Source of the DNA: Bacilli bacterium | Lineage (GTDB): Bacteria; Bacillota_I; Bacilli_A; ML615J-28; CAG-313 | Assembly (NCBI GenBank): GCA_017501465.1 | Contig: JAFVWY010000012.1 | Coordinates: forward strand, 10,191-74,190 | Length of the DNA stretch: 64,000 nt | Direction: 5' to 3' | In this document: positions 1-64,000 of the stretch, piece by piece | How positions within the stretch are numbered: position 1 is the first letter of the stretch | Layout of the letters: every line of letters starts with the position of its first letter | The notes under the pieces: model-generated | What the model was told of the DNA's origin: nothing | What the model saw: only the letters and a program-made list of their open reading frames with translations | The model's database searches: none | Position numbers and translations under genes: made by a program

Positions 1-785
1 TTTCGGTTATTAAAATGTTAACAGAAAAAGGTATTACTGTTAAAGAAAGAGACTTGATAAGCATTATTTCGATGTTAAAAAGTTATTCTCTAAGTGAAGT
101 TTTAAATTTCTTTACCAAACAAATGGTTTTTGTTAATACATTTGACGGAAGAAGTATTTCTGCAAAAACGATTAATCAAAAGAAATATTTTGAAGCATTA
201 CAAACAAGTGATATTGTTTTTGCTATTGGATCGGCAGGTAGTGGGAAAACTTATTTGGCTGTTGCATATGCTTTGAATCAATTAAAGAAAAATAAGATTA
301 AAAAGATAATTATCACCAGACCAGTTGTAGAAGCTGGTGAAAAATTAGGCTTTTTACCTGGGGATTTAAAAGAAAAAATAGATCCTTATTTAATACCAAT
401 ATATGATGCTATAGATGATATTTTAGGTGTGGAACAAGGAGCAAAAGTTATTGAAAAACAAATTATAGAGATTGCCCCTCTTGCTTATATGCGTGGTAGA
501 ACTTTAGATAATGCTTTTATTATTTTAGATGAAGCCCAAAATACGACAGAAAATCAAATGAAAATGTTTTTAACAAGACTTGGTTTTAATTCTAAGATGG
601 TTATTACAGGCGATATTACACAAATTGATTTGATGAAACCACAAAGTTCTGGCTTAATTCACGCTAGTAAGATATTAACTGGTATCAAAGAAATAAAATT
701 TATTAATTTTACTTCTATGGATGTAATGCGTCATCCATTGGTCTCTAAAATTATTTCTAAATATGAGGAACACACTAATGATTAA
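1..785 (+). CDS. phoH: PhoH-like ATPase; N-terminus lies outside the window
   Basis: Walker A GSAGSGKTYLAVAYAL and Walker B ILDEAQN; followed by ybeY as in Bacillus phoH-ybeY. Confidence 0.85.
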   Translation, partial: SVIKMLTEKGITVKERDLISIISMLKSYSLSEVLNFFTKQMVFVNTFDGRSISAKTINQKKYFEALQTSDIVFAIGSAGSGKTYLAVAYALNQLKKNKIKKIIITRPVVEAGEKLGFLPGDLKEKIDPYLIPIYDAIDDILGVEQGAKVIEKQIIEIAPLAYMRGRTLDNAFIILDEAQNTTENQMKMFLTRLGFNSKMVITGDITQIDLMKPQSSGLIHASKILTGIKEIKFINFTSMDVMRHPLVSKIISKYEEHTND

Positions 786-1221
786 AGTTAATTTTATTAA
801 TGAATATTCCTTTGATTTTAATCCAAAAAAAGTACTTAAGAAAATTTTAAAAATGGTTTGTAAAGTTGAAAAAATAAAATCAAAACATTTTGTTAGTATT
901 ATTATTGTTGATAATAAAGAGATTCAAAGAATAAATAGAGAATATCGTAATCTTGATAACCCAACTGATGTAATTAGTTTTGCTGCAATTGATGGTGAAG
1001 AGAGTTTACCAACTGAGATGGGTGATATTTTTATTTCAGTTGATAAAATTATTGATCAAGCTAATCAATATGGTCACTCTGTATTAAGAGAATTTGCATT
1101 CTTGGCTACTCATGGGATCTATCATTTATTAGGTTATGATCACATGAATAAAGAAGATGAAGAAATAATGTTTACTAAACAGGAAAACATTTTAGAAATA
1201 TTAAAAATAGGTAGGAATTAA
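763..1221 (+). CDS. ybeY: rRNA maturation endoribonuclease YbeY
   Basis: Zinc-binding HGIYHLLGYDH motif; about 150 aa; position after phoH. Confidence 0.9.
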   Translation: MRNTLMIKVNFINEYSFDFNPKKVLKKILKMVCKVEKIKSKHFVSIIIVDNKEIQRINREYRNLDNPTDVISFAAIDGEESLPTEMGDIFISVDKIIDQANQYGHSVLREFAFLATHGIYHLLGYDHMNKEDEEIMFTKQENILEILKIGRN

Positions 1222-1222
1222 A

Positions 1223-1627
1223 ATGGAAAAGAAGTATCAACTAGCCATTGAAGCTAGGGAAAATGCATACGCAGTATATTCAAATTTTAAAGTTGGTGCT
1301 TGTGTAGTATTGAAAAATGGAGAATTTGTGATAGGTTCAAATATCGAAAATTCATCATATGGGTTAACAAACTGTGCTGAAAGAAGTGCTCTTTTTGCAA
1401 GCTATTCATTAGGATATAGACAACGTGATATTGAGGAAATAATTGTTTGCACAAATAATGAAATTCCCTCATCCCCTTGCGGTGCTTGTCGCCAAGTAAT
1501 TTATGAATTAATGGAAAAAGAGGCTAAGGTTACCTTAATTAATCCCCGTCTTGAAAATACGATTAGTTTGAAAGTTAAAGACTTATTACCACTTGGTTTT
1601 GACGGAGATAAATTAAATGAAGCGTAA
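1223..1627 (+). CDS. cdd: Cytidine deaminase
   Basis: CAERSA and PCGACRQ zinc-ligand motifs; 134 aa; 4-bp overlap with era start (ybeY-cdd-era operon, no dgkA). Confidence 0.9.
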   Translation: MEKKYQLAIEARENAYAVYSNFKVGACVVLKNGEFVIGSNIENSSYGLTNCAERSALFASYSLGYRQRDIEEIIVCTNNEIPSSPCGACRQVIYELMEKEAKVTLINPRLENTISLKVKDLLPLGFDGDKLNEA

Positions 1628-2528
1628 AGAATTTAAATCGGGTTTTGTTTCTATTGTTGGCAGACCAAATGTAGGTAAAAGCACGTTATTAAATCAAATT
1701 TTACAGACAAAAGTAGCTATTGTTACACCAAAAGCTCAAACGACAAGAAACAAAATTCAAGGAATTTATACTACAAGTTGTGAACAAATTATTTTTGTTG
1801 ATACGCCAGGAATTCATAATTCATTTAATGAATTAGGAACCGTTATGAATCAGTTGGCATATGAGGCAATTGAAGGAATGGATCTTATACTATTTTTGGT
1901 TGATTCTAACATGCCTTTTTCTGATTTAGATAGAGAAATTATTGAAAAACTAAAAAAAGTTAATACACCAATTATTTTAGTCTTTAATAAGATTGATTTA
2001 ATTAAAGATGAGGAAAAATTCGATAAGCTATTTGAGGAATATAAAGTTTTAAAATGTGAAAAAATTGTAAAAATTTCGGCTGAACAAGACTTAGGTATTA
2101 GCGAATTAGTAAAATCGATCATTGAAATTTTACCGGTTGGGCCTCAGTATTATCCAGAAGATCAATTGATGGACCAACCTGAAAGATTTATGGTTGCTGA
2201 AATTATCCGTGAAAAGATTTTATTATCAACACAACAAGAAGTGCCTCATAGCGTAGCTGTTGAAATCGAAAGTTTTAAAAATGATATTGATAATCCTAAT
2301 CTTATTAATATTAATGCGACAATTGTTGTGGAAAGACTATCACAAAAGAAAATTATCATCGGGGATAAAGGTGGTAAAATTAAAAGCATTGGTATGGCAG
2401 CCAGAAAAGACATTGCCAAGTTTTTAGGGAATAAAGTATATCTAGAATTATTTGTTAAAGTTGAAGCCGATTGGCGTAATCGTAAACACTATTTAAAACA
2501 ATATGGTTATCAAGCAAATAAAAATTAA
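1617..2528 (+). CDS. era: GTPase Era
   Basis: G1 GRPNVGKST, DTPG, NKID motifs plus C-terminal KH domain. Confidence 0.95.
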   Translation: MKRKEFKSGFVSIVGRPNVGKSTLLNQILQTKVAIVTPKAQTTRNKIQGIYTTSCEQIIFVDTPGIHNSFNELGTVMNQLAYEAIEGMDLILFLVDSNMPFSDLDREIIEKLKKVNTPIILVFNKIDLIKDEEKFDKLFEEYKVLKCEKIVKISAEQDLGISELVKSIIEILPVGPQYYPEDQLMDQPERFMVAEIIREKILLSTQQEVPHSVAVEIESFKNDIDNPNLININATIVVERLSQKKIIIGDKGGKIKSIGMAARKDIAKFLGNKVYLELFVKVEADWRNRKHYLKQYGYQANKN

Positions 2529-2578
2529 AAGCATAAAATAAATAAAAATATCCATCCTATTATTAAGGAGGGATATTT

Positions 2579-2767
2579 TTGAACTTAAAAACAAGAGAAG
2601 AGTTAAGTAATGAATACTGGATGAAATTTTTAAAATCTGGTAGAATTGAAGATTATTTAGCATTCAAACGTATTAACCATACAAAAATCGATCAAGTAGA
2701 ATTCGCATCATTTGGAGAGAATAATGATAACAATACAAAAACAAAAAATACAAGGACTGATCATTAA
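2579..2767 (+). CDS. YqzL-family small protein (TTG start)
   Basis: 62-aa ORF between era and recO exactly where yqzL sits in Bacillus; RBS AAGGAGGG upstream. Confidence 0.45.
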   Translation: MNLKTREELSNEYWMKFLKSGRIEDYLAFKRINHTKIDQVEFASFGENNDNNTKTKNTRTDH

Positions 2768-3467
2768 CAACACAAGTTATAAAGAAGATTCTTTAAAAGT
2801 TACGATTTTGACTAAAAATGGACTATTTGATTATATTGTTAAAGCTGGTAAAAGAATTAATAGCAAATTAAGACCATTGGCACAGGAATTAACCTTTGTT
2901 GAAATTGTTACAACTTCTAATAAAACATTAAATACGTTAACTGAGGGCGTGGTTTTAGAAAATTATACATTGATTAAAGAAGATACTAATAAATTGTTAT
3001 CTGCTTTGGCTATCATAGAATATGGAAAAGTATTTATTAATTCATTTAATGATGTTGAACATGTTTATAATTTTATTTTAGAAATGTTAAATATCTTAAA
3101 AAAAACCAATTACTATCATGCTGGTTTGTTAATATTTGAAACAAAATTATTATATGCTGTAGGAACAGGCCCTAATTTTTCTACATGTTGTAAGTGTGGA
3201 AGTAATGATGCTTATTATTTAGATGTAACCTTAGGTGGAGCAGTGTGTAAAAATTGTTTAACAAATACTTCGTATAATCAAGAAATCACCAAATTATTTT
3301 CATTGATGTATTTCATTAAATTAAAGAATATAAATGAGGATTTTTTACAACTTATTGATAATTATTCATCTATTTTATATCAAATTACTAAGGAATATTA
3401 TGCTACTCACTTTGATTATGTTAATAAAAATCACGATTTATTAATCGAAATTTCGAAAGATAACTAA
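2712..3467 (+). CDS. recO: DNA repair protein RecO
   Basis: Size, era-recO synteny, C-terminal CxxC-x-CxxC zinc finger (CCKCGS...CKNC); true start probably an internal Met (MITIQ). Confidence 0.8.
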   Translation: MERIMITIQKQKIQGLIINNTSYKEDSLKVTILTKNGLFDYIVKAGKRINSKLRPLAQELTFVEIVTTSNKTLNTLTEGVVLENYTLIKEDTNKLLSALAIIEYGKVFINSFNDVEHVYNFILEMLNILKKTNYYHAGLLIFETKLLYAVGTGPNFSTCCKCGSNDAYYLDVTLGGAVCKNCLTNTSYNQEITKLFSLMYFIKLKNINEDFLQLIDNYSSILYQITKEYYATHFDYVNKNHDLLIEISKDN

Positions 3468-3499
3468 TTTATAGTTATCTTTTTTTAATTGTTAACACT

Positions 3500-3534
3500 A
3501 AATATTTTACTTTTTTTTACAAGTGTGGTATAAT
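3500..3534 (+). promoter_or_regulatory. Putative promoter for glyQS leader (extended -10 TGTGGTATAAT)
   Basis: TGnTATAAT at 3524-3534; weak -35. Confidence 0.4.
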
Positions 3535-3544
3535 AAGAAATAAT

Positions 3545-3760
3545 CGTTTATAAAAGTGATGAAAAATTAAAAGTTTACATTTAGTAATTATAGAGAGTTT
3601 GGATTGGTGGAAACAAACATTATTAGGTAAATTTAGGCAAATTTGGAGTTTTTATAAAAGATATAAAAGAGATAGATATGATTTCTATAAAAAGGGTGGA
3701 ACCGCGGATTATAATTCGTCCCTTTGATTTTTAGTCTGAGGACTTTAAATATGGAGGTTT
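3545..3760 (+). promoter_or_regulatory. T-box riboswitch leader (glycine-specific, GGC specifier candidate)
   Basis: Conserved T-box AAAAGGGTGGAACCGCGG at 3690-3709 immediately upstream of glyQS; candidate specifier GGC-A in TTAGGCAAA at ~3625. Confidence 0.65.
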
Positions 3761-3761
3761 T

Positions 3762-5132
3762 ATGCAAATTACAATGGAAAAATTAGTAACTTTCTTAAAA
3801 GAAAAAGGTTTTGTTTACCAAGGAAGTGAAATTTACGGAGGTTTAGCAAATTCATGGGATTATGGACCATTAGGTGTTGAACTTCAAAACAATCTTAAAC
3901 AATTATGGTGGAAATACTTTGTTAGAGATTCTGAATACAATGTTGGTTTAGATGCGGGTATCTTAATGAATCCGGAAACTTGGGTTGCAAGTGGACACGT
4001 TGGTGGATTTAGTGATCCTTTGATTGACTGTAAACAATGTCATTCTCGTTTTAGAGCAGATAAATTAATTGAAGATGCGACTAATGGTGATGTAACAGGT
4101 GATGGTTTCTCTAATGAACAATTAATCAATTTTATTAAAGAACATAATATCGGTTGTCCATCTTGTGGAAGTCATGATTTTACTGATATTCGTCAATTTA
4201 ATCTAATGTTTAAAACTAACCAAGGGGTTATTGAGGATGTTAAAAATACAATTTATTTACGTCCAGAAACTGCTCAAGGTATTTTTGTAAACTTTAAAAA
4301 TGTTCAAAGAACATCAAGAATGAAAGTTCCTTTTGGTATTGGCCAAATTGGTAAAAGTTTTAGAAATGAAATTACACCAGGTAATTTTATTTTTAGAACT
4401 AGAGAATTTGAACAAATGGAATTGGAATTTTTCTGTAAACCAGGAACAGATATGGAATGGTTTGAATATTGGAAACAATTCTGTCGTGATTTCTTAACCA
4501 TGTTAGGATTAAAAGACGAATACATTAGAACTAGAGATCATGAAAAAGAAGAACTTTCCCACTATTCAACTGCCACTACCGACTTTGAATTTAAATTCCC
4601 ATTTGGTTGGGGTGAATTATGGGGTATTGCTGATAGAACTGATTATGATTTAAGAGTTCATCAAAATCATTCTAAAGTTAATATGGAATATCTAGATCCA
4701 GTAACTAATGAAAAATATTTACCTTATGTTATTGAACCAAGTGTAGGTGTTGGTAGATTAATGCTTGCTATTTTAAGTAATGCATATGAAGCTGAAGTCC
4801 AAGAAGATGGTGAAATACGTGAAGTATTACATTTAATACCTCAACTTGCACCATTTAAAGTAGCTGTTTTACCTTTAGTTAATAAACTAAGTGAAAAGGC
4901 AACTGAAATTTATCATGATTTAAGAAAATTGATGCCTACTGATTATGATACTTCAGGTAAAATTGGTAAACGCTATAGAAGACAAGATGCTATTGGTACT
5001 CCTTATTGTGTTACAGTTGATTTTGATTCTATCGAAAAAGGAACTGTTACTGTAAGAAATAGAGATACTATGGAACAAGAAGTTGTTGAAATTAGCAATC
5101 TAAAAGCATATTTATTAGAAAAAGTTTGTTAA
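3762..5132 (+). CDS. glyQS: Glycyl-tRNA synthetase, single-chain alpha2 type
   Basis: 456 aa class II aaRS with [25 protein letters not shown] motif region typical of GlyQS. Confidence 0.95.
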
Positions 5133-5200
5133 TTTTTCAAAAAAAAGAGTAAATTTTAAAAAAATAAAGTATTATATAGGTATAGGAAGGAGGTATTGTT

Positions 5201-6958
5201 ATGATATCACAAGAAATTATTAATCAAATAATAGATAAAGTGAATATTGCAGAAGTTATTTCTGAATATATCCAAGTGTTACCTGATGGTACGGGCTTTA
5301 AATCTGTATGTCCATTTCATAATGATACTAATCCTTCAATGAAAATAAGCCCTAATAAAAAAATATTTAAATGTTTTAGCTGTGGCGCTGGTGGTAATGT
5401 AATCCAATTTGTATCAAGATATGAAAAAATTGGTTTTACTGAGGCTGTTAGCAAACTTGCTAAAAGAATAGGTATTGAAATTCAAACTAATGTTGATCCA
5501 AATTATGAAACTAAAAAAAGATTCTATCAAATTTTAGAAGAAAGTTGTAATTTCTTTACTTTCTATTTAGAAAACTCTGATGAGGGGAAGATAGCTTTAA
5601 ATTATTTGGAAAAACGTGGTATTACAAAAGAAATAATCAAACATTTTCAAATTGGTCTTGCTCCAAAAGAAGATGATTATTTGCATAAAGCATTAGAACA
5701 AAATGCTTTTAGCATAATTGATCAAATTGAATCAGGAATGGTTAGAAAACGTAATGATGACAGTATTGTAGATTCTTTTAGAGCACGAATTATGTTTCCT
5801 ATTCATGATATTAATAATCGTGTAGTTGGATTTAGTGGTCGTACATATTTAGAAAATGATAAATCACCAAAGTATATTAACTCTAATGAAAACTTAATTT
5901 TCCATAAGAGCGAAGTTTTGTATAATTATGCAAGAGCTAATGAATTTGCTAGAAAAGAAGATACTGTATTTGTTTTCGAAGGATTTATGGATGTTATTGC
6001 TGCATATAAAGCAGGAGTAAATAATGCAGTTGCTACAATGGGAACTGCACTTACTAAACAACATCTTAAATCACTTCAAGCACTAGCATCTAAAATTGTT
6101 TTATGTTTTGATGGTGATAATGCTGGTATAAATGCTACCTATAAAGCTGCTAGTGTATTTTCAACAGTTAATGCAATTCCGTATGCGGTTAGTTTACCTG
6201 ATAGTATGGACCCTGATGAATATCAAGTTAAATATGGAAGTGAAGCATTAAATAAATATTTATATGAAAACCAACAAAATGTTTATGACTATATTTACAA
6301 TGTTGCAAAGCAAGATTTAATAAAATCGGATGTAGTAAGTGTTTCAAGATTCAAAGAAAAAGTTTTTGCTTTCTTGAAATTTGCCAATAACACGATTAAA
6401 GAATTCTATATTAATCGCATGTGTATCGATTTAGATATGGATCAAAATGCTTTACTTGCGGATTTAGGTGAAGTATCACAAAGAGAACATGTACCAGTGC
6501 AAGTTAGTGAAATGCCTAAAAAACAAATTATTAAGCCGATCCCTAAAAAGATTTTTTCTGCTTTAGATATAATTATCAAACATGCTATATATAATAAGGA
6601 AGAATTTACTAGTTATTACTGTGATTATCATAGTTATTTACCAATCGTTGATTTTTCTGATTATTATGAAATTTTATTTAGAATTGCTGAACAATATACG
6701 ACTAAAGATACGATTGATATTGAACAATTAAAAGAAAGTTTTATTGAAAATTCTTCTGAACAACTTTTATTAAATAAAATATTAGAGTTCAATTTTGTAG
6801 ATTTAGAAAGTAAAAAAGAATTTGAAGATTGTTTAAAACAAATTAAAGATTATTCAGCTAAAAAATATAAAAATGCTAAATTTTTAGGTGCATTAGAAAA
6901 TGATGATATGATTAGTGAATATTTTAATTTTTTAAAAACATTAATTATTATACAGTAG
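5201..6958 (+). CDS. dnaG: DNA primase
   Basis: N-terminal zinc ribbon [10 protein letters not shown]...[28 protein letters not shown]; dnaG-sigA operon. Confidence 0.95.
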
Positions 6959-6966
6959 GAGGTATT

Positions 6967-8235
6967 ATGGAAGAATTATATAAAAATGAATTGCAACAAT
7001 TAAAAGATTTTGCAGAAAAAGAACAATATTTACCTTTAACAAAGATTTTAGAGGTATTTCAAAATCCTAATGAAGAGTTATTAGATGATATTGTTAAATA
7101 TTTAGAAAATGAAGGAATTGAAATTACACGTGAAAGTGATGAAATTCCTGATGAAATGGATTTAATGGTAGAAAAAGTTGATGATGACTTCGAAGGATTT
7201 GGGGAAGAAGTAGAAATTGATGAAGAATTAGAAGAATTAACTGCTGTATGTGAAATTGAAATCAAAGTAGCTGACTTTGAAGATTTCTCATCTTCATCTC
7301 ATCAAGCGGATGACCCAGTTAAGATGTATTTAAGAGACATTGGTCAAGTTGATTTATTAACTATTACGCAAGAATCTGAATTTGCTAGAACTGTCCAAGA
7401 AGGCTTAGCATCAAAAGAAAAAATAGAGGTTTTTAAGAAACTTGGAAAAGCTATTTCTGAGGAAGAAATGAAAAACTTACAAGAAAAGATTCAAAGAGGT
7501 GATGAAGCTAGAGACATCTTAATTGAATCTAACTTAAGATTGGTAGTTTCTATTGCTAAACGATATCTTGGTAGAGGATTGCCACTACTTGATTTAATAC
7601 AAGAAGGTAATATGGGGTTAATTAAAGCGGTTTATAAATTTGATCCTACAAAAGGATTTAAATTTTCAACATACGCTACTTGGTGGATAAGACAATCTAT
7701 CACTCGTGCAATAGCAGACCAAGGTAGAACAATTCGTATTCCAGTTCACATGGTTGAAACAATTAATAAATTGATGAGAATCACTAGAAAATTAACTCAA
7801 GAAAAAAGAAGAGAACCTACTCCAGAAGAAATCGCTGCTGAAATGAAAATCTCTGTTGAAAAAGTTCAACAAATTCAAAAAATTGCTCAAGAGCCATCTT
7901 CATTGGATGCAACTGTCGGGGAAGAAGAAGATACAAATTTAGGTGATTTCATTGCTGATACAGAAATTCAAAATCCATTAGAATATACTGAAGGACAAAT
8001 CTTTAGAGAAGAAATAGAAGCTGTTTTACAAACTTTAACTCCTCGTGAAGAAAAAGTTATTCGTTTGCGATATGGATTAGATGATAATAGAGCTAGAACA
8101 CTAGAAGAAGTTGGTAAGGCATTTGGCGTTACAAGAGAAAGAATTCGCCAAATTGAAGCTAAAGCGATTAGACGTCTACGCCATCCTACTCGTCTAAAAA
8201 GATTACAACAACACCGAACTAGTAATTTGAAATAA
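6967..8235 (+). CDS. sigA: RNA polymerase sigma-70 factor RpoD/SigA
   Basis: Regions 2-4 conserved ([25 protein letters not shown], 4.2 [22 protein letters not shown]), acidic N-terminal region. Confidence 0.95.
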
Positions 8236-8918
8236 TGATCTTATCGAAACGTTTATCTAAAGTTTTAGATTATATTGATAATTTGGATATTGTTGCAGAT
8301 ATTGGTGCAGATCATGGATATTTATCTTTAGAAATGCTTAATAAAGGAGTTCAATTCATTCAAGTAGTAGAAAATAAAATTGAACCCTTAAAAAGAGCTC
8401 AATTAACTTTAGGGTTTCCAAATAATATCAAATATAGTCTATCGGATGGAATTAGTGATTTAGATGAAAAGATTAATACAGTTACCATTTGTGGTATGGG
8501 TGGTTTAAATATCGTTGAAATATTAAATAATAATCTAAGTACTGCAAAAAGATTAAAAAAATTAATTTTACAAGCTAATTCAAAAGTTTATGAATTAAGG
8601 AAATTCTTAAATTTATCAGGATTTTTAATTGATGAAGAAGAAATAGTTTATGAAAAAGGTAGTTATTATGAGATAATTGTGTGTCATTATGATGAATTTT
8701 CACAAACAAATATTTCCGAGGAAGAATTATTTTTTGGACCTATTTTACTAAAAAAACAGTCACTTGATTTTATAAGTAAGTACGAACAAAAATTAAATCT
8801 TTACCTAAATATCTTAAATAATAACGATATTTCAAACAATGAAGATATAGAATCTTTACAAAATAATATAAATTTAATCAAACAATATGTAAAAGGTGAT
8901 TGGTATGGTCAAAATTAA
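8235..8918 (+). CDS. trmK: tRNA (adenine22-N1)-methyltransferase TrmK
   Basis: DIGADHGYL SAM-binding motif, GMGG; precedes nif3 as yqfN-yqfO in Bacillus. Confidence 0.8.
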   Translation: MILSKRLSKVLDYIDNLDIVADIGADHGYLSLEMLNKGVQFIQVVENKIEPLKRAQLTLGFPNNIKYSLSDGISDLDEKINTVTICGMGGLNIVEILNNNLSTAKRLKKLILQANSKVYELRKFLNLSGFLIDEEEIVYEKGSYYEIIVCHYDEFSQTNISEEELFFGPILLKKQSLDFISKYEQKLNLYLNILNNNDISNNEDIESLQNNINLIKQYVKGDWYGQN

Positions 8919-9687
8919 CGACATTTTTAACTATATGACGTCATTGTATCCAATTGAATTTGCCTCAAATTTTGATATTGGCAAAGTTGGATTACAATTT
9001 GGTAGTATGGATGATACAGTTAATAAAGTAATTTTGTGTTTAGATATTACTGATGAGGTAATTGATGAGGCAATTAGTAAAGGTGTAAATTTGATTATCG
9101 CACATCATCCTTTTATGTTTACCCCTTTAGTAAATTTGAATTATGATTCAATTTTTGGTAAAAAATTACTTAAGATATTTAATAATCGGATAAATATTAT
9201 GGCTTTCCATACTAATTTTGACGTTGCAAATGAGGGTATGAATGATACACTATCAAAAAGACTTGGTTTAAAAAATATTAAAATGACAACTAATGAATTA
9301 GGTAGTGAAAGTTTTGTAAGAATCGGTGAATGTGAAAAAACAAATTTAAAAGATTATTGCTTAATTGTGAAAAAGGCATTCGCCTTAGATGTGGTAAGAG
9401 TGGCTGGAAATTTAAATAAAGAAATTACTAAAGTTGCAATAGTTGGTGGAAGCGGATCATCATCTTATCACGAAACGTTAAAAAATGGCGCAGATGTTTT
9501 TATAACTGGTCAAATACCTCATCATTTAGGTTTTGATGCGGTAGAAAACAATTTTGCTTTAATTGAAGTTTCGCACGGAATTGAGTTTTTTGGTGTAGAA
9601 ACAATGAAAAAACAATTAGAAGAACAGTTTAAGACAATTGAATTTATTATTACAAATTGTAATATGGATCCTTTTGTGGCTATATAG
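8896..9687 (+). CDS. Nif3-family dinuclear metal centre protein (YqfO-like)
   Basis: IAHHP and HxxxE..SHG pattern of NIF3 family; synteny after trmK. Confidence 0.8.
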   Translation: MIGMVKINDIFNYMTSLYPIEFASNFDIGKVGLQFGSMDDTVNKVILCLDITDEVIDEAISKGVNLIIAHHPFMFTPLVNLNYDSIFGKKLLKIFNNRINIMAFHTNFDVANEGMNDTLSKRLGLKNIKMTTNELGSESFVRIGECEKTNLKDYCLIVKKAFALDVVRVAGNLNKEITKVAIVGGSGSSSYHETLKNGADVFITGQIPHHLGFDAVENNFALIEVSHGIEFFGVETMKKQLEEQFKTIEFIITNCNMDPFVAI

Positions 9688-9696
9688 GAGGATAAT

Positions 9697-12372
9697 ATGA
9701 AATTTAAATTTAGATATTTAATTATTGTTGTTGCTTTATTAGCACTTATTGGATGTGCTGCTCCAACTGACCTTTCAAAATGTAAAATGTTAAGTAAAAC
9801 ATTTGATTATGATGGTCAACAACATTCTTTAAAAGTTATTAATGTTCCAAGTGAAGCGACAATTATTTATAAAAATAATAATCAAAAAGAAGTAGGAAGT
9901 TATAAAGTAGTAGCTGATGTTTCGATGCCTAATGGTGAAAAGAAAACATTAGAAGCAACTTTAACTATTGTTGATCCTAACGCATCCCCTTTGGATGAAT
10001 GTATGCTTTTAAATAGAAACGTTGTTTATAATGGAGAAGAACAATACTTAACAGTTAGAAACTTACCAGAAGGTGCTACTGTTGAATATTATGGAAATGG
10101 TGTAAAAGATGCAGGTAAACATAAAGTTACAGCTGTTGTAACTCTTGATTCATATGTTAAAGAATTATCTGCATACATTAATATTGAAAAAGCTGAACCA
10201 GAATTTACTTTTGAAAAAGATCAAACATTTATCATGGTTGGTTCTAAAGCTTTTGGTGTTGAAGCAAGTGTAAATAACGATGAACAAGTTATTATTGCAG
10301 AACCAATGTCAGAAATTACTGGTCCTGGTAATTACCGTGTTAAAATCTCAGTAGATAGTTCTAAAAACTATAAATCTGGATACGATTATTTAAATGTTAC
10401 TGTTATTAAAAATACATTAGATGTTGAATTCGAAGATGAAACATTTGTTGCTGATGGTACAGTTAAGAGTTTAAAACTAGTGGGTGAATCATTAGAAGGC
10501 TATACTGTAGAATATGTTAATAATGAACAAACAGAACCTGGTAAATATAATGTAAAAGCTTTGATTAAAACACAAGATGGTGAAGTTTATTGTACTGTTT
10601 ATGGTGTTTTAGAAATTGATAAACCAGATAATCAAGAATTTAATGAATTTATGGATGAATTATTTGTAGCTATTTTTGCTGGCGACCAAATGAGTATTAA
10701 TTTCTTCTTTAAAAATCCTGCTGATTATGGTTTAGATCATTATGAAGCTGAATTACCATATGCTACATTTGATAATTTCGAAGAAGGTCAACAACAATTG
10801 CTTGAAATTTTAGACGCTTTATATGAATTCGAATATGATTCATTATCAGCTGAACAACAAATGTCTTATAAAGTAGTAGAAGATTATTTTGTTTACTTAT
10901 CAAGTATTACAGAACCTATGGATTACATGACTAATGGATATTTAGGATCATATTTAGGTTATCAAGCAAATCTACCTTTAAACTTAGCTGAATATAAATT
11001 CAGAAATGAACAAGATATAAAAGACTTTATTAGTTATTTATACTCTGCTGAAGAAGCATTCAAAACATATTATCAATTCTGTGTAAAACAAAACGAATAT
11101 GGATTTGGCTTAACTGATATCGCGATTGACAATGTTGTTAGTCAATGTGAAAAATTTGTTGCTGAAAAAGATAATCATTATTTAATTGATATCTTCAATG
11201 ACAAAATTGATAATATTGAATTTGAATTAGCAGCTGATGTTGTTGAAGCTTATAAAGCAGAATGTAAGAGTGCTATTCAAAATCAATTATGTAATGCATA
11301 TCAATATGTTGCTGATAACCTACCTAATTTAAAAGGTGCAGATATTATTGAAGGTGGTTTATATCACTATGGAGAAGAAGGTCTTGAATATTTTGAATTA
11401 ATGTTTAGAGATACTGTTGGTTATAGCGATTTAACAATTGAAGAAGCTATTGCTTATGTAGATTATAAGATGAAAGAGGCTAATGATATTTTAGATGATA
11501 TCGTTGTTCAATTTAGAGGATTAACAGGAACAGATTATAATGATTTCTATTATGCTGCAGTAGAAGGTGATCCTGTCTTTACTGATAAAACTCCAATGGA
11601 AATTGTTGAATTATTCCAAGAATTAGCTAAGCAAATAGTTCCGGAATTAGACGTTATGCCTGAGATTTCAATTAAATATGTTTATGAATCATTAGAAGAA
11701 AACTTTAGTCCAGCTGCATACTTTGTTTCTCCACTTGATGAAACAAGATTTGAATCTATTTACTTAAATGGCTTATATACTGATGATGTTAACTATATTT
11801 TCACAACTTTAGCACATGAAGGATATCCTGGTCACTTATATCAAAATGTATATGCTAAACAATTAGACATTTCTAATGTTCGTAAAATCTTAAGATGTTC
11901 AGGTTATATGGAAGGTTGGGCAACATATGTTGAATTAAAAGCATATGATTGGGCACCTGATTATACAAGTAAAGGTCATAAGTTAGCTTTAGAATACTTA
12001 AAATATAATGATATATTAAATGGTATGTTATCTTGCCGTGTTGATTTAGGTATTCATGGACAAGGTTGGATGGCTGAAGATATCGCTAATTACTTAAATG
12101 AATTCTTCCAAACTAATGCTTATACAACAGAAGACATGCAAGATTTCTATGATCAAGTAGTAGAAATTCCAACTAATATGAGTCAATACTTCTTTAGTTA
12201 TAGTAAACTACAAGATATGCATGATCGTGCAGAAGAAATGCTTGGATGGGCATTTGATGAAATTGAATTTAATAAAGTATTATTAGATTGTGGTGCTGCT
12301 CCACTTGAATATGTTGAAGAAGCAGTTGAAGAATATATTTTAGATACTCTTTATGAATGGGGTGCAAGATAA
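9697..12372 (+). CDS. Large lipoprotein: N-terminal tandem MBG-like repeats plus C-terminal DUF885-like (HEGYPGH) domain
   Basis: Signal peptide with lipobox LIGC; four repeats of YxGxxQ...GxYKV-type beta modules in residues 35-310; HEGYPGHLYQ motif near residue 700. Confidence 0.5.
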   Translation: MKFKFRYLIIVVALLALIGCAAPTDLSKCKMLSKTFDYDGQQHSLKVINVPSEATIIYKNNNQKEVGSYKVVADVSMPNGEKKTLEATLTIVDPNASPLDECMLLNRNVVYNGEEQYLTVRNLPEGATVEYYGNGVKDAGKHKVTAVVTLDSYVKELSAYINIEKAEPEFTFEKDQTFIMVGSKAFGVEASVNNDEQVIIAEPMSEITGPGNYRVKISVDSSKNYKSGYDYLNVTVIKNTLDVEFEDETFVADGTVKSLKLVGESLEGYTVEYVNNEQTEPGKYNVKALIKTQDGEVYCTVYGVLEIDKPDNQEFNEFMDELFVAIFAGDQMSINFFFKNPADYGLDHYEAELPYATFDNFEEGQQQLLEILDALYEFEYDSLSAEQQMSYKVVEDYFVYLSSITEPMDYMTNGYLGSYLGYQANLPLNLAEYKFRNEQDIKDFISYLYSAEEAFKTYYQFCVKQNEYGFGLTDIAIDNVVSQCEKFVAEKDNHYLIDIFNDKIDNIEFELAADVVEAYKAECKSAIQNQLCNAYQYVADNLPNLKGADIIEGGLYHYGEEGLEYFELMFRDTVGYSDLTIEEAIAYVDYKMKEANDILDDIVVQFRGLTGTDYNDFYYAAVEGDPVFTDKTPMEIVELFQELAKQIVPELDVMPEISIKYVYESLEENFSPAAYFVSPLDETRFESIYLNGLYTDDVNYIFTTLAHEGYPGHLYQNVYAKQLDISNVRKILRCSGYMEGWATYVELKAYDWAPDYTSKGHKLALEYLKYNDILNGMLSCRVDLGIHGQGWMAEDIANYLNEFFQTNAYTTEDMQDFYDQVVEIPTNMSQYFFSYSKLQDMHDRAEEMLGWAFDEIEFNKVLLDCGAAPLEYVEEAVEEYILDTLYEWGAR

Positions 12373-12412
12373 ATAAAAAAAATCCAGAACATAAGTTCTG
12401 GATTTTTTATTT
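12373..12412. terminator. Bidirectional rho-independent terminator
   Basis: AAAAAAAATCCAGAAC-ATAA-GTTCTGGATTTTTTAT: perfect 9-bp stem flanked by A-run and T-run between convergent genes. Confidence 0.75.
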
Positions 12413-12417
12413 GGTTA

Positions 12418-12609
12418 CTATTCTTCTTCAATAGCTCCAACAGGGCAGCCTTCTTGGCAAACACCACAGTCGATGCATTGATCAGGATTGATTACATAGA
12501 TATCACCTTGTTCAATACAAGCAACTGGACATTGTTCAGCACAACTACCGCAAGCGATACAAGAGTCAGTAATTTTTCTTGGCATGTTAAATTTCCTCCT
12601 ATTACCCAT
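12418..12609 (-). CDS. Ferredoxin, 2x[4Fe-4S]
   Basis: Two CxxCxxCxxxCP motifs (CIACGSCAEQCP, CIDCGVCQEGCP) in 63 aa. Confidence 0.85.
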   Translation of the reverse strand: MGNRRKFNMPRKITDSCIACGSCAEQCPVACIEQGDIYVINPDQCIDCGVCQEGCPVGAIEEE

Positions 12610-12673
12610 ATATTTTACAAAAAAATATTTATTATTGCAATAATAATGTAAATTTTTTTGAATATTTAAACAC

Positions 12674-12702
12674 TTGATACTTTTTTTCTAATGTAGTATA
12701 AT
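12674..12702 (+). promoter_or_regulatory. SigA-type promoter TTGATA-17-TATAAT
   Basis: Hexamers at 12674-12679 and 12697-12702 upstream of yneF-like gene. Confidence 0.5.
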
Positions 12703-12712
12703 ATATACAAGG

Positions 12713-12961
12713 TTGAAAGGAGTGAGTATCATGAAAATTGCTATTTGGGCATTTATTTTAATTATTTTAGGAGTTTTATTAGTGGGCCTTGTAGTGGGCT
12801 TTATCGTTACACGTAAGATTTTTCAATCTCAATTAGAAAAAAATCCTCCTGTAACAAGAGAAATGATTCGTGCAATGTATATGCAAATGGGTAGAAAACC
12901 TAGCGAATCTGATATTAATCGTGTTATGGCTACTATGAATGTAACACCAAAGAAAAAATAA
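12713..12961 (+). CDS. UPF0154/YneF-family small membrane protein
   Basis: Single N-terminal TM helix followed by charged helical tail; located next to plsY as yneF in Bacillus. Confidence 0.55.
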   Translation: MKGVSIMKIAIWAFILIILGVLLVGLVVGFIVTRKIFQSQLEKNPPVTREMIRAMYMQMGRKPSESDINRVMATMNVTPKKK

Positions 12962-12988
12962 AGTTGATACAATGTATCAACTTTTTTA
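12958..12988. terminator. Bidirectional terminator between yneF-like and plsY
   Basis: AAAGTTGATACAATGTATCAACTTTTTTATTTT palindrome with flanking A/T runs. Confidence 0.6.
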
Positions 12989-13633
12989 TTTTGTTTTACT
13001 CTTAAAAGAGAATTTTGATTCTGTACCATTGATTAAACGTACAATATTTTTGCGATGACTAATAAATAGTGCAACAGTTAAAATAGAACAGAAGATGGTA
13101 AAATACCAGTCTGGTGCTTGTGCATTTAATGTATTAACGAAAAATGATGAGATTAACATTGATAGAATGGTACATAATGAACTAACAGAAACGTATTTGG
13201 TAATCACTAGTGTTAAAATAAAGACGCCAAGGCCAATTAGAAAACACCAAGGAGCATAAGCTAGAATAAAACCAGCTGTACATGCGACGCCTTTTCCTCC
13301 TTTAAATCTAGAAAAAACAGGAAAAATATGTCCAATCACACTAAAAATACCAAAGGTAATAATTGGAAAATGGGTAGGTTCAGCTTCAATTATATTTAGT
13401 GTAAATAAAGCCACAAGTAAAAAACCTTTAAATACATCCAAGAAGAAAACAGCAAAACCTGCTTTTGGTCCTAAGACCCTTAATGAGTTTGTTGCACCCA
13501 TATTTTTACTACCATATTGTCTTACATCAGTTTTATAGAATAATTTCCCTATAATTAAAGCACTAGGAATTGATCCTAAAATGTAGGCAACCGCTAGTAA
13601 AGCGAGCTCAGTATAAATGTCCATTTCATTCAC
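12986..13633 (-). CDS. plsY: Glycerol-3-phosphate acyltransferase PlsY
   Basis: GSKNMGATN and multiple TM segments; plsY-parE-parC neighbourhood. Confidence 0.9.
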   Translation of the reverse strand: MNEMDIYTELALLAVAYILGSIPSALIIGKLFYKTDVRQYGSKNMGATNSLRVLGPKAGFAVFFLDVFKGFLLVALFTLNIIEAEPTHFPIITFGIFSVIGHIFPVFSRFKGGKGVACTAGFILAYAPWCFLIGLGVFILTLVITKYVSVSSLCTILSMLISSFFVNTLNAQAPDWYFTIFCSILTVALFISHRKNIVRLINGTESKFSFKSKTK

Positions 13634-13758
13634 CTCAAATTGTAATAATTATACCATATTTAATATTAAAAGTATCTTTAAATGATAAGTTTTTCGACAA
13701 AATATGCAAATTATTTAGGCAATAAGGGGCTTTTTTAATAAAAAAATTATTTTTTAAT

Positions 13759-13787
13759 TTGCCACATTTTGAAAAATGTGTTATAAT
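13759..13787 (+). promoter_or_regulatory. SigA-type promoter TTGCCA-17-TATAAT (TGT extended -10)
   Basis: Hexamers at 13759-13764 and 13782-13787 upstream of parE. Confidence 0.5.
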
Positions 13788-13830
13788 AAGAAATATAAGA
13801 GGTTAAAAATAATTTTTAGGAGGGTAAAAT

Positions 13831-15786
13831 ATGGCTGAAAGTAAAAAAACTCCAGTATATGATGAGTCATCAATTCAGGTCTTAGAAGGATTAGAAGCTG
13901 TTAGAAAACGTCCTGGTATGTACATTGGATCTACTGATTCAAGAGGTTTACATCACTTAGTATGGGAAATAGTTGATAACGCTATTGATGAAGCGCTAGC
14001 AGGATATGGTTCACAAGTTGTGGTACGTATTAATGAAGACAATTCTGTTGAAGTTGCCGATAATGGGCGTGGTATTCCAACTGGTAAACATAAAAGTAAT
14101 GGCCTTCCAACACCTCAAGTTATTTTTAATACATTACACGCCGGTGGTAAGTTTGATGAATCTGGCGGTTATAAAGTATCAGGGGGGTTACACGGTGTAG
14201 GTTCATCGGTTGTTAATGCTTTAAGTGAATATTTAGAAGTAACTATTCATAGAGATGGAAAAATATATTACCAAAGATATTTAAATGGTGGTAAAACAAT
14301 TGAAAAACCAAAATGGCTAGGTGATACTAGAAGAACAGGTTCAATTATTAAGTTTAAGCCGGATCGTACAATTTTCTCAACTACTATTTTTGATTATAAA
14401 ACTATCGCAAAAAGATTAAGAGAATCTGCTTTCCTAATTAAAGGGTTAAGAATTGATTTAATTGATATGCGTTCAGGTCAACAAGAGACTTTTAGATTTG
14501 ATGAAGGTATTGTTGAATTTGTTAAAACCCTAAATCAAGGTAAAAAAGCCATTCATGAACCGACTTTCTTTGTTGGTACTGCAAGTAATATTTATATTGA
14601 AGCTTCTATTCAATATACACAAAACAATTATAGTGAAAATATTTTATCGTTTGTTAATAATATTAGAACAAATGATGGAGGTACTCATGAAGTTGGGTTT
14701 AGAAGTGCCATTACTAAAGCGGTGAATGAACATGCACGTTTAATTGGTGCATTAAAAGATAAAGATGCTAACTTAGAAGGTGCTGACGTTCGTGAAGGTT
14801 TAACTGGCGTCTTATCTATTCGTATCCCTGAAAACATTTTGCAATTTGAAGGACAAACAAAAAATAAACTAGGTACACCAGAAGCTAGGGTAGCAGTCGA
14901 AAACGTTGTTTCAGAAATGATGAAATTCTTCCTATCTGAAAATGGTGATATCGCTAATATTATTGTAAATAATGCTGTTAGGGCTTCAAAAGCACGTGAA
15001 GCCGCTAGAAAAGCAAGAGATGAACAAAGAAAAGTTAAACAAATCATCTCTAAACCAACTAATTTACTTGGAAAACTAACTCCGGCTCAATCAAATAACC
15101 CTAAGATTAATGAATTATTCCTAGTCGAAGGTAATTCAGCTGGCGGTAGTGCAAAACAAGGTAGAGATAGAACATTCCAAGCTGTTTTACCTTTACGAGG
15201 TAAAGTAATTAACTCAGAAAAGTCAAAAATCGAAGAAGTGTTAAAAAATGAAGAAATTATGATGATTATTAATGCGATTGGTGCAGGTATTGGAACTGAG
15301 TTTGATATTTCTAAAATTAATTATAATAGAATTATCATTATGACCGATGCCGATACCGATGGTGCGCATATCCAAATCCTATTACTTACTTTCTTCTATC
15401 GATTTATGCCTGAACTTGTAAAAGCGGGACATGTTTATATTGCAACTCCACCTCTTTATAAAATTTCATACAAGAATACTATAGAATATGCATGGAGCGA
15501 TGAAGAACTAAGAAATAAAATAGGTGCTCAAAAGAATGTTACTATTCAACGTTATAAAGGGCTAGGAGAAATGAATGCTGAACAATTATGGGAAACAACA
15601 ATGAATCCAGCTAAACGTACTTTAATTCAAGTTACGATTGGCGAAGAAGGTACTGCTGATGATCAAATTAGTACTTTAATGGGTGATGAAGTAGAACCTA
15701 GACGTGAATGGATTGAAAACCATGTGGTATTTGATTCAGAAGATAACTTTATTTTAGATGATGTGGAGGTCTATGGTGATGAGTGA
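13831..15786 (+). CDS. parE: DNA topoisomerase IV subunit B
   Basis: GHKL ATPase N-terminus, TOPRIM EGNSAGG / IMTDADTDGAHI; assigned ParE not GyrB from plsY-adjacent location and 651 aa size. Confidence 0.8.
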   Translation: MAESKKTPVYDESSIQVLEGLEAVRKRPGMYIGSTDSRGLHHLVWEIVDNAIDEALAGYGSQVVVRINEDNSVEVADNGRGIPTGKHKSNGLPTPQVIFNTLHAGGKFDESGGYKVSGGLHGVGSSVVNALSEYLEVTIHRDGKIYYQRYLNGGKTIEKPKWLGDTRRTGSIIKFKPDRTIFSTTIFDYKTIAKRLRESAFLIKGLRIDLIDMRSGQQETFRFDEGIVEFVKTLNQGKKAIHEPTFFVGTASNIYIEASIQYTQNNYSENILSFVNNIRTNDGGTHEVGFRSAITKAVNEHARLIGALKDKDANLEGADVREGLTGVLSIRIPENILQFEGQTKNKLGTPEARVAVENVVSEMMKFFLSENGDIANIIVNNAVRASKAREAARKARDEQRKVKQIISKPTNLLGKLTPAQSNNPKINELFLVEGNSAGGSAKQGRDRTFQAVLPLRGKVINSEKSKIEEVLKNEEIMMIINAIGAGIGTEFDISKINYNRIIIMTDADTDGAHIQILLLTFFYRFMPELVKAGHVYIATPPLYKISYKNTIEYAWSDEELRNKIGAQKNVTIQRYKGLGEMNAEQLWETTMNPAKRTLIQVTIGEEGTADDQISTLMGDEVEPRREWIENHVVFDSEDNFILDDVEVYGDE

Positions 15787-18268
15787 GCCTAAAAAATTAT
15801 CACAAATAATTGAACAATTTGCCACAGAAACTTTACTTCAAGAAAATTTAGAAGAAATTTTTGGCGACCGATTCGGAAGATATTCAAAATATATCATTCA
15901 AGAACGTGCTTTACCGGATGTTCGCGATGGATTAAAACCTGTTCAAAGAAGAATTTTATTTGCTTTATATAAATTAAAGATGTTCTCTGATAAACCTTAT
16001 AAAAAATCTGCTCGTTTAGTAGGTGAGGTTATTGGTAAGTATCACCCTCATGGCGATGTAGCTGTATATGATGCTGCAATAAGAATGAGTCAGGACTTTA
16101 AAATGTTAGTTCCATTAATTGATGTTCATGGAAATAATGGTAGTATTGATGGCGACCCAGCTGCTGCAATGCGTTATACTGAATGTCGTTTAAGTAAATA
16201 TGCGGAATATTTGCTACAAGATTTAGATAAGCGAACTGTAGGGTTAGTTCCTAACTTTGATGATGCTGAATTAGAACCTGTTGTATTACCAGCAAAATTT
16301 CCTAATTTACTTGTGAATGGTGCTACTGGTATTTCAGCAGGTTATGCTACGGATATCCCGCCACACAACCCAATTGAAGTTTTAGATGCTGTAATTGCAA
16401 AAATAGATAATCCAAAACTTACTGTTGATGAATTAATGGATATTATGAAAGGCCCTGATTTTCCAACTGGTGGTATTGTACAAGGTAGAAAGGAAATTAG
16501 AAAAGCTTTCCAAACAGGTCAAAGTAAAATTATCGTTCGTTCTAAAACAGAAATTGTTCCTGGCAAAAATGATAACAAAATTGTTGTTACAGAAATTCCT
16601 TATGAAGTAAATAAAGCATTACTTGTCAAAAAAATGAATGATATGCTTCTTGCTAAAGAAGTTGATGGCGTAAAAGCAATAAGAGATGAATCAGATAGAC
16701 AAGGTTTACGTATCGTAATTGATATACGTAAAGATGTTGATCCAGTTAAAATCTTAAATTTCTTATTTAAAACTACAGAATTACAAGCTAACTATTCATA
16801 CAACATGGTAGCTATTAGTAATGGTAGACCAATGGTTATGGGCGTATTAGATATTTTAGACGCCTACATTGCTCACCAAAAGGAAGTTATGACAAATCGT
16901 TGTAACTTTGAGTTACAAAAAGCTGAAAGAAGAGCTCACATTGTTGAAGGTTTAATTAGCATGGTATCTATTCTTGATGCTGTTATTAAGACTATTAGAA
17001 ATTCAACTAATAAACGTAACGCTAAAGAAAATATCATGACAAATTATCATTTTAGTGAAATTCAAGCTGATGCGATTGTTAATTTACAATTATATCGTTT
17101 AACAAATACAGATATTTTTGAACTTAGAACTGAAGCTAATGAATTAGAACAACAAATTAGAAGATTACATCACATTCTTGAAAGTAATCGAGCAATGATG
17201 AAAGCTATTAAAGACGAAATTCAAGAGACAAAATCTCATCTTCAATATGAAAGAAGAACACAAATTGAAGATGAAGTTAAAGATGTAACAATCGCTACAG
17301 AAGAACTAATTTCAAAAGAAGAAACAATGGTAATGATTACTTATCAAGGTTATATTAAACGTATGACTAAAAAAGCTTATTTAGCTTTACAAATGTCAGA
17401 TGAGCAACAAACAAAAGTTAAAGATGGTGACATTGTAACAGATGTTTATGAAGCTACAACAACTGATGTTTTAATTCAGTTTACTGATTTAGGTAATTAT
17501 GTATATTTGCCTTTATTTAAAATCCCTGAATGTAAACATAAAGATTTAGGTATCCATATTAGTACAATGATTGGTATGGAAACTAATGAAAGAGTTATTT
17601 TCTCAACGATTGTTAGTGACTTTAAAGCGGATAAGTATGCGTTGATTGCAACAAAAGATGGGTTAATAAAACGTATAAAACTTGAAAAATTAGAAGTTAA
17701 TAGATACTCTAAAGTTCTAAAGGCTACAAAATTGCGTGATGGCGATTATGTGGTTAGTGCTGATATTTGTACTGGCCGTGATGCTGAGGTTGTTATTGCA
17801 ACTAAAGAAGGTTATATGAATAGATATGATGCTGAAGAAATCAGTATTATTGAACCTGCTTCATTTGGTGTTAAAGCTATTGAAATGAAGAGTAGACCTA
17901 AAGATGAAGTTGTTTCAGCAAAATATGTAGGTGAAAAGGATATTATTCTATTGTTAACTAATCGTGGTAATATCAAACGTATGAGACCTGAAGAAATTGT
18001 TAAGGGTAAAAAGAACCACGTTGGTAAGATGTACTTGAAAGTTGTCCGTTCTAACTTACATGAAGCAATTGCGATGGATGTTATTAGACATAAAAACGCT
18101 AATTCAAATAGTATGAATTACATTGTTACTGATAAAGGCACAATTTTAATTGATTATACTGTATTAAGAATTGCGATTGCAGATAACGGAAGAAAGATGG
18201 TTCCAAATGATATGGGTACACCACTTGCTCTTGCAATTAATAGAAACAATAATGATTTAGAAATCTAA
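15758..18268 (+). CDS. parC: DNA topoisomerase IV subunit A
   Basis: Active-site region AAMRYTECRLS (Tyr), no obvious GyrA-box QRRGGKG in C-terminal domain; follows parE. Confidence 0.8.
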   Translation: MMWRSMVMSEPKKLSQIIEQFATETLLQENLEEIFGDRFGRYSKYIIQERALPDVRDGLKPVQRRILFALYKLKMFSDKPYKKSARLVGEVIGKYHPHGDVAVYDAAIRMSQDFKMLVPLIDVHGNNGSIDGDPAAAMRYTECRLSKYAEYLLQDLDKRTVGLVPNFDDAELEPVVLPAKFPNLLVNGATGISAGYATDIPPHNPIEVLDAVIAKIDNPKLTVDELMDIMKGPDFPTGGIVQGRKEIRKAFQTGQSKIIVRSKTEIVPGKNDNKIVVTEIPYEVNKALLVKKMNDMLLAKEVDGVKAIRDESDRQGLRIVIDIRKDVDPVKILNFLFKTTELQANYSYNMVAISNGRPMVMGVLDILDAYIAHQKEVMTNRCNFELQKAERRAHIVEGLISMVSILDAVIKTIRNSTNKRNAKENIMTNYHFSEIQADAIVNLQLYRLTNTDIFELRTEANELEQQIRRLHHILESNRAMMKAIKDEIQETKSHLQYERRTQIEDEVKDVTIATEELISKEETMVMITYQGYIKRMTKKAYLALQMSDEQQTKVKDGDIVTDVYEATTTDVLIQFTDLGNYVYLPLFKIPECKHKDLGIHISTMIGMETNERVIFSTIVSDFKADKYALIATKDGLIKRIKLEKLEVNRYSKVLKATKLRDGDYVVSADICTGRDAEVVIATKEGYMNRYDAEEISIIEPASFGVKAIEMKSRPKDEVVSAKYVGEKDIILLLTNRGNIKRMRPEEIVKGKKNHVGKMYLKVVRSNLHEAIAMDVIRHKNANSNSMNYIVTDKGTILIDYTVLRIAIADNGRKMVPNDMGTPLALAINRNNNDLEI

Positions 18269-18278
18269 AATGAATAAA

Positions 18279-18302
18279 ATCCCTCGTAAGAGGGGTTTTT
18301 AA
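18279..18302 (+). terminator. Rho-independent terminator after parC
   Basis: AATCCCTCGTAAGAGGGGTTTTTAAAA. Confidence 0.65.
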
Positions 18303-18320
18303 AAATAATTATTTATATTT

Positions 18321-18349
18321 TTGAAATTTAAAAAGTTATATGGTATAAT
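18321..18349 (+). promoter_or_regulatory. SigA-type promoter TTGAAA-17-TATAAT (TGG extended -10)
   Basis: Hexamers at 18321-18326 and 18344-18349. Confidence 0.5.
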
Positions 18350-18358
18350 TCTAAACTG

Positions 18359-20434
18359 TTGAGGTACACGAACATGTTTAAAATTGCAATTGATGGTCCG
18401 GCTGGAAGCGGAAAAAGTACTATTTCTAAGTTATTAAGTTCTAAACTTAATTTTGAACATATTGATACAGGTGCAATGTATCGAGCTATTACTTTGAAAG
18501 CTTTAAAATTAGGTATTAATTTAGAAAATGAAGATGAATATGATTTTTTAGACGATACTATAATCGAGTTGGATCACGATAAAATTTTTCTTGATGGTGT
18601 TGATGTTTCTAAAGAAATTAGAAGTGTAGAAGTTACTACTAATGCATCGACTCCTGCAAAACTTGGTCGTGTAAGAACTTGCTTAGTTGATTTACAAAGA
18701 AAAATCGCTGCAAGCAAAAATGTTATAATGGACGGAAGAGACATTGGTACAGTAGTTTTACCAAATGCTGATCTTAAGATTTATCTAGATGCTTCATGTG
18801 AATGTCGTGCTGAAAGAAGACGTTTAGAACGTTCACTTGCTGGTGTTGAAAAGTCTTTTGAAGAAACTCTTCAAGAAATTATTGTAAGAGATCATAAAGA
18901 TTCTACAAGAGCAATTAGTCCACTTAAAGTGGCAGACGATGCTATCGTCATTGATTCTTCAAACTTAACAATTGAAGAAGTTATAAATAAAATTATTGGG
19001 TTAGTAAACGAGAGGGTTAATAAAAGTATGAGTGAAAAAGTTATTACATTTACAGAAGGTCAAGAAGTAGTTGGAACTATTATCAATGTCAGCAAAGAAG
19101 CTATTTATATTGAACTAGAAGGTGAAAATAAAGCTGTAATTTATGATAATGATATGGCTGGCTATGTTGAAGGACAAAAATTACGTGATTATTATTTTGA
19201 AGGCGGAGAATTTAAAGGATTAGTAAAACAAATTACTAAGGACAATCGTTCAAATAAACCTTTATATATTTTATCAACTAAACTTTATAAAGCTCGTGAA
19301 GAAATTAAAGTTTTTGATGAATTAAAAGAAAAAGATGAAATTATTAAAGCGAAAGTTATTCATGTAAGTAATGCCGGTTGTGATTTATTATATAAAGGAC
19401 ATGATGATATTAAAGTATTCTTACCTGCAAAAAATATTTATTTAAATGAAAAAGCTTTACACTCATTAAGAGGCGAAATGATTGATGTTGTTGTAACTAA
19501 TGTTGATCATGAACAAATCAAAGTAATCGTTTCACATTCTGCGGCTCAATCAAAAATAAGAAAAGCTGCTAAAGAAGCTGCTTACAACGCTTTACAAGTG
19601 GGAGATGTAGTTGAAGGTGTAGTTGATTCAGTTACTGATTTTGGTGCATTTGTTAAATTGGGTGAATTAACTGGTTTATTACATCGTTCTGAATTAGATC
19701 ATAAACTTGTTAGAAACGTTAGTGATCAAGTAAAAGTTGGTCAAAACATTACTGTTAAAGTAATTAAATTAGAAGAAGGTAAAATCGGTTTATCAGTTCG
19801 TGCTTTAACTCCACATCCATGGGATGTTTTAAAAGAACAATACCATGTTGGTGATGTATTTGAAGGTACTGTTGTTAAAATCATTAATGCTGGTTTAATT
19901 ATTAAATTAACTGAAGAATACTCAGGATTAATGCCAAATGTTGAATTTTCATGGCGTACAAATGAACGTATTGAAGGTAACGTAAATGAAGGCGATACTA
20001 TCAAAGTTCAAGTAATGGCTATTGATAATAATAAGAAAAAAGTTAGTTTATCACACAGAGCAACTGTTGAAAATTTATGGGCCAATATCAATATTAAACC
20101 TGGAACAGTTATTAATGTTGAAATTGCTGCTATTCAAGAAAAAGGTGCAGTTGTTAATTACGAAACTATTTCTGGTTTCTTACCTGTTAATGAAGTTACT
20201 GATGCAAAACGCATTGGTAAAGTAGATGAAGTTTATCCAGTAGGAACAAAAGTTGACGCAATCGTTTTAGAATGCGATCCAGGAAGAGCTAAACTTGTTG
20301 TAAGTGTTAAAAAATTAGAAAACCAAAAAGAACGTGCTGAATTCGACCGTTTCTTAGAAAAACAAGAAAGTGAAACTCCATCAACTACTCTTGCTGATTT
20401 ACTAGGAGAATCTTTAAAGAAATTTTCTGAATAA
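18359..20434 (+). CDS. Cytidylate kinase fused in frame to ribosomal protein S1 (Cmk::RpsA)
   Basis: N-terminal IAIDGPAGSGKST P-loop Cmk (~220 aa) continuing without stop into ~470 aa with four S1 OB-fold repeats; likely start MFKIAIDG at 18374. Confidence 0.75.
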   Translation: MRYTNMFKIAIDGPAGSGKSTISKLLSSKLNFEHIDTGAMYRAITLKALKLGINLENEDEYDFLDDTIIELDHDKIFLDGVDVSKEIRSVEVTTNASTPAKLGRVRTCLVDLQRKIAASKNVIMDGRDIGTVVLPNADLKIYLDASCECRAERRRLERSLAGVEKSFEETLQEIIVRDHKDSTRAISPLKVADDAIVIDSSNLTIEEVINKIIGLVNERVNKSMSEKVITFTEGQEVVGTIINVSKEAIYIELEGENKAVIYDNDMAGYVEGQKLRDYYFEGGEFKGLVKQITKDNRSNKPLYILSTKLYKAREEIKVFDELKEKDEIIKAKVIHVSNAGCDLLYKGHDDIKVFLPAKNIYLNEKALHSLRGEMIDVVVTNVDHEQIKVIVSHSAAQSKIRKAAKEAAYNALQVGDVVEGVVDSVTDFGAFVKLGELTGLLHRSELDHKLVRNVSDQVKVGQNITVKVIKLEEGKIGLSVRALTPHPWDVLKEQYHVGDVFEGTVVKIINAGLIIKLTEEYSGLMPNVEFSWRTNERIEGNVNEGDTIKVQVMAIDNNKKKVSLSHRATVENLWANINIKPGTVINVEIAAIQEKGAVVNYETISGFLPVNEVTDAKRIGKVDEVYPVGTKVDAIVLECDPGRAKLVVSVKKLENQKERAEFDRFLEKQESETPSTTLADLLGESLKKFSE

Positions 20435-20448
20435 TTTGTAAGTAAAAA

Positions 20449-20478
20449 AAGATTTATCCTTAAAGGGTAAATCTTTTC
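20449..20478 (+). terminator. Terminator hairpin after cmk::rpsA
   Basis: AAGATTTATCCTTAAAGGGTAAATCTTTT. Confidence 0.5.
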
Positions 20479-20497
20479 AATTTATAGGAGGTATACT

Positions 20498-21808
20498 ATG
20501 AACCGTGGTGTTGTTGCGATAGTAGGAAGACCAAATGTAGGTAAATCTAGTATCTTTAATCGTTTAGTAGAAGAAAAAGCCGCGATTACTGATGATCAAA
20601 GTGGTATTACAAGGGACCGATTATATGGTAAATGCGAATGGCTTGATCAAACTTTTTCAGTAATTGATACTGGTGGTATTGAAATTAAAGATGTTCCATT
20701 TATGGATGAAATCATTGCTCAAGCAGAACTTGCAATGGATGAAGCCGACTTAATTGTCTTTGTAGTAGATGGTAGAGTAGGAATTACAAACCAAGACCAA
20801 GATGTTATGAATATCTTACATCGAACTAAAAAGCCTGTAATTGTTGCTGCTAATAAGATAGATGATTTTAATTTAAAAGATAACATTTATGACTTTTATA
20901 ATTTTGGTGTGGAAGAAGTTTTCCCGGTTAGTGCAATTCATGGCATTGGTTTTGGTGATATGTTAGATAAAATTGTTTCACTTTTGCCTGAAAAGAAAGA
21001 AAAAAGCAATGCTGATGCAATTGAATTTTGTATTATTGGACAACCAAATGTCGGTAAAAGCTCTTTGACTAATGCTATTTTAGGAACAGAAAGAGTAATT
21101 GTTAGTGATATTGCCGGAACTACTAGAGATGCAATTGATACACCATTTGTTCGCGACGGTAAAAATTATGTTGTAATTGATACCGCTGGTATTAGAAAAC
21201 AAGGTAAAGTTTATGAAAATGCAGAAAAATATAGTTTTTTACGAGCAATAAAAGCAGTTGAAAGAGCTAGTATTACTTTACTTGTGTTGGATGGGTCAAA
21301 AACAATTGAAGAACAAGATAAAAGAATAGCGGGATACCCAATAGAAGCTAATTGTGGTGTCATCATTGTTGTTAATAAATGGGATTTAGTTGAAAAAGAT
21401 AATAAAACAATGAATCAATATATTGAAAAAATTCGAAGTCACTTCCAATATTTATCATATGCGCCTATCGTATTCTTATCGGCTTTAAAGAAAGAAAGAA
21501 TACATACTTTATTTGAAGAAATAAATAAAGTATATGAAAATTATACTAGAAGAATACCTACTAACGTAATTAATGACGTAGTATTGGATGCCACTATGTT
21601 ATTACCGGCTTCAATGTTTAATGGAGGCACATTAAAAGTTAACTATGTTTCTCAAGTATCGACTGCCCCTCCAACTTTTGTATTATTTGTAAATGATGGA
21701 AAATATTTACATTTTTCATATCAAAGATATATTGAAAATCAAATTAGAAAGAATTTCTTATTTGATGGTTCGCCAATAAAATTAATTTTTAGAAAGAAAG
21801 AAATGTAA
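20498..21808 (+). CDS. der: GTPase Der (EngA), tandem GTPase domains plus KH-like
   Basis: Two G-domains: GRPNVGKSS and GQPNVGKSS P-loops. Confidence 0.95.
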   Translation: MNRGVVAIVGRPNVGKSSIFNRLVEEKAAITDDQSGITRDRLYGKCEWLDQTFSVIDTGGIEIKDVPFMDEIIAQAELAMDEADLIVFVVDGRVGITNQDQDVMNILHRTKKPVIVAANKIDDFNLKDNIYDFYNFGVEEVFPVSAIHGIGFGDMLDKIVSLLPEKKEKSNADAIEFCIIGQPNVGKSSLTNAILGTERVIVSDIAGTTRDAIDTPFVRDGKNYVVIDTAGIRKQGKVYENAEKYSFLRAIKAVERASITLLVLDGSKTIEEQDKRIAGYPIEANCGVIIVVNKWDLVEKDNKTMNQYIEKIRSHFQYLSYAPIVFLSALKKERIHTLFEEINKVYENYTRRIPTNVINDVVLDATMLLPASMFNGGTLKVNYVSQVSTAPPTFVLFVNDGKYLHFSYQRYIENQIRKNFLFDGSPIKLIFRKKEM

Positions 21809-21830
21809 TCTACATTTCTTTTTTTATTAA
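21800..21830 (+). terminator. Terminator after der
   Basis: AGAAATGTAATCTACATTTCTTTTTTTAT. Confidence 0.55.
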
Positions 21831-21872
21831 CCTCAAAAGATGTTTTGCATATAATATAAGGAGAGGTGTTTT

Positions 21873-22103
21873 ATGAATAAAGTATTTGATTTTATTGCAG
21901 CAAATAATATTCAACCAGAAGAATTATTTGCGTTAGTAGAAAAAGTTCAAACAATGGACTTAAGTGATGAGGCTAGTATTAGAAGGGTGATTAAAGATGT
22001 CTCAAAACTGGCTAATAGACCAATAGATAAAAATCAGGAAAATAAAATTGTTAATGAAATTATGAAAAATGGAATTAATGAGAATATATTTGATATGTTA
22101 TAG
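21873..22103 (+). CDS. Small helical protein, possibly SpoVIF-like
   Basis: 76 aa; pattern RRVIKDVSKLANRPIDKNQENKIVNEI recalls stage VI sporulation protein F family from memory only. Confidence 0.3.
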   Translation: MNKVFDFIAANNIQPEELFALVEKVQTMDLSDEASIRRVIKDVSKLANRPIDKNQENKIVNEIMKNGINENIFDML

Positions 22104-22132
22104 GATAGTTTAATACTATCCTTTTTATTATA
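22104..22132 (+). terminator. Terminator hairpin
   Basis: GGATAGTTTAATACTATCCTTTTTATT. Confidence 0.55.
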
Positions 22133-22142
22133 TAAACAAAAT

Positions 22143-22171
22143 TTGACATAATAAGTAAAATATGGTATAAT
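22143..22171 (+). promoter_or_regulatory. Consensus SigA promoter TTGACA-17-TATAAT with TG extended -10
   Basis: TTGACA 22143-22148, TGGTATAAT 22163-22171; perfect hexamers, 17-bp spacer. Confidence 0.65.
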
Positions 22172-22229
22172 ATATTCACTAATTATAAAATTAGTAAAAG
22201 AATAATTTTAAAAAGGTGGTGTTTTTCTC

Positions 22230-23621
22230 TTGAGTCCTCTCGAGTACTTTTTAGCTGGATCTGTCGAAGCTGATCCTCTCAGTGCAACCTTAATTGGTAT
22301 CGCATTAATTTTATTGGTTTTATGTTCATCATTTTTCTCAGCTAGTGAAATGGCTTTTTCAACAGTCAACGTTGCAAGACTTAGAACATATGTTGAAGAA
22401 AAAAGAAAAGGAGCAAAACAAGCTCTTTGGATTGCTGACCATTTTGATAGAACATTAACTACAATTTTAGTTGGTAATAACCTCGTTAACATTGCAGCTA
22501 CTTCATTGGCTGGTGTGTTAATAGGAATGTATATTTTAAATCCAACAATTTCTAATATTGTTAATATTTTTGGTATGACATTAATTGTTTTAATTTTTGG
22601 TGAAATTGTGCCAAAATCTAGAGCAAAAGAAAATGCTGAAAGATTCACAATTAGATATTCTAAAATTTTATTTGTAATCATTAAAATATTGACTCCATTT
22701 GTTAAATTCTTTATGTGGTTAAATAAGATTTTAGTTAAGAAATCTAAAAATGATAACATTACTGTTACTGAATCTGAATTAGAATCAATTATTGATACAA
22801 TGGAAGAAGAAGGCGTAATCGATAGTGATGATGCTGATTTAATGCAAAGCGTATTAGATATTAGCGATCGTACTATTTATGATATTATGATTCCACGTGT
22901 TGATATTATTGCAATTGATATTGAGATGACAGTTGAAGAAATCAAAAATATTTTCTTTGAATACAAGTTTTCTCGTTTACCGGTTTATCGTGACGATAAA
23001 GACCATATTATTGGTATTTTAAGTGAACGTGACTTCTTTACTCAATTGTTACAAAATGGTGAAGAAGTAAATATTTTAGAACTTGTAACTAGACCTTTAT
23101 ATGTGTCAAAAACTATGAAAGTTGATGATTTAATTAGAAGAATGCAAATTGAAAAGAAACACTTTGCAATTGTATCTGATGAGTATGGAGGAACTAGTGG
23201 TATTGTAACCATGGAAGATGCCTTAGAAGAAATCGTTGGTGAAATTTATGATGAACATGATGATTCTGAAGATGAAGCTACTGATATTATTAAAATTGAT
23301 GATAATACTTACAACATCTCAGCTGATGTTCCATTAGATGACCTTTTCCAAACTTTAGAATTAGGTAAAGCTCCTGAATCTTCATACACTAACTTAGGTG
23401 GGTTCTTATATAGTTTAGCTGAACAAGTTCCAACTGAAGGTGAACAATTAGAATGGATAGCTAATTGTTTAGAAGAATCTGATGATGAGTTATTAGAAGA
23501 ACAAAAGAAAAACTTATTATTTACAATTTTAGAAGTAAAAGAAAGACGTATTATAAGAGTTAAACTTGAAATTTCTGATATATTAGAAGATGAAGAAGAA
23601 ACTGAATCTACTGAAGAATAA
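22230..23621 (+). CDS. HlyC/CorC (CNNM) family transporter: DUF21 TM domain, CBS pair, CorC_HlyC domain
   Basis: Four N-terminal TM helices, tandem CBS region, C-terminal transporter-associated domain and acidic tail. Confidence 0.85.
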
Positions 23622-23622
23622 T

Positions 23623-23655
23623 AAAGCAAAGTTTTAAACTTTGCTTTTTTTTCAC
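23623..23655 (+). terminator. Terminator after CorC-family gene
   Basis: AAGCAAAGTTTTAAACTTTGCTTTTTTTT. Confidence 0.6.
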
Positions 23656-23699
23656 TTTTTAAATCATAGTTAATATAATAATATTGATGAGGTGATAAA

Positions 23700-23984
23700 A
23701 TGGTTTTAATTATAGAACCATTAACACCAGAAAAATTAGCATATTTAAAAGATAAAGACTATTTATTAGTCAATTCTATTTGTAAAATTAATAAAAATGT
23801 TATTTATGAACTTTATTTAATAAATGATACAGTAAGTGACATTGGTATAATAAATAACACTTTAGTTTTATTTGATGAGTTATTATTAACTTTAAAAATA
23901 AATGGTGTTTATATAAAAAATATGAATATGGATAATATCAAAAAATATACTAATTATTATGGTGTAGAGGTCTATTCTTTATAG
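23700..23984 (+). CDS. Hypothetical protein (94 aa)
   Basis: ORF only; no recognisable motif. Confidence 0.3.
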   Translation: MVLIIEPLTPEKLAYLKDKDYLLVNSICKINKNVIYELYLINDTVSDIGIINNTLVLFDELLLTLKINGVYIKNMNMDNIKKYTNYYGVEVYSL

Positions 23985-24052
23985 AATAGATTAGCCTCAT
24001 TTTTTTTATTGTTTTAATTTTTTAAATTATCACGATATGATATAATATTATT

Positions 24053-24400
24053 ATGTTAACTAGGAGGAATATTATGGAATTATTACCTGCTTTATTATGT
24101 ATTGTTATTATGATGTATATTATTTATTTAGAATTTAAAAATCCTAAGTATGGAAGAGACATCTTTATTGATTTATCTATCACTATTATTGTCTTGATTG
24201 TTTCTGTTTTTAGCATTTATGAATATAAATTTGATTTTTCCAAAACAATTTGTCAATTATATATTGGTTTAATTTTAATTGGTATTTTTTATATTGGTTT
24301 GGTATATTACCACGAAAAACATCCAAAAACTAAAGTTGAAGATAAACCAGAAGAATTAACTCAAGAAGAAGTTTTAGAAGATCAAACAAATAATGATTAG
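24053..24400 (+). CDS. Hypothetical small membrane protein (3 TM, acidic C-terminal tail)
   Basis: Hydrophobic segments; RBS AGGAGGAAT upstream. Confidence 0.35.
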
Positions 24401-24420
24401 TACTAAGAAAGAGGCTCTTA

Positions 24421-26250
24421 ATGGGAATTAATTATAAAGAATTAAAAGAAAGACAAAAAAAAGTAAGAAACTTTTCCATAATAGCTCATATTGATCATGG
24501 AAAAAGTACGCTTGCTGATAGAATTTTAGAATTTACAAAAGCTTTGGATGTAAGAGAAATGAAAGAACAAATTCTAGATTCAATGGATTTGGAAAGAGAA
24601 AGAGGAATCACTATTAAATTAAATGCAGTAGAATTAAACTATAAAGCATTGGATGGTGAAGAATATATTTTACACTTGATAGACACTCCGGGACATGTAG
24701 ATTTTACTTATGAAGTTTCTAGAAGTTTAGCATCATGTGAGGGCGCTATTTTAGTGGTTGATGCTGCTCAAGGAATTGAAGCGCAAACACTTGCTAATGT
24801 TTATTTAGCGGTTGATAATAATTTAGAAATTTTACCAGTTATTAATAAAATTGATTTACCAAGTGCTGACCCTGAAAGGGTACGTAAAGAAATTGAAGAT
24901 GTTATAGGAATTGATGCAAGTGAAGCTGTTTTAGCTAGTGCTAAAGAAGGTGTGGGTATTCAAGAAATACTTGAACAAGTAGTTGAAAAAGTACCAGCAC
25001 CAAATGGTGACGTTGATGGACCAGTTTCTGCTATGATTTTCGATTCTTTTTATGATTCATATCGTGGTGTAGTAGTGTCAGTTAGAGTTTTTAATGGGAC
25101 TATTAAAAAAGGCGACCATATCAAAATGATTGCTACTAATGCTGTTTATGAAGTTTTAGAACTTGGTGTTTATTCTCCTAAAGAAAAGAAAAAAGATTAT
25201 CTAACTGCAGGGGATGTAGGTTTTATTGCCGGATCTATTAAAGATGTAGTTGATGTTAGAGTTGGGGATACTGTTACTACAGTGGAAAATGAAGTTAAAA
25301 CTCCGTTGCCTGGTTTTAGAAATTTAAATTCAATGGTTTTTTGTGGTATTTACCCTATTGAAAGTAGTAAATATGATGAATTAAAAGAAGCTTTGGCTAA
25401 ACTTAAACTAAATGATGCGTCTTTAACTTATGAACCAGAGACATCCCAAGCCTTAGGTCATGGGTTTCGTGTTGGTTTTTTAGGCTTGTTACATATGGAT
25501 GTAATTCAAGAAAGAATAGAAAGAGAATTTAAAATTGAAATTATTGCAACAGCACCAAGTGTAGATTATCATGTAATTTTAACTAATGGTGAAATGGTAA
25601 AAGTTGATAACCCTGCATTAATGCCAGATGCTACCTTGATTAAGGCTATTGAAGAACCAATTGTTAATGCGACAATTATGGTTCCTAATGATTATGTTGG
25701 CTCTATTATGGAAATTTGCCAAAATAAACGAGGAACATTTGTTGATATGAAATATATTGATGATACAAGGGTTTCTCTTGCATATAAAATGCCACTATCT
25801 GAAATAGTTTACGATTTCTTTAATCGTTTAAAATCAACTTCACGTGGTTATGCCTCACTTGATTATGAACTTGGTGGCTATCAAGAAGCTAAACTTGTAA
25901 AATTAGATATTTTAGTTAATGGTGATAAAGTAGATGCTCTAAGTACCATTGTTCATAAGGATTTTGCTTATAAAAAAGGACGTGGCTTAACTCAAAAATT
26001 AAGAAAAGCTATTTCTAGACAAATGTTTGAAATTCCAATTCAAGCTGCTGTTGGTGGTAAAATTATTGCACGTGAAAATATTGCAGCTTTAAGAAAAGAT
26101 GTTTTAGCAAAATGTTATGGTGGGGATGTTAGCAGAAAGAAGAAATTGTTAGAAAAACAAAAAGAAGGTAAGAAACGTATGAAGCAAGTTGGTAGTGTAG
26201 AAATTAGCCAAGATGCATTCTTAGCCGTTCTTGAAATTGATGATGAATAA
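24421..26250 (+). CDS. lepA: Elongation factor 4 (LepA)
   Basis: GTPase motifs [21 protein letters not shown]; unique LepA C-terminal domain; 609 aa. Confidence 0.95.
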
Positions 26251-27367
26251 AGGACTTTATATTCACATTCCTTTTTGTAATAAAATTTGTTCATATTGTG
26301 ATTTTACGAAAAGAGTATCCAATAAATATATTAAAGCAAAATATGTTGATGCTTTATTAAAAGAATTAGAATTATATAAAGAACTAAATTTTGATTTTAA
26401 TTGCCTAAAAACAATTTACATAGGGGGAGGAACCCCTTCATCATTGGATTTCAATTTATTAAAAAAAATATTTGTTTTTTTAAGTTCGTTAATTGATTTT
26501 AAAAAAATAGAAGAGTTTAATTTTGAAATTAATCCTGAAGACTTAAATAATGAATTAATTGATTTATTGTCTTCATATAATGTTAATAGAGTAAGTATAG
26601 GGATTCAAACTCTAAATAAAGACCTATTGAAACTACTTAATAGAAATTTTGATTTCGCTAAGTTTAAAGATAGTTTAAAGTATTTGAAAAATAAAATTTG
26701 TCATGTCAATATTGATTTGATGTATGCAATACCAGGACAAACTATTCAAGATTTAGAAACTACCATTAACGAAGTATTAAGTTGGGGAATAGATCATGTT
26801 TCACTTTATAGTCTAATTTTAGAAGATAAAACTGTCTTTCATCATTTATTCCAAAATGGTAAAATTTCTTTAGTTGATGAAGAATTAGAACTAGAAATGG
26901 TTGACAAAATTAACAAGCTATTATTTCCTAATTTTAAGAAATATGAAGTCAGTAATTATGCGTTAAATGGTGCTGTTTCAAAACATAATTTATTATATTG
27001 GAAAAATGAAAAATATCTAGGAGTTGGGATTTCGTCAGCTAGCTACTTAGATAACTATAGATATACAAATACAAATGATTTAAAAGAGTATTTTTCATTA
27101 ATTGAAAAGAATGTTTTACCAATTACTGAAATTGAACAACTTGAATTAATTGATGAGAAAAAGTATCACTTAATTTTAGGATTTAGATTAATTGAAGGTA
27201 TTGATGTTAATGATTATTATGAAAGATTTAACAATAATATTTTTGATGACTTTCCTAAGTTATATGATTTCATAGAACATGGTTATATGATGTTTATTGA
27301 CAACAAAATTTTTATTAATCAAGAATATTTCTATGTAATGAATCACTTACTTGAACAATTAATTTAA
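26231..27367 (+). CDS. hemW: Radical SAM haem chaperone HemW (HemN-like, oxygen-independent coproporphyrinogen oxidase family)
   Basis: [10 protein letters not shown] radical-SAM motif; lepA-hemN/hemW synteny. Confidence 0.85.
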
Positions 27368-27379
27368 GGATTTGATGTT

Positions 27380-27826
27380 TTGAATAAGGGGATAAAAATA
27401 CTATTTTTGATTTCTTTGATGGGGTTTATTCTAGGGATATTGCAGACACTAGGAATTAAAAAAGAAGAAATTGATTTTGTTTTAGATTTAGATAAAAATA
27501 AAATAAAAGTATTAATAAATACTTTTACTATTAATTATTGGTATATATTTTTACTATGGTTATTTTCTCAGTTAGATCTAGGTAAGTTTTTTGCCTTTAT
27601 AATTATCTTTTTAAAATGTACTTTACTTGGAATTACTTTGTCTTTATTAATAAAAAGTCAGGCTTTATTTGGCTTAGGAACTTATTTGTTTTGTATGTTT
27701 GGGCAATTTATGATTATTTTGCCATTAATGTTTTACATTGTTTTAAATCATGGAAAAAAAGAAAAAAAGTTAATTATTAGTACGATTGTGATAATGATTT
27801 ATAGTATATTAAATTCATTGATATAG
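27380..27826 (+). CDS. Integral membrane protein (4-5 TM); possibly SpoIIM/DUF95-like
   Basis: Hydrophobicity only; TTG start; sits upstream of xerD where spoIIM lies in Bacillus. Confidence 0.3.
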   Translation: MNKGIKILFLISLMGFILGILQTLGIKKEEIDFVLDLDKNKIKVLINTFTINYWYIFLLWLFSQLDLGKFFAFIIIFLKCTLLGITLSLLIKSQALFGLGTYLFCMFGQFMIILPLMFYIVLNHGKKEKKLIISTIVIMIYSILNSLI

Positions 27827-27834
27827 GAGAAGTT

Positions 27835-28734
27835 ATGGAACATCTTATTAAAGAATATCAGTATTACTTACAAAGTGTTAAAATGATGAGTCAAAATAGT
27901 ATCCTATCATATATTAATGATGTTACTAACTATTTGAATTTCTTAATATCTAAATATCAAGTAGATGATATGGAAGATGTCGGCAGTGAAGAAATAAGAA
28001 GCTATCTTGCAAGCCTTAAGAAGAAAAAAATGTCTTCAGCTTCGATGAGTAGAAATTTATGTAGTGTTAAATCGTTTCATCGGTTTTTATATGAAGAACA
28101 GTATACGAAGAAAAATGTTTCTAAAGAAATTGCTGCTCCTAAAATGGAAAAAAAATTACCAACTGTTTTATCGGTTGATGAGGTCACTAAACTTTTAGAT
28201 ATTGTCCAAGGAGATAAACCTTTAGATAAAAGAAATCAGGCAATGTTAGAAATGATTTATGCAACAGGGCTACGTGTAAGTGAATTGTGTAATATTAAAA
28301 TTACTGATTTAAGATTTACATCCAAACAAATAAGAATATTTGGCAAAGGATCTAAAGAAAGAATAGTACCTATTAATGATTTTGCTTTAAAAAAGATTAG
28401 AACCTATATGTTAGAAGCTAGACCGATTTTGTTGGGAACAAAAAAAGATCAAGGTTTTCTATTCTTAAATAATCATGGTGAAGTAATTACTAGAGTTGGT
28501 TTTTTTAAAATTTTAAAAACTTTGTGTAGTGAAGCAGGAATTGAAAAAAATGTTTCTCCACATACCTTAAGACATTCTTATGCTACGCACTTATTAGAAG
28601 CAGGTGTAGATATTCGTTTGATTCAAGAGATGCTAGGACATGAAGATATTGCTACTACACAAATTTATACTCATTTGAGTTTAAATAAAATTAAGGAAGT
28701 CTATGGAATGGCTCATCCTAGACAGAAAGAGTAA
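27835..28734 (+). CDS. xerD: Tyrosine recombinase XerD (RipX-like)
   Basis: C-terminal catalytic box HTLRHSYATHLLEAGVDIRLIQEMLGHEDIATTQIYTH with R..HxxR..Y; N-terminal SAM-like core-binding domain; xerD-deoB synteny. Confidence 0.85.
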   Translation: MEHLIKEYQYYLQSVKMMSQNSILSYINDVTNYLNFLISKYQVDDMEDVGSEEIRSYLASLKKKKMSSASMSRNLCSVKSFHRFLYEEQYTKKNVSKEIAAPKMEKKLPTVLSVDEVTKLLDIVQGDKPLDKRNQAMLEMIYATGLRVSELCNIKITDLRFTSKQIRIFGKGSKERIVPINDFALKKIRTYMLEARPILLGTKKDQGFLFLNNHGEVITRVGFFKILKTLCSEAGIEKNVSPHTLRHSYATHLLEAGVDIRLIQEMLGHEDIATTQIYTHLSLNKIKEVYGMAHPRQKE

Positions 28735-28736
28735 AT

Positions 28737-29906
28737 ATGAAAACATTTAAAAAGATTGTTTTGATTGTTATGGACTCACTTGGTGTTGGTGAGGCGAGTG
28801 ATGCGGCTTTATATAATGATTTAGGCAGTAATACTCTTGGTAATATTGTTAAGCATTATCCTGACATAAAAATGCCTAATTTACAAAAACTTGGTATTAA
28901 TAGATTTTTAGATTCAAAAGCTTGTGGAGATGCTTTAACACTAGTTTTAGAAGAAATTAGCGTAGGTAAAGATACATTAACGGGTCACTTTGAAATGATG
29001 GGTTTGAAAGTTGATACTCCTTTTCCTTCATTTACCGAAACGGGTTTTCCTAAAGAATTAATTCAAAAAATTGAAGAATACTCTAAACGTAAAGTTATCG
29101 GTAATATCAGTGCAAGTGGTACTGAAATTATTAAAGACTTAGGAGAAGAACAATTAAAAACTGGTGCATTAATTGTTTATACTAGTGCTGATTCAGTATT
29201 ACAAATTGCCGCTCATGAAGAAATTATTCCTTTAACTGAATTATATGATATTTGTAAATATGTAAGAAAAATTACTATTGAAAATAAAGAATGGATGGTT
29301 GGTAGAATTATTGCTCGTCCATATCTTGGCAAAAATAAAGACGATTTTTATCGTACTACTAATAGACACGACTATGCTTTAAAACCTTTTGAGAAGACTG
29401 TTTTAAATACCTTAAGTGAAAATGGCTTTGATAGTATTGCTGTGGGAAAAATTAATGATATCTTTGATAATTATGGTATAACTGAATTTAGTTATACTAA
29501 AAATAATGAAGATGGTATGGATAAGACTTATAATTATCTACAAAAAGGCTTTAATGGATTGTGCTTTACTAATTTGGTTGATTTTGATGCTATTTATGGT
29601 CATCGCCGCAATGTGGTTGGTTATAAAGAGGCTATTGAAAGATTTGATATTAAATTAGGCGAATTATTAAAAATTATTGATGATGATACTTTATTAATGA
29701 TTACAGCTGATCATGGTAATGATCCGACCCACCATGGAACTGATCATACAAGAGAAAATGTCCCTTTAATTATGTATTATAATGGCGTTTGTGGTAAACA
29801 TTTAGGAAAATTTAAGTCATTTACGAATATTGGTAGTACAATACTTGAAAACTTTGGTCTTGGCAAAGGTTTATATGGGGAAGGCTTTAATAAATATTTT
29901 AAATAA
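28737..29906 (+). CDS. deoB: Phosphopentomutase
   Basis: Alkaline-phosphatase-like metalloenzyme motifs (VLIVMDSLG..., DHGND); 389 aa. Confidence 0.9.
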   Translation: MKTFKKIVLIVMDSLGVGEASDAALYNDLGSNTLGNIVKHYPDIKMPNLQKLGINRFLDSKACGDALTLVLEEISVGKDTLTGHFEMMGLKVDTPFPSFTETGFPKELIQKIEEYSKRKVIGNISASGTEIIKDLGEEQLKTGALIVYTSADSVLQIAAHEEIIPLTELYDICKYVRKITIENKEWMVGRIIARPYLGKNKDDFYRTTNRHDYALKPFEKTVLNTLSENGFDSIAVGKINDIFDNYGITEFSYTKNNEDGMDKTYNYLQKGFNGLCFTNLVDFDAIYGHRRNVVGYKEAIERFDIKLGELLKIIDDDTLLMITADHGNDPTHHGTDHTRENVPLIMYYNGVCGKHLGKFKSFTNIGSTILENFGLGKGLYGEGFNKYFK

Positions 29907-29921
29907 TAAAGGAGAAGAGGT

Positions 29922-30833
29922 TTGTTTAAAACAGAATATTTAAAATTTGACGATAAAGTTGATTTGAAAGTTTATATTTGGACTCCAAATGAAGGAAATT
30001 TAAAAGGAACAGTTCAAATAGCACATGGAATGGCTGAACATTTAGAAAGATATAATGAATTTGCAATGTTTTTAAATAAACATGGTTATTTAGTTATAGG
30101 TGCTGATCATTATGGACACGGTGGTTCGGTCAAAGATGTTAATAAAATTGGTGTTGTTGTTGATTATGACTTTATGGAGGCTATTCTACAATCAATTTAT
30201 AAAGTTAGAATGAACTATCAAGAACTTTTTAAAGAAAAAGCGATTTTATTTGCTCACTCAATGGGTTCAATGGCTGCCCAAAGATACATTGAACTATATC
30301 CTAAACATTTTAATAAAGTTATTATATCTGGAACAGATTATCCTTTTGGTAAATACTTTTTTGCAAATCTACTTACTTTAGTTAACGGTAAAAAAGGTAG
30401 AATTGTTTATAGTAAGTTTATTGATAACTTAGGCGTTGGCAGTTTTAATAAGCGTTTTGAGAATGAAAAGACGAAAGTTGCCTGGTTAACAACTGATGAG
30501 GATATTCAATATAAATATTTAAATGATCCTTTATGTGGACAAATGTTTCCTGCCAACTATTATCATTCATTATCTAGATTATTGCTTGATTCTAAGAAGA
30601 TGAAAAATAGAAAACGTATAAATCCTCATTTAGAGGTTATGATAATCTCAGGAAAAGACGATCCGGTAGGTGGCTTCGGTAAAGGACCTGAAAAACTAGC
30701 TAAAGATTATTTGAAATTGGGACTGCATGTTCATAAGGTAATCTATCCAGCTGCAAGACATGAATGTTTAAATGAACAAGTTGATGTTAAAAATAAAGTA
30801 TTTAACGATATCATATCATTTATAAAAGACTAA
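29922..30833 (+). CDS. Alpha/beta hydrolase (lysophospholipase/monoacylglycerol lipase-like)
   Basis: HG oxyanion motif, nucleophile elbow AHSMGS, C-terminal D and H. Confidence 0.6.
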   Translation: MFKTEYLKFDDKVDLKVYIWTPNEGNLKGTVQIAHGMAEHLERYNEFAMFLNKHGYLVIGADHYGHGGSVKDVNKIGVVVDYDFMEAILQSIYKVRMNYQELFKEKAILFAHSMGSMAAQRYIELYPKHFNKVIISGTDYPFGKYFFANLLTLVNGKKGRIVYSKFIDNLGVGSFNKRFENEKTKVAWLTTDEDIQYKYLNDPLCGQMFPANYYHSLSRLLLDSKKMKNRKRINPHLEVMIISGKDDPVGGFGKGPEKLAKDYLKLGLHVHKVIYPAARHECLNEQVDVKNKVFNDIISFIKD

Positions 30834-30840
30834 ACAGCTT

Positions 30841-30864
30841 AAAGGCTGTTTTTTCTTTTATTTT
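30841..30864 (+). terminator. Short terminator hairpin after hydrolase gene
   Basis: ACAGCTTAAAGGCTGTTTTTTCTTTT. Confidence 0.4.
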
Positions 30865-30906
30865 GGTATTTTTACTTTGATGTTAATAAATAGTTATAAG
30901 TAGTGT

Positions 30907-31765
30907 AAAAGTCTGATTTTGAGCTTAAAATCAGGCTTATTTTTTATTATAAATGTAGCAAATAAGATGCTTAAAAATTGATTTTTGAGAGTTTGAATGG
31001 GTATTTAATAACATAAAAAAGTCTCAATTTACTATAGAACGGTTTTAATATATAAATTATTATTAAATAGTGCAAATCTTAAAATATTAAATGCAATTTA
31101 TACACTGTTAAATACTACTTAATAACAGGTTATAAACAGTTATCCAAAGTTATTTTATTTTCCATTTTATCGGCTTTTTGCCTAGATAATTAAGAAGTTA
31201 ACATAATATATATTATAGGAAGTAAAAGCAATATAGAAACAAACCAAATAAAACTATTTTTATTACTTCTTATCTTATCGATTATATAGTTTATTTGTCG
31301 ATTTTAATAGAAATATATAAAATAAACTAGCTCATTTTTTAAAACATGATTATGTTTAAAAATTTATCTTTAAGTAAAACTATCAATCAATTCTACTTCT
31401 TAATTATCAACCCTAAAAAACCTCCAAAATCGTTTTTTTATACTATTTTGAATAATTATTCATCTTCTTTAAAAGTCTCAAATTGAGCTTAAAAATGGCC
31501 TAATTTTTAAGTCTTAAAAAATAAAAAAATCTATTATAAAATATTAATTTATAATAGATCAATTGTTGTTTATAAACCCTTCTTAAAGAGTTTGAAATAT
31601 ATTTGATGAGTAAATATCTATATAAGATTCTGTTGTAAGGCTTATATAATATAAATAAAAAATCTACTTTTTGATAAAAACTATTTTTTAGTTTTTTAAA
31701 AAGTAGATAATTATGTTTTAAAAGCCTTCTGTGAGCGTTTGAAATCTTCCAAATGAGTAAATACT
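30907..31765. repeat. ORF-free AT-rich zone built of degenerate copies of a short repeat (AAAAGTCTCA-N-GAGC(G)TTTGAAAT...AATGAGTAAATA) plus an 11-bp inverted repeat
   Basis: Related copies at 30907-30947, 30987-31030, 31471-31510, 31578-31618, 31720-31765; IR ATCTACTTTTT/AAAAAGTAGAT at 31662-31708. Confidence 0.5.
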
Positions 31766-31797
31766 AATTTAAGTTTCTATAAAACGCTTTAACAAAG

Positions 31798-32613
31798 CTA
31801 AAAATTTAGTTTATTAGTTATTTTTAAGCCTAACTCGTCAGCGTATTGATATGCAAGTTTTGTATATTGATCATTAAAAGCTTCTACAGAATGTGAATCA
31901 TCATTAATGACAATAATCAGATCTGGATGATTATCTTGGAATTTTTTAATGACTTGCCAGAAAGGAATATACGGATATTTAAAAAGTTTAGAATCTAAAA
32001 TACCGTTATTTTTGAATACAGAGCTTCTAATACCATTTGCATTGAATTCTAACGCAACATGGTTTTTTAAAGCTGTTTCTGCGATTGAAATAGCGACATT
32101 TTCACATTGTTTAGTAAAACTTGGGTATCTATACATATACAATTCAGGATGAGCAAATATTTTGAATAATCCCGTTTCCATCGCGTTTAAAACCTTATTT
32201 TTATAAATCTCAATATCATCTTCATTAAAGTCGTATGAATAAGTACTTTTGTAATTACCATCTTTATAAATTTCATGTTGGCCTAGTACTAAATAGTCAA
32301 CTTTTTCCCTTAATGTGGTAATTCGAGATTGGTAATGGTCGTAATATTCTATTTCAAGCGCTGTGAGAACGGTTATTTGGTCATTATACTTCTTCTTTAG
32401 GTTGTTTAAGTCCTTAAGATAGACATTAATGAATTCATCTTCTGACATACGTCTTGATCTAAGTTTTAGTGTTAATTCATCACTAATTGGTCCATGATCA
32501 GAAATACCAATATGGCAAAATCCATCTTGAATGGCCTTTTGAATGTATTCTTCACTAGTTCCAGTCGCATGTTTACAAAGATAAATATGTGTATGATAAT
32601 TAGCAATTCGCAT
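31798..32613 (-). CDS. PHP-domain phosphoesterase, histidinol-phosphatase (HisJ/HisK) family
   Basis: N-terminal HTHIYLCKHATG, ISDHGP, EIEY, AHPEL, EFNANG, DDSH metal-ligand pattern; 271 aa. Confidence 0.6.
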   Translation of the reverse strand: MRIANYHTHIYLCKHATGTSEEYIQKAIQDGFCHIGISDHGPISDELTLKLRSRRMSEDEFINVYLKDLNNLKKKYNDQITVLTALEIEYYDHYQSRITTLREKVDYLVLGQHEIYKDGNYKSTYSYDFNEDDIEIYKNKVLNAMETGLFKIFAHPELYMYRYPSFTKQCENVAISIAETALKNHVALEFNANGIRSSVFKNNGILDSKLFKYPYIPFWQVIKKFQDNHPDLIIVINDDSHSVEAFNDQYTKLAYQYADELGLKITNKLNF

Positions 32614-32615
32614 TT

Positions 32616-33653
32616 CTATTCACCAACAACCCTTGATAAAGGAACATTTTCAGTATTTTTTCGCCATTTTGCACTTCGACCAGTTCCTAAAGGCATAATT
32701 ACGCCATCATCTCTTAATTTGTTTAAAACACGATTAATTGTCGCATCACTAACACCTGGATTTAATTCCCTAACATCATCTTTAGAAAAGAATTCAGGAA
32801 GTTTATAAATACTAGTTTCCACATTATCAGTTTTTAAACCTTTATTTTGGTATTCATATTTTTTAACATCTTCGTTTAATGTTTTATAAGCATCAATGAT
32901 AATATCAAAAATAACCTTACTAAATCCGGTAGCTTGGATAAAACCATCAAAATAGTTAATGCTAGCTTTTTTAATTTCATCTTCTATTATAGCGTATTTT
33001 TCATAGAAAAATTTGAATAAACTTTGATATTTAAACACAGTAATATTATTTCTACACATTGAATAATATAAAGATATTAAGGCTGCTAATTCATTTTCTG
33101 AATTAAAAGGTTGTAAATTAATTATATCTAAATATAATATTACACTCAAAATGATTGGTTCATATTTTTTATTATCAATAAATAATTGGTATTCATCTAA
33201 ACACTCATTTATTAATAAACGAACAGATTGTTTGATAATTCGTTTATTTACAACGGTATTGATTGTTTTATTATTATAATTAAATTTATGTTTACCATAG
33301 ATATGATTTAAGTATGATATTAATTCACCAGCATTTAAAGGATATCTAAGGGCATCGGTTTTAATAATTTGAAAGGTTGTTTTAATATTTTTAATGGCTT
33401 CTTCTTCTTTATTTTTGGGTTGAATATCTTTATTTAATAGTAAACGTATTCTATTATCTGTAACTTCTAGGCCTAAAATATGAGCAATATAGAAAGTATC
33501 TTCTAAAAGAGTCTTTTCTTCACTAATTTCTTTTAAAGTGCCTAATTTATCAAGGTATGTATCAGTTTTACCGATTTCTTTATAGGCATTTAACATTTGG
33601 ATTAATAATTCGGATGGTATAATATAATGATTTAAGTTTTCAAAATTACTCAT
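32616..33653 (-). CDS. Fic-fold-like protein with degenerate active-site motif and C-terminal winged-helix domain
   Basis: QPFNSENELAALI aligns to Fic HPFxDGNGRxxRLL with H, D, G, G, R all replaced; C-terminal ATINRVLNKLRDDGVIMPLGTGRSAKWRK wHTH. Confidence 0.35.
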   Translation of the reverse strand: MSNFENLNHYIIPSELLIQMLNAYKEIGKTDTYLDKLGTLKEISEEKTLLEDTFYIAHILGLEVTDNRIRLLLNKDIQPKNKEEEAIKNIKTTFQIIKTDALRYPLNAGELISYLNHIYGKHKFNYNNKTINTVVNKRIIKQSVRLLINECLDEYQLFIDNKKYEPIILSVILYLDIINLQPFNSENELAALISLYYSMCRNNITVFKYQSLFKFFYEKYAIIEDEIKKASINYFDGFIQATGFSKVIFDIIIDAYKTLNEDVKKYEYQNKGLKTDNVETSIYKLPEFFSKDDVRELNPGVSDATINRVLNKLRDDGVIMPLGTGRSAKWRKNTENVPLSRVVGE

Positions 33654-34256
33654 TTATAATACCCCTTTCTATTTTAGAATAATGACAACCACAATAGTTT
33701 TGTCGGTATAATTCATATTTTTTAGATAGTTCGATGGATTTTTGATATCCATTTTGTAGTTTAAAGTTAGAATAAATAAAAGGAACGTCAACAATTTTTG
33801 ATAATTCAAAGCCAATTTCGTTAATCCAAGTACTATTTTTATGTGGACTAATACTTAAAGTTGTTGTCCAATAATCATAGTTATGTTCTTTAGCATAGAG
33901 TGCTGTTTTATACATTCTCAATTTATAACAGTGATAGCAGCGAATGGATTTTTCTTTTAAATGTTCAAATCCTTTGATACTATTATAGAAGTTATAGGTG
34001 TATAAGGATCAATAATAACTTTTGATTCTGGGGTTAATATGTTTGCAATTCTGACTTGTTCTTCACTTCTTTTATTGAATTCTTCAATTGTATCTAGGTT
34101 ATCATTTGAATAGAAAACATCGACTTGAAAACCTTCTTTTAAAAGTTCAATACAAGCTGAACTACATGGTCCACAACAACTATGTAGAAGTATTTTTTTG
34201 TTGGTTTTATCTTGGATTAATGATAGTAATGATTTATAATCCAAAACGTTGTTCAT
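33646..34256 (-). pseudogene. queH: Epoxyqueuosine reductase QueH (DUF208) interrupted by a frameshift
   Basis: N-terminal ORF 33957-34256 carries LLHSCCGPCS; C-terminal ORF 33646-33921 carries RCYHCY (reading-frame extension), TTTLSISP and YCGCHYS; frames switch near 33995-34010 (IIDPY then YNFYNSIKGFEHLKEKSIRCYHC in the other frame). Confidence 0.6.
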
Positions 34257-35157
34257 TTTTACCTTCTTTCTTGAATAGTAATGGTACTAAAGCAATCCCT
34301 GCGAAAGACATTATAAAGTATCTTAACATATGGAAGAAATTATGATTTGGGAAAATAGCTTTTAAACCAGATTTTAATCCCAACACAATTCCTGCTCCTA
34401 TTAGTAATCTTAATGCTAAGAAACCAACGGGTACTTTGTGAGAGAAATTGATATATTTTTCTTCAATAAAGAAACCTAAAATAATTGCTAAATAAAGACC
34501 AAAACTTTTATATAAATCAGCAACTGCTAAATTATTGAAATTAATTATCATCGTAGGTAATGATAATAAAATAAAGACTAAGCTAATAATATAGTATTTT
34601 TTAGTGTGATTAATATTATCATACACACGATTTAATACTAAAGTAACTAACATTCCAACAAGTAAACCTACAATAACATCGCCTGGGAAATGAACCCCAA
34701 GATATAATCTAGTAATTGGAACAATAATTAAAGCAGCGATACATAAACCTTTAATCCACTTCTTCTTATTATTATAATAAATTGAAGTATAAATTGTTCC
34801 AGCATTTTGGCTATGGCCGCTAGGAAAACTTGTACCAGTTGAATTATCCATTGAGTCACTTAATTTTTTTAAGTGTTTATGTTCTTCAAATTGGAAAGGT
34901 CTTTTAGCAAGGAATAAAGACTTTAAAATGCCATTAATGATAAAAGAACTTCCTAAAATGAAGGCTAATTTTTTACCTAATTTTTTATCAACTAAGTAGT
35001 AAATAAATAAAATCATTGCAAAGACTATTTCCCCACTACCAAATTTAGATAGAATAAAAAATAGCATATTTAAAAAGTCATTAGCGATTTTGTCAAATGC
35101 TTCTAGTATTTTCCATTCTAGAGGGAATCGGTCTACAAAATAACTTAATACGTTCAT
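34234..35157 (-). CDS. PAP2-superfamily phosphatase (membrane, e.g. undecaprenyl-diphosphate/phosphatidylglycerophosphate phosphatase-like)
   Basis: KRPF, SFPSGHS, RLYLGVHFPGDV motifs with flanking TM helices. Confidence 0.65.
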   Translation of the reverse strand: MNVLSYFVDRFPLEWKILEAFDKIANDFLNMLFFILSKFGSGEIVFAMILFIYYLVDKKLGKKLAFILGSSFIINGILKSLFLAKRPFQFEEHKHLKKLSDSMDNSTGTSFPSGHSQNAGTIYTSIYYNNKKKWIKGLCIAALIIVPITRLYLGVHFPGDVIVGLLVGMLVTLVLNRVYDNINHTKKYYIISLVFILLSLPTMIINFNNLAVADLYKSFGLYLAIILGFFIEEKYINFSHKVPVGFLALRLLIGAGIVLGLKSGLKAIFPNHNFFHMLRYFIMSFAGIALVPLLFKKEGKNEQRFGL

Positions 35158-35159
35158 AA

Positions 35160-35918
35160 TTATGATCTCTTTCTAATGTTTTTTTCTTGTTTTGATAATG
35201 CAATTAATTGTTTAACTTCGTGAACAGTTAAATTTCTAACTTCACCTGATAGTAAATCTTTGGTTGTAACTACGCCAAATCTAGTTCTTGTTAATTTTTT
35301 TACAGGATGGTTAATTGCTAAAAACATGTTTTTAACTTGGTGATATTTACCTTCAGTGATAATTATTTTAATTAAACTAGAATTATGTTCTCTATCAACG
35401 GAAACTATTTCGACATAAGCCGGTAAGTAGCTAGTTCCTTTATATTCTAAACCATGAATTAAAGGGTTTAATTCTTTAAATTCAACCACTCCTTCTACTC
35501 TAGCTAAGTATTCTTTTTCAATGCCACTGCGAGGTCCTACCATATGATTCATAAATTCCCCATCATTAGTAAGTAGTAAGATACCTTTCGTATCGTAGTC
35601 TAATCGACCTACGGGGAATAGACGAAATTCTTTATAAATTTCAGGTAAAATATCGATAACTGTTTTGCGTTTATGTTCATCTTTAACAGAACATATAACA
35701 CTTTGCGGTTTATTAAGGGCAAGGTAAATTTTTTCTTCAACCTTAGTTATTAATTTATTATTAACTTTAATTTGATCTTTATCAGATACTAAGAAGCCCA
35801 TTTCAGTTACTACTTGGTCATTTACTTTAACTTGTCCAAGTTTAATTAATTCTTCTGCTTTTCTTCTTGATGCAATACCACTTGCAGCAATTCTTTTTTG
35901 TAATCTTTCCATAAACAT
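35160..35918 (-). CDS. rluB: 23S rRNA pseudouridine synthase, RluB/RsuA family
   Basis: N-terminal S4 domain (RLQKRIAASGIASRRKAEELI) and catalytic GRLDYDTKGILLLTNDGE. Confidence 0.8.
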   Translation of the reverse strand: MFMERLQKRIAASGIASRRKAEELIKLGQVKVNDQVVTEMGFLVSDKDQIKVNNKLITKVEEKIYLALNKPQSVICSVKDEHKRKTVIDILPEIYKEFRLFPVGRLDYDTKGILLLTNDGEFMNHMVGPRSGIEKEYLARVEGVVEFKELNPLIHGLEYKGTSYLPAYVEIVSVDREHNSSLIKIIITEGKYHQVKNMFLAINHPVKKLTRTRFGVVTTKDLLSGEVRNLTVHEVKQLIALSKQEKNIRKRS

Positions 35919-35980
35919 TTTTCTCCACTATAAATTATACTAGAAAAAAATCAAAATGTAAAATGTTAAATAAAAAAATA

Positions 35981-36051
35981 AAACCCCGTTTAGAGCGTTT
36001 GAGATTCATTAACTTGGTAATTAATCATCTCGAACGCTTAAAATGGGGTTT
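35981..36051. repeat. 71-bp palindromic repeat element (copy A): AAACCCC-GTTTAGAGCGTTTGAGAT-loop-ATCTCGAACGCTTAAAAT-GGGGTTT
   Basis: Long imperfect hairpin; near-identical reverse-complement copy at 44748-44819; half-copies in 30.9-31.8 kb zone. Confidence 0.65.
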
Positions 36052-36055
36052 CAAA

Positions 36056-36934
36056 TTATAAATATTTATTTGCTAAAGTTTTATGAACTGACCAATCTGA
36101 AGAAATATTAAAAGAAACGATGATAATTAGATTTTCTCCTTTTTCATAAACACTAACTAACGTTCGTCCTGCTTTTTTAGTATAACCAGTTTTACCTCCG
36201 ATTAAAAAGTTTTCGGTAATAAGTAATTTATGCTTGTGTCTTACATAAATTGTTCGTTCATCAAATTTAATTTTATATTCTTTTAATCCAATTAAGTCTT
36301 TTAAATAAGGATACTTTAATAATTCTTTAGTTATTATTGCAAAGTCATAAGTTGAAGTATAATTAAATTCATCTTCATCAAGTCCAGTTGTATTATTAAA
36401 GATCGAGTTTTTCAACCCTAACCGTTTAACTTCATCATTCATTAATAAAATAAAATCATCAGGATTATCGCTATAGGCATATTGTAAAGCTTTAGCCGCA
36501 TCATTTCCACTTTGTAGAATCATTCCGATAATCAAATCTTCTACCCGTATTAGATCATCTTTTTCTAGATAGATTCTACTACCAGTAACATTAATCATAT
36601 CGGAAGATATTTTTATGACTTTATTTAAATCAATGTATTTATAAGCTACTAGTGCTGTTAAAAGTTTAGTCAAACTTGCAGGTAACATTTTTTGATGAAT
36701 ATTGTTTTGATATAATATTTCATCATTATTAACACTATATACAATTGTTGATGAATTATTATAATTATTCATGACTAGTTTTACATCATTATTAGTCTTA
36801 GAATAGATTATTAAAATAATCGTACAAAGCCATAATATTAACCATACAATGTTAATTATTAATTTTCTTTTATTCATATTATCACATTTAATAATATGAA
36901 TAGACATTAAAAAATATGAAAAAACACTATACAC
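36056..36934 (-). CDS. dacA: D-alanyl-D-alanine carboxypeptidase (S11, PBP5-like)
   Basis: SxxK motif PASLTKLLTA, SGN (LQSGND), KTG (GKTGYT); true start probably the internal Met of the MNKRKLIINIVWLILWL signal peptide. Confidence 0.8.
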   Translation of the reverse strand: MYSVFSYFLMSIHIIKCDNMNKRKLIINIVWLILWLCTIILIIYSKTNNDVKLVMNNYNNSSTIVYSVNNDEILYQNNIHQKMLPASLTKLLTALVAYKYIDLNKVIKISSDMINVTGSRIYLEKDDLIRVEDLIIGMILQSGNDAAKALQYAYSDNPDDFILLMNDEVKRLGLKNSIFNNTTGLDEDEFNYTSTYDFAIITKELLKYPYLKDLIGLKEYKIKFDERTIYVRHKHKLLITENFLIGGKTGYTKKAGRTLVSVYEKGENLIIIVSFNISSDWSVHKTLANKYL

Positions 36935-36950
36935 AATGTATAGTGTTTAG
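36905..36950 (-). terminator. Terminator after miaA
   Basis: Minus-strand AAACACTATACATTGTGTATAGTGTTTTTTC hairpin plus U-run. Confidence 0.5.
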
Positions 36951-37828
36951 TCTTTTAAAAAAGTAATGATTTGTTGATAAGCATCTTCAATAGTTTTTGA
37001 AAAATTATTTAAATCAACATCTATTTTAATACAATCTTGATGATTACGATACCAAGTTAATTGTCTTTTTGCATAATGTCTAGAGTCTTTTTGAATTAAG
37101 TCGATTAATTCATTCTTAGCAATTAAACCATCTAAATATTTTATTGTATGTTCAAAACCAATGGCTTTACCTAGTTGAGTATTTAATAGGTGTTTACTAT
37201 TTTTAACCTCTTCTATTAAACCATTATCCAACATTTCTAATACTCGTTGATTGATTCTTTCATATAAACTATCACGTTCTAAGTTTAAACATATAATTAA
37301 AGGTTTATAATAGTGTTCATGTTTTAAACTTCGTTCATTAGCATCTTGCGTTTTAGCAAGATGAATTGCTCTAGCAACTCTTTTTCGATTATTTGGATGA
37401 ATTATTTTTGCTTTTTCCAAATCAAGTTCTTTTAACATATCATGTAATTCTTCATTTGAGTAGTTTGAGTCAAAGTAAGTATCTTGACTTTCTTCATCTT
37501 CAAAACGATAATCATAAATTACGCTATCAATGTAAAGTCCACTCCCACCAACAATAATAGGAATTTCAAATTTATCTACTAAATTACGCACCATTTTTTG
37601 ATATTGAAAGATAGAAAAAGGAACTAATGGGTTTAATTCATCCATTAAGTGATGTTTTACAGCTTTTAGTTCTTCCTTAGTAGGTTTTGCAGTCAAAATA
37701 TCCAAGCCTTGGTAAATTTGATATGCGTCACCATTAATTAAATCAGTATGTAGTCTTTTCGCAATTTCTAAGGATAACTTAGTTTTGCCACTTGCGGTAG
37801 GACCAGTTATAATGATTACTTTCTTCAT
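36947..37828 (-). CDS. miaA: tRNA dimethylallyltransferase
   Basis: P-loop GPTASGKT; miaA-mutL-mutS cluster. Confidence 0.9.
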   Translation of the reverse strand: MKKVIIITGPTASGKTKLSLEIAKRLHTDLINGDAYQIYQGLDILTAKPTKEELKAVKHHLMDELNPLVPFSIFQYQKMVRNLVDKFEIPIIVGGSGLYIDSVIYDYRFEDEESQDTYFDSNYSNEELHDMLKELDLEKAKIIHPNNRKRVARAIHLAKTQDANERSLKHEHYYKPLIICLNLERDSLYERINQRVLEMLDNGLIEEVKNSKHLLNTQLGKAIGFEHTIKYLDGLIAKNELIDLIQKDSRHYAKRQLTWYRNHQDCIKIDVDLNNFSKTIEDAYQQIITFLKD

Positions 37829-39639
37829 TAGTTGTTAACCCTCTTAAATAGTTTTTCAATTTCATAATTAGTAAACTTAATAAGAGTTGGTCTGCCATGT
37901 GGACAAGTGTATGGCATTTCGCATAAATCTAAGTTTTTAAGTAATTCCAATACTTCTTCTTTACTAATTTGCATATAAGCTTTAATTGATTTCTTGCAAC
38001 TTAAACTTTTAGCAAGACTTTCATACATAATAGCTTTATTAACAATATACTTATTAGTTATGTGATTAAAAATATCGCTTAAGAATTCAATTTGTAAGTC
38101 TTTAGGAATCCATGCAGGAATAGTTCTTACTATAATTGTGTTATCGCCAAAATCGTCAAATATGATTCCTAATTTGTTGATCTCCTCTTTTGCTTTGAAA
38201 ATCGATTCAATTTCTGCTTTGGTATATTCTAAAGTAATTGGAATTAATAAATCATAGCAATTATTATCAGGATTATTTAAAATCTTACTAATTTTTTCAT
38301 ACATACATCTTTCCATTGCGGCATGTTGGTCGATTAAATAAAGGATAGAGTCATCTTCTAATAAAAGATAAGTTTGATGATATTGTCCAATATAATTTAA
38401 ATTTTGGAAGAATGTTCTTTGATTATTTTTTTCATCAAGAGCGAAATTCACTTGAACTTGTTCAATTTGTTTTTCTTCTTTGATAACAGGTTCAATGAAG
38501 GTTACTTTTGTTTCATCAAATTGTAATGTCCAATCATCTTCACTTTCTTTTTCATCAACCTCATTTAAAGAGCTCGAAACTTCAAAATCCTCATCATTAC
38601 TCATTTCAACTTCTGTAAAACGACTTTCAGCTTTTTGAAATTTTAAAAGTTCTTGTTCATGTAAAGCCTTCTTTATAGTTTGTGTGATTAAATATTTAAG
38701 ACTTGCTTCATCGGTAAATCTAATTTCTAGTTTAGATGGGTGAACATTTACATCAATTAAATCATAATCACATTTAATATTTAAAATAGTAACTGGATAC
38801 TTACCCACTGGTAAAATAGTTTGATATGCATCAGTAATGGCATATAAAATATTTAAATTTCTAATCACTCTTCCATTTACAATAACCACTAATGCATTGC
38901 GATTGCTTTTAAATATTTCATTATTAGTAGAATAACCACTAATTGTATAAAAGTTATTTTTATTTTTAAATTCAATCATTTTAGAAGCAGTCTTAACTCC
39001 ATAAGCTTCACTTATAACTTCTAATAAATCGTTATTACCACTTGATTTAAAAAGTAATTTTCCATTATTTGATAATTGAATACTAATATTAGGATTAGAA
39101 ATAGCCACTTTGTAAACATAGTCACTAATAGCATTTAATTCTTGATATTCATTGCCTAAATGTTTATATCTTGCAGGAGTATTGAAAAACAAATTCTTAA
39201 CTTCTACTTGTGTTCCACGAGGTAGGTTTGCAATTCCTTCATTTATTTTTTTACCTGCTTTATATTGAATATAGTAATTTGTATTACCATCATTCGAAGT
39301 AATTCTAAATTCAGATACGCTACAAATGGAAGCTAAAGCTTCGCCACGAAAGCCTAAGGAAGCAATTTTAAATAAATCATCTTCATTCAATATTTTACTT
39401 GTGGCATGTCTTTTAACAGCAAGTTCTAATTGTGATTGGTTAATGCCTTCTCCATTATCCAATACACAAATTCCAACTAAACCACAATCAGTTAAATCGA
39501 TTTTAATACTAGTTGAAGCGGCGTCAATGCTATTTTCAACTAATTCCTTAACCACATTCATTGGTCTTTCGACAACTTCACCGGCAGCGATTAAGTTAGT
39601 TATATTATCTGATAATTCATTGATTTTTTTAATTTCCAT
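37828..39639 (-). CDS. mutL: DNA mismatch repair protein MutL
   Basis: GHKL ATPase N-terminus (AAGEVVERP, ELVENSIDA, DNGEGI), C-terminal dimerisation domain. Confidence 0.95.
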   Translation of the reverse strand: MEIKKINELSDNITNLIAAGEVVERPMNVVKELVENSIDAASTSIKIDLTDCGLVGICVLDNGEGINQSQLELAVKRHATSKILNEDDLFKIASLGFRGEALASICSVSEFRITSNDGNTNYYIQYKAGKKINEGIANLPRGTQVEVKNLFFNTPARYKHLGNEYQELNAISDYVYKVAISNPNISIQLSNNGKLLFKSSGNNDLLEVISEAYGVKTASKMIEFKNKNNFYTISGYSTNNEIFKSNRNALVVIVNGRVIRNLNILYAITDAYQTILPVGKYPVTILNIKCDYDLIDVNVHPSKLEIRFTDEASLKYLITQTIKKALHEQELLKFQKAESRFTEVEMSNDEDFEVSSSLNEVDEKESEDDWTLQFDETKVTFIEPVIKEEKQIEQVQVNFALDEKNNQRTFFQNLNYIGQYHQTYLLLEDDSILYLIDQHAAMERCMYEKISKILNNPDNNCYDLLIPITLEYTKAEIESIFKAKEEINKLGIIFDDFGDNTIIVRTIPAWIPKDLQIEFLSDIFNHITNKYIVNKAIMYESLAKSLSCKKSIKAYMQISKEEVLELLKNLDLCEMPYTCPHGRPTLIKFTNYEIEKLFKRVNN

Positions 39640-39642
39640 TGG

Positions 39643-42219
39643 TTATTCACCTAATTTCTCTTTTAATTCACTAAGTAATAGTAGTGCTTCAATAGGTTTT
39701 AAATTTTCCACATCGGCTTTTAAAATCTTTTCTATGACAAATGTTTCTTTAGGGTCTCGTTTATCAATGATAGTTGGTTTTTGATAATTATCAATTGATA
39801 ACAAAGATGCATCAATCGTGTTATTTATTAGTAATTTTTCTAAAATATCAGTAGCTCTAAAGATAACCTCTTCTGGGATCTTAGCAAGTTGGGCAACATT
39901 AATACCATAACTCTTATCTGTTGAACCAGGTAATACTTTATGCATAAAGATAATATCGCCATTTTCTTCTTTAGCATCTACATGTAAATTCTTCAAATGA
40001 GGCAAACTTTGATCTAGGTTAGTTAATTCATGATAATGTGTGGAGAATAAAGTTTTACAACAAGTATTATTATGTAAATATTCGATAATACCTTGTGCTA
40101 AAGCCATACCATCATAGGTTGCTGTACCTCTTCCTACTTCATCAAATAAGATTAAGCTTTTATAGGTTGCATTTTGTAAAGCGTAATTTACTTCATTCAT
40201 TTCTACCATAAAAGTAGATTCACCAGATGTAATATCATCACTAGCACCAATTCTTGTAAAAATTTGATCATATAGTGGTAAAGTAGCACTTGTTGCACTA
40301 ACAAAACAACCAATTTGAGCCATAATACTAATTAAAGCTGTTTGGCGCATAAAAGTGCTCTTCCCACTCATATTTGGACCAGTAATCAACATAACATAAT
40401 CAGTATTATCCATCTTCAAATCATTAGAAATAAAGATCTTATCTCTATTTGATTCAATAACTGGATGTCTTCCATCTTTAATATCTACTTCGCCATATTG
40501 TGAAAAGACAGGACGAACATAGTTGTTTTTTCTAGCAACATTAGCAAAGCTAGTTAACATGTCTATTTCACTAATAATTAAGGCAGTCATTTGAATTTCA
40601 TGACAGAATTTCTTACAAACATTGCGAATCTCTTCAAATAATTCCATTTCAATTTGAAGGGCTCTTTCTTCACTTCTTAGAATTAAAGCTTCTCTTTCTT
40701 TAAGTTCTTCAGTAATGTATCTTTCAGAGTTTGCGGTTGTTTGTTTTCTAATATAGCCAAACTCATCTTTTACTAAATGAATGTTAGGTTTTGTTATTTC
40801 AATATAATAACCAAATACACGATTATAACCTACTTTTAAGTTTTTAATACCTGTTTTTTCTTTTTCGTTTAGTTCTAAATTTGCAAGGAAGGCTTTATTA
40901 GATGAATTAATGTTTTTGACTTCATCTAATTCTTTTGAATACCCTTCTTTAATAAAACCACCATCTCTTAATAAGTACGGAGCATCTTCTTTTATACTAC
41001 TACTAATTAAACTTGTAATTTCATCATAAATTTTAATTTGATCATTAAAGTTTTGAAGACTAGAACCCTTCATTTTCTTCAGTGTTTTTTTAATGTTAGG
41101 CAGTTCAGACAAAGATCTATTTAATTGTAGTAAATCTTTTGGTGATAATGATCCATAGCTAATGCGTCCAACAATACGTTCTAAGTCATAAATTTCTTGA
41201 AGGGAAGTTTTTAAATCTGGTAGTAGTAAATAATTTTTCATTAATTGTTCTACAATATCTAATCGTTTATTAATATTATTGATATTGGTAAATGGAAACA
41301 TAATAGAACGTTTTAAGAATCTACTACCCATTGCTGTTGAACAATGGTCTAAAATACCAAACAAACTTTTATTAGAGTCATTATTTCTAATAGAACTAAT
41401 CAATTCTAAATTTCTAACAGTGTTAAAATCTAATTTTAAGAATTCATTAATGTCATAATATTTAAATGGTTTTAGATGCATTAAAGTTCTTTTTTGTGTA
41501 TTAATTAAATAACTTAAAATTTGCTCTACACATGGTTTTAATGAATTATCAAGTTGTTCAAATAAAACCGTTAAATAACTATCCAAAACCGTTGTCTCAG
41601 CGTTCGAAATTAAAATATGTAAGACATTTGTAAGATATTCTCTCACAATCTTAGGAATTGATGAATTGACAACAATTTCTTTAATCGATAATTTATTGAT
41701 TTCATTATATAATGCATCAAAATATTTAGGTAATTTAGTTATGTATGAATCACCTGTTGATAGGTCAACGTATGAAAAAGCAAAGCCATCTTCTAATTTA
41801 TCAATAGATGCTAAAAAGTTATTATTTTTTTCGTTTAAATAATGTTCGTCAATATTAGTGCCTGGAGTAATTATTTTAGTAACTTCACGTTTAACAATTT
41901 TTTTATTGTTAGCATCTTCCATTTGATCAACAATTGCGATTCGGTATCCTTTTTCACTTAAACGTTCAATGTAAGTTGTTACTGCATGATGGGGTACGCC
42001 AGCCATAGGTACTGGTTCATTTTGAACACCTACATCTTTTTTAGTTAAAATAATTTCAAGTTCACGACTTGCAACAATAGCGTCATTAAAAAACAACTCG
42101 TAAAAGTCGCCCACTCTAAAGAACACTAATGTGTCTGGATAATTTTCTTTGATAGTTAGATATTGTCTAATCATTGGAGTATAAAGATTTTTATCTATAT
42201 TTTCATACATACTATTCAC
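39643..42219 (-). CDS. mutS: DNA mismatch repair protein MutS
   Basis: GPNMSGKSTFMRQ Walker A, DEVGRGT, TH motif; 858 aa. Confidence 0.95.
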   Translation of the reverse strand: MNSMYENIDKNLYTPMIRQYLTIKENYPDTLVFFRVGDFYELFFNDAIVASRELEIILTKKDVGVQNEPVPMAGVPHHAVTTYIERLSEKGYRIAIVDQMEDANNKKIVKREVTKIITPGTNIDEHYLNEKNNNFLASIDKLEDGFAFSYVDLSTGDSYITKLPKYFDALYNEINKLSIKEIVVNSSIPKIVREYLTNVLHILISNAETTVLDSYLTVLFEQLDNSLKPCVEQILSYLINTQKRTLMHLKPFKYYDINEFLKLDFNTVRNLELISSIRNNDSNKSLFGILDHCSTAMGSRFLKRSIMFPFTNINNINKRLDIVEQLMKNYLLLPDLKTSLQEIYDLERIVGRISYGSLSPKDLLQLNRSLSELPNIKKTLKKMKGSSLQNFNDQIKIYDEITSLISSSIKEDAPYLLRDGGFIKEGYSKELDEVKNINSSNKAFLANLELNEKEKTGIKNLKVGYNRVFGYYIEITKPNIHLVKDEFGYIRKQTTANSERYITEELKEREALILRSEERALQIEMELFEEIRNVCKKFCHEIQMTALIISEIDMLTSFANVARKNNYVRPVFSQYGEVDIKDGRHPVIESNRDKIFISNDLKMDNTDYVMLITGPNMSGKSTFMRQTALISIMAQIGCFVSATSATLPLYDQIFTRIGASDDITSGESTFMVEMNEVNYALQNATYKSLILFDEVGRGTATYDGMALAQGIIEYLHNNTCCKTLFSTHYHELTNLDQSLPHLKNLHVDAKEENGDIIFMHKVLPGSTDKSYGINVAQLAKIPEEVIFRATDILEKLLINNTIDASLLSIDNYQKPTIIDKRDPKETFVIEKILKADVENLKPIEALLLLSELKEKLGE

Positions 42220-42257
42220 CTATTTTCTTTGGTAAAATTATAACATAAATTTACTTT

Positions 42258-42296
42258 TTTTGCATAAAAAAAGAAACTATATCAAATATAGTTTCT
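42258..42296 (-). terminator. Terminator after obg
   Basis: Minus-strand AGAAACTATATTTGATATAGTTTCTTTTTTT. Confidence 0.55.
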
Positions 42297-42310
42297 AAAA
42301 AAGCTAGATT

Positions 42311-43621
42311 TTAGTCATAGAATTCAAATTCGTAATCTAAAATTCTTACTGTATCACCGTCTTTAACACCTTTTTCTCTTAAGGCATCATCAACACCTAA
42401 GTCTCTTATTTGTTTTGCAAAACGACGGATACTTGGATCGTTATTGAAATCAGTTTTTTGCATTAATTTTTCAATCATTGGACCTACTACATTGTATACG
42501 CCATCATCACATAATACAAGTGTAAATGGTTCTTCTTCTTTCTTAAAGTTGTATTCAACAACTTCTGCTTCATAGATAGGTTCTGGAATGATTTTAACTT
42601 CGTCTAATTTATCAGCAATACGATAAATTAATTCATTTAAGTTTTGTCTAGTTGCAGCTGAAATACTGATAATATCTTTGATTCCAGTTTCTTGTTTAAA
42701 ATATTCTAAGTTTTCTAAAGCACCAGGAAGATCCATTTTATTAGCAACAATAATTTGAGGCTTTTTCATTAAATCTAAATTATAACTTTCTAATTCGTTA
42801 TTGATTTTTTTGTAATCATCAACAGGATCTCTGCCATCAGTAGCACTCATATCAATAACGTGAACAATGATTCTTGTACGTTCGATATGTTTTAAGAATT
42901 GAATACCAAGACCAAGTCCTAAATGAGCTCCTTCAATTAACCCTGGCAAATCCGCAACAATAAAACTTCTACCATCCGGTACTCCAACAACTCCTAAATG
43001 AGGGTTTAAAGTCGTAAAATGATATGCAGCAATTTTAGGTTTTGCAGCAGATATTGAAGAAATTAAAGTAGACTTTCCAACACTTGGGAAACCAACTAAA
43101 CCAACATCGGCTAAAACTTTTAATTCTAATCCGGCATTATATTCAACGCCAGGTTCACCTTTTTCACAAAAATCAGGTGTTGTGTGACGAGAGTTTGCGA
43201 AGAAGGAATTACCTCTTCCACCTCTTCCACCTCTGGCAACAATTACTTCTTGACCGTGTTTTGTTATGTCAGCAACTATTTTACCTGTATCAAGGTTAGT
43301 AACTACAGTTCCTAGAGGAACTTTAATATAGATACTTTCCCCTTTGGCACCATACATATTGTTACCCATACCGTTTTGTCCGTTAGGAGCAACTATTTTT
43401 CTTTTATAATGAAAATCTAATAATGTAGTTAAGCCAGATTCTCCTACAAAAACGATATTACCACCATTTCCGCCTCTTCCACCATCTGGGCCACCTTTAG
43501 CCACATACTTTTCGCGATGGAAGGAAACGATACCATTACCACCGTTACCAGCTTTTAAAAATACTTTGGCTGTATCAATAAACATATTGCTCCTCCTTTT
43601 TATTTTAAAAAACACTTCCAT
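42311..43621 (-). CDS. obg: GTPase Obg/CgtA with C-terminal OCT domain
   Basis: Gly-rich Obg fold (GGNGGNG, GGRGGRGN), G-domain GFPSVGKST; true start probably MFIDTAKV. Confidence 0.95.
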   Translation of the reverse strand: MEVFFKIKRRSNMFIDTAKVFLKAGNGGNGIVSFHREKYVAKGGPDGGRGGNGGNIVFVGESGLTTLLDFHYKRKIVAPNGQNGMGNNMYGAKGESIYIKVPLGTVVTNLDTGKIVADITKHGQEVIVARGGRGGRGNSFFANSRHTTPDFCEKGEPGVEYNAGLELKVLADVGLVGFPSVGKSTLISSISAAKPKIAAYHFTTLNPHLGVVGVPDGRSFIVADLPGLIEGAHLGLGLGIQFLKHIERTRIIVHVIDMSATDGRDPVDDYKKINNELESYNLDLMKKPQIIVANKMDLPGALENLEYFKQETGIKDIISISAATRQNLNELIYRIADKLDEVKIIPEPIYEAEVVEYNFKKEEEPFTLVLCDDGVYNVVGPMIEKLMQKTDFNNDPSIRRFAKQIRDLGVDDALREKGVKDGDTVRILDYEFEFYD

Positions 43622-43645
43622 TGTGGAAGTGTCTTATCATCATAA

Positions 43646-43936
43646 TTATGCTTGAGGATAAACTGAAACTTGTTTCTTTCCTCTACTGATGTGTTCAAAT
43701 TTAACGATACCATCGATCATGCAGAATAAAGTATCATCTTTACCTTTACCTACATTAACACCTGGATGTACTTTTGTACCTCTTTGACGATAAATGATTG
43801 AACCAGCAGTGGCGTATTGTCCGTCTGATAATTTAGCACCTAAACGTCTTCCAACAGAATCACGACCGTTTTTAGTAGAACCTACACCTTTTTTTGATGC
43901 GAAGAATTGTAAACTAAAATTCATCATTTGTGCCAC
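43646..43936 (-). CDS. rpmA: 50S ribosomal protein L27 with N-terminal pro-sequence
   Basis: [19 protein letters not shown]: conserved Prp cleavage site (FF|ASKKG). Confidence 0.9.
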
Positions 43937-43944
43937 CTCCTATT

Positions 43945-44280
43945 TTAAATTTTGGCGATTTTAATTTTTAAATGTTTTGGGTATTGCTTTTCAATGTTTT
44001 CCAATACTTCTATAAAGTTTTGGATGATTTGTTTAACTAGAATTGATTCATCTTTTTTAATCATTTCAAAAGTAATATCTGCATCTTTTTCAAAATATTG
44101 ATATGCTTTTTCATCTAAAACTTTTTGTAGTAAACCTAATGTAGTGAATGTTGCAGTTGTTATTCCTGAACAAACTATATCAGATCCATACTCAGAGTAA
44201 TCAGCATGACCTTTAATTTGAAATGAAACAAAATGACCATCTTTATAATTAAACACAGCGTTTGTCATATTAAGCAACAA
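43945..44280 (-). CDS. prp: Ribosomal-processing cysteine protease Prp (YsxB)
   Basis: GHADY...DIVCSGIT catalytic dyad context; between rplU and rpmA. Confidence 0.8.
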
Positions 44281-44569
44281 TTTCTTTAATTACCACTTTA
44301 GTATAAGCTTGTCTATGACCTTGCTTTTTGTGGTAATTCTTTTTAGAATTGTAATGATAAACAACAATTTTCTTGCCTTTACCATGTTTTTCTACAACAC
44401 CAATAACTTTTGCTCCTTCAACATAAGGTTGACCAACTTTATCACCAGCTAGTAATACTTGATCAAAAACAACTTCTTGTTCAGCTTCAACTTCTAGTTT
44501 TTCAACATAGATAGCATCACCAACAGTAGCACGGTATTGTTTACCACCAGTTACAAAAATTGCGTACAT
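44270..44569 (-). CDS. rplU: 50S ribosomal protein L21
   Basis: [18 protein letters not shown] start typical of L21. Confidence 0.9.
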
Positions 44570-44747
44570 GAACTATTCCTCCTTCTATATTATTTTAAGA
44601 CACGCCATTAAGGTATAAGTCATTACTTATTTTACGTAACCTTTTCAGTGCGGTTGCCATATCGCAACATACATATTATACAATATTACTCATTTTTTTG
44701 CAAGTGTTATGTTAATTAAATTTGTATATAAAAGTATGTTTATCTTT

Positions 44748-44819
44748 AAAACCCGTTTTTACGCGTTCGAAAATTAAAAAAACAGGTATTTAATCGTTCA
44801 AACTCTAAAAAAAGGGTTT
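44748..44819. repeat. 72-bp palindromic repeat element (copy B, inverted relative to copy A)
   Basis: AAAACCCG-TTTTTACGCGTTCGAAAAT-loop-AATCGTTCAAACTCT-AAAAAAAGGGTTT; reverse complement aligns with 35981-36051. Confidence 0.65.
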
Positions 44820-44825
44820 ACTAGT

Positions 44826-45518
44826 TTATTGGTTTTGTCTTTTTTTCATTCTTTCCCAAGCAATATAACCATAAATATCATTTATAAAGAAAGCAATGAA
44901 ACAGCCAACAACGGATACATAAGTTATATTTTCTATTGAAGCTAAAGTCCATAAAACAATTAAAACAATATCGTTTAAAGAATAGGCTAAGGCAAAATAT
45001 GGACTTCTTCTAAATGTCAAATATACTGCAACTGTACTAGTTAAAACAGAAATAGTACTAAATATTAAATTAGAAGTTTCAAAATATTTTAAGATAAAGT
45101 AAAATAATATTGTAATTATAATTGCTACAGGAAGAAATAAAAGGATTTCTTTTAATCTCACATGATTAACACTTACTTCTGTTTTATTATCTTTGTAGGG
45201 ATTTTTGATCCAACTGACCAATGAGACTATAGCAAAAGGCATTGTCATACCAAAGTATGTAATTACTTCTCCATAGTACTGATAAGAAAATGAAATTATG
45301 GCATATAAAGTACAAAAAATTATACCAACTATTTGACCAATAAAGTTGCCTTTAGCATTTAATATTAAAGAAATTACACCAATAATAGATGCTATAAAGG
45401 ATACATAGCCATTACCATCAAAAATAAAGAAAGCTAAACTAATAATTAGTATGGATGATATAAAAATGATCTTCTCAGTTAATGAAAAATAATTTATTAA
45501 TCTTTTCATGTAAGACAC
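44826..45518 (-). CDS. pnuC: Nicotinamide riboside transporter PnuC-like membrane protein
   Basis: 7 TM; NAKGNFIGQ...YAIISF...WIKN pattern resembling PnuC. Confidence 0.5.
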   Translation of the reverse strand: MSYMKRLINYFSLTEKIIFISSILIISLAFFIFDGNGYVSFIASIIGVISLILNAKGNFIGQIVGIIFCTLYAIISFSYQYYGEVITYFGMTMPFAIVSLVSWIKNPYKDNKTEVSVNHVRLKEILLFLPVAIIITILFYFILKYFETSNLIFSTISVLTSTVAVYLTFRRSPYFALAYSLNDIVLIVLWTLASIENITYVSVVGCFIAFFINDIYGYIAWERMKKRQNQ

Positions 45519-45526
45519 CTCAAAAA

Positions 45527-45562
45527 AAGAAGCATTCGAAATATTAATTCCGAATGCTTTTA
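45527..45562. terminator. Terminator after ppdK
   Basis: GCATTCGAAATATTAATTCCGAATGC hairpin with flanking T/A runs. Confidence 0.5.
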
Positions 45563-45578
45563 TTACTTTTTAAAATAA

Positions 45579-48215
45579 TTATTTATTATTTTTATCTTTG
45601 ATTGCAGCTTGAGCAGCAGCTAATCTAGCAACTGGAACACGGAATGGAGAACATGAAACATAATCTAATCCTGCTTTATGGTAGAATTCGATTGAGTTAG
45701 CTTCCCCACCAGTTTCACCACAAACACCAATATGTAAGTGTTTGTTAGTTGAACGACCTAGTTTAACAGCCATATCTACTAATTTACCTACACCATTTTT
45801 ATCAAGAGTCTTGAATGGATCTTCTTCAAAAATCTTGTTACCATAGTAGTCAGGTAAGAATTTAGTAACGTCATCACGTGAGAAACCAAATGTCATTTGA
45901 GTTAAGTCATTAGTACCAAATGAGAAGAATTCAGCTTCACTAGCAATTTCATCAGCTAATAATGCAGCACGAGGAATTTCAATCATTGTACCAACATGAT
46001 ATTGCATTTCAACACCAGCTTCAGCAATTAATCTATCAGCTGTAGTAGTGATGATATTCTTAACGAATTTTAATTCTTTAACTTCTAATACTAGTGGTAC
46101 CATGATTTCAGGTTCCACTTTGATACCTGTTCTCTTTTGAACAGCGATAGCAGCTTTAATAATTGCACTTGTTTGCATTTCACAGATTTCTGGATAAGAA
46201 ACAGCTAATCTACATCCACGATGACCCATCATAGGGTTGAATTCATGTAATTCTTCGCATCGAGCTTTGATTTGTTCAACTGATTTGCCTAAGGCTTCAG
46301 CTAATTCTTTGATCTTATCTTCTTCTTGTGGTAAGAATTCATGTAGTGGTGGGTCTAATAAACGTACGTTAACATTTAAATCACCCATGATTTCGTATAA
46401 TTGTTCGAAATCTTTTTGTTGCATTGGTTCTAATTCAGCTAATGCCGCTTTACGTCCTTCAGCGTCTTCAGCTAAGATCATCTTACGCATTGAGAAGATA
46501 CGATCTTTATCAAAGAACATATGTTCAGTACGGCATAGACCGATACCTTGAGCGCCAAATTCTTTAGCTTGTTGAGCATCTCTTGGTGTATCAGCATTAG
46601 TTCTAACTTTTAATGTACGAGCTTCATCAACCCAACTCATTAAACGTCCAAAGTAACCAGCTGATAAATCAGGTAATACAGTTTCGATTTCACCTAAATA
46701 TATTTTACCTGTTGAACCATCAATTGAGAATGTATCATTTTCACCATATACTTTACCATTGATAGTAACAGTTTTTGCTTCTTCATCGATTAAAGCTTCT
46801 GAACATCCGCAAACACAGCATTTACCCATACCACGAGCAACTACTGCAGCGTGAGATGTCATACCACCACGCATTGTTAAAATAGCTTCTGAAGCAACCA
46901 TACCAATAATATCTTCTGGAGAAGTTTCAGCACGCACTAAAACAACTTTTTCACCAGCAGCATGTCTTGCTTCTGCTTCTTCAGCAGTGAAAGCTAATTT
47001 ACCAGTACCAGCACCAGGACCAGCAGCTAAACCAGTTGCAATTGGAGTTGCAGCATCAAGGCCTTTTTTATCGAATGTTGGTAATAATAATTTATCGAAA
47101 GATACAGGGTCAATTCTTAATACAGCTTCATCTGTAGTGATTAAGCCTTCATCAACCATGTCACATGCCATTTTTAAAGCAGCAGCAGGAGTTCTCTTAC
47201 CATTACGAGTTTGTAAGAAATATAATTTACCATCTTCAACAGTAAATTCCATATCTTGCATATCACGATAGTGATTTTCCATAGTTTGGATAGTTTCCAT
47301 GAATTGATTATATACTTCAGGCATACGTCTTTGTAATTCATCAATGTGGAATGGAGTTCTAATACCAGCAACTACGTCTTCACCTTGAGCATTTGGAAGA
47401 TATTCAGCAGAAATTCTTCTTTCACCAGTTCCAGGATCACGAGAGAATGCAACACCTGTACCAGAAGTTTCACCTTTATTACCGAATGCCATAGATTGTA
47501 CGTTAACAGCAGTTCCCCAAGAATAAGGAATACCATTCATCATACGATAAACGTTAGCACGTGGGTTATCCCATGATCTAAATACAGCGTTAACAGCTTC
47601 GATTAATTGTTCTTTTGGATCATGTGGGAATTCTTCGTTAAATACAGATTTATAGTAATCTTTATATTTAACTACTAATTCTTTTAATTCACTTGCAGTG
47701 ATTTCAGTATCTGATTTGTAGCCTTTGCTTTCTTTTAATTGTTCTAACATTTTATCCATGTCAGTTCTTGGATGACCTTTAGCAATGTTAGTGAACATTA
47801 AAATGAAACGTCTATAGCTATCGTAAGCAAATCTTTCATTGTTAGTTTCTTTTGATAAAACTTCAACAGTTGTATCATTTAAACCTAAGTTTAAGATAGT
47901 GTCCATCATACCAGGCATTGAAGCACGAGCACCAGAACGAACTGATACTAATAATGGGTTATGATCTCCACCAAAATTTTTGCCTGTTTCTTTTTCGATT
48001 GCGTTAACAGCAGCGAAAATTTCATCAATTACGTATTGTGGAAGTTGTTTTCCAGAATCATAATATAATGTACAAGCTTCAGTAGTAACAGTAAAACCAG
48101 CTGGAATTGGAACGCCAATGTTAGTCATTTCAGCAAGGTTAGCACCCTTACCACCTAAAAGGTTACGCATATCTGCATTACCTTCTTTGAATAAATAAAC
48201 ATACTTTTTATTCAT
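45579..48215 (-). CDS. ppdK: Pyruvate, phosphate dikinase
   Basis: 878 aa; N-terminal ATP-grasp (LGGKGANLAEM), phospho-His GGMTSHAAVVARG, C-terminal PEP-utilising TIM barrel (CGE motif). Confidence 0.85.
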   Translation of the reverse strand: MNKKYVYLFKEGNADMRNLLGGKGANLAEMTNIGVPIPAGFTVTTEACTLYYDSGKQLPQYVIDEIFAAVNAIEKETGKNFGGDHNPLLVSVRSGARASMPGMMDTILNLGLNDTTVEVLSKETNNERFAYDSYRRFILMFTNIAKGHPRTDMDKMLEQLKESKGYKSDTEITASELKELVVKYKDYYKSVFNEEFPHDPKEQLIEAVNAVFRSWDNPRANVYRMMNGIPYSWGTAVNVQSMAFGNKGETSGTGVAFSRDPGTGERRISAEYLPNAQGEDVVAGIRTPFHIDELQRRMPEVYNQFMETIQTMENHYRDMQDMEFTVEDGKLYFLQTRNGKRTPAAALKMACDMVDEGLITTDEAVLRIDPVSFDKLLLPTFDKKGLDAATPIATGLAAGPGAGTGKLAFTAEEAEARHAAGEKVVLVRAETSPEDIIGMVASEAILTMRGGMTSHAAVVARGMGKCCVCGCSEALIDEEAKTVTINGKVYGENDTFSIDGSTGKIYLGEIETVLPDLSAGYFGRLMSWVDEARTLKVRTNADTPRDAQQAKEFGAQGIGLCRTEHMFFDKDRIFSMRKMILAEDAEGRKAALAELEPMQQKDFEQLYEIMGDLNVNVRLLDPPLHEFLPQEEDKIKELAEALGKSVEQIKARCEELHEFNPMMGHRGCRLAVSYPEICEMQTSAIIKAAIAVQKRTGIKVEPEIMVPLVLEVKELKFVKNIITTTADRLIAEAGVEMQYHVGTMIEIPRAALLADEIASEAEFFSFGTNDLTQMTFGFSRDDVTKFLPDYYGNKIFEEDPFKTLDKNGVGKLVDMAVKLGRSTNKHLHIGVCGETGGEANSIEFYHKAGLDYVSCSPFRVPVARLAAAQAAIKDKNNK

Positions 48216-48349
48216 TTTCTATCTCCTTTTCTAAATTTAAGCACAAAAAAAATAACGATTTTTTTGGCATAATTTTTTACGCTAAATATTATACCACCAA
48301 TCGTTATATTTTGCAAAAAATATGAATATAAAAATGTTTACATAAAATT

Positions 48350-48667
48350 TTATTCAGAAATTGCTTCTTCCAAAATTTGATGTAATTGTTGTAAAGTGCG
48401 ATAACCAATCTCTTGTCTAAATGGTTTTCCATCTTTAAAAAATAATAAAGTTGGGATACTTTGGATACCAAATTGCCAAACCAAACTTTCCTCATTATCG
48501 ACGTTAATTTTTACTACTTCAATTTTTTCATTTGCCTCTTCTTTGAACTTTTCAAGTACAGGTGCAACCATTTTACAAGGTCCACACCAATCAGCATAAA
48601 AATCAACAAGAAGTAATTTATTTGTTTTTAATAATTCTTCAAATCTTTCTTTATTTACAATTTCCAT
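48350..48667 (-). CDS. trxA: Thioredoxin
   Basis: WCGPC active site; 105 aa. Confidence 0.9.
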   Translation of the reverse strand: MEIVNKERFEELLKTNKLLLVDFYADWCGPCKMVAPVLEKFKEEANEKIEVVKINVDNEESLVWQFGIQSIPTLLFFKDGKPFRQEIGYRTLQQLHQILEEAISE

Positions 48668-48703
48668 AATTTCACCTCAATATATTTTAACACATTCTTA
48701 AGA

Positions 48704-49318
48704 TTATAATTCATAATTTGCTTCATTAAATTTAAATTTTTTTATAATTTTATTATATTTAATAAAACAATAATAATTATTTAAGGCCTTAAAAGATAAA
48801 AAAATAATCAAGACTAAAATCATCCAAAATTTGAAAATTAAAAAAATAATAAATAGAAGGCTAATTAAAAGCAACTGAATCAGTAAAAGTACGTAATTTA
48901 AATATTCATCTTCCCACACAAGGCTAAAAATAGTATAAATTATATTATACCCATCAAGAGGTATAATCGGTAAAACATTTAATATAATGATGAATAGGTT
49001 GATTTTCAATAAAAAAATATTATTAGTAATTAAAAATATTAATTGTAATAATGATGAAAAAATAAGTCCACCACTATAAATAAATATCTTTTCTAGCCAA
49101 CTTCTTCTCTTATTTGATAAGTCTATAAAACAACCAAAGCCTGTTAAATGTAGATATTTAATTTCATTATGTGTCAATAGAATTATTATTAAATGTCCTG
49201 CTTCATGAAATAGTAAACAAAAAAATAATAAACTGGCTTCTTTTATAAACCCACTATATAACGCAATAATTAAATAAATTAGGAAAGAAAAGTGTATTTT
49301 AATTTTACCTATATTCAT
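48704..49318 (-). CDS. Small M50-family (site-2 protease-like) membrane metalloprotease, SpoIVFB-like
   Basis: HEAGH in a TM helix and downstream NVLPIIPLDGYN (LDG) motif; 14-bp overlap with upstream gene. Confidence 0.55.
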   Translation of the reverse strand: MNIGKIKIHFSFLIYLIIALYSGFIKEASLLFFCLLFHEAGHLIIILLTHNEIKYLHLTGFGCFIDLSNKRRSWLEKIFIYSGGLIFSSLLQLIFLITNNIFLLKINLFIIILNVLPIIPLDGYNIIYTIFSLVWEDEYLNYVLLLIQLLLISLLFIIFLIFKFWMILVLIIFLSFKALNNYYCFIKYNKIIKKFKFNEANYEL

Positions 49319-49880
49319 AGTACTTATTGTCTTTTGAAATTATTAAATTAAAAGTACTAACATTATTAATAATTTGTGGTGTACCTATAATTTGATCTAT
49401 GTCAATATATTCATATAAATAACAATCAATACTTAAAAGTCCTAAGTATTCATAAATCATTCCATCGTATGTTTGAATAGTAATAGTATATAAACTTTCC
49501 TTTTTGTTAATTTTAATGACTGTTCCTGCTTTTAAACATTTAACGAAGTTTGTACTTCTACTATGGAAGATGTTGTTTTTACCGTCAAAGGTAAATTCTT
49601 CATAATCAGTTGAGGTAGAAAGTATCGTTTCTTTTAACTTCTCATCATCAAAAAAAGAAATCAAATTAACACCAATTTTAGTGAGATTTAAAGGTTTGGT
49701 TAAAAAATCAAAACGAAAACTTGTTAAATTAGTAAATAACACTACAATTAATACTATTAAAGAGCTTAAAAAAATTCTAATAAATAAAGAGTCAAAATAG
49801 TTTTTTGAATGTTTGTTTTTATTCATTATTTTATTTTTACTTTTATAATATTTCTTTAATCTTTTATGATATTGTTCCAT
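49305..49880 (-). CDS. Membrane-anchored protein with degenerate M23/LytM-like C-terminal domain (SpoIVFA-like)
   Basis: Basic N-terminus, one TM, C-terminal beta-rich region AGTVIKINKKESLYTITIQTYDGMIYEYLGL lacking HxxxD/HxH metal ligands. Confidence 0.35.
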   Translation of the reverse strand: MEQYHKRLKKYYKSKNKIMNKNKHSKNYFDSLFIRIFLSSLIVLIVVLFTNLTSFRFDFLTKPLNLTKIGVNLISFFDDEKLKETILSTSTDYEEFTFDGKNNIFHSRSTNFVKCLKAGTVIKINKKESLYTITIQTYDGMIYEYLGLLSIDCYLYEYIDIDQIIGTPQIINNVSTFNLIISKDNKYYEYR

Positions 49881-49925
49881 TAAATCACCAATATATTCTA
49901 TTAAGATGTCATTTATTTTAGAACA

Positions 49926-50594
49926 TTATAGTTTGTAATTCATTTTGATACTAAAATAATTATCACCAATTATGATATGATCTAAAATAATAAATCCTAA
50001 TAATTCTGCTTGTCTAATAATTTGAGCCGTCACCTTCAAATCTTCTTTACTAGGTGTTGAATCACCACTTGGATGATTGTGTACGAGAATTATTGCTGAG
50101 GCAGAATATTTATATGCCCATTTAAAAATACTTTTATCATCAATAAGTGATGAATTAATATTTCCGATTGTAATTAATTTTTTACTAATCATCTTTCCTT
50201 TAGTATCTAAATAAATTGCATATAATTGTTCTTGTTTAACATTGTAATATAGTGGCTTAAAATGTTCATATATCAATTTAGGACTAGGTAGGCTAATTTT
50301 ATTAATTGACTTGCTAAAAATTCTTTTTGCTAATTCAAATGATGCCAAAATAATACTGGCTTTAGAAATACCAATTCCCTCAATTTTAGTTAATTCATCA
50401 ATAGTTAATTCGCTAATGTCATCAATGGAATCTAATGTGTTTAAAACATCCATACTTAATTCTATGACAGACTTCTTTTTATTACCACATCTTAATAAAA
50501 TGGCTAAGAGTTCAATATTATTTAAAGAATTAATTCCATTGTTAATAATTTTTTCTCGTGGTTTTTCATTAGAAGGCATATTTTGTATTTTCAT
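49926..50594 (-). CDS. radC: RadC-like JAB-domain protein (UPF0758)
   Basis: HNHPSGDSTPSKEDLKVT JAMM motif and N-terminal HhH. Confidence 0.8.
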   Translation of the reverse strand: MKIQNMPSNEKPREKIINNGINSLNNIELLAILLRCGNKKKSVIELSMDVLNTLDSIDDISELTIDELTKIEGIGISKASIILASFELAKRIFSKSINKISLPSPKLIYEHFKPLYYNVKQEQLYAIYLDTKGKMISKKLITIGNINSSLIDDKSIFKWAYKYSASAIILVHNHPSGDSTPSKEDLKVTAQIIRQAELLGFIILDHIIIGDNYFSIKMNYKL

Positions 50595-50679
50595 GTAATC
50601 ACCAAATATATCTTATAACGAACAATTGAATTTGTAAAGTCCAATCGTTTTCGAAAAAAAAGAACCCTTTTGGGTTCTC

Positions 50680-51954
50680 TTATTTTTTTAATTTAGGTCT
50701 TATTTCACTTACAAAATATAAGCTTCCTAAGAATAGATTTAGTTCATAAGGTTTATTTTGAACAAACTCAATAATCTCATCAATATCTTCCATAAGAATT
50801 TTATTATCATGTTTGGAATAATCAAATAACTCTTTTGCTGAACTATGTCTTTTATAAGTAAAACTAGTAATAATAATTTGATCAAAATGAGGTTCTAATA
50901 AACCTATCATCTTCTCTTTTTCTTTATTATCAGAACACGCAAAAATGCAGCGTTTAGTTGAATATTTTAATACATCAACAAATTCACATACTCGGTTAAC
51001 GCCATCAACATTATGACCACCATCCAATACAATTAATGGTTCTCGACTTATCACTTCTAATCTGCCTGGCCATTTTGTTTTCAATAAACCAATTTTTACT
51101 TTATCAAAGTCAGGAGTTTTATTTAGAATAGTTAATGCAACAAGAAAAGTTTGAATTGCTACTAAAGAATTCTCAACTTGATGGATGCCAGGTAAAGTAA
51201 TTTCATATTCACCAAATTCATTTGAGAGAATTTGAGTGGATTCCAAATCACATTTTTTAATTTCGAACGCTCCTAGAAGGGGTTTATAAATTTTTGAATT
51301 TAATTGACTACTTTTCTTTTCAGCAATTTCTATTAAATTGGCATCTTTAAGACCAACGACAAATGGAATATTTTTTTTAACAATTCCTAATTTATTGCTA
51401 AGTATTTCTTCTAAAGAATTACCTAAAACATTCATATGATCAAAGGATACATTGGTTATTGTTGAAACGATAGGAGTAATAACATTAGTAGAATCTAGTG
51501 TTCCACCAATTCCTACTTCGATAATCGAAATATCTGGTTGTTTATTTTCAAAATATAAAAAACAAAGTAAAGTAATGAATTCAAAAAAAGATGGAGTTTC
51601 TCCTGTTTTTTCTAAAAACAAAGGATACTTTTCAAGAATTTTATTTGCAAAAAACAATACCTCTTCATCTTCAATCATCGATTGATTATAACAAATTCTT
51701 TCATTAAACTTAGTTATATATGGTGATGTAAAAGTACCTACCGAAAAGCCATGTTCTAAAAACATATTTTTCAAATATGAAACAACTGAACCCTTACCGT
51801 TAGTTCCAGTAACATGAATAGTTTTAAATTTATTCTGTGGGTTATTAAAAACCTCACAATAAAACTTCATATTATCTAGACTTTTCTTTTCATGAAACCT
51901 TTTTTGATTTTCAACAAATGATAAAAAATCTTGAATATTGGTAAATTTATTCAT
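50680..51954 (-). CDS. folC: Folylpolyglutamate synthase / dihydrofolate synthase
   Basis: Mur-ligase P-loop [10 protein letters not shown]; folC-valS adjacency as in Bacillus. Confidence 0.8.
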
Positions 51955-54571
51955 ACATTGCTTCTAAAGATTTTAGTAAGTTTTCAACTTCATTTAATTG
52001 TTGTTTATATTTTTCTAGCTTTTCTTTTTCAGCATCAACTTTTGCTTGCGGTGCTTTAGATGTGAATGATGGATTATTTAACATATTTGAAGAACGAGTT
52101 ACTTCATTGGTAAGTCTTGTGAATTCTTTGTTTAAACGCTCTTTTTCTTTTTCTAAATCAATTAATTCTTTTAGCGGAATGATAATATTTAAATCATCTA
52201 AAACGATTACTTGAGCTTGTTCTTTTGATGGTTCATTATCAAAAGATAATGTTTCATAATTTGCGAAACGTTTTAAGTATGCCTTATGTTGTTCCAAGAA
52301 ATTAACATCGTCTTCTTTTGCATCAATAATCATAGTTAATGGTTTACTTGGAGCAACGTTATTATTAACACGCATATTTCTAATTGATGTAATAATATTT
52401 AACATCTTATCTACTTTATAATCGTTTGAATGATCAATTATGTTATAAACAGTAGGCCAATCGCTTACAACAATAGAACCTTCATTAAATATTTGATAAA
52501 TTTCTTCGGTAACAAAAGGCATATAAGGATGTAATAGTTTTAGTATTGTTGTGATAACTTCTTTTAAGATTGCACAAGTATTAACTTTATCACTAGCTTC
52601 GTCATTAAATGTAACTTTAGACAATTCTACATACCAAGAAGCAAAATCATCCCAAACAAAATTATAAATTAATTTAGAAGCTTCCCCAAATTCATACTTT
52701 TCAAAGTTTTCATTTACACCATCAATTACTCTATTTAATTTATTTAATAACCATTTATCAATAGAAGATAATTTAGTATAATCTATAGCTTCGTCATTAT
52801 AATTATAGTTAATTAAATTCATTTGAATATATCTTGAGATATTCCAAATCTTATTGATATAATTCCAACTAGATGCAATTTTTTCTTCAGAATATCTTAA
52901 ATCTTGGCCTGGAGTCGAATTAGTTGTTAAGAAATATCTTAAAGCATCACAACCATATTTTTCAATAACATCAAATGGGTCAACACCATTTCCTAAAGAC
53001 TTACTCATCTTTCTTCCTTGTTCATCTCTGATTAAGCCATGAATCATACATTTTTTAAATGGTCTTTCATTCATAAAATGTTTAGATTGGAAAGCCATTC
53101 TAGCAACCCAAAAGAAAATAATATCATAACCCGTAACCAAACAATCTGTTGGAGTATATCTTTCTAATAAAGCAGTTTTTTCAGGCCAACCAAATGTTGA
53201 GAAAGTCCATAAGCCACTAGAGAACCAAGTATCTAATACGTCTTCATCTTGTTTCCAATCATCCCCAGGGCATATTTTAGAAACAATTACTTCGTCACCA
53301 CGATACCATGCAGGAATTCTGTGACCCCACCATAATTGTCTAGAAATACACCAGTCTTGAGTGTTTTCAATCCAAGTACTAAAGGTTTTATTAAATCTTT
53401 CAGGAATAAAATCGATGCGAGTTTCTGGTTTTGATTGCATTTTTAAAACATCTTCTGCAAGAGGTTGCATTTTAACAAACCATTGTTTTGAAAGTCTAGG
53501 TTCTACTACAACACCTGTTCTTTCACTATGACCTACAGAGTGAGTCATTTTTTCAATAGATGGACACAAACCTAATTCTTGTAAGTCTTTAACTAATTGT
53601 TTACGACATTCAAAACGATCCATTCCTTGATATTTACCAGCTAATTCATTCATAGTACCATCTTCATTCATACAGATGATTCTAGGTAAATTATGACGAT
53701 TACCAACCTCAAAGTCGTTTGGATCATGAGCAGGAGTAACTTTAACCACACCAGTTCCGAAATCTCTTTCTACATATTCATCACTAATAATAGGAATTAT
53801 ACGATTGGTTCCAGGAATATATACAGATTTACCAATATATTTTTGATATCTTTCATCATCTGGATGAACCATAATAGCTGAGTCCCCAAACATTGTTTCT
53901 GGTCTTGTAGTAGCAATTTCTAATCCGCCTTCTTCTCCAACTAATGGATAAATAAAGTGGTAGAATGCCCCTTCAATATCTTTATATTCTACTTCAATAT
54001 TTGATAAAGCTGTCTTTGCTTCAACATCCCAATTGATAATTCTTTCACCACGATAAATTAATCCTTCATTATATAAGGAACAGAATACTTCTAAAACGGC
54101 ATTGTTTAAACCTTCATCAAGAGTAAATCTTTCTTTAGTGTAATCTAAAGATAATCCAAGGGCAGCCCATTGTGAATGAATTGTTTTAGCATATTCATCC
54201 TTCCATTCCCAAGCAACTTTTAAAAATGCTTCACGGCCGATTTCGTATCGACTAATACCTTGGGCTTTTAATTTTGCATCAATTTTTGCTTGAGTAGCAA
54301 TACCAGCATGGTCCATACCAGGAAGCCATAATACATCGTATCCTTGCATTCTCTTATATCTTGAAATGATATCTTGTAAAGTAGTATCCCATGCATGACC
54401 TAAATGTAATTTACCTGTTACATTTGGTGGTGGAATAACAATACTATACGGTTTTTTAGAAATATCGCCCGATTCAAAGAATCTGTTTTTAAGCCAGTAT
54501 TCGTATTTTCCGTTTTCTACACTTTTATGTTCATATTTAGGTGCCATTTCTTTTTTTGTAAATTGTTTCAT
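51947..54571 (-). CDS. valS: Valyl-tRNA synthetase
   Basis: HIGH ([13 protein letters not shown]) and KMSKS motifs, C-terminal coiled coil; 874 aa. Confidence 0.95.
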
Positions 54572-54574
54572 ATT

Positions 54575-54830
54575 AACCTCCTAATCAATAAAAAAAAGTC
54601 CCTAAGAATAACTCTTAAGGACGAAATAATCCGCGGTACCACCTTAATTAAAACAAATTAATGTTTTCACTTAATTAACTGTTAACGCCAGTGTACGTTC
54701 AATTCTACTACGATTTCAAATTGACTTCTCCAAGGCTACCTTCAAAATAACAATATGAAGTTTCACACCAAACAACTTCTCTCTGGAATATCGTTTATTT
54801 TTACTCTTCCTCTTCTTTGAATTTAGATAG
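54575..54830 (-). promoter_or_regulatory. T-box riboswitch leader for valS
   Basis: Minus-strand GGTGGTACCGCGG (plus 54631-54643), followed by terminator hairpin GTCCTTAAGAG..CTCTTAGGGAC plus U-run (54596-54622). Confidence 0.65.
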
Positions 54831-54834
54831 AAAA

Positions 54835-54863
54835 ATTATATCAAATTATTAATTATTTTTCAA
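54835..54863 (-). promoter_or_regulatory. Putative promoter TTGAAA-17-TATAAT for valS leader
   Basis: Minus-strand hexamers (plus 54858-54863 and 54835-54840). Confidence 0.4.
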
Positions 54864-54876
54864 ATCAAATGATTAT

Positions 54877-56643
54877 TTACTTATAATAACCATTTTTAAT
54901 TATTAAATCGTATACTTCGTCTAAAACATAATTAGCATCAAATGTTTCTCTAAATTTTGATGAAGATACATTCGATGTCGAGATAGTGATAATATAAAAA
55001 TTAGATTTATTATTTCTTAATAGAATTTCTTTTTCAAAAATTTCATCAACGTTGTCATTTTCTCTTTTGAAGACAATAAACTTGTTATTTTCTATTAATT
55101 TTTTACCATCAATCCAACCCACTAGATCTCTTAAACTATCGGTTCCTATGACGAAAAATGGATGATCTTTTAATTCTAAATATTTAACAGTTCCCCCAAA
55201 GTGAATATCTTTTTCATAATCATCAATTTCTATATTTGGGAAACTCATCTTAATTAATTCAAGACGTTCCTCAAAAGATAATAATTCTTTAGTTGGATAT
55301 TTGTTTCCGTTAGGTAATAATAACAAATCTTTTGAAATATGTTTCTTTATAAAATTAGCAATTTCAATGTGTGCAATAGTCGGTGGATTAAATGAACCAC
55401 CAAGAACGATTTTTTTACCTTTTAAATCTTTTTTAATACGATTAATTTCATTATAATTTGTAATAATCTTTTGACACATTAGTTTGGCATGCTGAATGGC
55501 TGTCGCAATTGATGTTGGATGATTATAAACATCACCAACAAAGTAAGTATTTAAATGACTTGAATCCAACAACCAATCTTTATCATCGATTAATTTAAAC
55601 CATTTTAAATCTTTAAAAACATTAAAATCTGGGTTTGCGCCATATGCTTCAACTAATAAATCAAAGTTATCATTTTCTAAGATATCTGTAGATTTAAACT
55701 TTTGTCTTTCCCCTTCTACTTTCGGTAAAAGTTCCATTTTTCTAAGTGTTGCGATTCCTTCATAATATTCTTCTAAAGAATACAATTCTTTAAAATTTAC
55801 TCCTTCTGTCTTAGCACACTCAATTTCGTGTTTTGTTGCAGGCGCATTTTCAAGATTTCTACGATAAATAATGGTTACATCATTACCTATTTTATTAAGA
55901 CTTCTTGCTGTATCGATAGCGGCATTACCACACCCCAAAACCCCGATTTTTTTATTTGTAATATTAAATTTATTTTCTTTTAAAAGAGATAATACCCAAG
56001 AACTACTAAAAATATTTTCACGATTTAGGATACGAATTGGTTTGTTAGAACCAGTCGCGATAACATGAAAATCATAATTATCAAGGTCTTCTAAAGTGAG
56101 GTTCTCTCCTAGTTTTGTATTAAATCTGATGTCAATATGATCCTTGATTTCGTTATAAATATCTTCAAGAACCGAATCATCAAAGCGGAATCTCGGAATT
56201 TGATTAGCAATTACCCCTCCGATTTTATTTTCAGCCTCGCACAGAACGACTTTGAAACCAGATTTTCGTAAAAGGATACTAGCAGCAAGACCTGCTACGC
56301 CGGCTCCAACCACAATAACACTTCCTTTAGAAATGGGTGGAAAATTAAAATTATGACCGAATCGTAAAAATAAATCATGTTCAATTTCTTCAATTCTGAT
56401 TCTTTCTTTGAAAGCTTTTAAATGTTTACAATTCTTCGCACATTGATGTTCATGAGGACAGATTAGACCACAAAGAGAAATTAATGGATTATTTTCAATA
56501 ATTATTTGATAAGCTTCAAGATATTTTTCTTGTTCATAATATTTCATAATAACAGGAATATTATTATGTAAAGGGCAATCTTTAATACAAGGTGCATTTT
56601 GACATTTAAAACAGGCTTTGGCGATAGTTTTTAAATCTTTCAT
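54877..56643 (-). CDS. Fusion protein: GltD-like Fe-S/FAD/NAD(P)H oxidoreductase (aa 1-~410) + nicotinate-nucleotide adenylyltransferase NadD (aa ~415-588)
   Basis: N-terminal CFKCQNAPCIKDCP and CGLICPHEHQCAKNC clusters, VVGAGVAGLAAS FAD fold, VLGCGNAAID NADPH fold; C-terminal GGSFNPPTIAHIEIA (HxGH), ISTSNVSSSKFRE (ISST) NadD motifs. Confidence 0.7.
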   Translation of the reverse strand: MKDLKTIAKACFKCQNAPCIKDCPLHNNIPVIMKYYEQEKYLEAYQIIIENNPLISLCGLICPHEHQCAKNCKHLKAFKERIRIEEIEHDLFLRFGHNFNFPPISKGSVIVVGAGVAGLAASILLRKSGFKVVLCEAENKIGGVIANQIPRFRFDDSVLEDIYNEIKDHIDIRFNTKLGENLTLEDLDNYDFHVIATGSNKPIRILNRENIFSSSWVLSLLKENKFNITNKKIGVLGCGNAAIDTARSLNKIGNDVTIIYRRNLENAPATKHEIECAKTEGVNFKELYSLEEYYEGIATLRKMELLPKVEGERQKFKSTDILENDNFDLLVEAYGANPDFNVFKDLKWFKLIDDKDWLLDSSHLNTYFVGDVYNHPTSIATAIQHAKLMCQKIITNYNEINRIKKDLKGKKIVLGGSFNPPTIAHIEIANFIKKHISKDLLLLPNGNKYPTKELLSFEERLELIKMSFPNIEIDDYEKDIHFGGTVKYLELKDHPFFVIGTDSLRDLVGWIDGKKLIENNKFIVFKRENDNVDEIFEKEILLRNNKSNFYIITISTSNVSSSKFRETFDANYVLDEVYDLIIKNGYYK

Positions 56644-56695
56644 AATGATACTCCTTTTCTAAATGGTATTTTACCATAAATGAAATAAAAAATCA

Positions 56696-58036
56696 TTAAT
56701 TATGCCAATATTTATTAATTAATTTATTAAAAGTCTCTCCTCTTTCAATATAATTTTTATACATATCAAAGCTTTGAGAAGCTGGCGAAAAAAGAATAAT
56801 TTGTTTGTTTTTATTAGAATGTAGATTTTTAATTATATCCTCTAAGTCATTATATAAACTAACCTCACAATCATAATTACTAAGTTCTTTTCTTATATCA
56901 TTTTTATTTTGACCTATTAAATGTATACAGTCTACTTTACTTAACATGTCGTGACACATGGAGATATTACTAGGGCCAAACCCACCTACAATCCAATGAA
57001 ACTCTTCTTGATTAACATTTACTGATTCGAGTGCTGCTAATGAAGCATTCCAATTAGTTGATTTTGAATCATTAATAATCAAGACATCATCTGTCTTTAA
57101 AACTTTTTGTAATCTAAAGTCTTCATAAGTTAAATCTTCTAGGGCTTTTCTAATCTTAGAGATCGATATATTTAAATGTAAACCGACAATTGTCGCTACC
57201 ATAATATTTTTTAATTGATGTTTAGGAATAATAGGATATGAGTTTATTTTATAAAGTACTTCTTCTTTATAATATAGTTTATCATCAATTAACTTAAAAT
57301 TTAGACCATCTATTTCATTACTAAAGAAGACTTTATTACAATCAATACTACAAAATTCATTTATGAAAATTTCTTCATCTGGACAAATTAACAAACTTTC
57401 TTTGGGTAAATTAAATACTAATTTAGTTTTTTGATAAAAGTACTCCTTAAAGGATTTATGATAATCTAAATGATGTTCACCTATATTTAATAATACATAA
57501 ATTATAGGTTTTACACTATAACAATGTTGTAACATAAAACTTGATGTTTCAACCACAATAATTTCATCTTTAAAATTTTTGTTGCTTTTTAAACTAAATA
57601 AAGGAACTCCAATATTGCCTCCTAAATAACATTTTTGTTTTTTAGTAACTATTGTCGAAATCATTTTAGAAGTCGAGGTTTTACCATTGGTTCCAGTCAC
57701 TAAAATAAATTTTGCTAAAGGATAAAACCAACTAAAAAGTTCCAAATCGTTAATTACTAATTTATTTAATTTAGCAGCATCTATTAATAACTTAGTATCG
57801 GGAAAGATCCCTGGACTTTTAATAATAATATCAATGTTGGTAAGATCATATGAAGAGTTTGAGTCATCGACAAAAACCTCATATGAAAAGTTATGTTCGT
57901 CAAAAAAGGATTGGACTGCTTGGTTAGATAGCCCTAATCCATATAATAAAAACTTATAATTTTTAAATTGTTCATAGTTTTTCATTAAATCCTCCAAATT
58001 ACTAGTCCTATAATGACAAAAATAATTTCTATACAA
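56696..58036 (-). CDS. murD: UDP-N-acetylmuramoylalanine--D-glutamate ligase
   Basis: Mur-ligase P-loop GTNGKTSTS; follows mraY. Confidence 0.85.
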   Translation of the reverse strand: MYRNYFCHYRTSNLEDLMKNYEQFKNYKFLLYGLGLSNQAVQSFFDEHNFSYEVFVDDSNSSYDLTNIDIIIKSPGIFPDTKLLIDAAKLNKLVINDLELFSWFYPLAKFILVTGTNGKTSTSKMISTIVTKKQKCYLGGNIGVPLFSLKSNKNFKDEIIVVETSSFMLQHCYSVKPIIYVLLNIGEHHLDYHKSFKEYFYQKTKLVFNLPKESLLICPDEEIFINEFCSIDCNKVFFSNEIDGLNFKLIDDKLYYKEEVLYKINSYPIIPKHQLKNIMVATIVGLHLNISISKIRKALEDLTYEDFRLQKVLKTDDVLIINDSKSTNWNASLAALESVNVNQEEFHWIVGGFGPSNISMCHDMLSKVDCIHLIGQNKNDIRKELSNYDCEVSLYNDLEDIIKNLHSNKNKQIILFSPASQSFDMYKNYIERGETFNKLINKYWHN

Positions 58037-58950
58037 TATAAGAAATAATTAACATGATATTCATCGTATCCTGTTAGTTCTAAATGGTGATGAAATGGTG
58101 CCATTTTAAATATTCTTTTCCCTTTTGTCTTCTTAAAATATAAGACTTGTAAGATAACACTTATTGTTTCAAAAATAAAAACAAAACCCATCACAATAAA
58201 AATCATCTCTAAATCAGACAGAATACTCATTACCGCAAGCCCCGCTCCTAAGCCATGTGATCCAACATTACCCATAAATACTAATGCTGGATGAAAATTA
58301 AAAATCAAAAAAGCTACTATTGAAAAAAACATACTAATAGATGTAACTGTTAATAAAGTGTTTTTACTAATTTTACCTATGATAAATACTCCGATTAAAT
58401 AAATAAAAGTTAATCCAGAAGATAAACCATCTAATCCATCAGTAATATTATATGAATTACTCCAACCAATAATTAAAAAAGCAAGCACAAAGATACTAAG
58501 AAAACCTAAATTAATTGAATAATTAAATACAGTAATTGTTTTTTTATTAAACAATGTAAAAATAAATAAAGAGATAACAATTGAAAATATAATTTCTAAT
58601 AGTAATTTTATCTTAGGTGTTAAACCTTTATTGTTTTTCATTCTAATAATTTTCAAATCATCTAATAATCCGATGAACGAAAATGACAAAATAGTAATTA
58701 TAAAAATAAAGTCACTTTTATCAAGTGGTAATTTATTTATAATCTTAACTGTGAAATAATTAATTAGTAAAAATATGATAATTAAACATCCACCAGCTGT
58801 CGGGGTACCTCTTTTTTTATAGTGTTCTCTAGGGCCTTCTTCTCTAACTGATTGAGTAATTTCTCTTTTTTTTAATATTTTAATATAAAAACTAAATACT
58901 ACAATTTCTATCAATAAACTTAAAAATAATACCACTAATGTCTTAAACAT
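57985..58950 (-). CDS. mraY: Phospho-N-acetylmuramoyl-pentapeptide transferase
   Basis: NSYNITDGLDGLSSG and PTAGG motifs; 10 TM. Confidence 0.9.
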   Translation of the reverse strand: MFKTLVVLFLSLLIEIVVFSFYIKILKKREITQSVREEGPREHYKKRGTPTAGGCLIIIFLLINYFTVKIINKLPLDKSDFIFIITILSFSFIGLLDDLKIIRMKNNKGLTPKIKLLLEIIFSIVISLFIFTLFNKKTITVFNYSINLGFLSIFVLAFLIIGWSNSYNITDGLDGLSSGLTFIYLIGVFIIGKISKNTLLTVTSISMFFSIVAFLIFNFHPALVFMGNVGSHGLGAGLAVMSILSDLEMIFIVMGFVFIFETISVILQVLYFKKTKGKRIFKMAPFHHHLELTGYDEYHVNYFLYCIEIIFVIIGLVIWRI

Positions 58951-60349
58951 TTAATATCTCCTTAACCATCTCAATATCACTAAACTCTCCTAAACTAGTT
59001 TTCGTTTTTTCGATTCCTTTACCAAGAATTAATAAGACTTCATCTTCTTTTAAAATATTTAAAGCATATTGAATTGCTGTAAAACGATTTTGAATAATAA
59101 AAGGTTCTTTCTTTTTTATTCCTTGTAGAATATCGTTTACTATATCAAAAAAGTTTTCTTCTCGATTATTATCTTCAGTTATAATAAATGTGTGACAATA
59201 TCTTTCAACTATATTTCCAATTATTGGCCTTTTGGTTTTATCTCTTGACCCACCACAACCAAATATACAGACGATCTTTGAATATTGTTTTGATAACTCG
59301 TCTAATACTTTTAGAACGGCTACTTCTGTATGAGCATAGTCAATATAAATCGTCTTATCTTTAATAAAATAGCGGTTTAATCTACCAGGAATTAAACTAA
59401 AGTCTTTGATAAATCTGATAAACTCCAAAACATTCAATTCTAAACACTCAACTATCACAAAGGCTAATAAAATATTTTCAATTTGATAACTTCCTAATAA
59501 TGGAGTTAAAAGTTCATATTCCTTTTCTTCTTTGATAATTTTAAAAGCAGTTGTAGTTTGTTCTTTATTAATTATTTTATACGAATAGCTTCCATTTATA
59601 CCATAACTTATAACCTCTTTTGGACAGATATTAGAAAGTAATTCAAAATGACAATTCTGTTTATTTATTACAACTAAACTATTTTCTTTCAATTGATTAA
59701 ACAATAATGCTTTAGAAAATATATAATCACTTTCATCATGATGATAATCAAAATGATCTTTGGTTATATTAGTAAAGCCCACCACATCAAATGAAATTCC
59801 AAATAACCGGTTATTACGAATTCCTTGGCTGCTACACTCAATTACTAAATATTTAGTTTTGTTGTTTTTATGTGATTGATAATATTTGACGATAGTCTGG
59901 TAAATTAATGAAAGATTAGGTGTTGTATTATTGGTTTCTATGTGAATATCATCATAAAAAATCCCATTACTACCAATTAAGACTACTTCTTGATTAACTT
60001 TTTTTAAATAGTTATAGATTAAATATGTAGTTGAAGTTTTACCATTAGTTCCAGTAATACCAATTACTTTAAACTTAGATATTATTTTACGATAATATTT
60101 TTTTAAAAGCATCCCTAAGGTTTTATACGTGTTTGATACTTTAATCAAATTTATATTAGAATAAATTCTTTTAAAGTCTTCTGCAATTATAGTCTTAGCT
60201 CCATTCTTAATTGCCTCTTCAATATAATCATCATTATTTTTATGCATTACAAAAATAGAGTTTTCTATACAATTCTTTGAGTTATCACAAATTAAACTTA
60301 CCTGATAGTTAAATTCACATTTTCTATTTAATAATTTATTTAATTTCAT
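58943..60349 (-). CDS. murE: UDP-MurNAc-tripeptide synthetase MurE
   Basis: GITGTNGKTSTTYL P-loop and MurE-specific DNPR-like ITEDNNRE motif. Confidence 0.8.
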   Translation of the reverse strand: MKLNKLLNRKCEFNYQVSLICDNSKNCIENSIFVMHKNNDDYIEEAIKNGAKTIIAEDFKRIYSNINLIKVSNTYKTLGMLLKKYYRKIISKFKVIGITGTNGKTSTTYLIYNYLKKVNQEVVLIGSNGIFYDDIHIETNNTTPNLSLIYQTIVKYYQSHKNNKTKYLVIECSSQGIRNNRLFGISFDVVGFTNITKDHFDYHHDESDYIFSKALLFNQLKENSLVVINKQNCHFELLSNICPKEVISYGINGSYSYKIINKEQTTTAFKIIKEEKEYELLTPLLGSYQIENILLAFVIVECLELNVLEFIRFIKDFSLIPGRLNRYFIKDKTIYIDYAHTEVAVLKVLDELSKQYSKIVCIFGCGGSRDKTKRPIIGNIVERYCHTFIITEDNNREENFFDIVNDILQGIKKKEPFIIQNRFTAIQYALNILKEDEVLLILGKGIEKTKTSLGEFSDIEMVKEILNV

Positions 60350-60477
60350 TTTATATACCTACTTCTTTCAACAAAACATAATAGATAACTAATTTATATG
60401 ATCGTTTTGTTATCTTAATTCATTGTATGTATATAAATTAATTTTGATTAATAAAAAAAAGGAACTTTCGTTCCTTT

Positions 60478-62031
60478 TTATAATGCATAATCTTCTAAAT
60501 TTATAATACGTGTTGCAACATTTTGATAAAATTCTGCTTCATGACATACCAAAAGAATTGTTCCTGTATATTTTTTAATAGCTTCTTCTAACGCTTCTTT
60601 GGCTAAAACGTCTAAATGATTTGTAGGTTCATCAAGAACCAAACAATTGTATTCACCAATTGTTAGCTTACACAATCTAACCTTTGCTGCTTCACCTCCG
60701 GATAAGGTAATAATTTGAGATTCAATATGTTCATGTGTTAAACCGCACGCAGCTAGTGCAGCATGAACCTCTCCTTGCATTAGGGTTGGAAAACTATCCC
60801 AAATTTCATCTCTTGGTGTATTTCTATTCCCTTCTACTTCTTGTTCGAAATACCCTAATGTAATAGTTATACTTTTTTCAACAGAACCTTTAAATGGTTT
60901 AATAATTCCTAATAAAGTTTTTATCAGAGTAGATTTTCCAACACCATTTATCCCTTTAATTACTAAATGTTCTCCTTTAACAATTTCAATATTAAAAGGC
61001 TTAGTTAATGGTTTATCATAGCCTAAAACAAGATTTTCCGCTTTAAATAAAACTTTTCCCGATGGTCTTCCTTCTTTAAAAGCAAAAGTAGGTTTAATAT
61101 GAACTCTTCCTTTTTCTAAGCGTTCCATTTTATCTAGTTTCTTTTGTCTACTATTGGCCATCCCACGTGTTGCCACACGAGCTTTATTTCTTGCAATGAA
61201 GTCTTCCATTTGTTTTATTTCTCTTTGTTGGGCTTCATATGCCATATCACTTTGTCTTTTCTTCATTTCATATGCTGCAATAAACTGATCGTAATTTCCT
61301 GTATATCTTGTTAGTTCAGCATTATCAATATGATAAACAACATTGATTACCGAATTTAAAAAAGCAATATCGTGTGATACTAAAATAAAGGCATTTTCAA
61401 AGTTATTTAAGAAATTTCGCAACCAATTTATATGATTTTCATCAAGGTAGTTAGTAGGTTCATCTAGAATCAAAATACCTGGATTTTGTAATAAAACCTT
61501 TGTTAAAAGAACCTTTGCTCTTTCACCACCTGATAATTCTGATACATCTTTATCAAGACCAATTGAGTTTAAACCCAACCCATTTGATATTTCTTCAATT
61601 TTAGAGTCAATCATATAAAAACCACTAGATTCTAACATTGATTGCATTTCACCAATATCATCTAATAATTCTTGCATTCTTTCTTCACTACAATCAGCCA
61701 TTTCTTCATAATGTTTGTAGATTTGCTGTTCTAATTCAAACATATAGCTAAACGCTTCTTTTAAATATTCTCTAATTGTTTTACCTTTTGAAAGGGTAGA
61801 ATATTGATCTAAGTAACCAATATCTAAATGTTTTGCCCATTCTATTTTCCCCTCGCTTGGTAATTCATTACCTAAAATAATATTGATAAAAGTAGATTTC
61901 CCTTCGCCGTTTGCGCCGACGATACCTACATGTTCGCCTTTTAATAAACGAAAATTCGCATTTTTTAAAATGTCACGGCCACCAAAATGATGAGAAACAT
62001 TTACTACATTCAATAAACTCATATTTACCAC
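60478..62031 (-). CDS. ABC-F family ATPase (tandem NBDs, no TM domain)
   Basis: Two Walker A (GANGEGKST, GINGVGKST), two signatures (LSGGERAKV, LSGGEAAKV), ~75-aa interdomain linker. Confidence 0.85.
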   Translation of the reverse strand: MVNMSLLNVVNVSHHFGGRDILKNANFRLLKGEHVGIVGANGEGKSTFINIILGNELPSEGKIEWAKHLDIGYLDQYSTLSKGKTIREYLKEAFSYMFELEQQIYKHYEEMADCSEERMQELLDDIGEMQSMLESSGFYMIDSKIEEISNGLGLNSIGLDKDVSELSGGERAKVLLTKVLLQNPGILILDEPTNYLDENHINWLRNFLNNFENAFILVSHDIAFLNSVINVVYHIDNAELTRYTGNYDQFIAAYEMKKRQSDMAYEAQQREIKQMEDFIARNKARVATRGMANSRQKKLDKMERLEKGRVHIKPTFAFKEGRPSGKVLFKAENLVLGYDKPLTKPFNIEIVKGEHLVIKGINGVGKSTLIKTLLGIIKPFKGSVEKSITITLGYFEQEVEGNRNTPRDEIWDSFPTLMQGEVHAALAACGLTHEHIESQIITLSGGEAAKVRLCKLTIGEYNCLVLDEPTNHLDVLAKEALEEAIKKYTGTILLVCHEAEFYQNVATRIINLEDYAL

Positions 62032-62144
62032 CTATTAAAATTTCAACTTTTATATTATAACATAAAATATTGTATTTGTCGAAATAATAGTTTAACAATA
62101 AAAAATGAGATTAATAAAGATAAAAAACTAAAATAAAAATATTG

Positions 62145-64000
62145 TTAACCTAAATATAAAAGAACAGTCCCACCTTCAACAATTGAACTACCAACTTCGG
62201 GGATTTGTGCTATAACTTTTTCTCCTTCCCCAATATATTCAATATTGTATTTATTATTAAGTATAATTTTATCTTTTTCTAAACCAACATAATTTTCTAC
62301 AAGATAGCTCTTCTTATCTATCCAGTATCTTGCATCTAATGGTATACCACCTGATTGTTTAGGAATATTTAAAATAGAAAAACATGATATCATCGCTTCT
62401 TTAATCATTGGTCCGACTGTTACACCACCATATTGAATAGTGTTTTTAGCATTTTTAATTGCAAAATAAACAACTATTTGAGGATCATTCATGGGAGCAA
62501 TCCCTATAAATGATAAAATATATTGATTTTCTAGATAGTGTCCATTTTCTGCAATCTGCGCAGTACCAGTTTTACCACCTATTCTAAATCCTTCTAAATA
62601 TGCAGATCTTCCAGTCCCTAGCGCAACCACATGTTCTAAGGCATCAGCCACCGTTTTAGAGGTTGATTCTTTAATTACTTGTCTTTTAATAATTGGAGTT
62701 GTTTGATAAACAATATCATGAGTATTTGAAATTCCTAATCCTTTTAAAATAGTTGGTTTTAATAAATAACCTCCATTTATAGCAGCACTTGTAGCCGTTA
62801 CTAATTGAATTGCAGATGTACTAATACCTTGACCAAACGCTGATGTGGCTGTTTCTAAATCACTCATTTTTTCAGGATTAAAAATAATTCCTGTTGTTTC
62901 ACCAATTAAGTCAATACCAGTCTTCTCGCCATAACCGAACTTCTTCATATAGTCTATTAATTTATTTTTCCCTAATCTTAAGCCCATTTCCATAAAACCT
63001 GGGTTACAAGAGTTTTGAAGCACTTCTAAAAAAGTTTCAGTTCCATGTCCTCCCTTTTTCCAATCTTTAACCGTTACTCCATTGATGATGCGATAACCTG
63101 GATCATTAAAAGTTTCCTTTAAACTAATTACTTGTTCTTCTAAAGCTGCCGAAAATGTTAAAATTTTTGATGTAGAACCGGGTTCATAAGTCATAAAAAT
63201 TGGCAAGTTCCAATTATATAATTTAGAATCATAGTCCTGATAATTACTTGGATTAAAACTAGGCCTACTTGCCATAGCATAAATTTCTAAAGTTTTAGGG
63301 TTTGCTGCTATCGCAATCACTTCATCAGGATTATACATTGCTACTGCATTGTCAATAATCCTTTCTATAGCAATCTGAATATCTAAATCAATAGTTAAAT
63401 AAATATCAAATCCACTAGAAGCATTATGATACTCATCTGATAAGTCTTCTATTAGATTTCCGTGTGCATCAACATACATCTTGATAGCACCATTTTTTCC
63501 TTTTAACAACGAATCATATTGATATTCAATTCCTGTTAAACCTTGATTATCTATGCCAACAATTCCTAAAACTGGTGCCAAATAATGTTCATATGCATAA
63601 TCTCTAGTTGTATCTGCAACAATATAAACTCCTTTAAAATTTAAAGAAGCAATTTGAGTGGCTTGTTCAATGGAAATTTTCCTAGCTTCTGGTTTAATAA
63701 TTTCGACTGAAACATTCTTTTTTAAATGCTTTAAAATTTGTTTTACATCGCATTTAAGGATCTTTGATAATTGCTTAGCTACTTCTTCTTTATTTTCTAT
63801 TTGTTTGGGAATTACAACTACTGTTGGTGTTAATTTATTACCTACAATCACCTTTCCATTTCTATCGTATATTATTCCCCTTCTAGCCTCAATTGGAGCA
63901 TCTCTAGTCCATAAATCTAATGCATTTAAAAAATATTCATCATTTGCAATAACTTTTAAATATGTTAATCTAATTAAAATAATTAATACTATTAATAAAA
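62145..64000 (-). CDS. ftsI: Class B penicillin-binding protein (FtsI/PBP2B-like); N-terminus beyond window end
   Basis: Transpeptidase SxxK (STSK), SxN, KTGT; frame stays open upstream of the GTG picked by the ORF caller and reads TM + RGIIYDRNG dimerisation motif up to position 64000. Confidence 0.85.
   Translation of the reverse strand, partial: LLIVLIILIRLTYLKVIANDEYFLNALDLWTRDAPIEARRGIIYDRNGKVIVGNKLTPTVVVIPKQIENKEEVAKQLSKILKCDVKQILKHLKKNVSVEIIKPEARKISIEQATQIASLNFKGVYIVADTTRDYAYEHYLAPVLGIVGIDNQGLTGIEYQYDSLLKGKNGAIKMYVDAHGNLIEDLSDEYHNASSGFDIYLTIDLDIQIAIERIIDNAVAMYNPDEVIAIAANPKTLEIYAMASRPSFNPSNYQDYDSKLYNWNLPIFMTYEPGSTSKILTFSAALEEQVISLKETFNDPGYRIINGVTVKDWKKGGHGTETFLEVLQNSCNPGFMEMGLRLGKNKLIDYMKKFGYGEKTGIDLIGETTGIIFNPEKMSDLETATSAFGQGISTSAIQLVTATSAAINGGYLLKPTILKGLGISNTHDIVYQTTPIIKRQVIKESTSKTVADALEHVVALGTGRSAYLEGFRIGGKTGTAQIAENGHYLENQYILSFIGIAPMNDPQIVVYFAIKNAKNTIQYGGVTVGPMIKEAMISCFSILNIPKQSGGIPLDARYWIDKKSYLVENYVGLEKDKIILNNKYNIEYIGEGEKVIAQIPEVGSSIVEGGTVLLYLG

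Follow-up and report, generated by a model that had tools for sequence, protein, structure and literature searches.

Several described systems come close to the locus reported here. Among them are the chromosomal dif sites of Firmicutes. Like these, it lies where the GC skew switches and genes converge, occurs once in the DNA analysed (the 64-kb window) and has an xerD gene encoded nearby. XerD is one of the two enzymes acting at dif, and to our knowledge descriptions of chromosomal dif assign it no requirement for accessory sequences. The dif site of B. subtilis (ACTTCCTAGAATATATATTATGTAAACT; CodV/RipX) has the same 28-bp layout of 11+6+11 and is identical at 26 of 28 positions, while the XerD arm of our site matches that of E. 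coli at 10 of 11 positions. Published hallmarks of dif are palindromic arms, a single copy and a location at the skew shift point (PMC3025954). The locus differs from the chromosomal dif sites of Firmicutes in being flanked at fixed distances by a palindrome and by oriented DnaA-box-like motifs, and in its linkage to a PHP-family gene.

These additional elements have their own parallels. Plasmid Xer sites such as cer and psi also combine a core Xer site with about 150-200 bp of conserved, presumably protein-bound flanks; in these plasmid sites the accessory DNA is restricted to the XerC side and binds PepA/ArgR/ArcA. By contrast, the locus studied here is chromosomal, its conserved flanks lie on both sides and its motifs are different. 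A gene linked to a dif-type site over large evolutionary distances is also found in the xerS-difSL and xerH-difH modules. There the linked gene is the recombinase, whereas here it is a PHP-family phosphoesterase, with xerD near in this clade only. DnaA-box clusters outside oriC, among them the B. subtilis DBCs and E. coli datA, likewise consist of TTATNCACA-type boxes in intergenic positions, including those between convergent genes, gcp-ydiF being an example of such a non-origin cluster. However, the known clusters are dense and origin-proximal, whereas one or two boxes are found at the terminus here, all oriented alike and with constant spacing to the XerD arm. Finally, the XerD-specific sites (XDS) of B. 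subtilis (Karaboja et al. 2021, summarised in PMC11840125) are dif-like sequences of the terminus region at which XerD acts without recombination in SMC unloading, and several of them are scattered. Compared by this description, the arms of our palindrome resemble the XerD arm in many lineages (ATATGTTAAC vs TTATGTTAAC), but one palindrome is fixed at 135 bp from dif rather than several sites being scattered.

The intergenic tract and its dif site

The window analysed is a stretch of 64,000 nucleotides from an uncultured low-GC Bacilli lineage, and the coordinates of the relevant features are collected in Table 1.

Table 1. Coordinates of features in the intergenic tract and beside it (window positions)
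Feature	Position	Strand	Evidence or remark
xerD, tyrosine recombinase	27835-28734	+	TIGR02225 recomb_XerD, 348.7 bits vs cut-off 329.6
Intrinsic terminator of alpha/beta-hydrolase gene, hairpin + T-run	30832-30861	+	terminator scan; RNA fold -11.6 kcal/mol, z = -3.4
Back-up intrinsic terminator, 13-bp stem + T-run	30909-30948	+	terminator scan; RNA fold -13.8 kcal/mol, z = -4.2
Tandem DnaA-box-like 9-mers TTATAAACA (31130-31138) and TTATCCAAA (31140-31148)	31130-31148	+	
Conserved 30-nt extension directly outside XerD arm (TCTTAATTATCTAGGCAAAAAGCCGATAAA)	31166-31195	-	gapless alignment, 21 lineages
AAGAAG polar motif abutting XerD arm, pointing at dif	31192-31197	+	
dif	31196-31223	-	XerC arm ACTTCCTATAA 31213-31223; centre TATATA 31207-31212; XerD arm TTATGTTAACT 31196-31206
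Mirror copies, CTTCTT on + strand	31266, 31396, 31464, 31579		clean orientation switch at dif within the zone
Conserved block TCGACAAATAAA, ~75 nt from XerC arm	31290-31301	-	offset shared by most of the 21 lineages
Dyad-symmetric element TAAAC-N4-TCAT / ~10 nt / ATGA-N4-GTTTA	31319-31361		arms 31323-31335 and 31346-31358
Inverted partial copy (83%) of XerD-arm flank	31395-31418	+	inverted repeat I2; lineage-specific, weakly conserved in relatives
Second copy of AAAAGTCT..TTGAGCTTAAAA module, decayed terminator-type hairpin	31471-31494	+	fold z = -0.85
A/T-rich intrinsic terminator, distal copy, PHP operon	31516-31559	-	RNA fold -10.9 kcal/mol, z = -3.5, then U-run
65-nt module copy b, part of ~147-bp tandem duplication	31567-31631	-	repeat family D1, spacing 147
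A/T-rich intrinsic terminator, proximal copy, PHP operon	31650-31708	-	RNA fold -14.9 kcal/mol, z = -5.0, then U-run
65-nt module copy a, PHP gene 3' UTR	31714-31778	-	conserved in L011, L017
PHP-family phosphoesterase gene, distantly HisJ-like	31798-32613	-	Pfam PHP; PDB HisJ E = 1e-12

The tract is a gap of 964 bp between ORFs (30834-31797) with a GC content of 20%. No ORF within it reaches 60 aa; there are just two, of 34 and 46 aa, and the 46-aa frame (31346-31486) shrinks to 7-18 codons in relatives and is thus not conserved. The gap is the largest in the window, where the median intergenic distance is 17.5 bp and the runner-up measures 613 bp. Genes lie on the plus strand up to 30833 and on the minus strand from 31798 to the end of the window, so that transcription converges on the tract. 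A sequence-only reading of the window had described an ORF-free zone of about 960 bp, unusually long for this otherwise compact window, at a point of transcription convergence, and the measurements bear out all of this.

The same reading took the zone for a candidate replication terminus with dif and proposed a GC-skew check, a comparison with related genomes and a search with a dif consensus. The cumulative G-C maximum fell at 31072, and the plateau within 5 of this maximum (30991-31253) contains dif. The skew is +0.2 to +0.29 left of the zone and -0.1 to -0.24 right of it. Same-species contigs (L001-L010) were 99.97% identical and hence uninformative for conservation, and a search for relatives among genome contigs with the alpha/beta-hydrolase protein yielded none. 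In all of the approximately 22 species-level relatives the skew flips from plus to minus at dif, and the junction is kept without rearrangement. In the related complete genome CP076020.1, the orthologous locus lies at 49.5% of the chromosome. The consensus search gave exactly one match in the 64 kb (0 of 100 shuffles), inside the zone and with 2 mismatches to B. subtilis dif. The terminus interpretation is therefore supported by the skew peak, the sole dif match and the conserved junction. The site itself had been missed by the sequence-only reading, which had the right zone but coordinates about 130 bp off.

The dif site consists of two 11-bp arms forming an imperfect inverted repeat around a 6-bp central region. 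Its palindromic arms and its position at the skew shift point agree with the published description, and its copy number is one within the 64-kb window; each 20-kb locus from the relatives also carries one dif-like site. All 28 positions are identical in lineages whose flanking PHP protein is 54-75% identical, and the identical dif is present in L011, L017, L019, L021 and many other lineages. The xerD gene, placed 3 kb away by that reading, lies 2.5 kb from dif; its assignment passes the family cut-off (Table 1), and its product carries the Pfam Phage_integrase domain and a SAM-like N-terminal domain. Neither a second Xer paralogue (XerC) nor a coding gene for FtsK/SpoIIIE or DnaA was found within the 64-kb window. 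Directly outside the XerD arm, the 30-nt extension has the consensus a.TaAAAAAt.tAaGtAAaAAGcc.ATAAAT over 21 lineages; it is clade-specific, occurring in 5 of 80 held-out contigs.

Polar motifs point at this site from both sides. GAAGAAG is the KOPS motif of L. lactis (PMC3384302). Across the window its copies are oriented towards dif at a ratio of 40:2, a window-wide count that is confounded by gene orientation; the confounder does not apply to the intergenic copies of this type. Over 40 loci, the motif is forward-only left of dif and reverse-only right of it, so that polar motifs of the translocase-guiding kind converge on dif. Following the established XerCD/FtsK pathway, XerC would bind ACTTCCTATAA and XerD would bind TTATGTTAACT. 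A translocase of the FtsK/SpoIIIE type would arrive at dif at septation, guided by the converging motifs, and would trigger strand exchange over the TATATA centre, turning a chromosome dimer into monomers.

An A+T-rich gap with DnaA-box-like motifs could also suggest a replication origin. Nevertheless, a skew change from plus to minus and convergent genes are the reverse of an origin, and neither dnaA nor dnaN is among the neighbouring genes. The zone shows none of the marks of oriC, namely a skew change from minus to plus, divergent genes and a dnaA/dnaN neighbourhood. Given also the perfect dif and the place of the orthologous locus in the complete genome, the chance of an origin here is practically negligible. 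The zone is very probably the replication-terminus intergenic region of this lineage, with dif embedded in a cassette of fixed geometry and terminators flanking it. Such an assignment is routine yet useful, as it marks where the replichores meet in an uncultured lineage of gut Bacilli.

Convergent terminators and a tandem duplication

The sequence-only reading had called the zone repeat-laden, with at least five degenerate copies of a short repeat. These copies belong to two different modules with 2-3 copies each. The repeat-laden character stems for the most part from four intrinsic terminators that converge and from a tandem duplication of about 147 bp peculiar to this lineage, rather than from repeats related to dif. 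The stable hairpins are terminators because all of them precede U-runs at the ends of the flanking genes. An 11-bp inverted repeat noted earlier at 31662-31708 proved real and belongs to the proximal terminator of the PHP operon. The back-up terminator on the left is conserved in L011 and L017. With two intrinsic terminators on each side, convergent transcription would be stopped short of dif.

The two copies of the 65-nt module are 72% identical (blastn E = 2e-8). Tract length ranges from 786 to 964 bp among the relatives and the window, and since relatives carry one copy of this module, the tract measures 964 bp here and about 787 bp there. Most of the repeats and of the extra length are thus explained by the tandem duplication of one terminator unit in this lineage. 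The AAAAGTCT..TTGAGCTTAAAA module is present in 2 copies, against 0.04 expected, and at the position orthologous to its decayed second copy relatives have a real terminator (AAGCCCATTTTGGGCTTTTT). The bare 13-mer GAGNGTTTGAAAT was found 19 times against 13 expected, which is not above chance. Its copy at 35993 falls in a long terminator hairpin of the usual kind.

Since the tract is long, conserved and ORF-free and has several hairpins, it might encode a small non-coding RNA, with the conserved blocks as its promoter and structure. However, a search of the zone against Rfam gave no family at the gathering thresholds, nor at E <= 5, and no conserved promoter was found in the tract. Searches of the zone for tRNA and tmRNA genes were also negative. 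The palindrome described below was rejected as an RNA hairpin: its middle positions are unpaired (RNA fold z = -0.4) and it is unstable as RNA. On this evidence a non-coding RNA is very improbable.

The repeats could alternatively be scars of an integrated element that uses Xer (IMEX), or the locus could be a plasmid-type site with accessory sequences. A weak direct repeat of 149 nt (64%) does lie on either side of dif, an inverted copy of the XerD-side flank is present, and some Listeria and Staphylococcus phages have dif-like sites. Yet each locus has a single dif-like site instead of two bracketing foreign genes, no integrase, phage or plasmid genes lie nearby, and the architecture is the same in all relatives. 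Viral contigs with this dif numbered 0, the sole "plasmid" match was a mislabelled 5.5-Mb Bacillus chromosome, and a search for a similar cassette on plasmids found nothing. We thus consider such an origin of the repeats exceedingly improbable.

Oriented boxes and a palindrome at fixed distances from dif

The two DnaA-box-like 9-mers of the window start 57 nt (TTATAAACA) and 47 nt (TTATCCAAA) past the XerD arm. Orthologous boxes in relatives lie at +47/48 and at +57 to +67, and the range for the cassette as a whole is +38 to +67. The pattern TGTKNATAA occurred 28 times in the +40 to +79 bin of 30 loci, compared with 0.25 expected. Counted by clade groups, 13 of 17 were box-positive (p = 1e-12). 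In a separate, held-out metagenome sample, 23 of 56 loci had a forward box and 0 of 56 a reverse one (p ≈ 5e-34).

A DnaA box has been defined as a 9-mer that matches TTATNCACA with at most one mismatch (PMC2533591). Both boxes of the window fall within this definition, with one mismatch each, and perfect boxes are frequent in relatives. When scored with the experimental B. subtilis DnaA matrix (PMC4447404, Table S3), 84% and 47% of loci in two data sets exceeded the control 95th percentile on one strand, compared with 4% on the other. The degeneracy of the boxes accords with this matrix, the excess being position-specific and confined to one strand in both data sets. The window's own boxes are weak, with scores of 7.64 and 5.03 where the 95th percentile of the controls is 7.31. 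Judging from the motif, the boxes are predicted DnaA-binding sites. In B. subtilis, stable DnaA binding in vivo requires dense clusters, with density being critical, and none of its eight stable DnaA sites is reported at dif (PMC2533591). Our loci have one or two boxes and no dense cluster. A literature search for DnaA boxes beside dif found none.

The 9-mers at +38 to +67 could instead be bound by a different protein specific to the terminus, for instance as an additional XerD half-site that has diverged (ATGTTAA-TAACT vs ATGTTAACT) or as a polar site arresting forks in the manner of Ter; the Ter core of E. coli, GTTGTAAC, is similar to GTTGATAAC. In A+T-rich lineages the motif (TGTTAATAA, TGTTGATAA) does overlap XerD-arm sequence, and a strict single orientation with fixed spacing to the XerD arm would suit a protein working with XerD. 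The number of boxes is also below that usual in stable DnaA sites. On the other hand, perfect copies of TGTGGATAA, TGTGGACAA or TGTGGAAAA, all unlike XerD sequence, occur in many lineages, and the positions that vary (C/A at 6, A/G/T at 3) do so as in the experimental DnaA matrix. A fork trap of the Tus-Ter or RTP-Ter kind has oppositely oriented polar sites and a gene for the terminator protein, whereas here the boxes point the same way on either side of dif, and the ten flanking proteins include no homologue of tus or rtp. Binding by such another protein is a serious possibility, though a minority one in our estimate.

On the XerC side, the tract carries a palindrome that is conserved in 21 of 21 lineages, in a single copy per locus and beside dif only. 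It includes the "weak dif-like half-site" (31350-31360) of the sequence-only reading, which is not dif but one arm of this element. In 17 of 80 held-out contigs the palindrome was detected 132-138 nt before dif without exception, and more cases were recognised by eye. The outer and inner pairs hardly vary, and most positions between them do not pair. The palindrome is a predicted binding site of a dimeric protein, possibly XerD. The arms are XerD-arm-like in many lineages but not all, L113 and L116 carrying GACCCCGTT, and in L023, the sole informative lineage, they do not track the XerD arm.

Isolated XerD arms within +/-10 to 31 kb of 25 loci numbered 15, against 15.9 expected. The idea of scattered XDS was rejected on this ground, as isolated arms are at chance level; over that range several scattered sites were not found, and the palindrome is single-copy. 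A perfect 13-mer at 24049 overlaps a start codon and is common to the three closest lineages only.

The cassette and the linked PHP-family gene

Taken together, the elements form a cassette with a constant order: the PHP-family gene, the palindrome some 135 bp from dif towards the XerC side, the dif site, and one or two oriented boxes on the XerD side. In lineages whose proteins are only 28-55% identical, blocks of conservation keep fixed offsets and are separated by spacers that are not conserved. The predicted protein-binding sites would build a larger nucleoprotein complex at the terminus. Bacillus sp. N5-665 has the identical dif and no cassette, so the accessory sites are dispensable for dif function in general. 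A strict composite pattern search of JGI metagenomes returned no match, and no published description of a dif cassette was found in the searchable literature.

It might be argued that dif alone is functional, and that the rest is neutral spacer or a decayed gene remnant whose similarity reflects shared ancestry. A terminus tolerates junk, the tract is strongly A+T-rich, one hairpin copy has decayed, and the variable length comes with a lineage-specific duplication. Moreover, a presence-based 8-mer enrichment did not separate signal from A+T-rich noise, since an A+T-rich null gave similar counts. Neutral sequence would, however, hardly retain blocks at fixed offsets between unconserved spacers at such protein divergence. 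Held-out loci that are otherwise unalike keep the positions and strand of boxes and palindrome, and there is no conserved ORF. We leave only a slim chance to a neutral tract.

The PHP-family gene is a regular companion of dif, which lies 260-1300 nt downstream of it in about 30 GTDB species. In about 31 of 80 held-out contigs, roughly 19 of them otherwise non-syntenic, the end of the gene lies 200-330 nt before dif, and the gene co-occurs with the palindrome and the boxes. The linkage between the PHP gene and dif far exceeds general synteny.

A speculative proposal, of which we are doubtful but which seems worth stating, is that in a broad set of low-GC Bacilli and of bacteria resembling Mollicutes dif does not stand alone as a 28-bp site but forms the core of a cassette of about 230-500 bp that organises the terminus, with DnaA on the boxes and a dimer on the palindrome controlling terminus events. 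DnaA would bind the oriented boxes 38-67 bp outside the XerD arm, and the palindrome, 135 bp beyond the XerC arm, would be occupied by a dimeric factor. This factor could be XerD in a non-recombining, XDS-like mode or, alternatively, a protein with a functional tie to the PHP-family gene, which is always adjacent. Together they would control dimer resolution or SMC unloading, or would signal the completion of replication to initiation control. If so, a DnaA-titrating or -sensing site at the terminus would double only at the end of replication. DnaA binding beside dif would also link the initiator physically to the site where replication and segregation finish. We know of no Tus, RTP or MatP equivalent in Firmicutes outside Bacillus. 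The cassette is the part that matters here: its conserved candidate protein-binding sites around dif are concrete DNA elements from which terminus organisation may be approached. They include motifs that cannot be told apart from DnaA boxes, and with them comes a PHP-family gene still linked to dif where the remaining synteny has gone.

Analysis of two neighbouring proteins, of 148 and 345 aa, gave no sign in support of their binding the zone. The 148-aa protein, which adjoins xerD, is a membrane protein, and the 345-aa protein, the neighbour of PHP, is of the Fido/Fic type and carries a winged helix.

Position of the terminus and its dif site

The sequence-only reading had proposed a candidate replication terminus in an ORF-free zone on which transcription converges, with xerD nearby, and these features are all real. 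The gap measures 964 bp between the stop codon of an alpha/beta-hydrolase gene (30831–30833) and that of a PHP-family gene (31798–31800, minus strand) and contains only ORFs of 34 and 46 aa. It is the largest gap in the window, which is ~93% coding with a median gap of 17.5 bp. To its left the substantial ORFs are on the plus strand, with one or two exceptions, and to its right all are on the minus strand. GC skew runs from +0.2 to +0.29 left of the gap and from −0.1 to −0.24 beyond it, and the cumulative G−C curve has its maximum at 31072, with a plateau over 30991–31253. A search with the B. subtilis dif consensus returned a sole match in the 64 kb, with two mismatches (0 of 100 shuffles matched), and this dif site falls on the plateau. 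The weak half-site at 31350–31360, previously considered dif-like, is a separate element lying within a palindrome. Overall, the terminus/dif interpretation is supported, with corrected coordinates.

Features of the gap and its flanks (offsets from dif are positive outside the XerD arm and negative on the XerC side)
Feature	Position	Strand	Offset (nt)	Remark
Hairpin and T/U-run	30832–30851	+		z = −3.4
Hairpin and T/U-run	30909–30938	+		z = −4.2
Boxes TGT[G/T]NATAAC (other strand TTATN[C/A]ACA)	31130–31148		+47/48, often also +57 to +67
XerD-side flank, 30 nt outside the XerD arm	31166–31195			Gap-free alignment across lineages
dif, ACTTCCTATAATATATATTATGTTAACT	31196–31223	−
Short block, TCGACAAATAAA	31290–31301		about −75
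Palindrome, TAAAC-N4-TCAT / ~10 nt / ATGA-N4-GTTTA	31319–31361		about −135 to −95
Hairpin and T/U-run	31529–31559	−		z = −3.5
Hairpin and T/U-run	31662–31708	−		z = −5.0
PHP-family gene	31798–32613	−

The source of the window is an uncultured low-GC Bacilli lineage known from metagenomes only; the named genomes closest to it are MAGs that carry the labels Bacilli, Acholeplasmatales, Mollicutes or "Staphylococcus sp. CAG:324". Comparison with related genomes bore out the junction. In three lineages with PHP proteins 75%, 54% and 54% identical, the gene order is kept, the gap is 786–847 bp, and dif is identical at 28 of 28 positions in unchanged orientation. The order mutL-miaA-...-PAP2-Fic-PHP > dif < hydrolase-deoB-xerD-hemW-lepA and the plus-to-minus skew flip at dif extend across ~22 species-level genomes, and in CP076020.1, a complete genome, the locus lies 49.5% of the way along the chromosome. 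With a conserved dif, the skew flip and this position, the locus is a dif site by published criteria (PMC3025954), an already known type of site. A replication origin is excluded, as skew polarity, gene convergence and chromosome position all oppose it. Equally excluded is a remnant of a plasmid, a phage or an IMEX (an integrated element using Xer recombination), because each locus holds just one site, has no mobile-element genes and lacks viral or plasmid matches.

Dif-like sites were also seen in phages. Listeria phage P70 (JX442241.1, 55356–55392) carries ACTTCCTATAACATACATTATGTTAACT, with both arms identical to those of the window's dif and a different central hexamer, in an 830-bp interval on which genes converge; such sites are also present in 15 related Listeria phages and one Staphylococcus phage. 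Within the window, the XerD arm and part of the central region recur without mismatch (13/13) as TATTATGTTAACT at 24049–24061 (plus strand), 7 kb from dif; this copy overlaps the ATG of a small ORF (24053–24400) and is conserved at that position in no lineages but the three closest. Scattered XerD sites of the XDS type, which unload SMC at the B. subtilis terminus, were not seen in the 10 to 31 kb covered on either side of dif. The second-largest gap (613 bp, region 12373–13830) adjoins a lone minus-strand gene (12986–13633) within the plus replichore. A SpoVIF-family gene (20511–20741 of the same-species contig L001, about 21.9–22.1 kb in the window), in a lineage with relatives labelled Mollicutes or Acholeplasmatales, hints at sporulation genes in the clade. 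The queH gene (33646–34256, minus strand) falls into two ORFs at ~33994, where it lacks 1 nt that is present in contigs of the same species. In those contigs QueH is intact (203 aa), so the window's copy is a pseudogene or else reflects an assembly error.

Terminators and repeats

Hairpin folding was scored against shuffles (z-score) on the strand of presumed action. The four hairpins in the table, which include the inverted repeat noticed earlier at 31662–31708, are convergent terminators, two per side. The zone owes its extra length to a ~147-bp tandem duplication absent from relatives, seen as 65-nt copies at 31567–31631 and 31714–31778, each with its own hairpin. The second AAAAGTCT..GAGCTTAAAA copy (31471–31494) is a hairpin that has decayed (z = −0.85); the terminator at this position in relatives is a working one. 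The five or more repeat copies described from sequence resolve into two modules of two to three copies each; taken by itself, the 13-mer GAGNGTTTGAAAT does not exceed chance. Elsewhere, a long minus-strand hairpin followed by a T-run (35980–36050) contains GAGCGTTTGAGAT and has a short word in common with the zone's repeat module; it is the ordinary terminator of the gene at 36056–36934. A T-box leader (154 bits, 54614–54826) and a ribosomal protein L21 leader (38.5 bits, 44588–44665), both on the minus strand, each lie upstream of a minus-strand gene.

A cassette around dif

Cross-lineage alignment of the tract revealed conserved blocks separated by unconserved spacers. The palindrome was found in 21 of 21 lineages, in single copy and beside dif only. 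Its outer and inner positions show symmetry and hardly vary, its middle four are mostly unpaired, and its fold as RNA is not stable. With these properties it looks like a candidate site of a dimeric DNA-binding protein. An sRNA encoded in the zone is unsupported. The palindrome reads TAAACATATTCAT-9-ATGAATATGTTAAC in locus L153 and AAACGGGGTCA-11-TGACCCCGTT in L113 and L116, where four inner positions are altered on both arms. In many lineages one arm is similar to the XerD arm of dif.

A held-out set comprised 80 metagenome contigs retrieved by the dif core alone (56 non-redundant loci). Where the palindrome recurred, it was always 132–138 nt before dif. A PHP-family gene in the same orientation ended 200–330 nt before dif in ~31 of the 80 contigs, its product often only 28–37% identical to the window's, and no other neighbourhood gene was detectable in ~19 of these ~31. 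Because the adjacency is kept at such divergence (L092–L171) without another conserved neighbour, it suggests that the PHP-family gene is functionally linked to dif. The palindrome was present in 13/27 PHP-linked loci versus 5/29 others, and the box in 18/27 versus 8/29. The window's PHP protein is only distantly HisJ-like. Next to it, and co-transcribed, is the gene for a 345-aa Fido/Fic-domain protein with a C-terminal winged helix (32616–33653, minus strand; PDB 8uqu, E = 1e-15), which is kept beside PHP and dif in many relatives.

The arrangement of PHP-family gene, palindrome, dif and oriented DnaA-box-like motifs at fixed distances is general, extending beyond the window's lineage. In Bacillus sp. 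N5-665 the dif is identical and lies 51% of the way along the replicon, but this cassette is absent, so the dif sequence does not by itself bring the cassette with it. PLSDB lists that replicon (NZ_CP093325.1, 5.52 Mb) as a plasmid; it is evidently a chromosome. We found no description of a fixed-geometry cassette around dif in the searchable literature, outside which an earlier one is possible; it is apparently a new feature that merits experimental follow-up.

Oriented motifs flanking dif

In 30 loci, TGTKNATAA occurred 28 times in the +40 to +79 bin against 0.25 expected, and once on the other strand. A box with at most one mismatch to TGTGGATAA lay within ±80 nt of dif in 13 of 17 clade groups, including six non-syntenic contexts (chance ~7% per lineage, p ≈ 1e-12). 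At +30 to +80, held-out loci carried forward boxes in 23/56 and reverse boxes in 0/56 (0.008 expected per locus, p ≈ 5e-34), with starts clustering at +38, +47/48 and +67 and abutting tandem pairs in ten loci. The box degeneracy (C/A at position 6, A/G/T at position 3) is the same as in the experimental B. subtilis DnaA matrix (PMC4447404, Table S3). In a scan with this matrix, one strand scored above the 95th percentile of the control in 84% of clade representatives and in 47% of held-out loci, the other strand in 4%. Nevertheless, since the window's own boxes are weak (7.64 and 5.03, threshold 7.31) and each locus has only one or two, fewer than stable B. subtilis DnaA sites (PMC2533591), we only infer that DnaA may bind them. 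A protein other than DnaA reading the boxes is a serious, if less likely, alternative. An inverted pair of DnaA-box-like motifs (e.g. TGTGGATAAATCCACA) on the XerC side, at about −27 to −36, replaces or supplements the XerD-side boxes in Izemoplasmatales-like and some other lineages (L054–L057, L137, L094).

GAAGAAG, a documented FtsK-orienting motif of L. lactis (PMC3384302), points toward dif 40:2 across the window, a count confounded by gene orientation. In intergenic sequence within ±200 nt of dif in 40 loci, AGAAG/GAAGAAG occurred solely in forward orientation on the XerC side and solely in reverse orientation on the XerD side, and in the zone itself every AAGAAG lies left of dif and every CTTCTT right of it.

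Follow-up and report, generated by a model that had tools for sequence, protein, structure and literature searches.

A Fic-fold protein family that has lost the catalytic motif, paired with a PHP phosphoesterase in the core chromosome of Acholeplasma-, Izemoplasma- and RF39-like Bacilli

To our knowledge, Fic proteins have been studied almost only as enzymes, whether as AMPylators, toxins, effectors or defence proteins. Doc and AnkX work with variant Fic sites. The class I toxins of the FicT type are short, have no winged helix-turn-helix (wHTH) and require the catalytic histidine, and a small separate antitoxin supplies their inhibitory helix. The class II Fic-wHTH proteins SoFic (3EQX/3ZEC), CbFic2 from Coxiella (8CIL) and CccR from Yersinia are active AMP transferases held under an inhibitory glutamate; they target histone H3 and FtsZ, and SoFic takes part in abortive infection (PMC10628234; PMC12249575). 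DNA is bound by the wHTH of CbFic2, and CccR, which is built in the same way, represses its own promoter (PMC10628234). FicT and other Fic proteins AMPylate GyrB/ParE, with Tyr109 as the modified residue of ParE (PMC7479194). A Fic fold can also act by binding, as described for BepC of Bartonella and for AvrB of Pseudomonas, the latter without any catalytic residue (PMC7842960).

Fold and family of pFic

The 64-kb window, which is the whole stretch of DNA analysed here, encodes on its minus strand a 345-aa protein (ORF call, 32616..33653), hereafter called pFic, followed on the same strand by a 271-aa PHP-family phosphoesterase (ORF call, 31798..32613), hereafter called PHP. The AF2 model of pFic (pLDDT 87.9) consists of an N-terminal helical region, a Fic core with a beta-hairpin flap (residues 130-143) and a C-terminal winged helix, as in SoFic, CbFic2 and PDB 8UQU. 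When this model was searched with Foldseek, the top 50 matches were all Fic proteins, with E-values down to 5e-9, and 8UQU, 4RGL, CbFic2 (8CIL) and SoFic (3EQX) were the best. Several of the alignments (4RGL, 8CIL, 3ZEC and 3EQX) were full-length and included the wHTH, and the three-part architecture is thus shared with the class II group of SoFic, CbFic2 and CccR. The closest solved relative is 8UQU, a Fic family protein from Bordetella bronchiseptica deposited as a structural-genomics entry, for which no paper was found. Its Fic part superposed on that of pFic with a TM of 0.85, and it was matched by pFic in phmmer (E=1.2e-15, residues 48-333) and by a profile of the pFic family (E=1.1e-43, residues 19-333). 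It also belongs to the same length class (366 aa), and its wing, GKGRGAKW, resembles the GTGRSAKW of pFic. Model, Foldseek and profile search together place pFic in the Fic/Fido superfamily at the level of the fold, and they bear out the Fic fold and C-terminal wHTH that a sequence-only reading of this DNA had proposed. In a search against Pfam PF02661 (Fic/DOC), pFic gave no Fic match at E<=0.1 and stayed below the gathering threshold. This model was matched by 8 of 32 aligned family proteins at E<=0.01 (best 2.5e-5), and precomputed PF02661 annotations among the homologues were confined to a distant Terrisporobacter-type group.

One set of homologues contained 96 proteins, and a search of 1.84 billion representatives returned at least 308 clusters (50% identity) at E<=1e-30. 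Members were found at about 203 GTDB species loci of Acholeplasma-, Izemoplasma- and RF39-like Bacilli, in every case on the chromosome and in synteny; cultured carriers include Mariniplasma anaerobium (WP_176240150.1) and Liberiplasma polymorphum. pFic is a member of an uncharacterised, vertically inherited, class-II-type Fic (Fido) family. In contrast to SoFic, CbFic2 and CccR, which are active, the family appears catalytically dead from its sequences, and it is core-chromosomal and limited to these Bacilli. Neither a paper nor a curated family describing it was found, and the NCBI and RefSeq entries for its members read 'hypothetical protein', which agrees with the earlier view that the locus is not a described module.

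The Fic active site and the winged helix

A competent Fic AMP transferase carries the motif HxFx[D/E]GN[G/K]RxxR with its catalytic histidine (in canonical form HPFx[D/E]GN[G/K]RxxR), a pattern from which pFic departs. In the phmmer alignment, residues 181-192 of pFic, QPFNSENELAAL (33078..33113, minus strand; aligned as QPFNSEN-ELAAL), lie opposite HPFPDGNGRMSRL of 8UQU. The H is replaced by Q, the D by S, the first G by E and the two Arg by E and A, and the second G is deleted, leaving only P, F and N. Whereas 8UQU keeps the full HPFPDGNGRMSR motif and an inhibitory helix reading SNRLEG, pFic has I56-A-H-I-L60-G61 opposite the latter, at variance with the class II pattern (S/T)xxxE(G/N); L60 occupies the position of the inhibitory Glu, and Leu is also the family consensus there. 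The motif was degenerate in 32/32 aligned homologues. No related locus had the canonical motif and only one, L087, had a His at the catalytic position, and x-P-F-x-x-x-N was present in the listed motif-region matches of 80 of the 89 related loci. Relatives with canonical IHPFNDGNGR first appeared at E ~1e-56 and weaker in the 1.84-billion-representative search. Judged from these alignments, the whole family has lost the catalytic His and the Mg-binding acid, along with the GNG anion hole, the two Arg and the Glu of the inhibitory helix. This confirms the motif-dead Fic domain suggested earlier, and pFic would be unable to AMPylate.

Retention of a non-canonical enzyme activity through other residues seems very improbable. 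Several chemistries are supported by Fic folds (PMC5033356), and the family still has the flap hairpin, a conserved S-x-R in the region of the flap, and three motif residues, P, F and N. The position of the catalytic His, however, is occupied variously by Q, K, A, S, N and E, one anion-hole Gly is deleted, both Arg are replaced by non-basic residues, and conservation within pFic is lowest in the Fic core. Taken by itself, the conserved P-F-N remnant is compatible with an unorthodox ligand-binding or catalytic role. BepC and AvrB provide a precedent for a Fic fold that works non-catalytically; they differ from pFic in being secreted, host-targeting effectors without a wHTH, and BepC retains HxFxKGNGRxxR. 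In pFic, the dead Fic domain may serve as a protein- or ligand-binding module.

Conservation is instead concentrated in the wHTH (residues 286-333; 32655..32798, minus strand). DSSP on the AF2 model gave helices at 291-297 and 303-315 and strands at 319-321 and 329-332. The wHTH is the most conserved part of the family, with a mean top-residue frequency of 0.74 vs 0.45 for the Fic core (86 sequences). T305, I306, R308, I319, G325, R326, S327, A328 and W330 are invariant, and the recognition helix and wing are nearly so, reading S-T-I-N-R-x-L ... P-L-G-[KT]-G-R-S-A-K-W (PLGTGRSAKW in the window). The wing described in the sequence-only reading as GxGRSxxY is present, but its final residue is W instead of Y. 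Matches to known profiles were weak, both in Pfam (DIP2311-like_C and HTH_Crp_2) and in PADLOC (AbiEi and the C-terminal part of SoFic). On the basis of the modelled fold, the wHTH is predicted to be a DNA-binding domain, a role that is supported by DNA binding in CbFic2 and auto-repression in CccR. pFic is most likely a non-catalytic, DNA-binding pseudo-Fic, and it would act as a sequence-specific DNA-binding pseudoenzyme, probably dimeric. Its functional interpretation draws on gene position and domain conservation.

The PHP phosphoesterase and its coupling to pFic

PHP matched the Pfam PHP family (PF02811) at E 2.1e-14, with 54.6 bits vs a cut-off of 26.4. Its AF2 model (pLDDT 93.8) shares with the HisJ/HisK structures 2YXO, 3DCP/6NLR and 4GYF a (beta/alpha)7 barrel and the metal ligands HxH, CxHA, DH, E, H, H and DxH of a predicted trinuclear-metal site. 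Residues H7, H9, H15, D39, H40, E87, H113, H155, D239 and H241, which are the metal ligands by our own assignment, were invariant in 23 homologues. The best Foldseek matches were the histidinol-phosphate phosphatases (HPPs) 3DCP/6NLR, 2YXO and 4GYF, with query-normalised TM values of 0.68-0.74, ahead of YcdX, PolX-PHP and CpsB/YwqE. An identity as a CpsB/YwqE tyrosine phosphatase was rejected, given a query-normalised TM of only 0.47-0.48 for that group and no CpsB-type match to this protein in Pfam or NCBIfam. Fold and conserved residues identify the PHP gene product as a phosphoesterase of the HisJ/HisK branch with all of its predicted metal ligands intact.

It is nevertheless improbable that PHP is simply the histidinol-phosphate phosphatase of the organism (HisJ/HisK) and that its adjacency to pFic is functionally meaningless. 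The closest structural and profile matches are indeed authentic or putative HPPs (2YXO, E=1.8e-18; 3DCP; 4GYF), and PHP has the HxH...CxHA and NxxGxR motifs of the Thermus thermophilus HPP. Yet its scores fall below every NCBIfam HisJ cut-off (TIGR01856, 71.2 vs 90.2; NF005996, 65.5 vs 133; NF005596, 83.1 vs 202), and no his genes were found in the 64-kb window or in about 90 related loci. Unlike HisJ/HisK, this PHP subfamily is without a his-operon context and was always found in operon with pFic, immediately 3' of it, usually with overlapping codons, in three upstream contexts. The earlier description of a HisJ/HisK-type PHP protein without histidine-biosynthesis neighbours is upheld by the fold, the ligands and the gene content of the window, and the comparison with CpsB/YwqE that it had called for came out on the HisJ/HisK side, albeit under the HisJ cut-offs.

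The coupling of the two genes was recovered from two starting points, pFic homologues and, independently, PHP homologues. Of the 49 fully flanked species loci, 16 have PHP directly behind pFic, usually with overlapping codons (median gap -8 nt, n=37), and the pair is kept downstream of parC, of PAP2/queH and of miaA. From the other side, 3/3 independently chosen PHP homologues were preceded by pFic. Wherever PHP occurs, it is joined to pFic by overlapping or abutting codons, and the pairing is thus conserved across genomes. PHP is absent beside pFic in about two thirds of the lineages and is therefore not essential to pFic function; in some members of the family it may be an accessory phosphoesterase partner.

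Within the window, the ORF calls and the junction itself (...GGT GAA TAG AA ATG CGA) confirmed two real minus-strand genes with 2 nt between stop and start, as had been claimed. A Shine-Dalgarno sequence, AAAGGGG, lies about 8 nt 5' of the pFic ATG and is kept in relatives. The description of a two-gene operon holds insofar as the pair is tightly joined; it is not free-standing here, but forms the tail of a packed rluB-PAP2-queH*-pFic-PHP unit. This unit begins with an rluB-like pseudouridine synthase (ORF call, 35160-35918, minus strand), preceded by a spacer with a terminator and promoter-like sequence (35919-36055), and continues with a PAP2 phosphatase (Pfam PAP2; 34234-35157, minus strand); the junctions of these two ORFs are overlapping or 2-nt, and the gene order is kept in relatives. 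The next member, queH (epoxyqueuosine reductase; 33646..34256, minus strand), is the pseudogene that had been noted in the neighbourhood. It is split into two ORFs matching positions 1-65 and 91-174 of Pfam QueH, and alignment with the intact queH of two related loci, L001 and L010, showed a frameshift from a single missing base. pFic starts within the 3' end of queH, which also contains the pFic Shine-Dalgarno sequence. A predicted intrinsic terminator, in which a long A/U-rich hairpin precedes a U tract, lies 3' of PHP (31652..31708, minus strand); the RNA fold of 31640-31800 on this strand gave the hairpin AUCUACUUUUU...AAAAAGUAGAU, then UUUUUUAUUU, with z = -3.5 vs shuffles.

Chromosomal setting and possible role

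The sequence-only reading took the surrounding stretch for repeat-rich, accessory DNA and the pair for a possible toxin-antitoxin-like or defence-type module. Neither proposal held. The order miaA-dac-rluB-PAP2-queH-pFic-PHP, facing hyd4-deoB-xerD, is common to relatives down to 37-40% protein identity, the locus has a GC content of 0.25 and 0.30 vs 0.287 for the window, no mobile-element genes flank the pair, PHROGs returned nothing, and phage records contained no close pFic homologue. The sole family-level match labelled 'plasmid' is to a record of 12.8 kb with parE, parC and tsf on it. Accessory or mobile DNA was ruled out on this evidence, and the pFic-PHP pair is inherited core chromosomal DNA. 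A module in which a pseudo-Fic adaptor is combined with a phosphoesterase effector against phage, or as a toxin-antitoxin pair, is largely refuted and hardly credible. Fic proteins are often toxins of such pairs and include the defence protein SoFic (PMC12249575), and more distant pFic relatives (<=27% identity) are common on Bacillus plasmids. PADLOC, however, returned only a partial SoFic match (18 bits, E 3.6e-4) confined to the wHTH/C-terminal part and a 14-bit AbiEi match. SoFic and FicT need AMPylation (PMC12249575, PMC7479194), for which pFic lacks the motif, and the context is a conserved core synteny found in about 200 species. The neighbours, moreover, are queH upstream and the 271-aa PHP downstream, with no small antitoxin gene and no conserved small partner ORF at the locus.

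The AT-rich stretch downstream of PHP is the replication terminus. A predicted XerCD chromosome-dimer resolution site, dif, lies at 31196..31223 (minus strand), 575 bp past the PHP stop, and reads ACTTCCTATAATATATATTATGTTAACT on the minus strand, with 2 mismatches to the B. subtilis dif printed in PMC3025954. A dif site was taken to be a unique 28-bp sequence of two inverted 11-bp arms and a 6-bp spacer at a GC-skew switch in a genome with a Xer recombinase. The candidate lies where the GC skew changes sign (~31 kb), no second match with <=5 mismatches occurs in the window, and xerD, 2.5 kb away (27835-28734, plus strand), scored 348.7 bits vs the NCBIfam XerD cut-off of 329.6. A block made up of xerD, deoB (28737-29906, plus strand; its homologue in related loci has a precomputed Pfam Metalloenzyme annotation) and an alpha/beta hydrolase (29922-30833, plus strand; Pfam Hydrolase_4), spanning 27835..30833, converges on pFic-PHP across dif, and the convergent arrangement is also found in relatives. 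In 35 related loci the same site is found, with its orientation unchanged, downstream of pFic(-PHP).

Other elements near the pair were considered and set aside. Rfam found nothing above threshold in the 965-bp gap, where the best match, SSRC41, reached 28 bits vs a cut-off of 60, which gave no indication of a known RNA. A 65-nt direct repeat, D1 (31567-31631 and 31714-31778), has no further copies in the window and is not kept in relatives, and represents a local duplication of a box and terminator hairpin. A conserved hairpin between parC and pFic, GAGAAGATTAAT...ATTAATCTTCTC, was rejected as a pFic operator or RNA element. In some relatives it recurs as a repeat scattered over intergenic regions (6 copies in L025, 5 in L031 and 4 in L045) and is therefore not pFic-specific, and it is absent from the window except for a weak relative in the dac-rluB terminator. 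Clusters of the DnaA-box-like word near pFic gave no convincing case; in loci without a detected dif they occurred only in L049 and, upstream, in L067, and resemble the dispersed hairpin repeat or chance.

The other recurrent neighbours of the family are the topoisomerase IV genes. Among the 49 fully flanked species loci, which are not phylogenetically independent, parC lies upstream of pFic in 41 and dif within 3 kb downstream in 18, both are present in 10, and none has neither. In the 41 loci pFic is within 2.2 kb downstream of parE-parC and is usually the next gene, and 30 nt or less separate parC from pFic in 28 of 62 loci. The window belongs to the 18 loci with a nearby dif, in a large sub-clade where pFic(-PHP) adjoins dif and converges on xerD; here parE (13831-15786, plus strand; NCBIfam parE_Gpos, 933 bits vs a cut-off of 900) and parC (15758-18268, plus strand; parC_Gpos, 928 bits vs 813) are also present, with pFic and dif 13 kb from parC. 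In Izemoplasma, nadC-argS-recJ follow pFic, and a terminator and promoter lie between parC and pFic, so parEC-pFic co-transcription is not universal. The block plsY-parE-parC is old and stable in Firmicutes, so adjacency of parC and pFic could be a frozen accident. A link of pFic to topoisomerase IV or the terminus is suggested only by gene position. Since pFic adjoins parE-parC in most lineages and ParE is a FicT-type target, the ATPase subunit of topoisomerase IV, a retained ParE-binding role is conceivable for a protein with the same fold as FicT/FicA, the link being positional; no sequence-specific relationship of pFic to FicT was found.

The interpretation that we favour, with somewhat better than even confidence, is that of a core family of dead-Fic/wHTH proteins with a coupled PHP, in which the pseudoenzyme binds DNA and has a housekeeping chromosome role or regulates its gene neighbourhood. 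The lasting position beside the topoisomerase IV genes and dif/xerD would then reflect a function in chromosome topology or segregation, or regulation of that neighbourhood.

A possible, if rather unlikely, alternative is that pFic is an ordinary transcription factor whose dead Fic domain senses a small molecule such as a nucleotide or phospho-sugar, whose wHTH represses its own operon or nucleotide, PRPP or histidine-type metabolism, and for which PHP is a regulated metabolic enzyme and parC/dif are inherited synteny. The auto-repressing Fic-wHTH protein CccR (PMC10628234), the separate pFic promoter in Izemoplasma, a distant Terrisporobacter homologue two genes upstream of a his operon and frequent neighbours of the nucleotide/PRPP-enzyme kind (the HisJ-like PHP, nadC, a PRTase, a nucleoside kinase and deoB) are consistent with it. 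However, with the GNGR nucleotide cradle and the Mg ligand lost, the canonical ligand site is destroyed. The analysis identified no conserved operator, and the downstream neighbours vary by lineage while parC or dif is always there at the 49 loci.

The favoured housekeeping interpretation can be taken further, in a form that we regard as doubtful. pFic would be a lineage-specific chromosome-maintenance factor of wall-less or reduced Bacilli, its dead Fic domain having kept an ancestral capacity to dock ParE/GyrB-type targets and its invariant wHTH binding at or near the terminus, with conserved dif-flanking motifs (the words AGGYAAWAWGC and TGTKGATAA) as candidate sites. It would thereby position topoisomerase IV, XerD or both at dif, or modulate them there. 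The substrate of PHP might then be a phosphate linked to DNA or protein, stalled phosphotyrosyl adducts being one example, in place of histidinol phosphate.

Should the gene order reflect only inherited synteny, the result would be an unannotated core family of pseudo-Fic regulators with a HisJ-like PHP, of modest value for annotation. It would still be a whole, widespread Fic family (at least 308 clusters at 50% identity, about 200 species) without catalytic residues and with a strongly constrained DNA-binding wing. Because the family sits at a parEC/dif address and ParE is a known target of Fic toxins, it lends itself to testing whether an enzyme has here become a pseudoenzyme adaptor in chromosome biology. 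Our impression is that little experimental work has been done in Acholeplasma-, Izemoplasma- and RF39-type bacteria, for which pFic, if its chromosome role is true, would be a candidate for a missing decatenation or dimer-resolution factor.

Fold, active site and constraint of the pFic family

Searches of Pfam with pFic, the 345-aa protein, returned sub-threshold matches only (DUF6744 and a DIP2311-like wHTH). Among PDB sequences, phmmer aligned its residues 48-333 with 8UQU, a Fic family protein of Bordetella bronchiseptica (E=1.2e-15), and a family profile of 32 homologues matched the same protein over residues 19-333 (E=1.1e-43). An AlphaFold2 model built on the 32-homologue alignment was confident (pLDDT 87.9, pTM 0.76). 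The best 50 Foldseek matches of this model in the PDB were all Fic proteins, and full-length alignments were obtained to the Fic-wHTH proteins 4RGL, CbFic2 (8CIL) and SoFic (3EQX/3ZEC). Profile and predicted structure together show pFic, as modelled, to consist of a Fic fold and a C-terminal winged helix (wHTH), as the sequence-only reading had proposed, an architecture common to the class II Fic-wHTH proteins 8UQU, SoFic, CbFic2 and CccR.

In the phmmer alignment the 8UQU motif HPFPDGNGRMSR lies opposite QPFNSEN-ELAA in pFic. pFic has lost the catalytic His, the acidic residue that binds Mg, both anion-hole Gly and both Arg, in agreement with the loss of catalytic His and phosphate cradle claimed earlier, and keeps only P, F and N. 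Opposite the class II inhibitory motif SNRLEG stands IAHILG, where Leu replaces the Glu. The motif is degenerate in all 32 aligned homologues, and no canonical Fic motif was found among the pFic copies of 89 related loci; the motif region reads x-P-F-x-x-x-N in the printed matches for 80 of the 89, with a His at the catalytic position in L087 only. When 1.84 billion representatives were searched exhaustively, canonical IHPFNDGNGR proteins first appeared at E ~1e-56 and weaker, the ranks above them being occupied by the pFic family; at least 308 clusters were recovered at E<=1e-30. The family as a whole, and not just the window gene, is thus shown to lack every catalytic and regulatory residue of Fic proteins. 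It is the wHTH that is under constraint: mean column conservation over 86 sequences was 0.74 for wHTH residues 286-333 versus 0.45 for the Fic core, and the wing PLG[KT]GRSAKW is nearly invariant across the family.

Several proteins of the wider 8UQU-like Fic-wHTH clade (such as P0329, P0336, P0344 and P0361) have lost the His only and keep GNGR or GNAR; their motifs, among the best 150 of the representative search, include IRPFPNGNGRVA, IVPFDKGNGRMV and ITPFGEGNGRIS. Because these proteins also lack the catalytic His, the site seems, judging from sequence, to have been lost repeatedly in this clade.

The PHP enzyme and its pairing with pFic

The 271-aa protein encoded next matched Pfam PHP at 54.6 bits. 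The nine metal-ligand residues, assigned from the HxH, CxHA, DH and DxH motifs and not by superposition (H7, H9, H15, H40, E87, H113, H155, D239 and H241), were invariant in 23 homologues. The closest folds to its AF2 model (pLDDT 93.8) were the histidinol-phosphate phosphatases 3DCP/6NLR, 2YXO and 4GYF (query-normalised TM 0.68-0.74), with YcdX and the PolX PHP domain further away by Foldseek and CpsB/YwqE clearly further (TM 0.47-0.48); the family profile matched 2YXO at E=1.8e-18. PHP is an intact phosphoesterase of the HisJ/HisK branch rather than of the CpsB/YwqE type. It could, at low probability, be a true HisJ; NCBIfam HisJ-type models matched it below their cut-offs (71 vs 90, 65 vs 133 and 83 vs 202), and histidine-biosynthesis genes, whose absence nearby had been claimed, were found neither in the 64-kb window nor in ~90 related loci. 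A distant pFic-like protein (24-25% identity) of Terrisporobacter mayombei, annotated 'Fic family protein' (locus L009, CP101637.1, 6001-13038), carries a likewise dead motif, SPFKEDNLAMSKIL, and is separated by two genes' distance from a downstream hisZ-G-C-B-H-A-F operon, which is curious in view of the HisJ-like enzyme that accompanies pFic in the window family.

In the window, pFic (32616-33653, minus strand) and PHP (31798-32613, minus) meet at the junction GGT GAA TAG AA ATG, exactly the 2-nt gap reported from the sequence alone. The start of pFic falls within the 3' end of queH (epoxyqueuosine reductase; 33646-34256, minus), after a conserved Shine-Dalgarno AAAGGGG. A deletion near 34000 breaks this queH into two ORFs, one base being missing relative to the intact orthologues in the related loci L001 and L010; the frameshifted gene (queH*) is a genuine pseudogene or else reflects misassembly of the MAG, and is uninformative on whether the pFic-PHP locus is accessory. 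Further upstream lie PAP2 (34234-35157, minus) and an rluB-like gene (35160-35918, minus). Because the junctions of the genes upstream of pFic are overlaps or 2-nt gaps, pFic-PHP closes a packed unit, rluB-PAP2-queH*-pFic-PHP, whose terminator is a long A/U hairpin (about 31652-31708, minus). Downstream of PHP, a tandem duplication (31527-31778; 147-nt period, 72% identity over 65 nt) has as its unit a box together with an A/U-rich terminator hairpin; it is not kept in relatives and has no further copies within the window.

When the search was made from pFic homologues, PHP followed directly in relatives as distant as 37-40% identity. Conversely, all three PHP homologues chosen independently (37-43% identity) were preceded by a start-overlapping, Pfam-less ORF of pFic size (342-357 aa). 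The distance from pFic stop to PHP start had a median of -8 nt (range -23 to +12; 37 loci), and the pair is kept behind three upstream genes: parC, PAP2/queH and miaA. The two genes are shown to be translationally coupled, and the proposed pairing is conserved across genomes. It is not universal: among the 78 loci with sufficient downstream sequence, PHP comes after pFic in 32, while nadC-argS-recJ or a PRTase follows in Izemoplasma and Liberiplasma and a convergent TetR gene in Acholeplasmataceae.

Chromosomal setting: terminus, dif and topoisomerase IV

The replication terminus lies inside the window. At about 31 kb the GC skew switches sign and genes converge, and a 28-bp dif, the XerCD chromosome-dimer resolution site (ACTTCCTATAATATATATTATGTTAACT; 31196-31223, minus), is unique in the window and has two mismatches to B. 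subtilis dif as printed in PMC3025954. It lies within a 965-bp AT-rich gap between PHP and the converging hyd4, an alpha/beta hydrolase gene (29922-30833, plus), and 2.5 kb from xerD. In 35 related loci dif is downstream of pFic(-PHP) with its orientation relative to pFic unchanged, as near as 58-281 bp past the pFic stop in PHP-less loci.

The dif flank toward hyd4 (about 31100-31195) is conserved on the XerD-arm side only, likewise in 33 related loci. An AGGYAAWAWGC(c)GATAA box stands ~14 nt from dif on the hyd4 side, and strand-specific DnaA-box-like words (TGTGGATAA, TGTTGATAAC and TGTTTATAAC) stand at 50-100 nt, frequently in groups of two or three with 10-11-nt phasing; across the 33 loci this 50-nt bin held 22 matches, compared with a background of 0.2 per kb. 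We know of no description of such a flank box with DnaA-box-like words.

The most persistent neighbour of pFic is the topoisomerase IV genes. Of the 75 loci whose upstream flank reaches at least 2.5 kb, 56 carry a same-strand parC upstream of pFic, in 48 of them directly adjacent; NCBIfam confirmed the window copies and the Acholeplasmataceae copy as ParC and ParE of the Gram-positive type. The parC stop is <=30 nt from the pFic start in 28/62 loci and 78-141 nt in 26/62, and a gene, usually a nucleoside kinase, intervenes in 8/62. Among 49 fully flanked species-representative loci, which are not phylogenetically independent, parC was upstream in 41 and dif within 3 kb downstream in 18, with both in 10 and neither in none. 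In the window itself parE-parC (13.8-18.3 kb) is on the opposite replichore arm, 13 kb from dif. The parC-pFic spacer of Izemoplasmatales (L068 and other Izemoplasma loci, ~140 nt) is built alike throughout, with a terminator hairpin AAAGTAGC...GCTACTTTTT followed by a promoter-like TTG...TAGTAAAAT, so pFic has a promoter of its own there despite the kept adjacency.

A dispersed, REP-like palindromic intergenic repeat of ~50 nt, (c)tttcTGAGAAGATTAWT...GGGTAATT...ATTAATCTTCTC, occurs in L019, L020, L025 (8049-9850), L027, L031, L041, L042, L045 and L054, with a weak relative at 35985-36045 (minus) in the window. Several species have it in the parC-pFic spacer; up to six copies around the terminus in others rule it out as a pFic-specific element. 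Immediately after the window parC, a 691-aa ORF (18359-20434, plus) with a complete cytidylate kinase domain (residues 9-217) and S1 RNA-binding repeats looks like a cmk-rpsA fusion. Routine cis-regulatory RNAs in the window were a T-box leader (54614-54826, minus; 154 bits) and an L21 ribosomal-protein leader (44588-44665, minus; 38.5 bits).

With one genome scanned per GTDB species, 203 loci encoded a pFic relative, only from Bacilli MAGs, Acholeplasmatales, Izemoplasmatales, Anaeroplasmataceae and Liberiplasma. In the window clade the order miaA-dac-rluB-PAP2-(queH)-pFic-PHP facing hyd4-deoB-xerD is syntenic. GC content (pFic 0.25, PHP 0.30) is in line with the window (0.287), a PHROGs search of the locus gave no match, and phage records held no real pFic homologue. 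These results rule out the accessory stretch supposed by the sequence-only reading: the pair is shown to occupy core, syntenic DNA adjoining parEC and/or dif. The suggested defence or toxin-antitoxin-like module was likewise wrong, given the core synteny and a PADLOC search that yielded only an 18-bit partial SoFic match; pFic belongs to the Fic fold superfamily and to none of the catalytically competent Fic enzymes, SoFic defence or FicTA. The one family-level 'plasmid' match (L094, NZ_AP024413.1, Mariniplasma anaerobium pAa22_1, 12,782 bp circular) carries essential chromosomal genes in the order yneF-plsY-parE-parC-nucleoside kinase-pFic-tsf, its pFic annotated 'hypothetical protein', and is a chromosomal contig closed in error or else a remarkable mini-replicon.

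Proposed role

We propose that pFic would be a non-catalytic DNA-binding protein in which the Fic domain serves as a binding module. Two precedents support this: the CbFic2 wHTH binds DNA and CccR auto-represses (PMC10628234); BepC acts without catalysis and AvrB has none of the catalytic residues (PMC7842960). The main rival is that pFic is an ordinary ligand-sensing transcription factor. As a non-catalytic binding protein it would probably be dimeric, by likeness to SoFic and CbFic2, whose dimer is formed by the N-terminal helix (PMC10628234). Since ParE Tyr109 is attacked by active Fic toxins of a wide range of bacteria (PMC7479194), a dead Fic encoded after parE-parC could have kept the ability to dock to its target, an attractive idea drawn from gene position alone. 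No paper or curated model was found for the dead branch or for the PHP pairing, in keeping with the claim that the pair was undescribed. The unexpected part is the fixed place of the pFic family beside the topoisomerase IV genes and dif.

Follow-up and report, generated by a model that had tools for sequence, protein, structure and literature searches.

A small family of palindromic elements clustered beside dif in uncultured Bacilli, with a conserved, probable terminator hairpin

Terminator hairpins of conserved sequence and families of palindromic repeats are both known already, and several described systems come close to the element considered here. In Firmicutes, an intrinsic terminator is a G/C-rich stem-loop that follows a stop codon and is itself followed by a U-run and then by the next promoter. 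The stems of such terminators are usually 5-15 bp, and a hairpin of ~70 nt with a 20-nt loop is atypical. The Rickettsia palindromic elements (RPEs) are 100-150 bp repeats, present in dozens to hundreds of copies and spread around the genome. Inverted repeats are also known from the chromosome terminus: in Bacillus subtilis, two large and imperfect ones (IRI/IRII) were how the terminus was first recognised. To our knowledge, the sequences and proteins that organise the terminus are largely unknown outside Bacillus and the enterobacteria. REPINs and REP-BIMEs consist of inverted repeats with a spacer, form long hairpins, lie at gene 3' ends, are inherited vertically and are persistent (PMC3337134; bioRxiv 10.1101/2022.05.22.493013).

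To which of these does a palindrome of ~70 nt between two genes belong? The window, i.e. the whole stretch of 64,000 nucleotides that was analysed, has ~28% G+C and originates from an uncultured 'Bacilli bacterium' that is known from gut metagenomes and MAGs only; its SpoIVA and YqfD genes suggest a spore former. The original prediction placed a palindrome between dacA and rluB and a second copy further along. Both are present, the exact sequence being found, and the domains of the flanking genes agree with the names given to them. The features around the first palindrome (copy A) are:

36056-36934, minus strand: dacA (Peptidase_S11), flanking copy A
35981-36051, minus strand: copy A, a full palindromic element of 71 nt, near-perfect
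35980-36006 (plus strand) and 36026-36052 (minus strand): half-sites of copy A, two inverted 27-nt units flanking the loop GATTAATTACCAAG
35965-35980, minus strand: U-rich tail of copy A, UUUUAUUUUUUUAUUU, adjoining the 3' side of the stem as transcribed
35934-35962, minus strand: rluB promoter-like site, TTTACA-17-TATAAT, 11/12 matches
35160-35918, minus strand: rluB (S4 + PseudoU_synth_2), flanking copy A

Copy A starts 4 nt past the dacA stop codon (36056-36058). Read on the minus strand, it runs AAACCCC...GGGG and then UUUUAUUUUUUUAUUU, the first four U of the tail overlapping the base of the stem, and the -35 hexamer of the rluB promoter starts 19 nt downstream. The sequence folds stably on either strand, with z about -8: minus, -31.9 kcal/mol (z -7.9); plus, -34.9 kcal/mol (z -8.1). 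A covariance model (R1), built from seven copies and run over the window with filters off, scores copy A at 86 bits on the minus strand versus 58 on the plus strand. The second palindrome (copy B) and two degenerate relatives (copies C and D) are placed as follows:

44749-44819, minus strand: copy B, a full element, 6 nt past the pnuC stop codon (44826-44828), oriented as copy A
44675-44703, minus strand: promoter-like site downstream of copy B, TTGCAA-17-TATAAT, 10/12 matches
44588-44665, minus strand: L21 (rplU) leader RNA downstream of copy B, RF00559, 38.5 bits
31713-31793, minus strand: copy C, a degenerate full element right after the stop codon (31798-31800) of a PHP-domain phosphatase gene
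31720-31746, plus strand: strong half-site of copy C, 33.8 bits with the weight matrix described below
31567-31646, minus strand: copy D, degenerate as well, within the ORF-free zone of dif, 19.2 bits with the covariance model
31573-31599, plus strand: half-site of copy D, 32.5 bits (matrix)
30974-31000, plus strand: weak half-site across dif, ~200 bp from it, 17.6 bits, at the shuffle maximum

Copy B had been described as inverted relative to copy A, which is incorrect. The arms can be aligned either way because they are near-palindromic; the loop is asymmetric (GATTAATTACC in copy A, GATTAAATACC in copy B; consensus GATTAAWTACC), and together with the covariance model scores (80 bits on the minus versus 48 on the plus strand for copy B) it puts both copies on the minus strand. 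The fold of copy B is modest, -20.3 kcal/mol on the minus strand (z -2.8), and on the plus strand, at -13.2 kcal/mol (z -0.35), it does not exceed that of shuffled sequence. Copy B ends in GGGUUUUAAAG, a weak, short U-run of 4 U that is lost in one relative (L003), which has UU. Copy C folds at -16.1 kcal/mol (z -1.9), scores 29.8 bits with the covariance model and has the tail GGCUUUUAAAA. Copy D is a 65-nt direct repeat of copy C at 72% identity, and the region of the weak half-site (30972-31053) gives 22.5 bits with the same model.

A position at gene 3' ends with a terminator role had also been proposed, and the anatomy on the transcribed strand is indeed that of an intrinsic terminator. 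Copies A, B and C are stem-loops with a G/C-rich base, very stable in A and less so in B and C, lie just past a stop codon and end in U-runs on the minus strand, directly 3' of the stem (strong in A, only UUUU in B); at A and B, promoter matches of 10-11/12 follow. Termination at these three copies is the best-supported function, as position, strand, U-run and conservation would all be accounted for by it. RNA polymerase leaving dacA would transcribe the palindrome, the nascent RNA would form a hairpin of ~30 bp with interruptions and with a C/G-rich base next to UUUUAUUUUUUU, and the transcript would come off 19 nt short of the -35 hexamer for rluB. Release at that point would insulate the dacA and rluB units from each other, and the 3' hairpin might also protect the mRNA. 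Copy B may play the equivalent role for pnuC and the rplU leader, and copy C downstream of the PHP phosphatase gene. A simple terminator scanner, which considers loops of 3-8 nt only, missed copies A and B.

Is the element a chance palindrome of one genome, or is it inherited? Relatives were taken as contigs that encode an identical L21 protein together with graded RluB homologs. Elements are present at the same orthologous positions in six lineages of uncultured Bacilli whose RluB is 70-84% identical, and some more distant lineages also carry copies at orthologous positions. Copy A stands just upstream of the rluB promoter in L156 (RluB 84%), L155 (77%), L157 (70%) and L182, and all five A orthologs have the U-rich tail on the transcribed strand. 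In L155 only a 3' fragment of dacA is found, yet copy A is kept; L182 is without dacA, and there copy A follows miaA. Two further lineages (L003/L008 and L006/L007) have copy B, again after pnuC and ahead of the rplU promoter. A metagenome scan anchored on RluB brought up only relatives of 31-56% identity, without synteny and without the element. It had been argued that if only two copies existed, and if relatives carried the same sequence in orthologous intergenic regions, the palindrome would be an ancient conserved terminator rather than a mobile repeat. There are more than two copies, as shown below; relatives do have the element in the corresponding intergenic regions, and this points to an ancient conserved terminator.

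The mode of conservation differs along the element. Among orthologs the outer stem covaries (CCCC/GGGG, CTCG/CGAG, GCCG/CGG), and the inner arms, AGCGTTYGA/TCRAACGCT, are nearly invariant. Over 17 copies, 81.5% of cells are paired versus 21-54% with the partner slid; double-sided changes number 21 cells versus 10 in shuffles (0/500), and the covariation score is 0.228 versus 0.158 shuffled (1/500). Since paired cells, double changes and covariation all exceed their controls, the pairing is under selection. In the same 17 copies, 13 of the cells with double changes fall in the outer stem and only 4 in the inner stem. G-U pairs (23) are not in excess of A-C mismatches (20), and thus neither strand appears to be favoured as RNA. 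The paralogs A and B are 63-78% identical, which is the range seen for orthologs. Such equal similarity of paralogs and orthologs agrees with selection for a consensus, and neither with neutral decay of fossils nor with homogenisation within a genome. Concerted evolution was considered and is rejected for now, as the copies within one genome are no more alike than orthologs.

The unit of the family is a 27-nt half-site, AAAACCCTTCTnnGAGCGTTYGAAAT (33 examples aligned, comprising both arms of all copies), with the core AGCGTTCGAA; full copies are two such half-sites, inverted and ~46 nt apart from start to start. With a weight matrix built from this alignment (shuffle control n=20, maximum 18 bits), 12 half-sites are found in the window at 17.6-33.8 bits, or nine sites by matrix and covariance model together once paired half-sites are counted singly. 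The half-site-like fragments that had been noticed in the 30.9-31.8 kb zone are real members of this set: they are the sites at 30974-31000, 31573-31599 and 31720-31746, with 17.6-33.8 bits. Plain patterns give the same picture, AAACCC-N40-70-GGGTTT occurring twice in the window versus 0.09 expected from shuffles and GAGCGTTTGAR, with at most one mismatch, five times versus 1.14 expected. Three of the 12 half-sites are solo sites inside coding sequence, in both orientations, and a degraded full copy is also found within a gene:

32350-32376, minus strand: solo half-site in the PHP phosphatase gene, sense, encoding ITVLTALEI; 25.1 bits
38549-38629, minus strand: mutL copy of the element, degraded, in frame in a variable linker, sense; 30.4 bits
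41585-41611, plus strand: solo half-site in mutS, antisense to the gene; 26.6 bits
51259-51285, minus strand: solo half-site in folC, sense, encoding KPLLGAFEI; 31.3 bits

The PHP site has orthologs in L155 (13097-13123, 33.7 bits) and L157 (13522-13548, 25.7 bits). The mutS site is present in L003 and L156 and absent from L157, the most distant relative, where there are many differences; the length of the gene is unaltered in the relatives compared. In folC, the covariance model gives 33.7 bits for 51212-51292, and the half-site is also found in L006. This copy is not an insertion, because FolC has no added residues there when aligned to 1O5Z and 1FGS. For the mutL copy, versions in better condition stand at the orthologous place, with 48.7 bits in L003 (7288-7368), 37.8 in L156 and 31.2 in L157, and that of L003 still folds (z -3.9). 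The mutL copy falls in a linker indel relative to the MutL of the outgroup L130, in a linker whose length varies anyway, and judging from these alignments it alone among the coding copies looks like an insertion. At the synonymous level, extra conservation at the coding half-sites is undetectable in mutS (5th percentile) and only moderate at the PHP site (87th percentile).

Where on the chromosome do these sites lie? Two further features of the window bear on this:

31196-31223, no strand assigned: dif site, AGTTAACATAATATATATTATAGGAAGT, within the ORF-free zone
27835-28734: xerD, encoding XerD, 2.5 kb from dif

The GC skew switches sign at ~31 kb, at dif; genes converge on the ORF-free zone at 30.85-31.8 kb, and to the right of dif every gene runs on the minus strand. 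From the skew switch, the converging genes, dif and the nearby xerD, it follows that the window spans the replication terminus. An identical dif 28-mer is found in L155, L157, L158 and L108, and a dif is also present in L182. All nine sites of the window lie at 30.97-51.29 kb, which is from dif to dif + 20 kb. No half-site reaches threshold in the window at 1-30.9 kb or 51.3-64 kb, and none does so in the sequence of the same species that adjoins the two ends of the window (8.8 kb and 6.4 kb). The nine sites therefore span 20.3 kb of 79 kb of contiguous same-species sequence, with none in the remaining 59 kb; the simulated probability of this clustering is ~1e-4, and it rises to 1.4e-3 with the dif-zone copies treated as a single site. 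The relatives are similar. Half-sites lie 150-400 bp from dif in 5/5 genomes with dif on the locus, flank it on both sides in 4/4 genomes where both sides are visible, and extend along the same arm as in the window; in L182, one strong half-site is on the other arm, 4.4 kb from dif.

At a threshold of at least 19 bits, loci from the dif region of the clade (99 kb) hold 40 half-sites. No half-site reaches it in distant rluB loci (286 kb), in two Acholeplasmataceae loci (42 kb) or beside IS3 copies in host organisms that are possibly related (72 kb); a further 14 kb of other DNA gave no covariance-model match and, with these 72 kb, makes ~86 kb without a copy, all of it reached via IS3 transposase copies in hosts that possibly belong to the clade. 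A genome collection was searched with the pattern AAACCC-N5-8-AGNGTTYGA-N10-40-TCRAACNC, and at least 118 stretches matched. Almost all of the matches listed are chance occurrences in unrelated phyla; the true members among those listed are L022 and L108, with one full-length pattern match in each genome. The member in L108 ('Bacillales bacterium UBA1427') lies between a hydrolase gene and dif, ~660 bp from dif; that in L022 ('Acholeplasmataceae bacterium') comes right after ppdK, and both positions are within the syntenic region. In all DNA examined (79 kb from the source species, together with loci that were anchored on genes of the window), the motif is confined to ~20 kb of dif, a hint at a second role at the DNA level.

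These elements form a small new family that is clustered beside dif and has a conserved, probable terminator hairpin; it is low-copy and specific to one lineage. We lean towards the view that they are not active mobile repeats but ancient terminators, passed on vertically, whose motif is also constrained in a second way, at the level of the DNA. What leads to a second constraint? The need for a hairpin leaves the conservation of sequence, the solo sites in genes and the clustering at dif unexplained; we infer from these that something acting on the DNA holds the motif to its consensus, the simplest candidate being a putative sequence-specific binding protein. Ordinary terminators in the window share the outer design AAA-GYC..UUUUxAG/CUxAAAA..GRC-UUU (30907-30945), and the element has the same order of stop codon, G/C-rich stem-loop, U-run and promoter. 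It differs from them in its ~70 nt, its 20-nt loop and its solo copies in genes. Ordinary terminators keep structure only, whereas the inner stem and loop of the element are kept in sequence across paralogs and species.

A recurrent protein-binding palindrome was the alternative offered in the original prediction, and it is a live possibility. In its fullest form, the half-site would be the recognition site of a putative protein that marks or organises the dif-proximal region, with the terminator role of the pairs secondary or co-opted. The jobs in question could resemble those of matS/MatP, of Ter/RTP, of the XerD-binding sites where SMC is unloaded, or of accessory Xer recombination. We regard this as unlikely overall. 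In its favour, all nine sites are within 20 kb of dif, with those of relatives as near as 150-400 bp. Sites in genes, in either orientation, turn over between lineages yet stay in the dif region, as with mutS and folC (the subclade of the window), queH and miaA (L157) and a hemN-like gene (L182). Sequence is conserved beyond the need for pairing, similarity among copies is star-like and RNA strand asymmetry is absent. As a conserved low-copy motif around dif, in both intergenic and coding DNA, it resembles matS/MatP, Ter/Tus, Ter/RTP and the B. subtilis XerD sites, and the inverted pairs recall the IRI/IRII terminus repeats. Against it, the binding protein is only putative, the sites are abundant on one arm only in the source species, the motif is unlike the XerC or XerD arms of dif, and the orientation of half-sites relative to dif follows no consistent polarity, be it inside one genome or from genome to genome. 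Relative to the described families of terminus sites, the element is without polarity, denser, limited to ~20 kb and mostly to one arm, unrelated in sequence and without a cognate protein.

Some versions of a terminus function fare worse than others. A polar fork trap is improbable: the orientation of half-sites is mixed, and the skew switches at dif and not at the outer sites, so that forks are not stopped 5-20 kb away. A KOPS- or SRS-like polarity signal was suggested by AGAAGGG in some spacers; it is rejected, as orientation is mixed here too and palindromic copies carry both orientations. A link to the Fic-wHTH gene (32616-33653) that lies within the cluster is unsupported, since its homologs in Acholeplasmataceae genomes are beside parE/parC, at loci without elements. 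Non-polar terminus marking, or an accessory role with Xer or SMC, is possible. By analogy, the motif might even be an independently invented counterpart of matS/MatP, Ter/RTP or the XerD sites in a clade of low-GC, spore-forming gut Bacilli, a suggestion that we hold doubtful; inverted pairs would then be placed at, or co-opted as, terminators, and single sites in genes would be under selection.

Could the family, under a different history, be what is left of a mobile element? The original prediction spoke of a dispersed REP/BIME- or MITE-like family; that there is a family, of more than two members, is right, but dispersal and mobility are not seen, all sites found being within 20 kb of dif, with no target-site duplication around A, B or their orthologs. 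A fossil is another matter. A palindromic, non-autonomous transposon (resembling a MITE, REPIN or RPE) might have spread in the ancestor of the clade, and its remains might have survived where they were useful, as terminators, or harmless, as in the ORF-free dif zone and the MutL linker. Two inverted repeats around a spacer are the very definition of a REPIN (PMC3337134, PMC3116915), and the element shares with REPINs and REP-BIMEs its long hairpin, its place at gene 3' ends, vertical inheritance and long persistence. In L003, the copy within the mutL linker is in frame and can fold; lying at an indel relative to the outgroup MutL, it recalls RPEs within protein-coding genes, where the palindromic repeat is likewise in frame and translated. 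The several degenerate copies in the ORF-free dif zone and the 65-nt tandem-like duplication there are also what such a history could leave behind.

Several observations make this origin rather improbable all the same. Target-site duplications and empty sites, which had been proposed as a check, are absent: there is no duplication around A, B or their orthologs, and no presence/absence polymorphism at any site across the six lineages. The outer ends covary and the conserved block is internal, unlike terminal repeats that are bound by a transposase; conserved outermost inverted repeats, target-site duplications and dispersed polymorphic copies, the marks of a MITE, are all missing in the DNA examined. 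The half-sites in folC, PHP and mutS replace sequence with length unchanged, and only one coding copy is insertion-like, in which the family departs from RPEs. The half-sites are non-palindromic, and neither the GTAG/CGTC tag nor the internal half-site hairpin that the criterion for REPINs calls for (PMC3733652) is found in the 33 aligned half-sites. No RAYT gene was noticed in the loci examined, as far as these were annotated. REPINs are dispersed in hundreds, whereas here there are about ten clustered copies, some of them in genes, and among the matches listed L022 and L108 have a single full-length one each. No half-site lies near the IS3 copy of L160 or the IS605-type gene of L180, both on related contigs, and plasmid and phage collections hold no relatives of the element. 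Lastly, paralogs are no more diverged than orthologs, which the neutral decay of a fossil would not give. A past burst of transposition is still conceivable, and the mutL copy speaks for it.

The hairpin might instead act as RNA, e.g. as a small RNA from the 3' UTR, an RNase III site or a cis-regulator of the rluB and rplU promoters or leaders. It is very stable, its asymmetric loop is conserved, the elements are always transcribed within the upstream mRNA, and a related hairpin on a phage contig is flanked by a promoter and a ribosome-binding site. We think this very improbable, because neither strand is favoured, G-U pairs being no commoner than A-C mismatches, and because solo half-sites and antisense copies in genes are unable to form the structure. 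At the Rfam gathering score, only a T-box and the L21 leader match; with E up to 10, there is only miRNA-like noise over copy A.

A DNA uptake signal, similar to the DUS/USS of Neisseria in its core (AGCGTTTGAA versus GCCGTCTGAA) and in its inverted pairs at terminators and singles in genes, among them those for DNA repair (mutS, mutL) (PMC2397512, PMC2346458), can practically be dismissed, as uptake sequences number hundreds to thousands per genome and are 9-12 nt long, whereas here the conserved unit is 27 nt plus loop, its density is two orders of magnitude lower and local rather than genome-wide, and 59 kb of the same species outside the cluster hold none.

The family stands out by a combination of traits: low copy number, vertical inheritance across a family-level clade, a 27-nt consensus that goes beyond pairing, solo copies in genes and, in the DNA examined, confinement to the 20 kb beside dif. 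If the clustering holds genome-wide, the motif would offer a concrete and testable way to study how an uncultured Firmicute lineage organises its terminus. Should copies be everywhere, it would be an ordinary old repeat family domesticated as terminators, of use mainly for annotating operon boundaries in MAGs.

A full-text literature search with the core sequences returned primers only. A scan of viral contigs for half-sites gave five matches, of which four are apparently chance and one is the phage hairpin, a possible relative of the family. At the end of ppdK, the window has a further hairpin:

45530-45559, minus strand: ppdK terminator hairpin, AAGCAUUCGGAAU-UAAU-AUUUCGAAUGCUU

Its stem resembles the inner arm of the family, and in L022, the Acholeplasmataceae MAG, a full family member is found after ppdK in place of this hairpin.

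The dif site is placed at the GC-skew switch, between converging sets of genes:

Window 31196-31223: dif site, AGTTAACATAATATATATTATAGGAAGT

The xerD gene (27835-28734) lies 2.5 kb from dif and, by sequence comparison, the 28-mer is unchanged at four loci of related uncultured Bacilli lineages (L155, L157, L182 and L108). Taken together, the position at the skew switch, the converging genes, the nearby xerD and the identical 28-mer in relatives mean that the window spans the replication terminus.

The ORF-free zone around dif (30.85-31.8 kb) carries further repeats:

Window 30905-30945, 31017-31030 and 31471-31503: second dif-zone repeat, AAAAGTCT(G/C)A(T/A)TTGAGCTTAAAA
Window 31175-31198 and 31395-31418: 24-nt inverted repeat, 83% complementary
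Window about 31284-31330: inner inverted repeat, TAGTTTATTT…AAATAAACTA, conserved and common to three genomes (the window, L155 and L157)

Copies of the second repeat flank dif on both sides, all on the same strand, and the copy at 30905-30945 also constitutes a terminator-like hairpin 3' of a hydrolase gene; L155, L157 and L182 have related 'GCCTAAAATAAGCCYATTTT' units in their own dif zones. One arm of the 24-nt inverted repeat directly adjoins dif (…AATTAAGAAGT|dif) and is kept in L155 and L157, and the other arm is 196 nt off. Conservation of the zone is above that expected for spacer DNA. An unannotated RNA or binding sites may be present here.

Possible gene decay and rearrangement are seen in the window and in related contigs; "elements" here are the terminator-like palindromic hairpins built from two inverted 27-nt half-sites, and their solo half-sites. 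In the window, the epoxyqueuosine reductase gene queH (33646-34256, minus strand) is broken into one ORF of 99 aa and another of 91 aa; L155, L157 and L182 carry it intact, with 203-205 aa. The split gene is either a frameshift/nonsense pseudogene or an assembly error. At L155 (1-9400), the place of the mutS-mutL-miaA block upstream of rluB is taken by three serine recombinases and a group II intron reverse transcriptase, together with small ORFs. Only a 3' fragment of dacA is left there; nonetheless, copy A, the full element between dacA and rluB, and the rluB promoter are intact. An IS3-family element (orfA/orfB) separates the HU gene from an Rce1-like gene in one metagenome contig of the window's species (L160, 1823-3399) and is not present in a contig of the same species from a second metagenome (L159): the species is polymorphic for this insertion, which lies about 38 kb away from dif.

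Within the element cluster (nine sites within 20 kb of dif) is a further gene:

Window 32616-33653, minus strand: gene for a 345-aa protein

The protein has a Fido/Fic fold (match to PDB 8UQU, E 1e-15). Its active-site motif is degenerate, reading QPFNSENELAA versus HPFPDGNGRMS in 8UQU, and it has a C-terminal winged helix that ends in GTGRSAKW. Its family has few members, only in uncultured Bacilli and Acholeplasmataceae, and the Acholeplasmataceae homologs adjoin parE/parC. No evidence tying this gene to the elements was found.

A hairpin is also present on an IMG/VR phage contig of 31% G+C:

L165 3470-3600, minus strand: hairpin

It is preceded by a promoter-like site and followed by a ribosome-binding site and a 97-aa ORF. 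The 5' arm is a good half-site (weight-matrix score 28.5 bits, AACCTTTCTCACAGCGTTTGAAAT), the loop is GGGTAATT and the outer stem matches (-28.7 kcal/mol, z -3.1). L165 may come from a phage of this clade, with the hairpin a relative of the element.

Two RNA leaders in the window are ordinary:

Window 54614-54826, minus strand: T-box leader upstream of valS, 154 bits
Window 44588-44665, minus strand: L21 leader upstream of rplU, 38.5 bits

The miaA/dacA junction carries a perfect 12-bp palindrome, AAACACTATACA-CAA-TGTATAGTGTTT (36922-36948), which overlaps the start of the listed dacA ORF; it scored as terminator-like on both strands, and its sequence is unrelated to the element family.

Follow-up and report, generated by a model that had tools for sequence, protein, structure and literature searches.

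A conserved fusion of an NfnB/GltD-superfamily flavoprotein to NadD in uncultured gut Bacilli

Analysis of a 64-kb stretch of DNA (64,000 nucleotides, hereafter the window) from a Bacilli bacterium revealed a gene in which a flavoprotein of the NfnB/GltD superfamily and the adenylyltransferase NadD form a single polypeptide. Our analysis confirmed that this fusion is a real, conserved single gene of uncultured gut Bacilli. The two genes belong to a labile operon pair: in some genomes they are separate and overlap by ATGA, in others they are fused, and in others again NadD has joined NadE. The explanation that we favour, and consider somewhat more probable than not when taken as a whole, is that this would be a bifunctional protein built from two enzymes that were formerly operon neighbours, with no new chemistry on nicotinate mononucleotide (NaMN) required. 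The features of the gene are as follows.

54877..56643, minus strand: complete fusion gene, NfnB/GltD-superfamily flavoprotein plus NadD (588 codons and a stop).
56651..56657, minus strand: Shine-Dalgarno sequence AAAGGAG, 7 nt before the ATG and inside the 52-nt gap to murD (sequence reading).
56377..56625, minus strand: N-terminal Fe-S domain, residues 7-89 (Pfam Fer4_20, 1.6e-19).
55486..56322, minus strand: FAD and NADPH two-Rossmann module, residues 108-386 (Pfam Pyr_redox_2, 3.3e-17).
55411..55458, minus strand: linker, residues 396-411, continuing the last helix of the FAD domain (a single helix, 377-407, in the AF2 model).
54880..55410, minus strand: NadD domain, nicotinate/nicotinamide-mononucleotide adenylyltransferase, residues 412-588 (PF01467, TIGR00482, PDB NadD matches and synteny).
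55369..55401, minus strand: nucleotidyltransferase signature GGSFNPPTIAH, residues 415-425, of the T-type (H/T)xxH (alignment).
54949..54969, minus strand: ISSTxxR-type motif VSSSKFR, residues 559-565 (alignment).

The open reading frame is uninterrupted over 588 amino acids, with an ATG start and zero internal stops, and the protein is identical (100%) in an ENA assembly (P0001). Unbroken full-length homologues were found in many independent assemblies at 77%, 60%, 58% and further down to 32% identity. The initial annotation had suggested looking for relatives of the same architecture, and these were found in 17 species-level genomes (17 loci) and in about 15 clusters at 50% identity; the linker of the window protein is conserved among homologues of 52-77% identity. 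An assembly or sequencing artefact, in which a stop or frameshift near 55410 was missed and two genes were read as one, as the two separate genes of some relatives (L016, L022, L025 and L041) might suggest, was ruled out, as far as assembled sequence allows, by the continuous frame, the identical protein in a second assembly and the fused homologues with their conserved linker across assemblies, and is given next to no probability. The reading of one polypeptide with both halves intact thus stands, since the frame is continuous and all cofactor and catalytic motifs are present; the junction, placed earlier at about nt 55400, agrees with the start of NadD at I412 (nt 55410), and the three domains expected in the initial annotation (Fer4_20, Pyr_redox_2 and CTP_transf_like) were all matched by Pfam.

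Motif conservation was assessed in an alignment of 20 homologous sequences. For the C-terminal half, Pfam CTP_transf_like (PF01467) matches residues 413-566 (2.8e-18; 66.9 bits, cut-off 21), and TIGR00482 NadD (1.5e-22) is always the top NCBIfam family, in keeping with the earlier assignment of this half to the nucleotidyltransferases. The fusion scores 80.6 bits with TIGR00482 against a curated cut-off of 112.45. Positional orthologues score 134 (L053, L062), 109 (L035), 105 (L022) and 93 (L016) bits; the scores fall stepwise along the lineage, the family is always the top one, and the shortfall probably reflects graded lineage divergence. In the nucleotidyltransferase signature G415, G416, S417, F418, N419, P420, T422 and H425 are invariant across the 20 homologues. 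The signature is common to the 36 standalone NadDs compared, sister lineages included, and also matches the eukaryotic NMNAT 9rpk; the resemblance of the T-type motif to this dual-specificity enzyme may be taken as only a lead on NaMN/NMN specificity. The ISST-type motif reported in the initial annotation is present as V559-S-S-S-K-F-R565, and the residues named there, ISTSNVSS (554-561), lie five residues out of register. S560 is invariant and S561 occurs in at least 90% of the 20 homologues, and fused and standalone NadDs alike retain S560, S561 and R565.

Comparison of fused with standalone NadDs revealed 34 identical conserved positions, two clade-specific changes (N445 and H494, invariant only in the GltD-associated clade) and zero indels. 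A degenerate or non-NadD nucleotidyltransferase, such as a RibL-like FMNAT or CoaD, was rejected on the best match to NadD families, the nadE-adjacent position and the 34 common residues. Queried with the NadD half, blastp over every window ORF of at least 70 aa matched the fusion ORF alone, and the earlier statement that no stand-alone nadD is present elsewhere in the window therefore holds. The fold family, the motifs GxFxPx(H/T)xxH and SSxxR and the genomic slot upstream of nadE are common to this half and to NadD proper (S. aureus 2h29, B. subtilis 1kam). Unlike these enzymes, it is covalently joined to a 400-residue flavoprotein, carries a T-type first motif (PPTIAH), as eukaryotic NMNATs do, in place of HxGH, scores 81 bits, below the 112-bit cut-off (the nearest standalone and split relatives, at 93-109 bits, are also below it), and in the window lineage lacks nadE at its locus.

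The N-terminal half carries two cysteine clusters, Cx2Cx4Cx3CP (C11, C14, C19 and C23) and Cx3Cx5Cx3C (C58, C62, C68 and C72). Seven of the eight cysteines are invariant in the 20 homologues and C58 is present in at least 90%; in homologues the two clusters ligate 2 x [4Fe-4S]. The two-Rossmann module of the window protein contains the motifs GAGVAG, GCGNAAID, YRR (2'-phosphate-type) and GD, and the corresponding FAD motif G113xG115xxG118, NADPH motif G237xG239NxAxD244, Y260-R261-R262 and G370-D371 are invariant across the 20 homologues. From what is known of GltD and NfnB we take YRR to suggest ordinary NADPH binding. The AF2 model of the whole protein has a pLDDT of 90.1 and a pTM of 0.89, and Foldseek with the N-terminal half matched NfnB 5jca_L (E 1.6e-29, TMt 0.74), GltD 6s6s_E (TMt 0.76) and NfnB 4ylf_B (0.74).

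Among solved relatives the order of sequence closeness is NfnB, GltD and DPD. The nearest, NfnB (T. maritima 4ylf_B, at 1.5e-34, and P. furiosus 5jca_L), shares with the redox half the Fer4_20, FAD and NADPH layout, the eight cysteines and YRR; the redox half, however, lacks about 35 residues at the N terminus, falls in a separate clade and scores far below the TIGR01316 cut-off (164 against 472). Superfamily and cofactor set are also common to GltD (2vdc_G, 6s6s), which is more distant than NfnB (about 1e-24), with scores far below the cut-offs of TIGR01317 (90 against 448) and TIGR01318 (130 against 483). The earlier label 'GltD-like' is thus correct at the level of the superfamily, but NfnB is the nearest relative (4ylf_B 1.5e-34 against about 1e-24 for GltD) and the GltD/gltA cut-offs are missed. 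With two NfnA queries, blastp found no NfnA partner in the window or in the 29 NadD-associated loci, so a true NfnAB was rejected; NfnA matches occur only in Clostridia or other true nfnAB loci (L027, L029, L031, L034, L037, L042 and L043). Likewise, the 64-kb window holds no GltB (no ORF above 900 aa and no Glu_synthase domain), and a glutamate synthase small subunit was rejected on this ground, on curated scores that fall far short and on the closer match to NfnB. These comparisons place the putative oxidoreductase in a branch of the NfnB/GltD/DPD superfamily whose members are short and have no partner.

Solitary relatives of the N-terminal half, of about 410-420 aa, occur in metagenomes, and close relatives of the module are lone genes distant from nadD in unrelated contexts, which refutes the idea that the redox module is always linked to NadD. 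A functional analogy is offered by EhNO1/2 of Entamoeba histolytica (Jeelani et al. 2010), summarised in PMC11423594 as solitary GltD-like NADPH-dependent oxidoreductases with no large subunit; the likeness is one of function, and those proteins have no link to NadD.

Synteny was compared across 80 genome loci. The neighbouring features in the window are as follows.

56696..58036, minus strand: murD, which lies upstream and closes the murE-mraY-murD block, marking the conserved insertion site (TIGR01087, 3.1e-84, above cut-off).
54614..54826, minus strand: T-box leader of the downstream valS (Rfam RF00230, 154 bits).
44826..45518, minus strand: PnuC-family nicotinamide riboside transporter, about 9 kb from the fusion (PF04973, 6.9e-32).

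The ancestral order of the locus is murD-nadD-nadE-valS, and Acholeplasmataceae-type MAGs (L035, L040 and L061) have standalone nadD-nadE between murD and valS. Since the NadD half is positioned where sister lineages hold this standalone nadD, it is taken as the housekeeping nadD of its lineage. The GltD-like gene lies directly upstream of nadD in all 29 pair-carrying genomes, with no gene between: the pair is fused in 17 loci, split in four (L016, L022, L025 and L041), and in eight the GltD-like gene stands beside a NadD~NadE fusion. A normal nadE is directly downstream in the majority of NadD-associated loci, among them 10 fused loci, and in eight loci nadE is itself fused to NadD. No NadE homologue was found in the 64-kb window, and the window lineage has apparently lost nadE from this locus. 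The predicted valS T-box marks the 3' boundary of the putative transcription unit of the fusion, at the place of nadE in relatives; a promoter-like site lies at 54863-54835 and the T-box terminator at 54622-54598. Control of the fusion by an upstream riboswitch or other RNA was rejected, as an Rfam scan at gathering thresholds gave no hits beyond the valS T-box and an L21 leader, and 52 nt separate the gene from murD. Synteny in the clade extends over the whole block from murE to folC, so conserved adjacency alone is no proof of a functional link.

Phylogenetic analysis revealed that the NadD-associated redox clade is monophyletic (99% bootstrap) and that the split form L025 nests with the fused L005 and L006 at 100%. 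Five of the six split junctions examined have an ATGA stop/start overlap. The linkers are clade-specific: that of the window protein and L001 and of the L002/L008/L018 clade is homologous, in other fused clades it is unrelated or absent, and L003 has a shorter, 43-residue version. The distance from the GD motif of the FAD domain to GGSFNP is 30, 34, 41, 43-47 or 49 residues. A single ancient fusion is contradicted by the split forms nested in fused clades and by the unrelated linkers; the results show that the redox gene was probably gained once, directly upstream of nadD, and was fused at least four independent times. The Clostridia arrangement nfnA-nfnB-obg-nadD~yqeK was considered as a second independent association and not relied on, being a single related group with obg intervening. 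Evolutionary rates are similar in the two halves. In three close-relative clusters of 362-aa variants at the same locus (62-64% identical over the common region) the redox half has decayed to a cofactor-less stub and NadD is intact; the coupling is dispensable, whatever its benefit.

The proposed explanation has five steps. By position, the C-terminal 177 residues would be the housekeeping NadD in its ancestral slot between murD and nadE or valS, adenylating NaMN, possibly NMN, with ATP. The N-terminal 400 residues would be an NADPH-binding oxidoreductase with FAD and 2 x [4Fe-4S], of a kind found as a solitary gene elsewhere. One insertion would have placed this gene upstream of nadD, where the two are translationally coupled through ATGA when split and would have been welded at least four independent times. 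These three steps are considered highly probable. The fourth and fifth are put forward tentatively, as somewhat less likely to hold than to fail. Each half would have kept its ancestral catalysis: NADP(H) and a low-potential partner, for instance ferredoxin or flavodoxin, would exchange electrons through the flavoprotein, and the NadD half would produce NaAD or NAD. In the last and weakest step, the fusion would be a fixed 1:1 physical unit tying NAD(P) pool production to the enzyme that loads or unloads NADP(H); the proposal of a physical unit draws on the pTM of the predicted model. With nadE gone from the locus and PnuC nearby, the NadD half may use NMN derived from nicotinamide riboside; the PnuC gene is pathway context only. 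The case for an obligatory, NadD-specific role of the putative redox half is weakened by the solitary relatives, the decayed variants and the near-unchanged NadD.

Among the alternatives, the one that survives best is the redox- or NAD(P)H-gated control proposed in the initial annotation. It regards the flavoprotein half mainly as a sensor, such that the NadD joined to it would change conformation with occupancy by NADPH or NADP+, or with the redox state of FAD and Fe-S. NAD synthesis would then be tuned to pyridine-nucleotide redox state or to oxygen exposure, which is judged unlikely. The single long helix that rigidly links the modules in the confident model (pTM 0.89), the recurrence of the fusion at least four times, the translational coupling of split forms and the lack of an electron-transfer partner gene nearby are consistent with gating, and N445 and H494 could be interface or relay residues. 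Nevertheless, the eight cysteines and both dinucleotide sites are conserved to a catalytic grade, as in working NfnB and GltD enzymes, autonomous genes without NadD encode close relatives of the module, NadD is barely remodelled, and its retention where the cofactor sites are lost indicates that regulation is not essential. Allosteric redox control of NadD was also without precedent in the literature searched. The strict form of the proposal, an obligate flavoprotein-NadD complex in which the redox state of NADPH/NADP+ or ferredoxin, acting via the FAD/Fe-S module, would directly gate NAD synthesis, is considered similarly doubtful; if true, it would be the first redox-allosteric control of NadD, with a single gut Bacilli clade as its origin and at least four fusions making it permanent.

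A near-neutral accident, in which chance neighbours in a small AT-rich genome with easily fused ATGA junctions became joined and were tolerated with no functional coupling, is rather improbable. The adjacency may simply be inherited with the syntenic block, a single indel at the ATGA overlap suffices to join the frames, NadD has also fused with its other neighbour, NadE, and the redox module is autonomous elsewhere and decayed in the 362-aa variants. Since the overlap makes fusion mutationally easy, repeated fusion is possibly near-neutral. Set against this are the at least four independent fixations, some with structured linkers and 7-15 extra residues where a bare read-through would have sufficed, the persistence of fusions down to 32% identity with equally constrained halves, a pTM that is high for a two-module protein, and the contiguity of the pair in 29 of 29 genomes.

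New chemistry, raised in the initial annotation as a new NaMN/NAD-modifying activity, is very improbable. The adenylyltransferase and the flavoprotein would here act sequentially on one pyridine nucleotide, for instance to oxidise or reduce NaMN, NaAD, NMN(H) or NAD(H) isomers, much as ATP sulfurylase and APS reductase act in succession. The evidence that can be cited for it is circumstantial, namely the binding of pyridine or adenine nucleotides by both halves, the fusion itself, and the fate of NaAD, left open by the loss of nadE from the locus of the window lineage. By contrast, the normal nadE that directly follows in most NadD-associated loci fits the ordinary route NaMN -> NaAD -> NAD, YRR suggests ordinary NADPH binding, the active-site residues of NadD are those of standalone enzymes, and the canonical NAD salvage pathway needs no redox step (PMC6593275, PMC3376133).

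The fusion was compared with known architectures of this enzyme group. A NadD~HD fusion (NadD-YqeK, PRK07152) is present in L031, and NadR (HTH-NMNAT-RNK) and NadM-Nudix are further fusions of pyridine-mononucleotide adenylyltransferases. These examples show that such adenylyltransferases are often fused to accessory domains; the partner there is never a redox flavoprotein, whereas here it forms the N-terminal part, with sites for FAD, NADPH and Fe-S. The literature searched yielded no publication on a flavoprotein-NadD architecture, which agrees with the remark in the initial annotation that the architecture is not known to have been characterised, and no redox-protein partner of NadD.

NadD is essential and near-universal in bacteria and is a studied antibiotic target. 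The apparent loss of nadE beside a NadD-type enzyme, with PnuC nearby, raises the question of a shift of NadD to NMN. If the coupling is merely tolerated, the locus would still illustrate cleanly how genes in reduced genomes fuse repeatedly where they overlap by ATGA. This study identifies a defined, conserved clade, made up of uncultured Bacilli from gut and rumen, whose NadD is always paired, by translational coupling or by repeated independent fusion, with a predicted NADPH-binding Fe-S flavoprotein. The clade offers a concrete, testable case of a possible connection of NADP(H)/ferredoxin redox metabolism with NAD(P) pool synthesis, for which the split pairs, the fusions with differing linkers, the NadD~NadE fusions and the variants with a decayed redox half may serve as natural controls.

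Analysis of the window revealed that nucleotides 54877..56643 of the minus strand form a single ORF of 588 codons that starts with ATG, has no stop inside it and is separated by 52 nt from the upstream gene. The features of this fusion gene and its protein are as follows.

7 nt upstream of the ATG: ribosome-binding site AAAGGAG
Residues 7-89: Fer4_20 (Pfam, E = 1.6e-19)
Residues 108-386: Pyr_redox_2 (Pfam, E = 3.3e-17)
Residues 413-566: CTP_transf_like (Pfam, E = 2.8e-18)

The uninterrupted frame and the three Pfam domains bear out the initial annotation, which had read both modules in a single 588-aa ORF; its domain junction near nt 55400 is also correct, NadD beginning at nt 55410. Among NCBIfam models, the N-terminal 400 residues matched YgfK, PRK12771, gltA (NfnB-type) and gltD, all far under the curated cut-offs, and the C-terminal part matched TIGR00482 NadD. 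An alignment of 20 full-length homologues showed conservation of eight cysteines (C11, C14, C19, C23, C58 (at least 90%), C62, C68 and C72), the FAD motif G113xG115xxG118, the NADPH motif G237xG239NxAxD244 followed by Y260-R261-R262, G370-D371, the NadD signature G415GSFNPxTxAH425 and S560-S561 of the ISSTxxR-type motif. The YRR that invariably follows the second Rossmann motif is presumably the 2'-phosphate-binding feature of NADPH-specific members. The ISST-type motif noted earlier is present, its alignment having been wrong: the true motif, V559SSSKFR565, lies five residues downstream.

A word-indexed search found an identical protein in an ENA assembly and full-length relatives of 585-607 aa in about 30 clusters, with identities of 77, 60, 58, 53 and on down to 32%. 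The complete architecture was found in about 15 clusters at 50% identity by exhaustive HMMER search of 1.84 billion representatives, and scanning a single genome for each GTDB species showed the fused ORF in 17 species-level genomes. These are labelled Bacilli bacterium, uncultured Staphylococcaceae, uncultured Mollicutes, one Erysipelotrichaceae and one plain Bacillota; their sources are the guts of humans, ruminants, rabbits and chickens. Orthologues with the same architecture, for which a search had been proposed, thus exist, and it is well supported that the fusion gene is real and not an artefact. Both component families, NadD and NfnB/GltD, are well known; targeted full-text searches found no description of the GltD-like~NadD architecture, which within that literature is uncharacterised, as had been supposed. 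Another neighbouring-gene fusion in the window genome, of cmk-rpsA type, is a 691-aa ORF at 18359-20434 (+) with cytidylate kinase (Cmk) and S1 RNA-binding domains.

ORFs were called at 80 genome loci (L001 etc.) and labelled by blastp against the window proteins; the labels MurE, MraY, MurD, ValS, FolC and RadC were confirmed by NCBIfam, and NadE by Pfam (CN_hydrolase + NAD_synthase). The order murE-mraY-murD-nadD-nadE-valS-folC was found in Acholeplasmataceae-type MAGs (L035, L040, L061), and the nadD-nadE pair by itself also in Haloplasmataceae-labelled and Izemoplasmatales-labelled MAGs and in Inordinaticella. In one clade murD and nadD are separated by an NfnB/GltD-like gene about 410 codons long.

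States of the locus in the clade with the inserted gene
(i) three separate genes: L016, L022
(ii) GltD-like~NadD fusion, then nadE: L002-L004, L007, L008, L010, L012-L015, L018
(iii) GltD-like gene, then NadD~NadE fusion (799-802 aa): L019-L021, L023, L024, L026, L028, L048
(iv) GltD-like~NadD fusion, locus without nadE: window, L001, L005, L006, L009, L011, L038, GCA_965338945.1 (the window's closest NCBI relative)
(v) split genes, locus without nadE: L025, L041

Because of this synteny the NadD half is the positional orthologue of the lineage's housekeeping nadD, and the identity of the C-half as housekeeping NadD is well supported. The claim that this half is a nucleotidyltransferase is upheld by TIGR00482 as its best-scoring family, its conserved signature motifs and its position. 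As to a separate nadD elsewhere, blastp with the NadD half against all window ORFs of at least 70 aa matched the fusion gene only, in agreement with the initial annotation for the 64 kb; the best available answer is that the C-half is itself the housekeeping nadD by position. The fusion NadD moiety and 36 standalone NadDs have 34 conserved positions in common; N445 and H494 are the sole positions invariant specifically in the flavoprotein-associated NadD clade, which has no clade-specific insertion and one single-column deletion. TIGR00482 scores fall step by step along the lineage, from 134 bits for the Izemoplasmatales MAG and Inordinaticella to 109 for Acholeplasmataceae, 105 and 93 for split genes and 81 for the window; the sub-threshold score of the window NadD is probably a matter of divergence rather than of another family.

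Several further arrangements were observed around these genes. Immediately downstream of the fusion gene, valS is under the control of a T-box leader at 54614-54826 (-) (RF00230, 154 bits); its terminator is at 54622-54598, and a strong promoter-like site of the extended -10 type lies at 54863-54835. An opposite-strand ORF of about 264 aa lies between murD and the flavoprotein/nadD gene in one subclade (L004, L007, L010, L013, L014) and in L061, which carries it though it has no flavoprotein gene. The NadD~NadE proteins (799-805 aa; CTP_transf_like + CN_hydrolase + NAD_synthase) join the last two NAD-synthesis steps in one polypeptide (L019:11221-13620, L021:3295-5703, L020, L023, L024, L026, L028, L048, L077) in genomes labelled Staphylococcus sp. 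CAG:324, Anaeroplasma MAG and uncultured Mollicutes/Bacilli; no description of them was found in the literature searched. An NfnB-type gene also lies near nadD, in a second and looser association, in a group of Clostridia MAGs labelled Neoclostridium, uncultured Clostridia or uncultured Lachnospiraceae (L029, L031, L034, L037, L043; e.g. L031:9075-13689), with the order nfnA-nfnB-obg-nadD~yqeK(HD)-rsfS-like in four of five loci and an opposite-strand ORF instead of obg in L029. Four window ORFs of 148-345 aa at 48704-49880 (-), 32616-33653 (-) and 27380-27826 (+) have no Pfam match; the two of them that lie downstream of radC are syntenic in related loci (about 200 aa each; L001, L005, L090). 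An 891-aa DUF885-family protein at 9697-12372 (+) has about 340 N-terminal residues without annotation.

Neighbour-joining trees with bootstrap showed the NadD-associated flavoprotein clade to be monophyletic (99%), which implies one insertion. Within it, split L025 clusters with fused L005/L006 (100%), and unfused L016 and L022 form a separate clade with the NadD~NadE-type group (99%). The stop of the first gene overlaps the nadD start as ATGA, a classic translational-coupling signature, in five of the six split junctions examined. In split genes about 28 residues follow the FAD 'GD' motif and 5 precede GGSFNP, and the L005 clade has exactly this spacing fused together (34 residues). The corresponding distance is 30 residues in L012, 41 in the L004 clade and 49 in L015; it is 45-47 in the window/L001 and L002/L008/L018 clades, whose linkers are homologous (NxxEIxRIKxxL), and 43 in L003, a member of the same fused clade with a shorter version of this linker. 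Linkers of the remaining fused clades are unrelated to this type. The most parsimonious account is that the ancestor was split and ATGA-coupled and that fusion happened independently four times or more; that the fusion is an end state reached repeatedly from a translationally coupled gene pair is well supported.

By sequence, the closest relative of the N-half is NfnB (4ylf_B, 1.5e-34), followed by GltD (about 1e-24) and DPD (1e-17), and the C-half matches NadD of S. aureus and B. subtilis. Foldseek against the PDB matched the N-module to NfnB (5jca_L, TM 0.74, target-normalised), GltD (6s6s_E, 0.76) and dihydropyrimidine dehydrogenase in its N-terminal part; no solved structure with the entire architecture was found. 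Classical GltD was rejected, there being no GltB-sized ORF or Glu_synthase domain in the window and the curated cut-offs being missed, and so was classical NfnB, with no homologue of its partner NfnA in the window or any NadD-associated locus; NfnA homologues adjoin true nfnB genes in the Clostridia loci. Hence, of the 'GltD-like' module first described, the intact cofactor motifs stand and the classical GltD identity does not. The nearest relatives outside the clade are standalone proteins of 408-460 aa, mostly about 410-420. Among these, P0041 and P0055 share an addB...UDG...leuS neighbourhood and P0036, P0034 and P0053 have three other contexts, with no recurrent partner and no nadD nearby in the five; loci of this solitary NfnB/GltD-like family (L081:6001-7263, L083:6001-7272, L085-L088) have varied contexts. 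A precedent is the solitary GltD-like NADPH-dependent oxidoreductase of Entamoeba, which works alone (Jeelani et al. 2010, cited in PMC11423594). There is good support for the N-half as an intact NADPH/FAD/2x[4Fe-4S] oxidoreductase from an NfnB-like subfamily that lacks a partner.

The first search also gave three clusters of 362-aa proteins (P0023, P0024, P0026), 49-64% identical to the window protein, that retain an intact NadD half and have lost the Fe-S and NADPH domains; GxGxxG has become GTCNAS in two of the three. At the same locus, P0024 is a genuine gene: its start lies 53 nt beyond murD and valS comes next, which leaves no space for the remains of a pseudogene. These short forms of the fusion at the murD-valS locus (P0023, P0024, P0026; L089:8001-9089) are natural 'redox-dead' variants. 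Judged from these sequences, the coupling is dispensable and NadD is the indispensable half.

NadD and NadE, the downstream enzymes of NAD synthesis, are described as almost universal in bacteria, and PnuC as the committed nicotinamide riboside transporter (PMC6593275); NMN-using adenylyltransferases provide a NadE-independent route (PMC3376133). No NadE homologue was found in the window, nor, by Pfam, any NadR, PncB, NadV, ferredoxin or flavodoxin among its ORFs of at least 120 aa. One transporter gene is present:

44826-45518 (-): PnuC-family nicotinamide riboside transporter (PF04973, 6.9e-32)

This gene sits between the PPDK gene and the L21 leader and is missing there in L090, a 60%-identical relative. 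The clade's T-type motif, GSFNPPT..H, is common to the eukaryotic dual-specificity NMNAT 9rpk. With no NadE, a PnuC and the T-type motif, the substrate of the NadD half in the window lineage may be NMN, and the PnuC gene with the loss of nadE at the nadD-nadE locus hints at a shift to NR/NMN salvage.

In our interpretation, each half would keep its ancestral activity and the two would act as a 1:1 unit, tying NAD(P) supply to NADP(H)/low-potential redox metabolism. The redox or NAD(P)H gating of NadD by the flavoprotein half put forward earlier is unlikely, though compatible with recurrent fusion and with the AlphaFold2 model (shallow alignment; mean pLDDT 90.1, pTM 0.89), in which a single long helix, 377-407, would rigidly link the FAD domain to the NadD Rossmann fold. 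A near-neutral fusion without functional coupling, favoured by the easy ATGA route and by the occurrence of NadD~NadE fusions as well, is likewise unlikely. New chemistry on NaMN or NaAD is very improbable, as a normal nadE comes next in most NadD-associated loci. The fusion makes NadD regulation or complex formation accessible to test, and the split, fused and decayed forms serve as natural controls.
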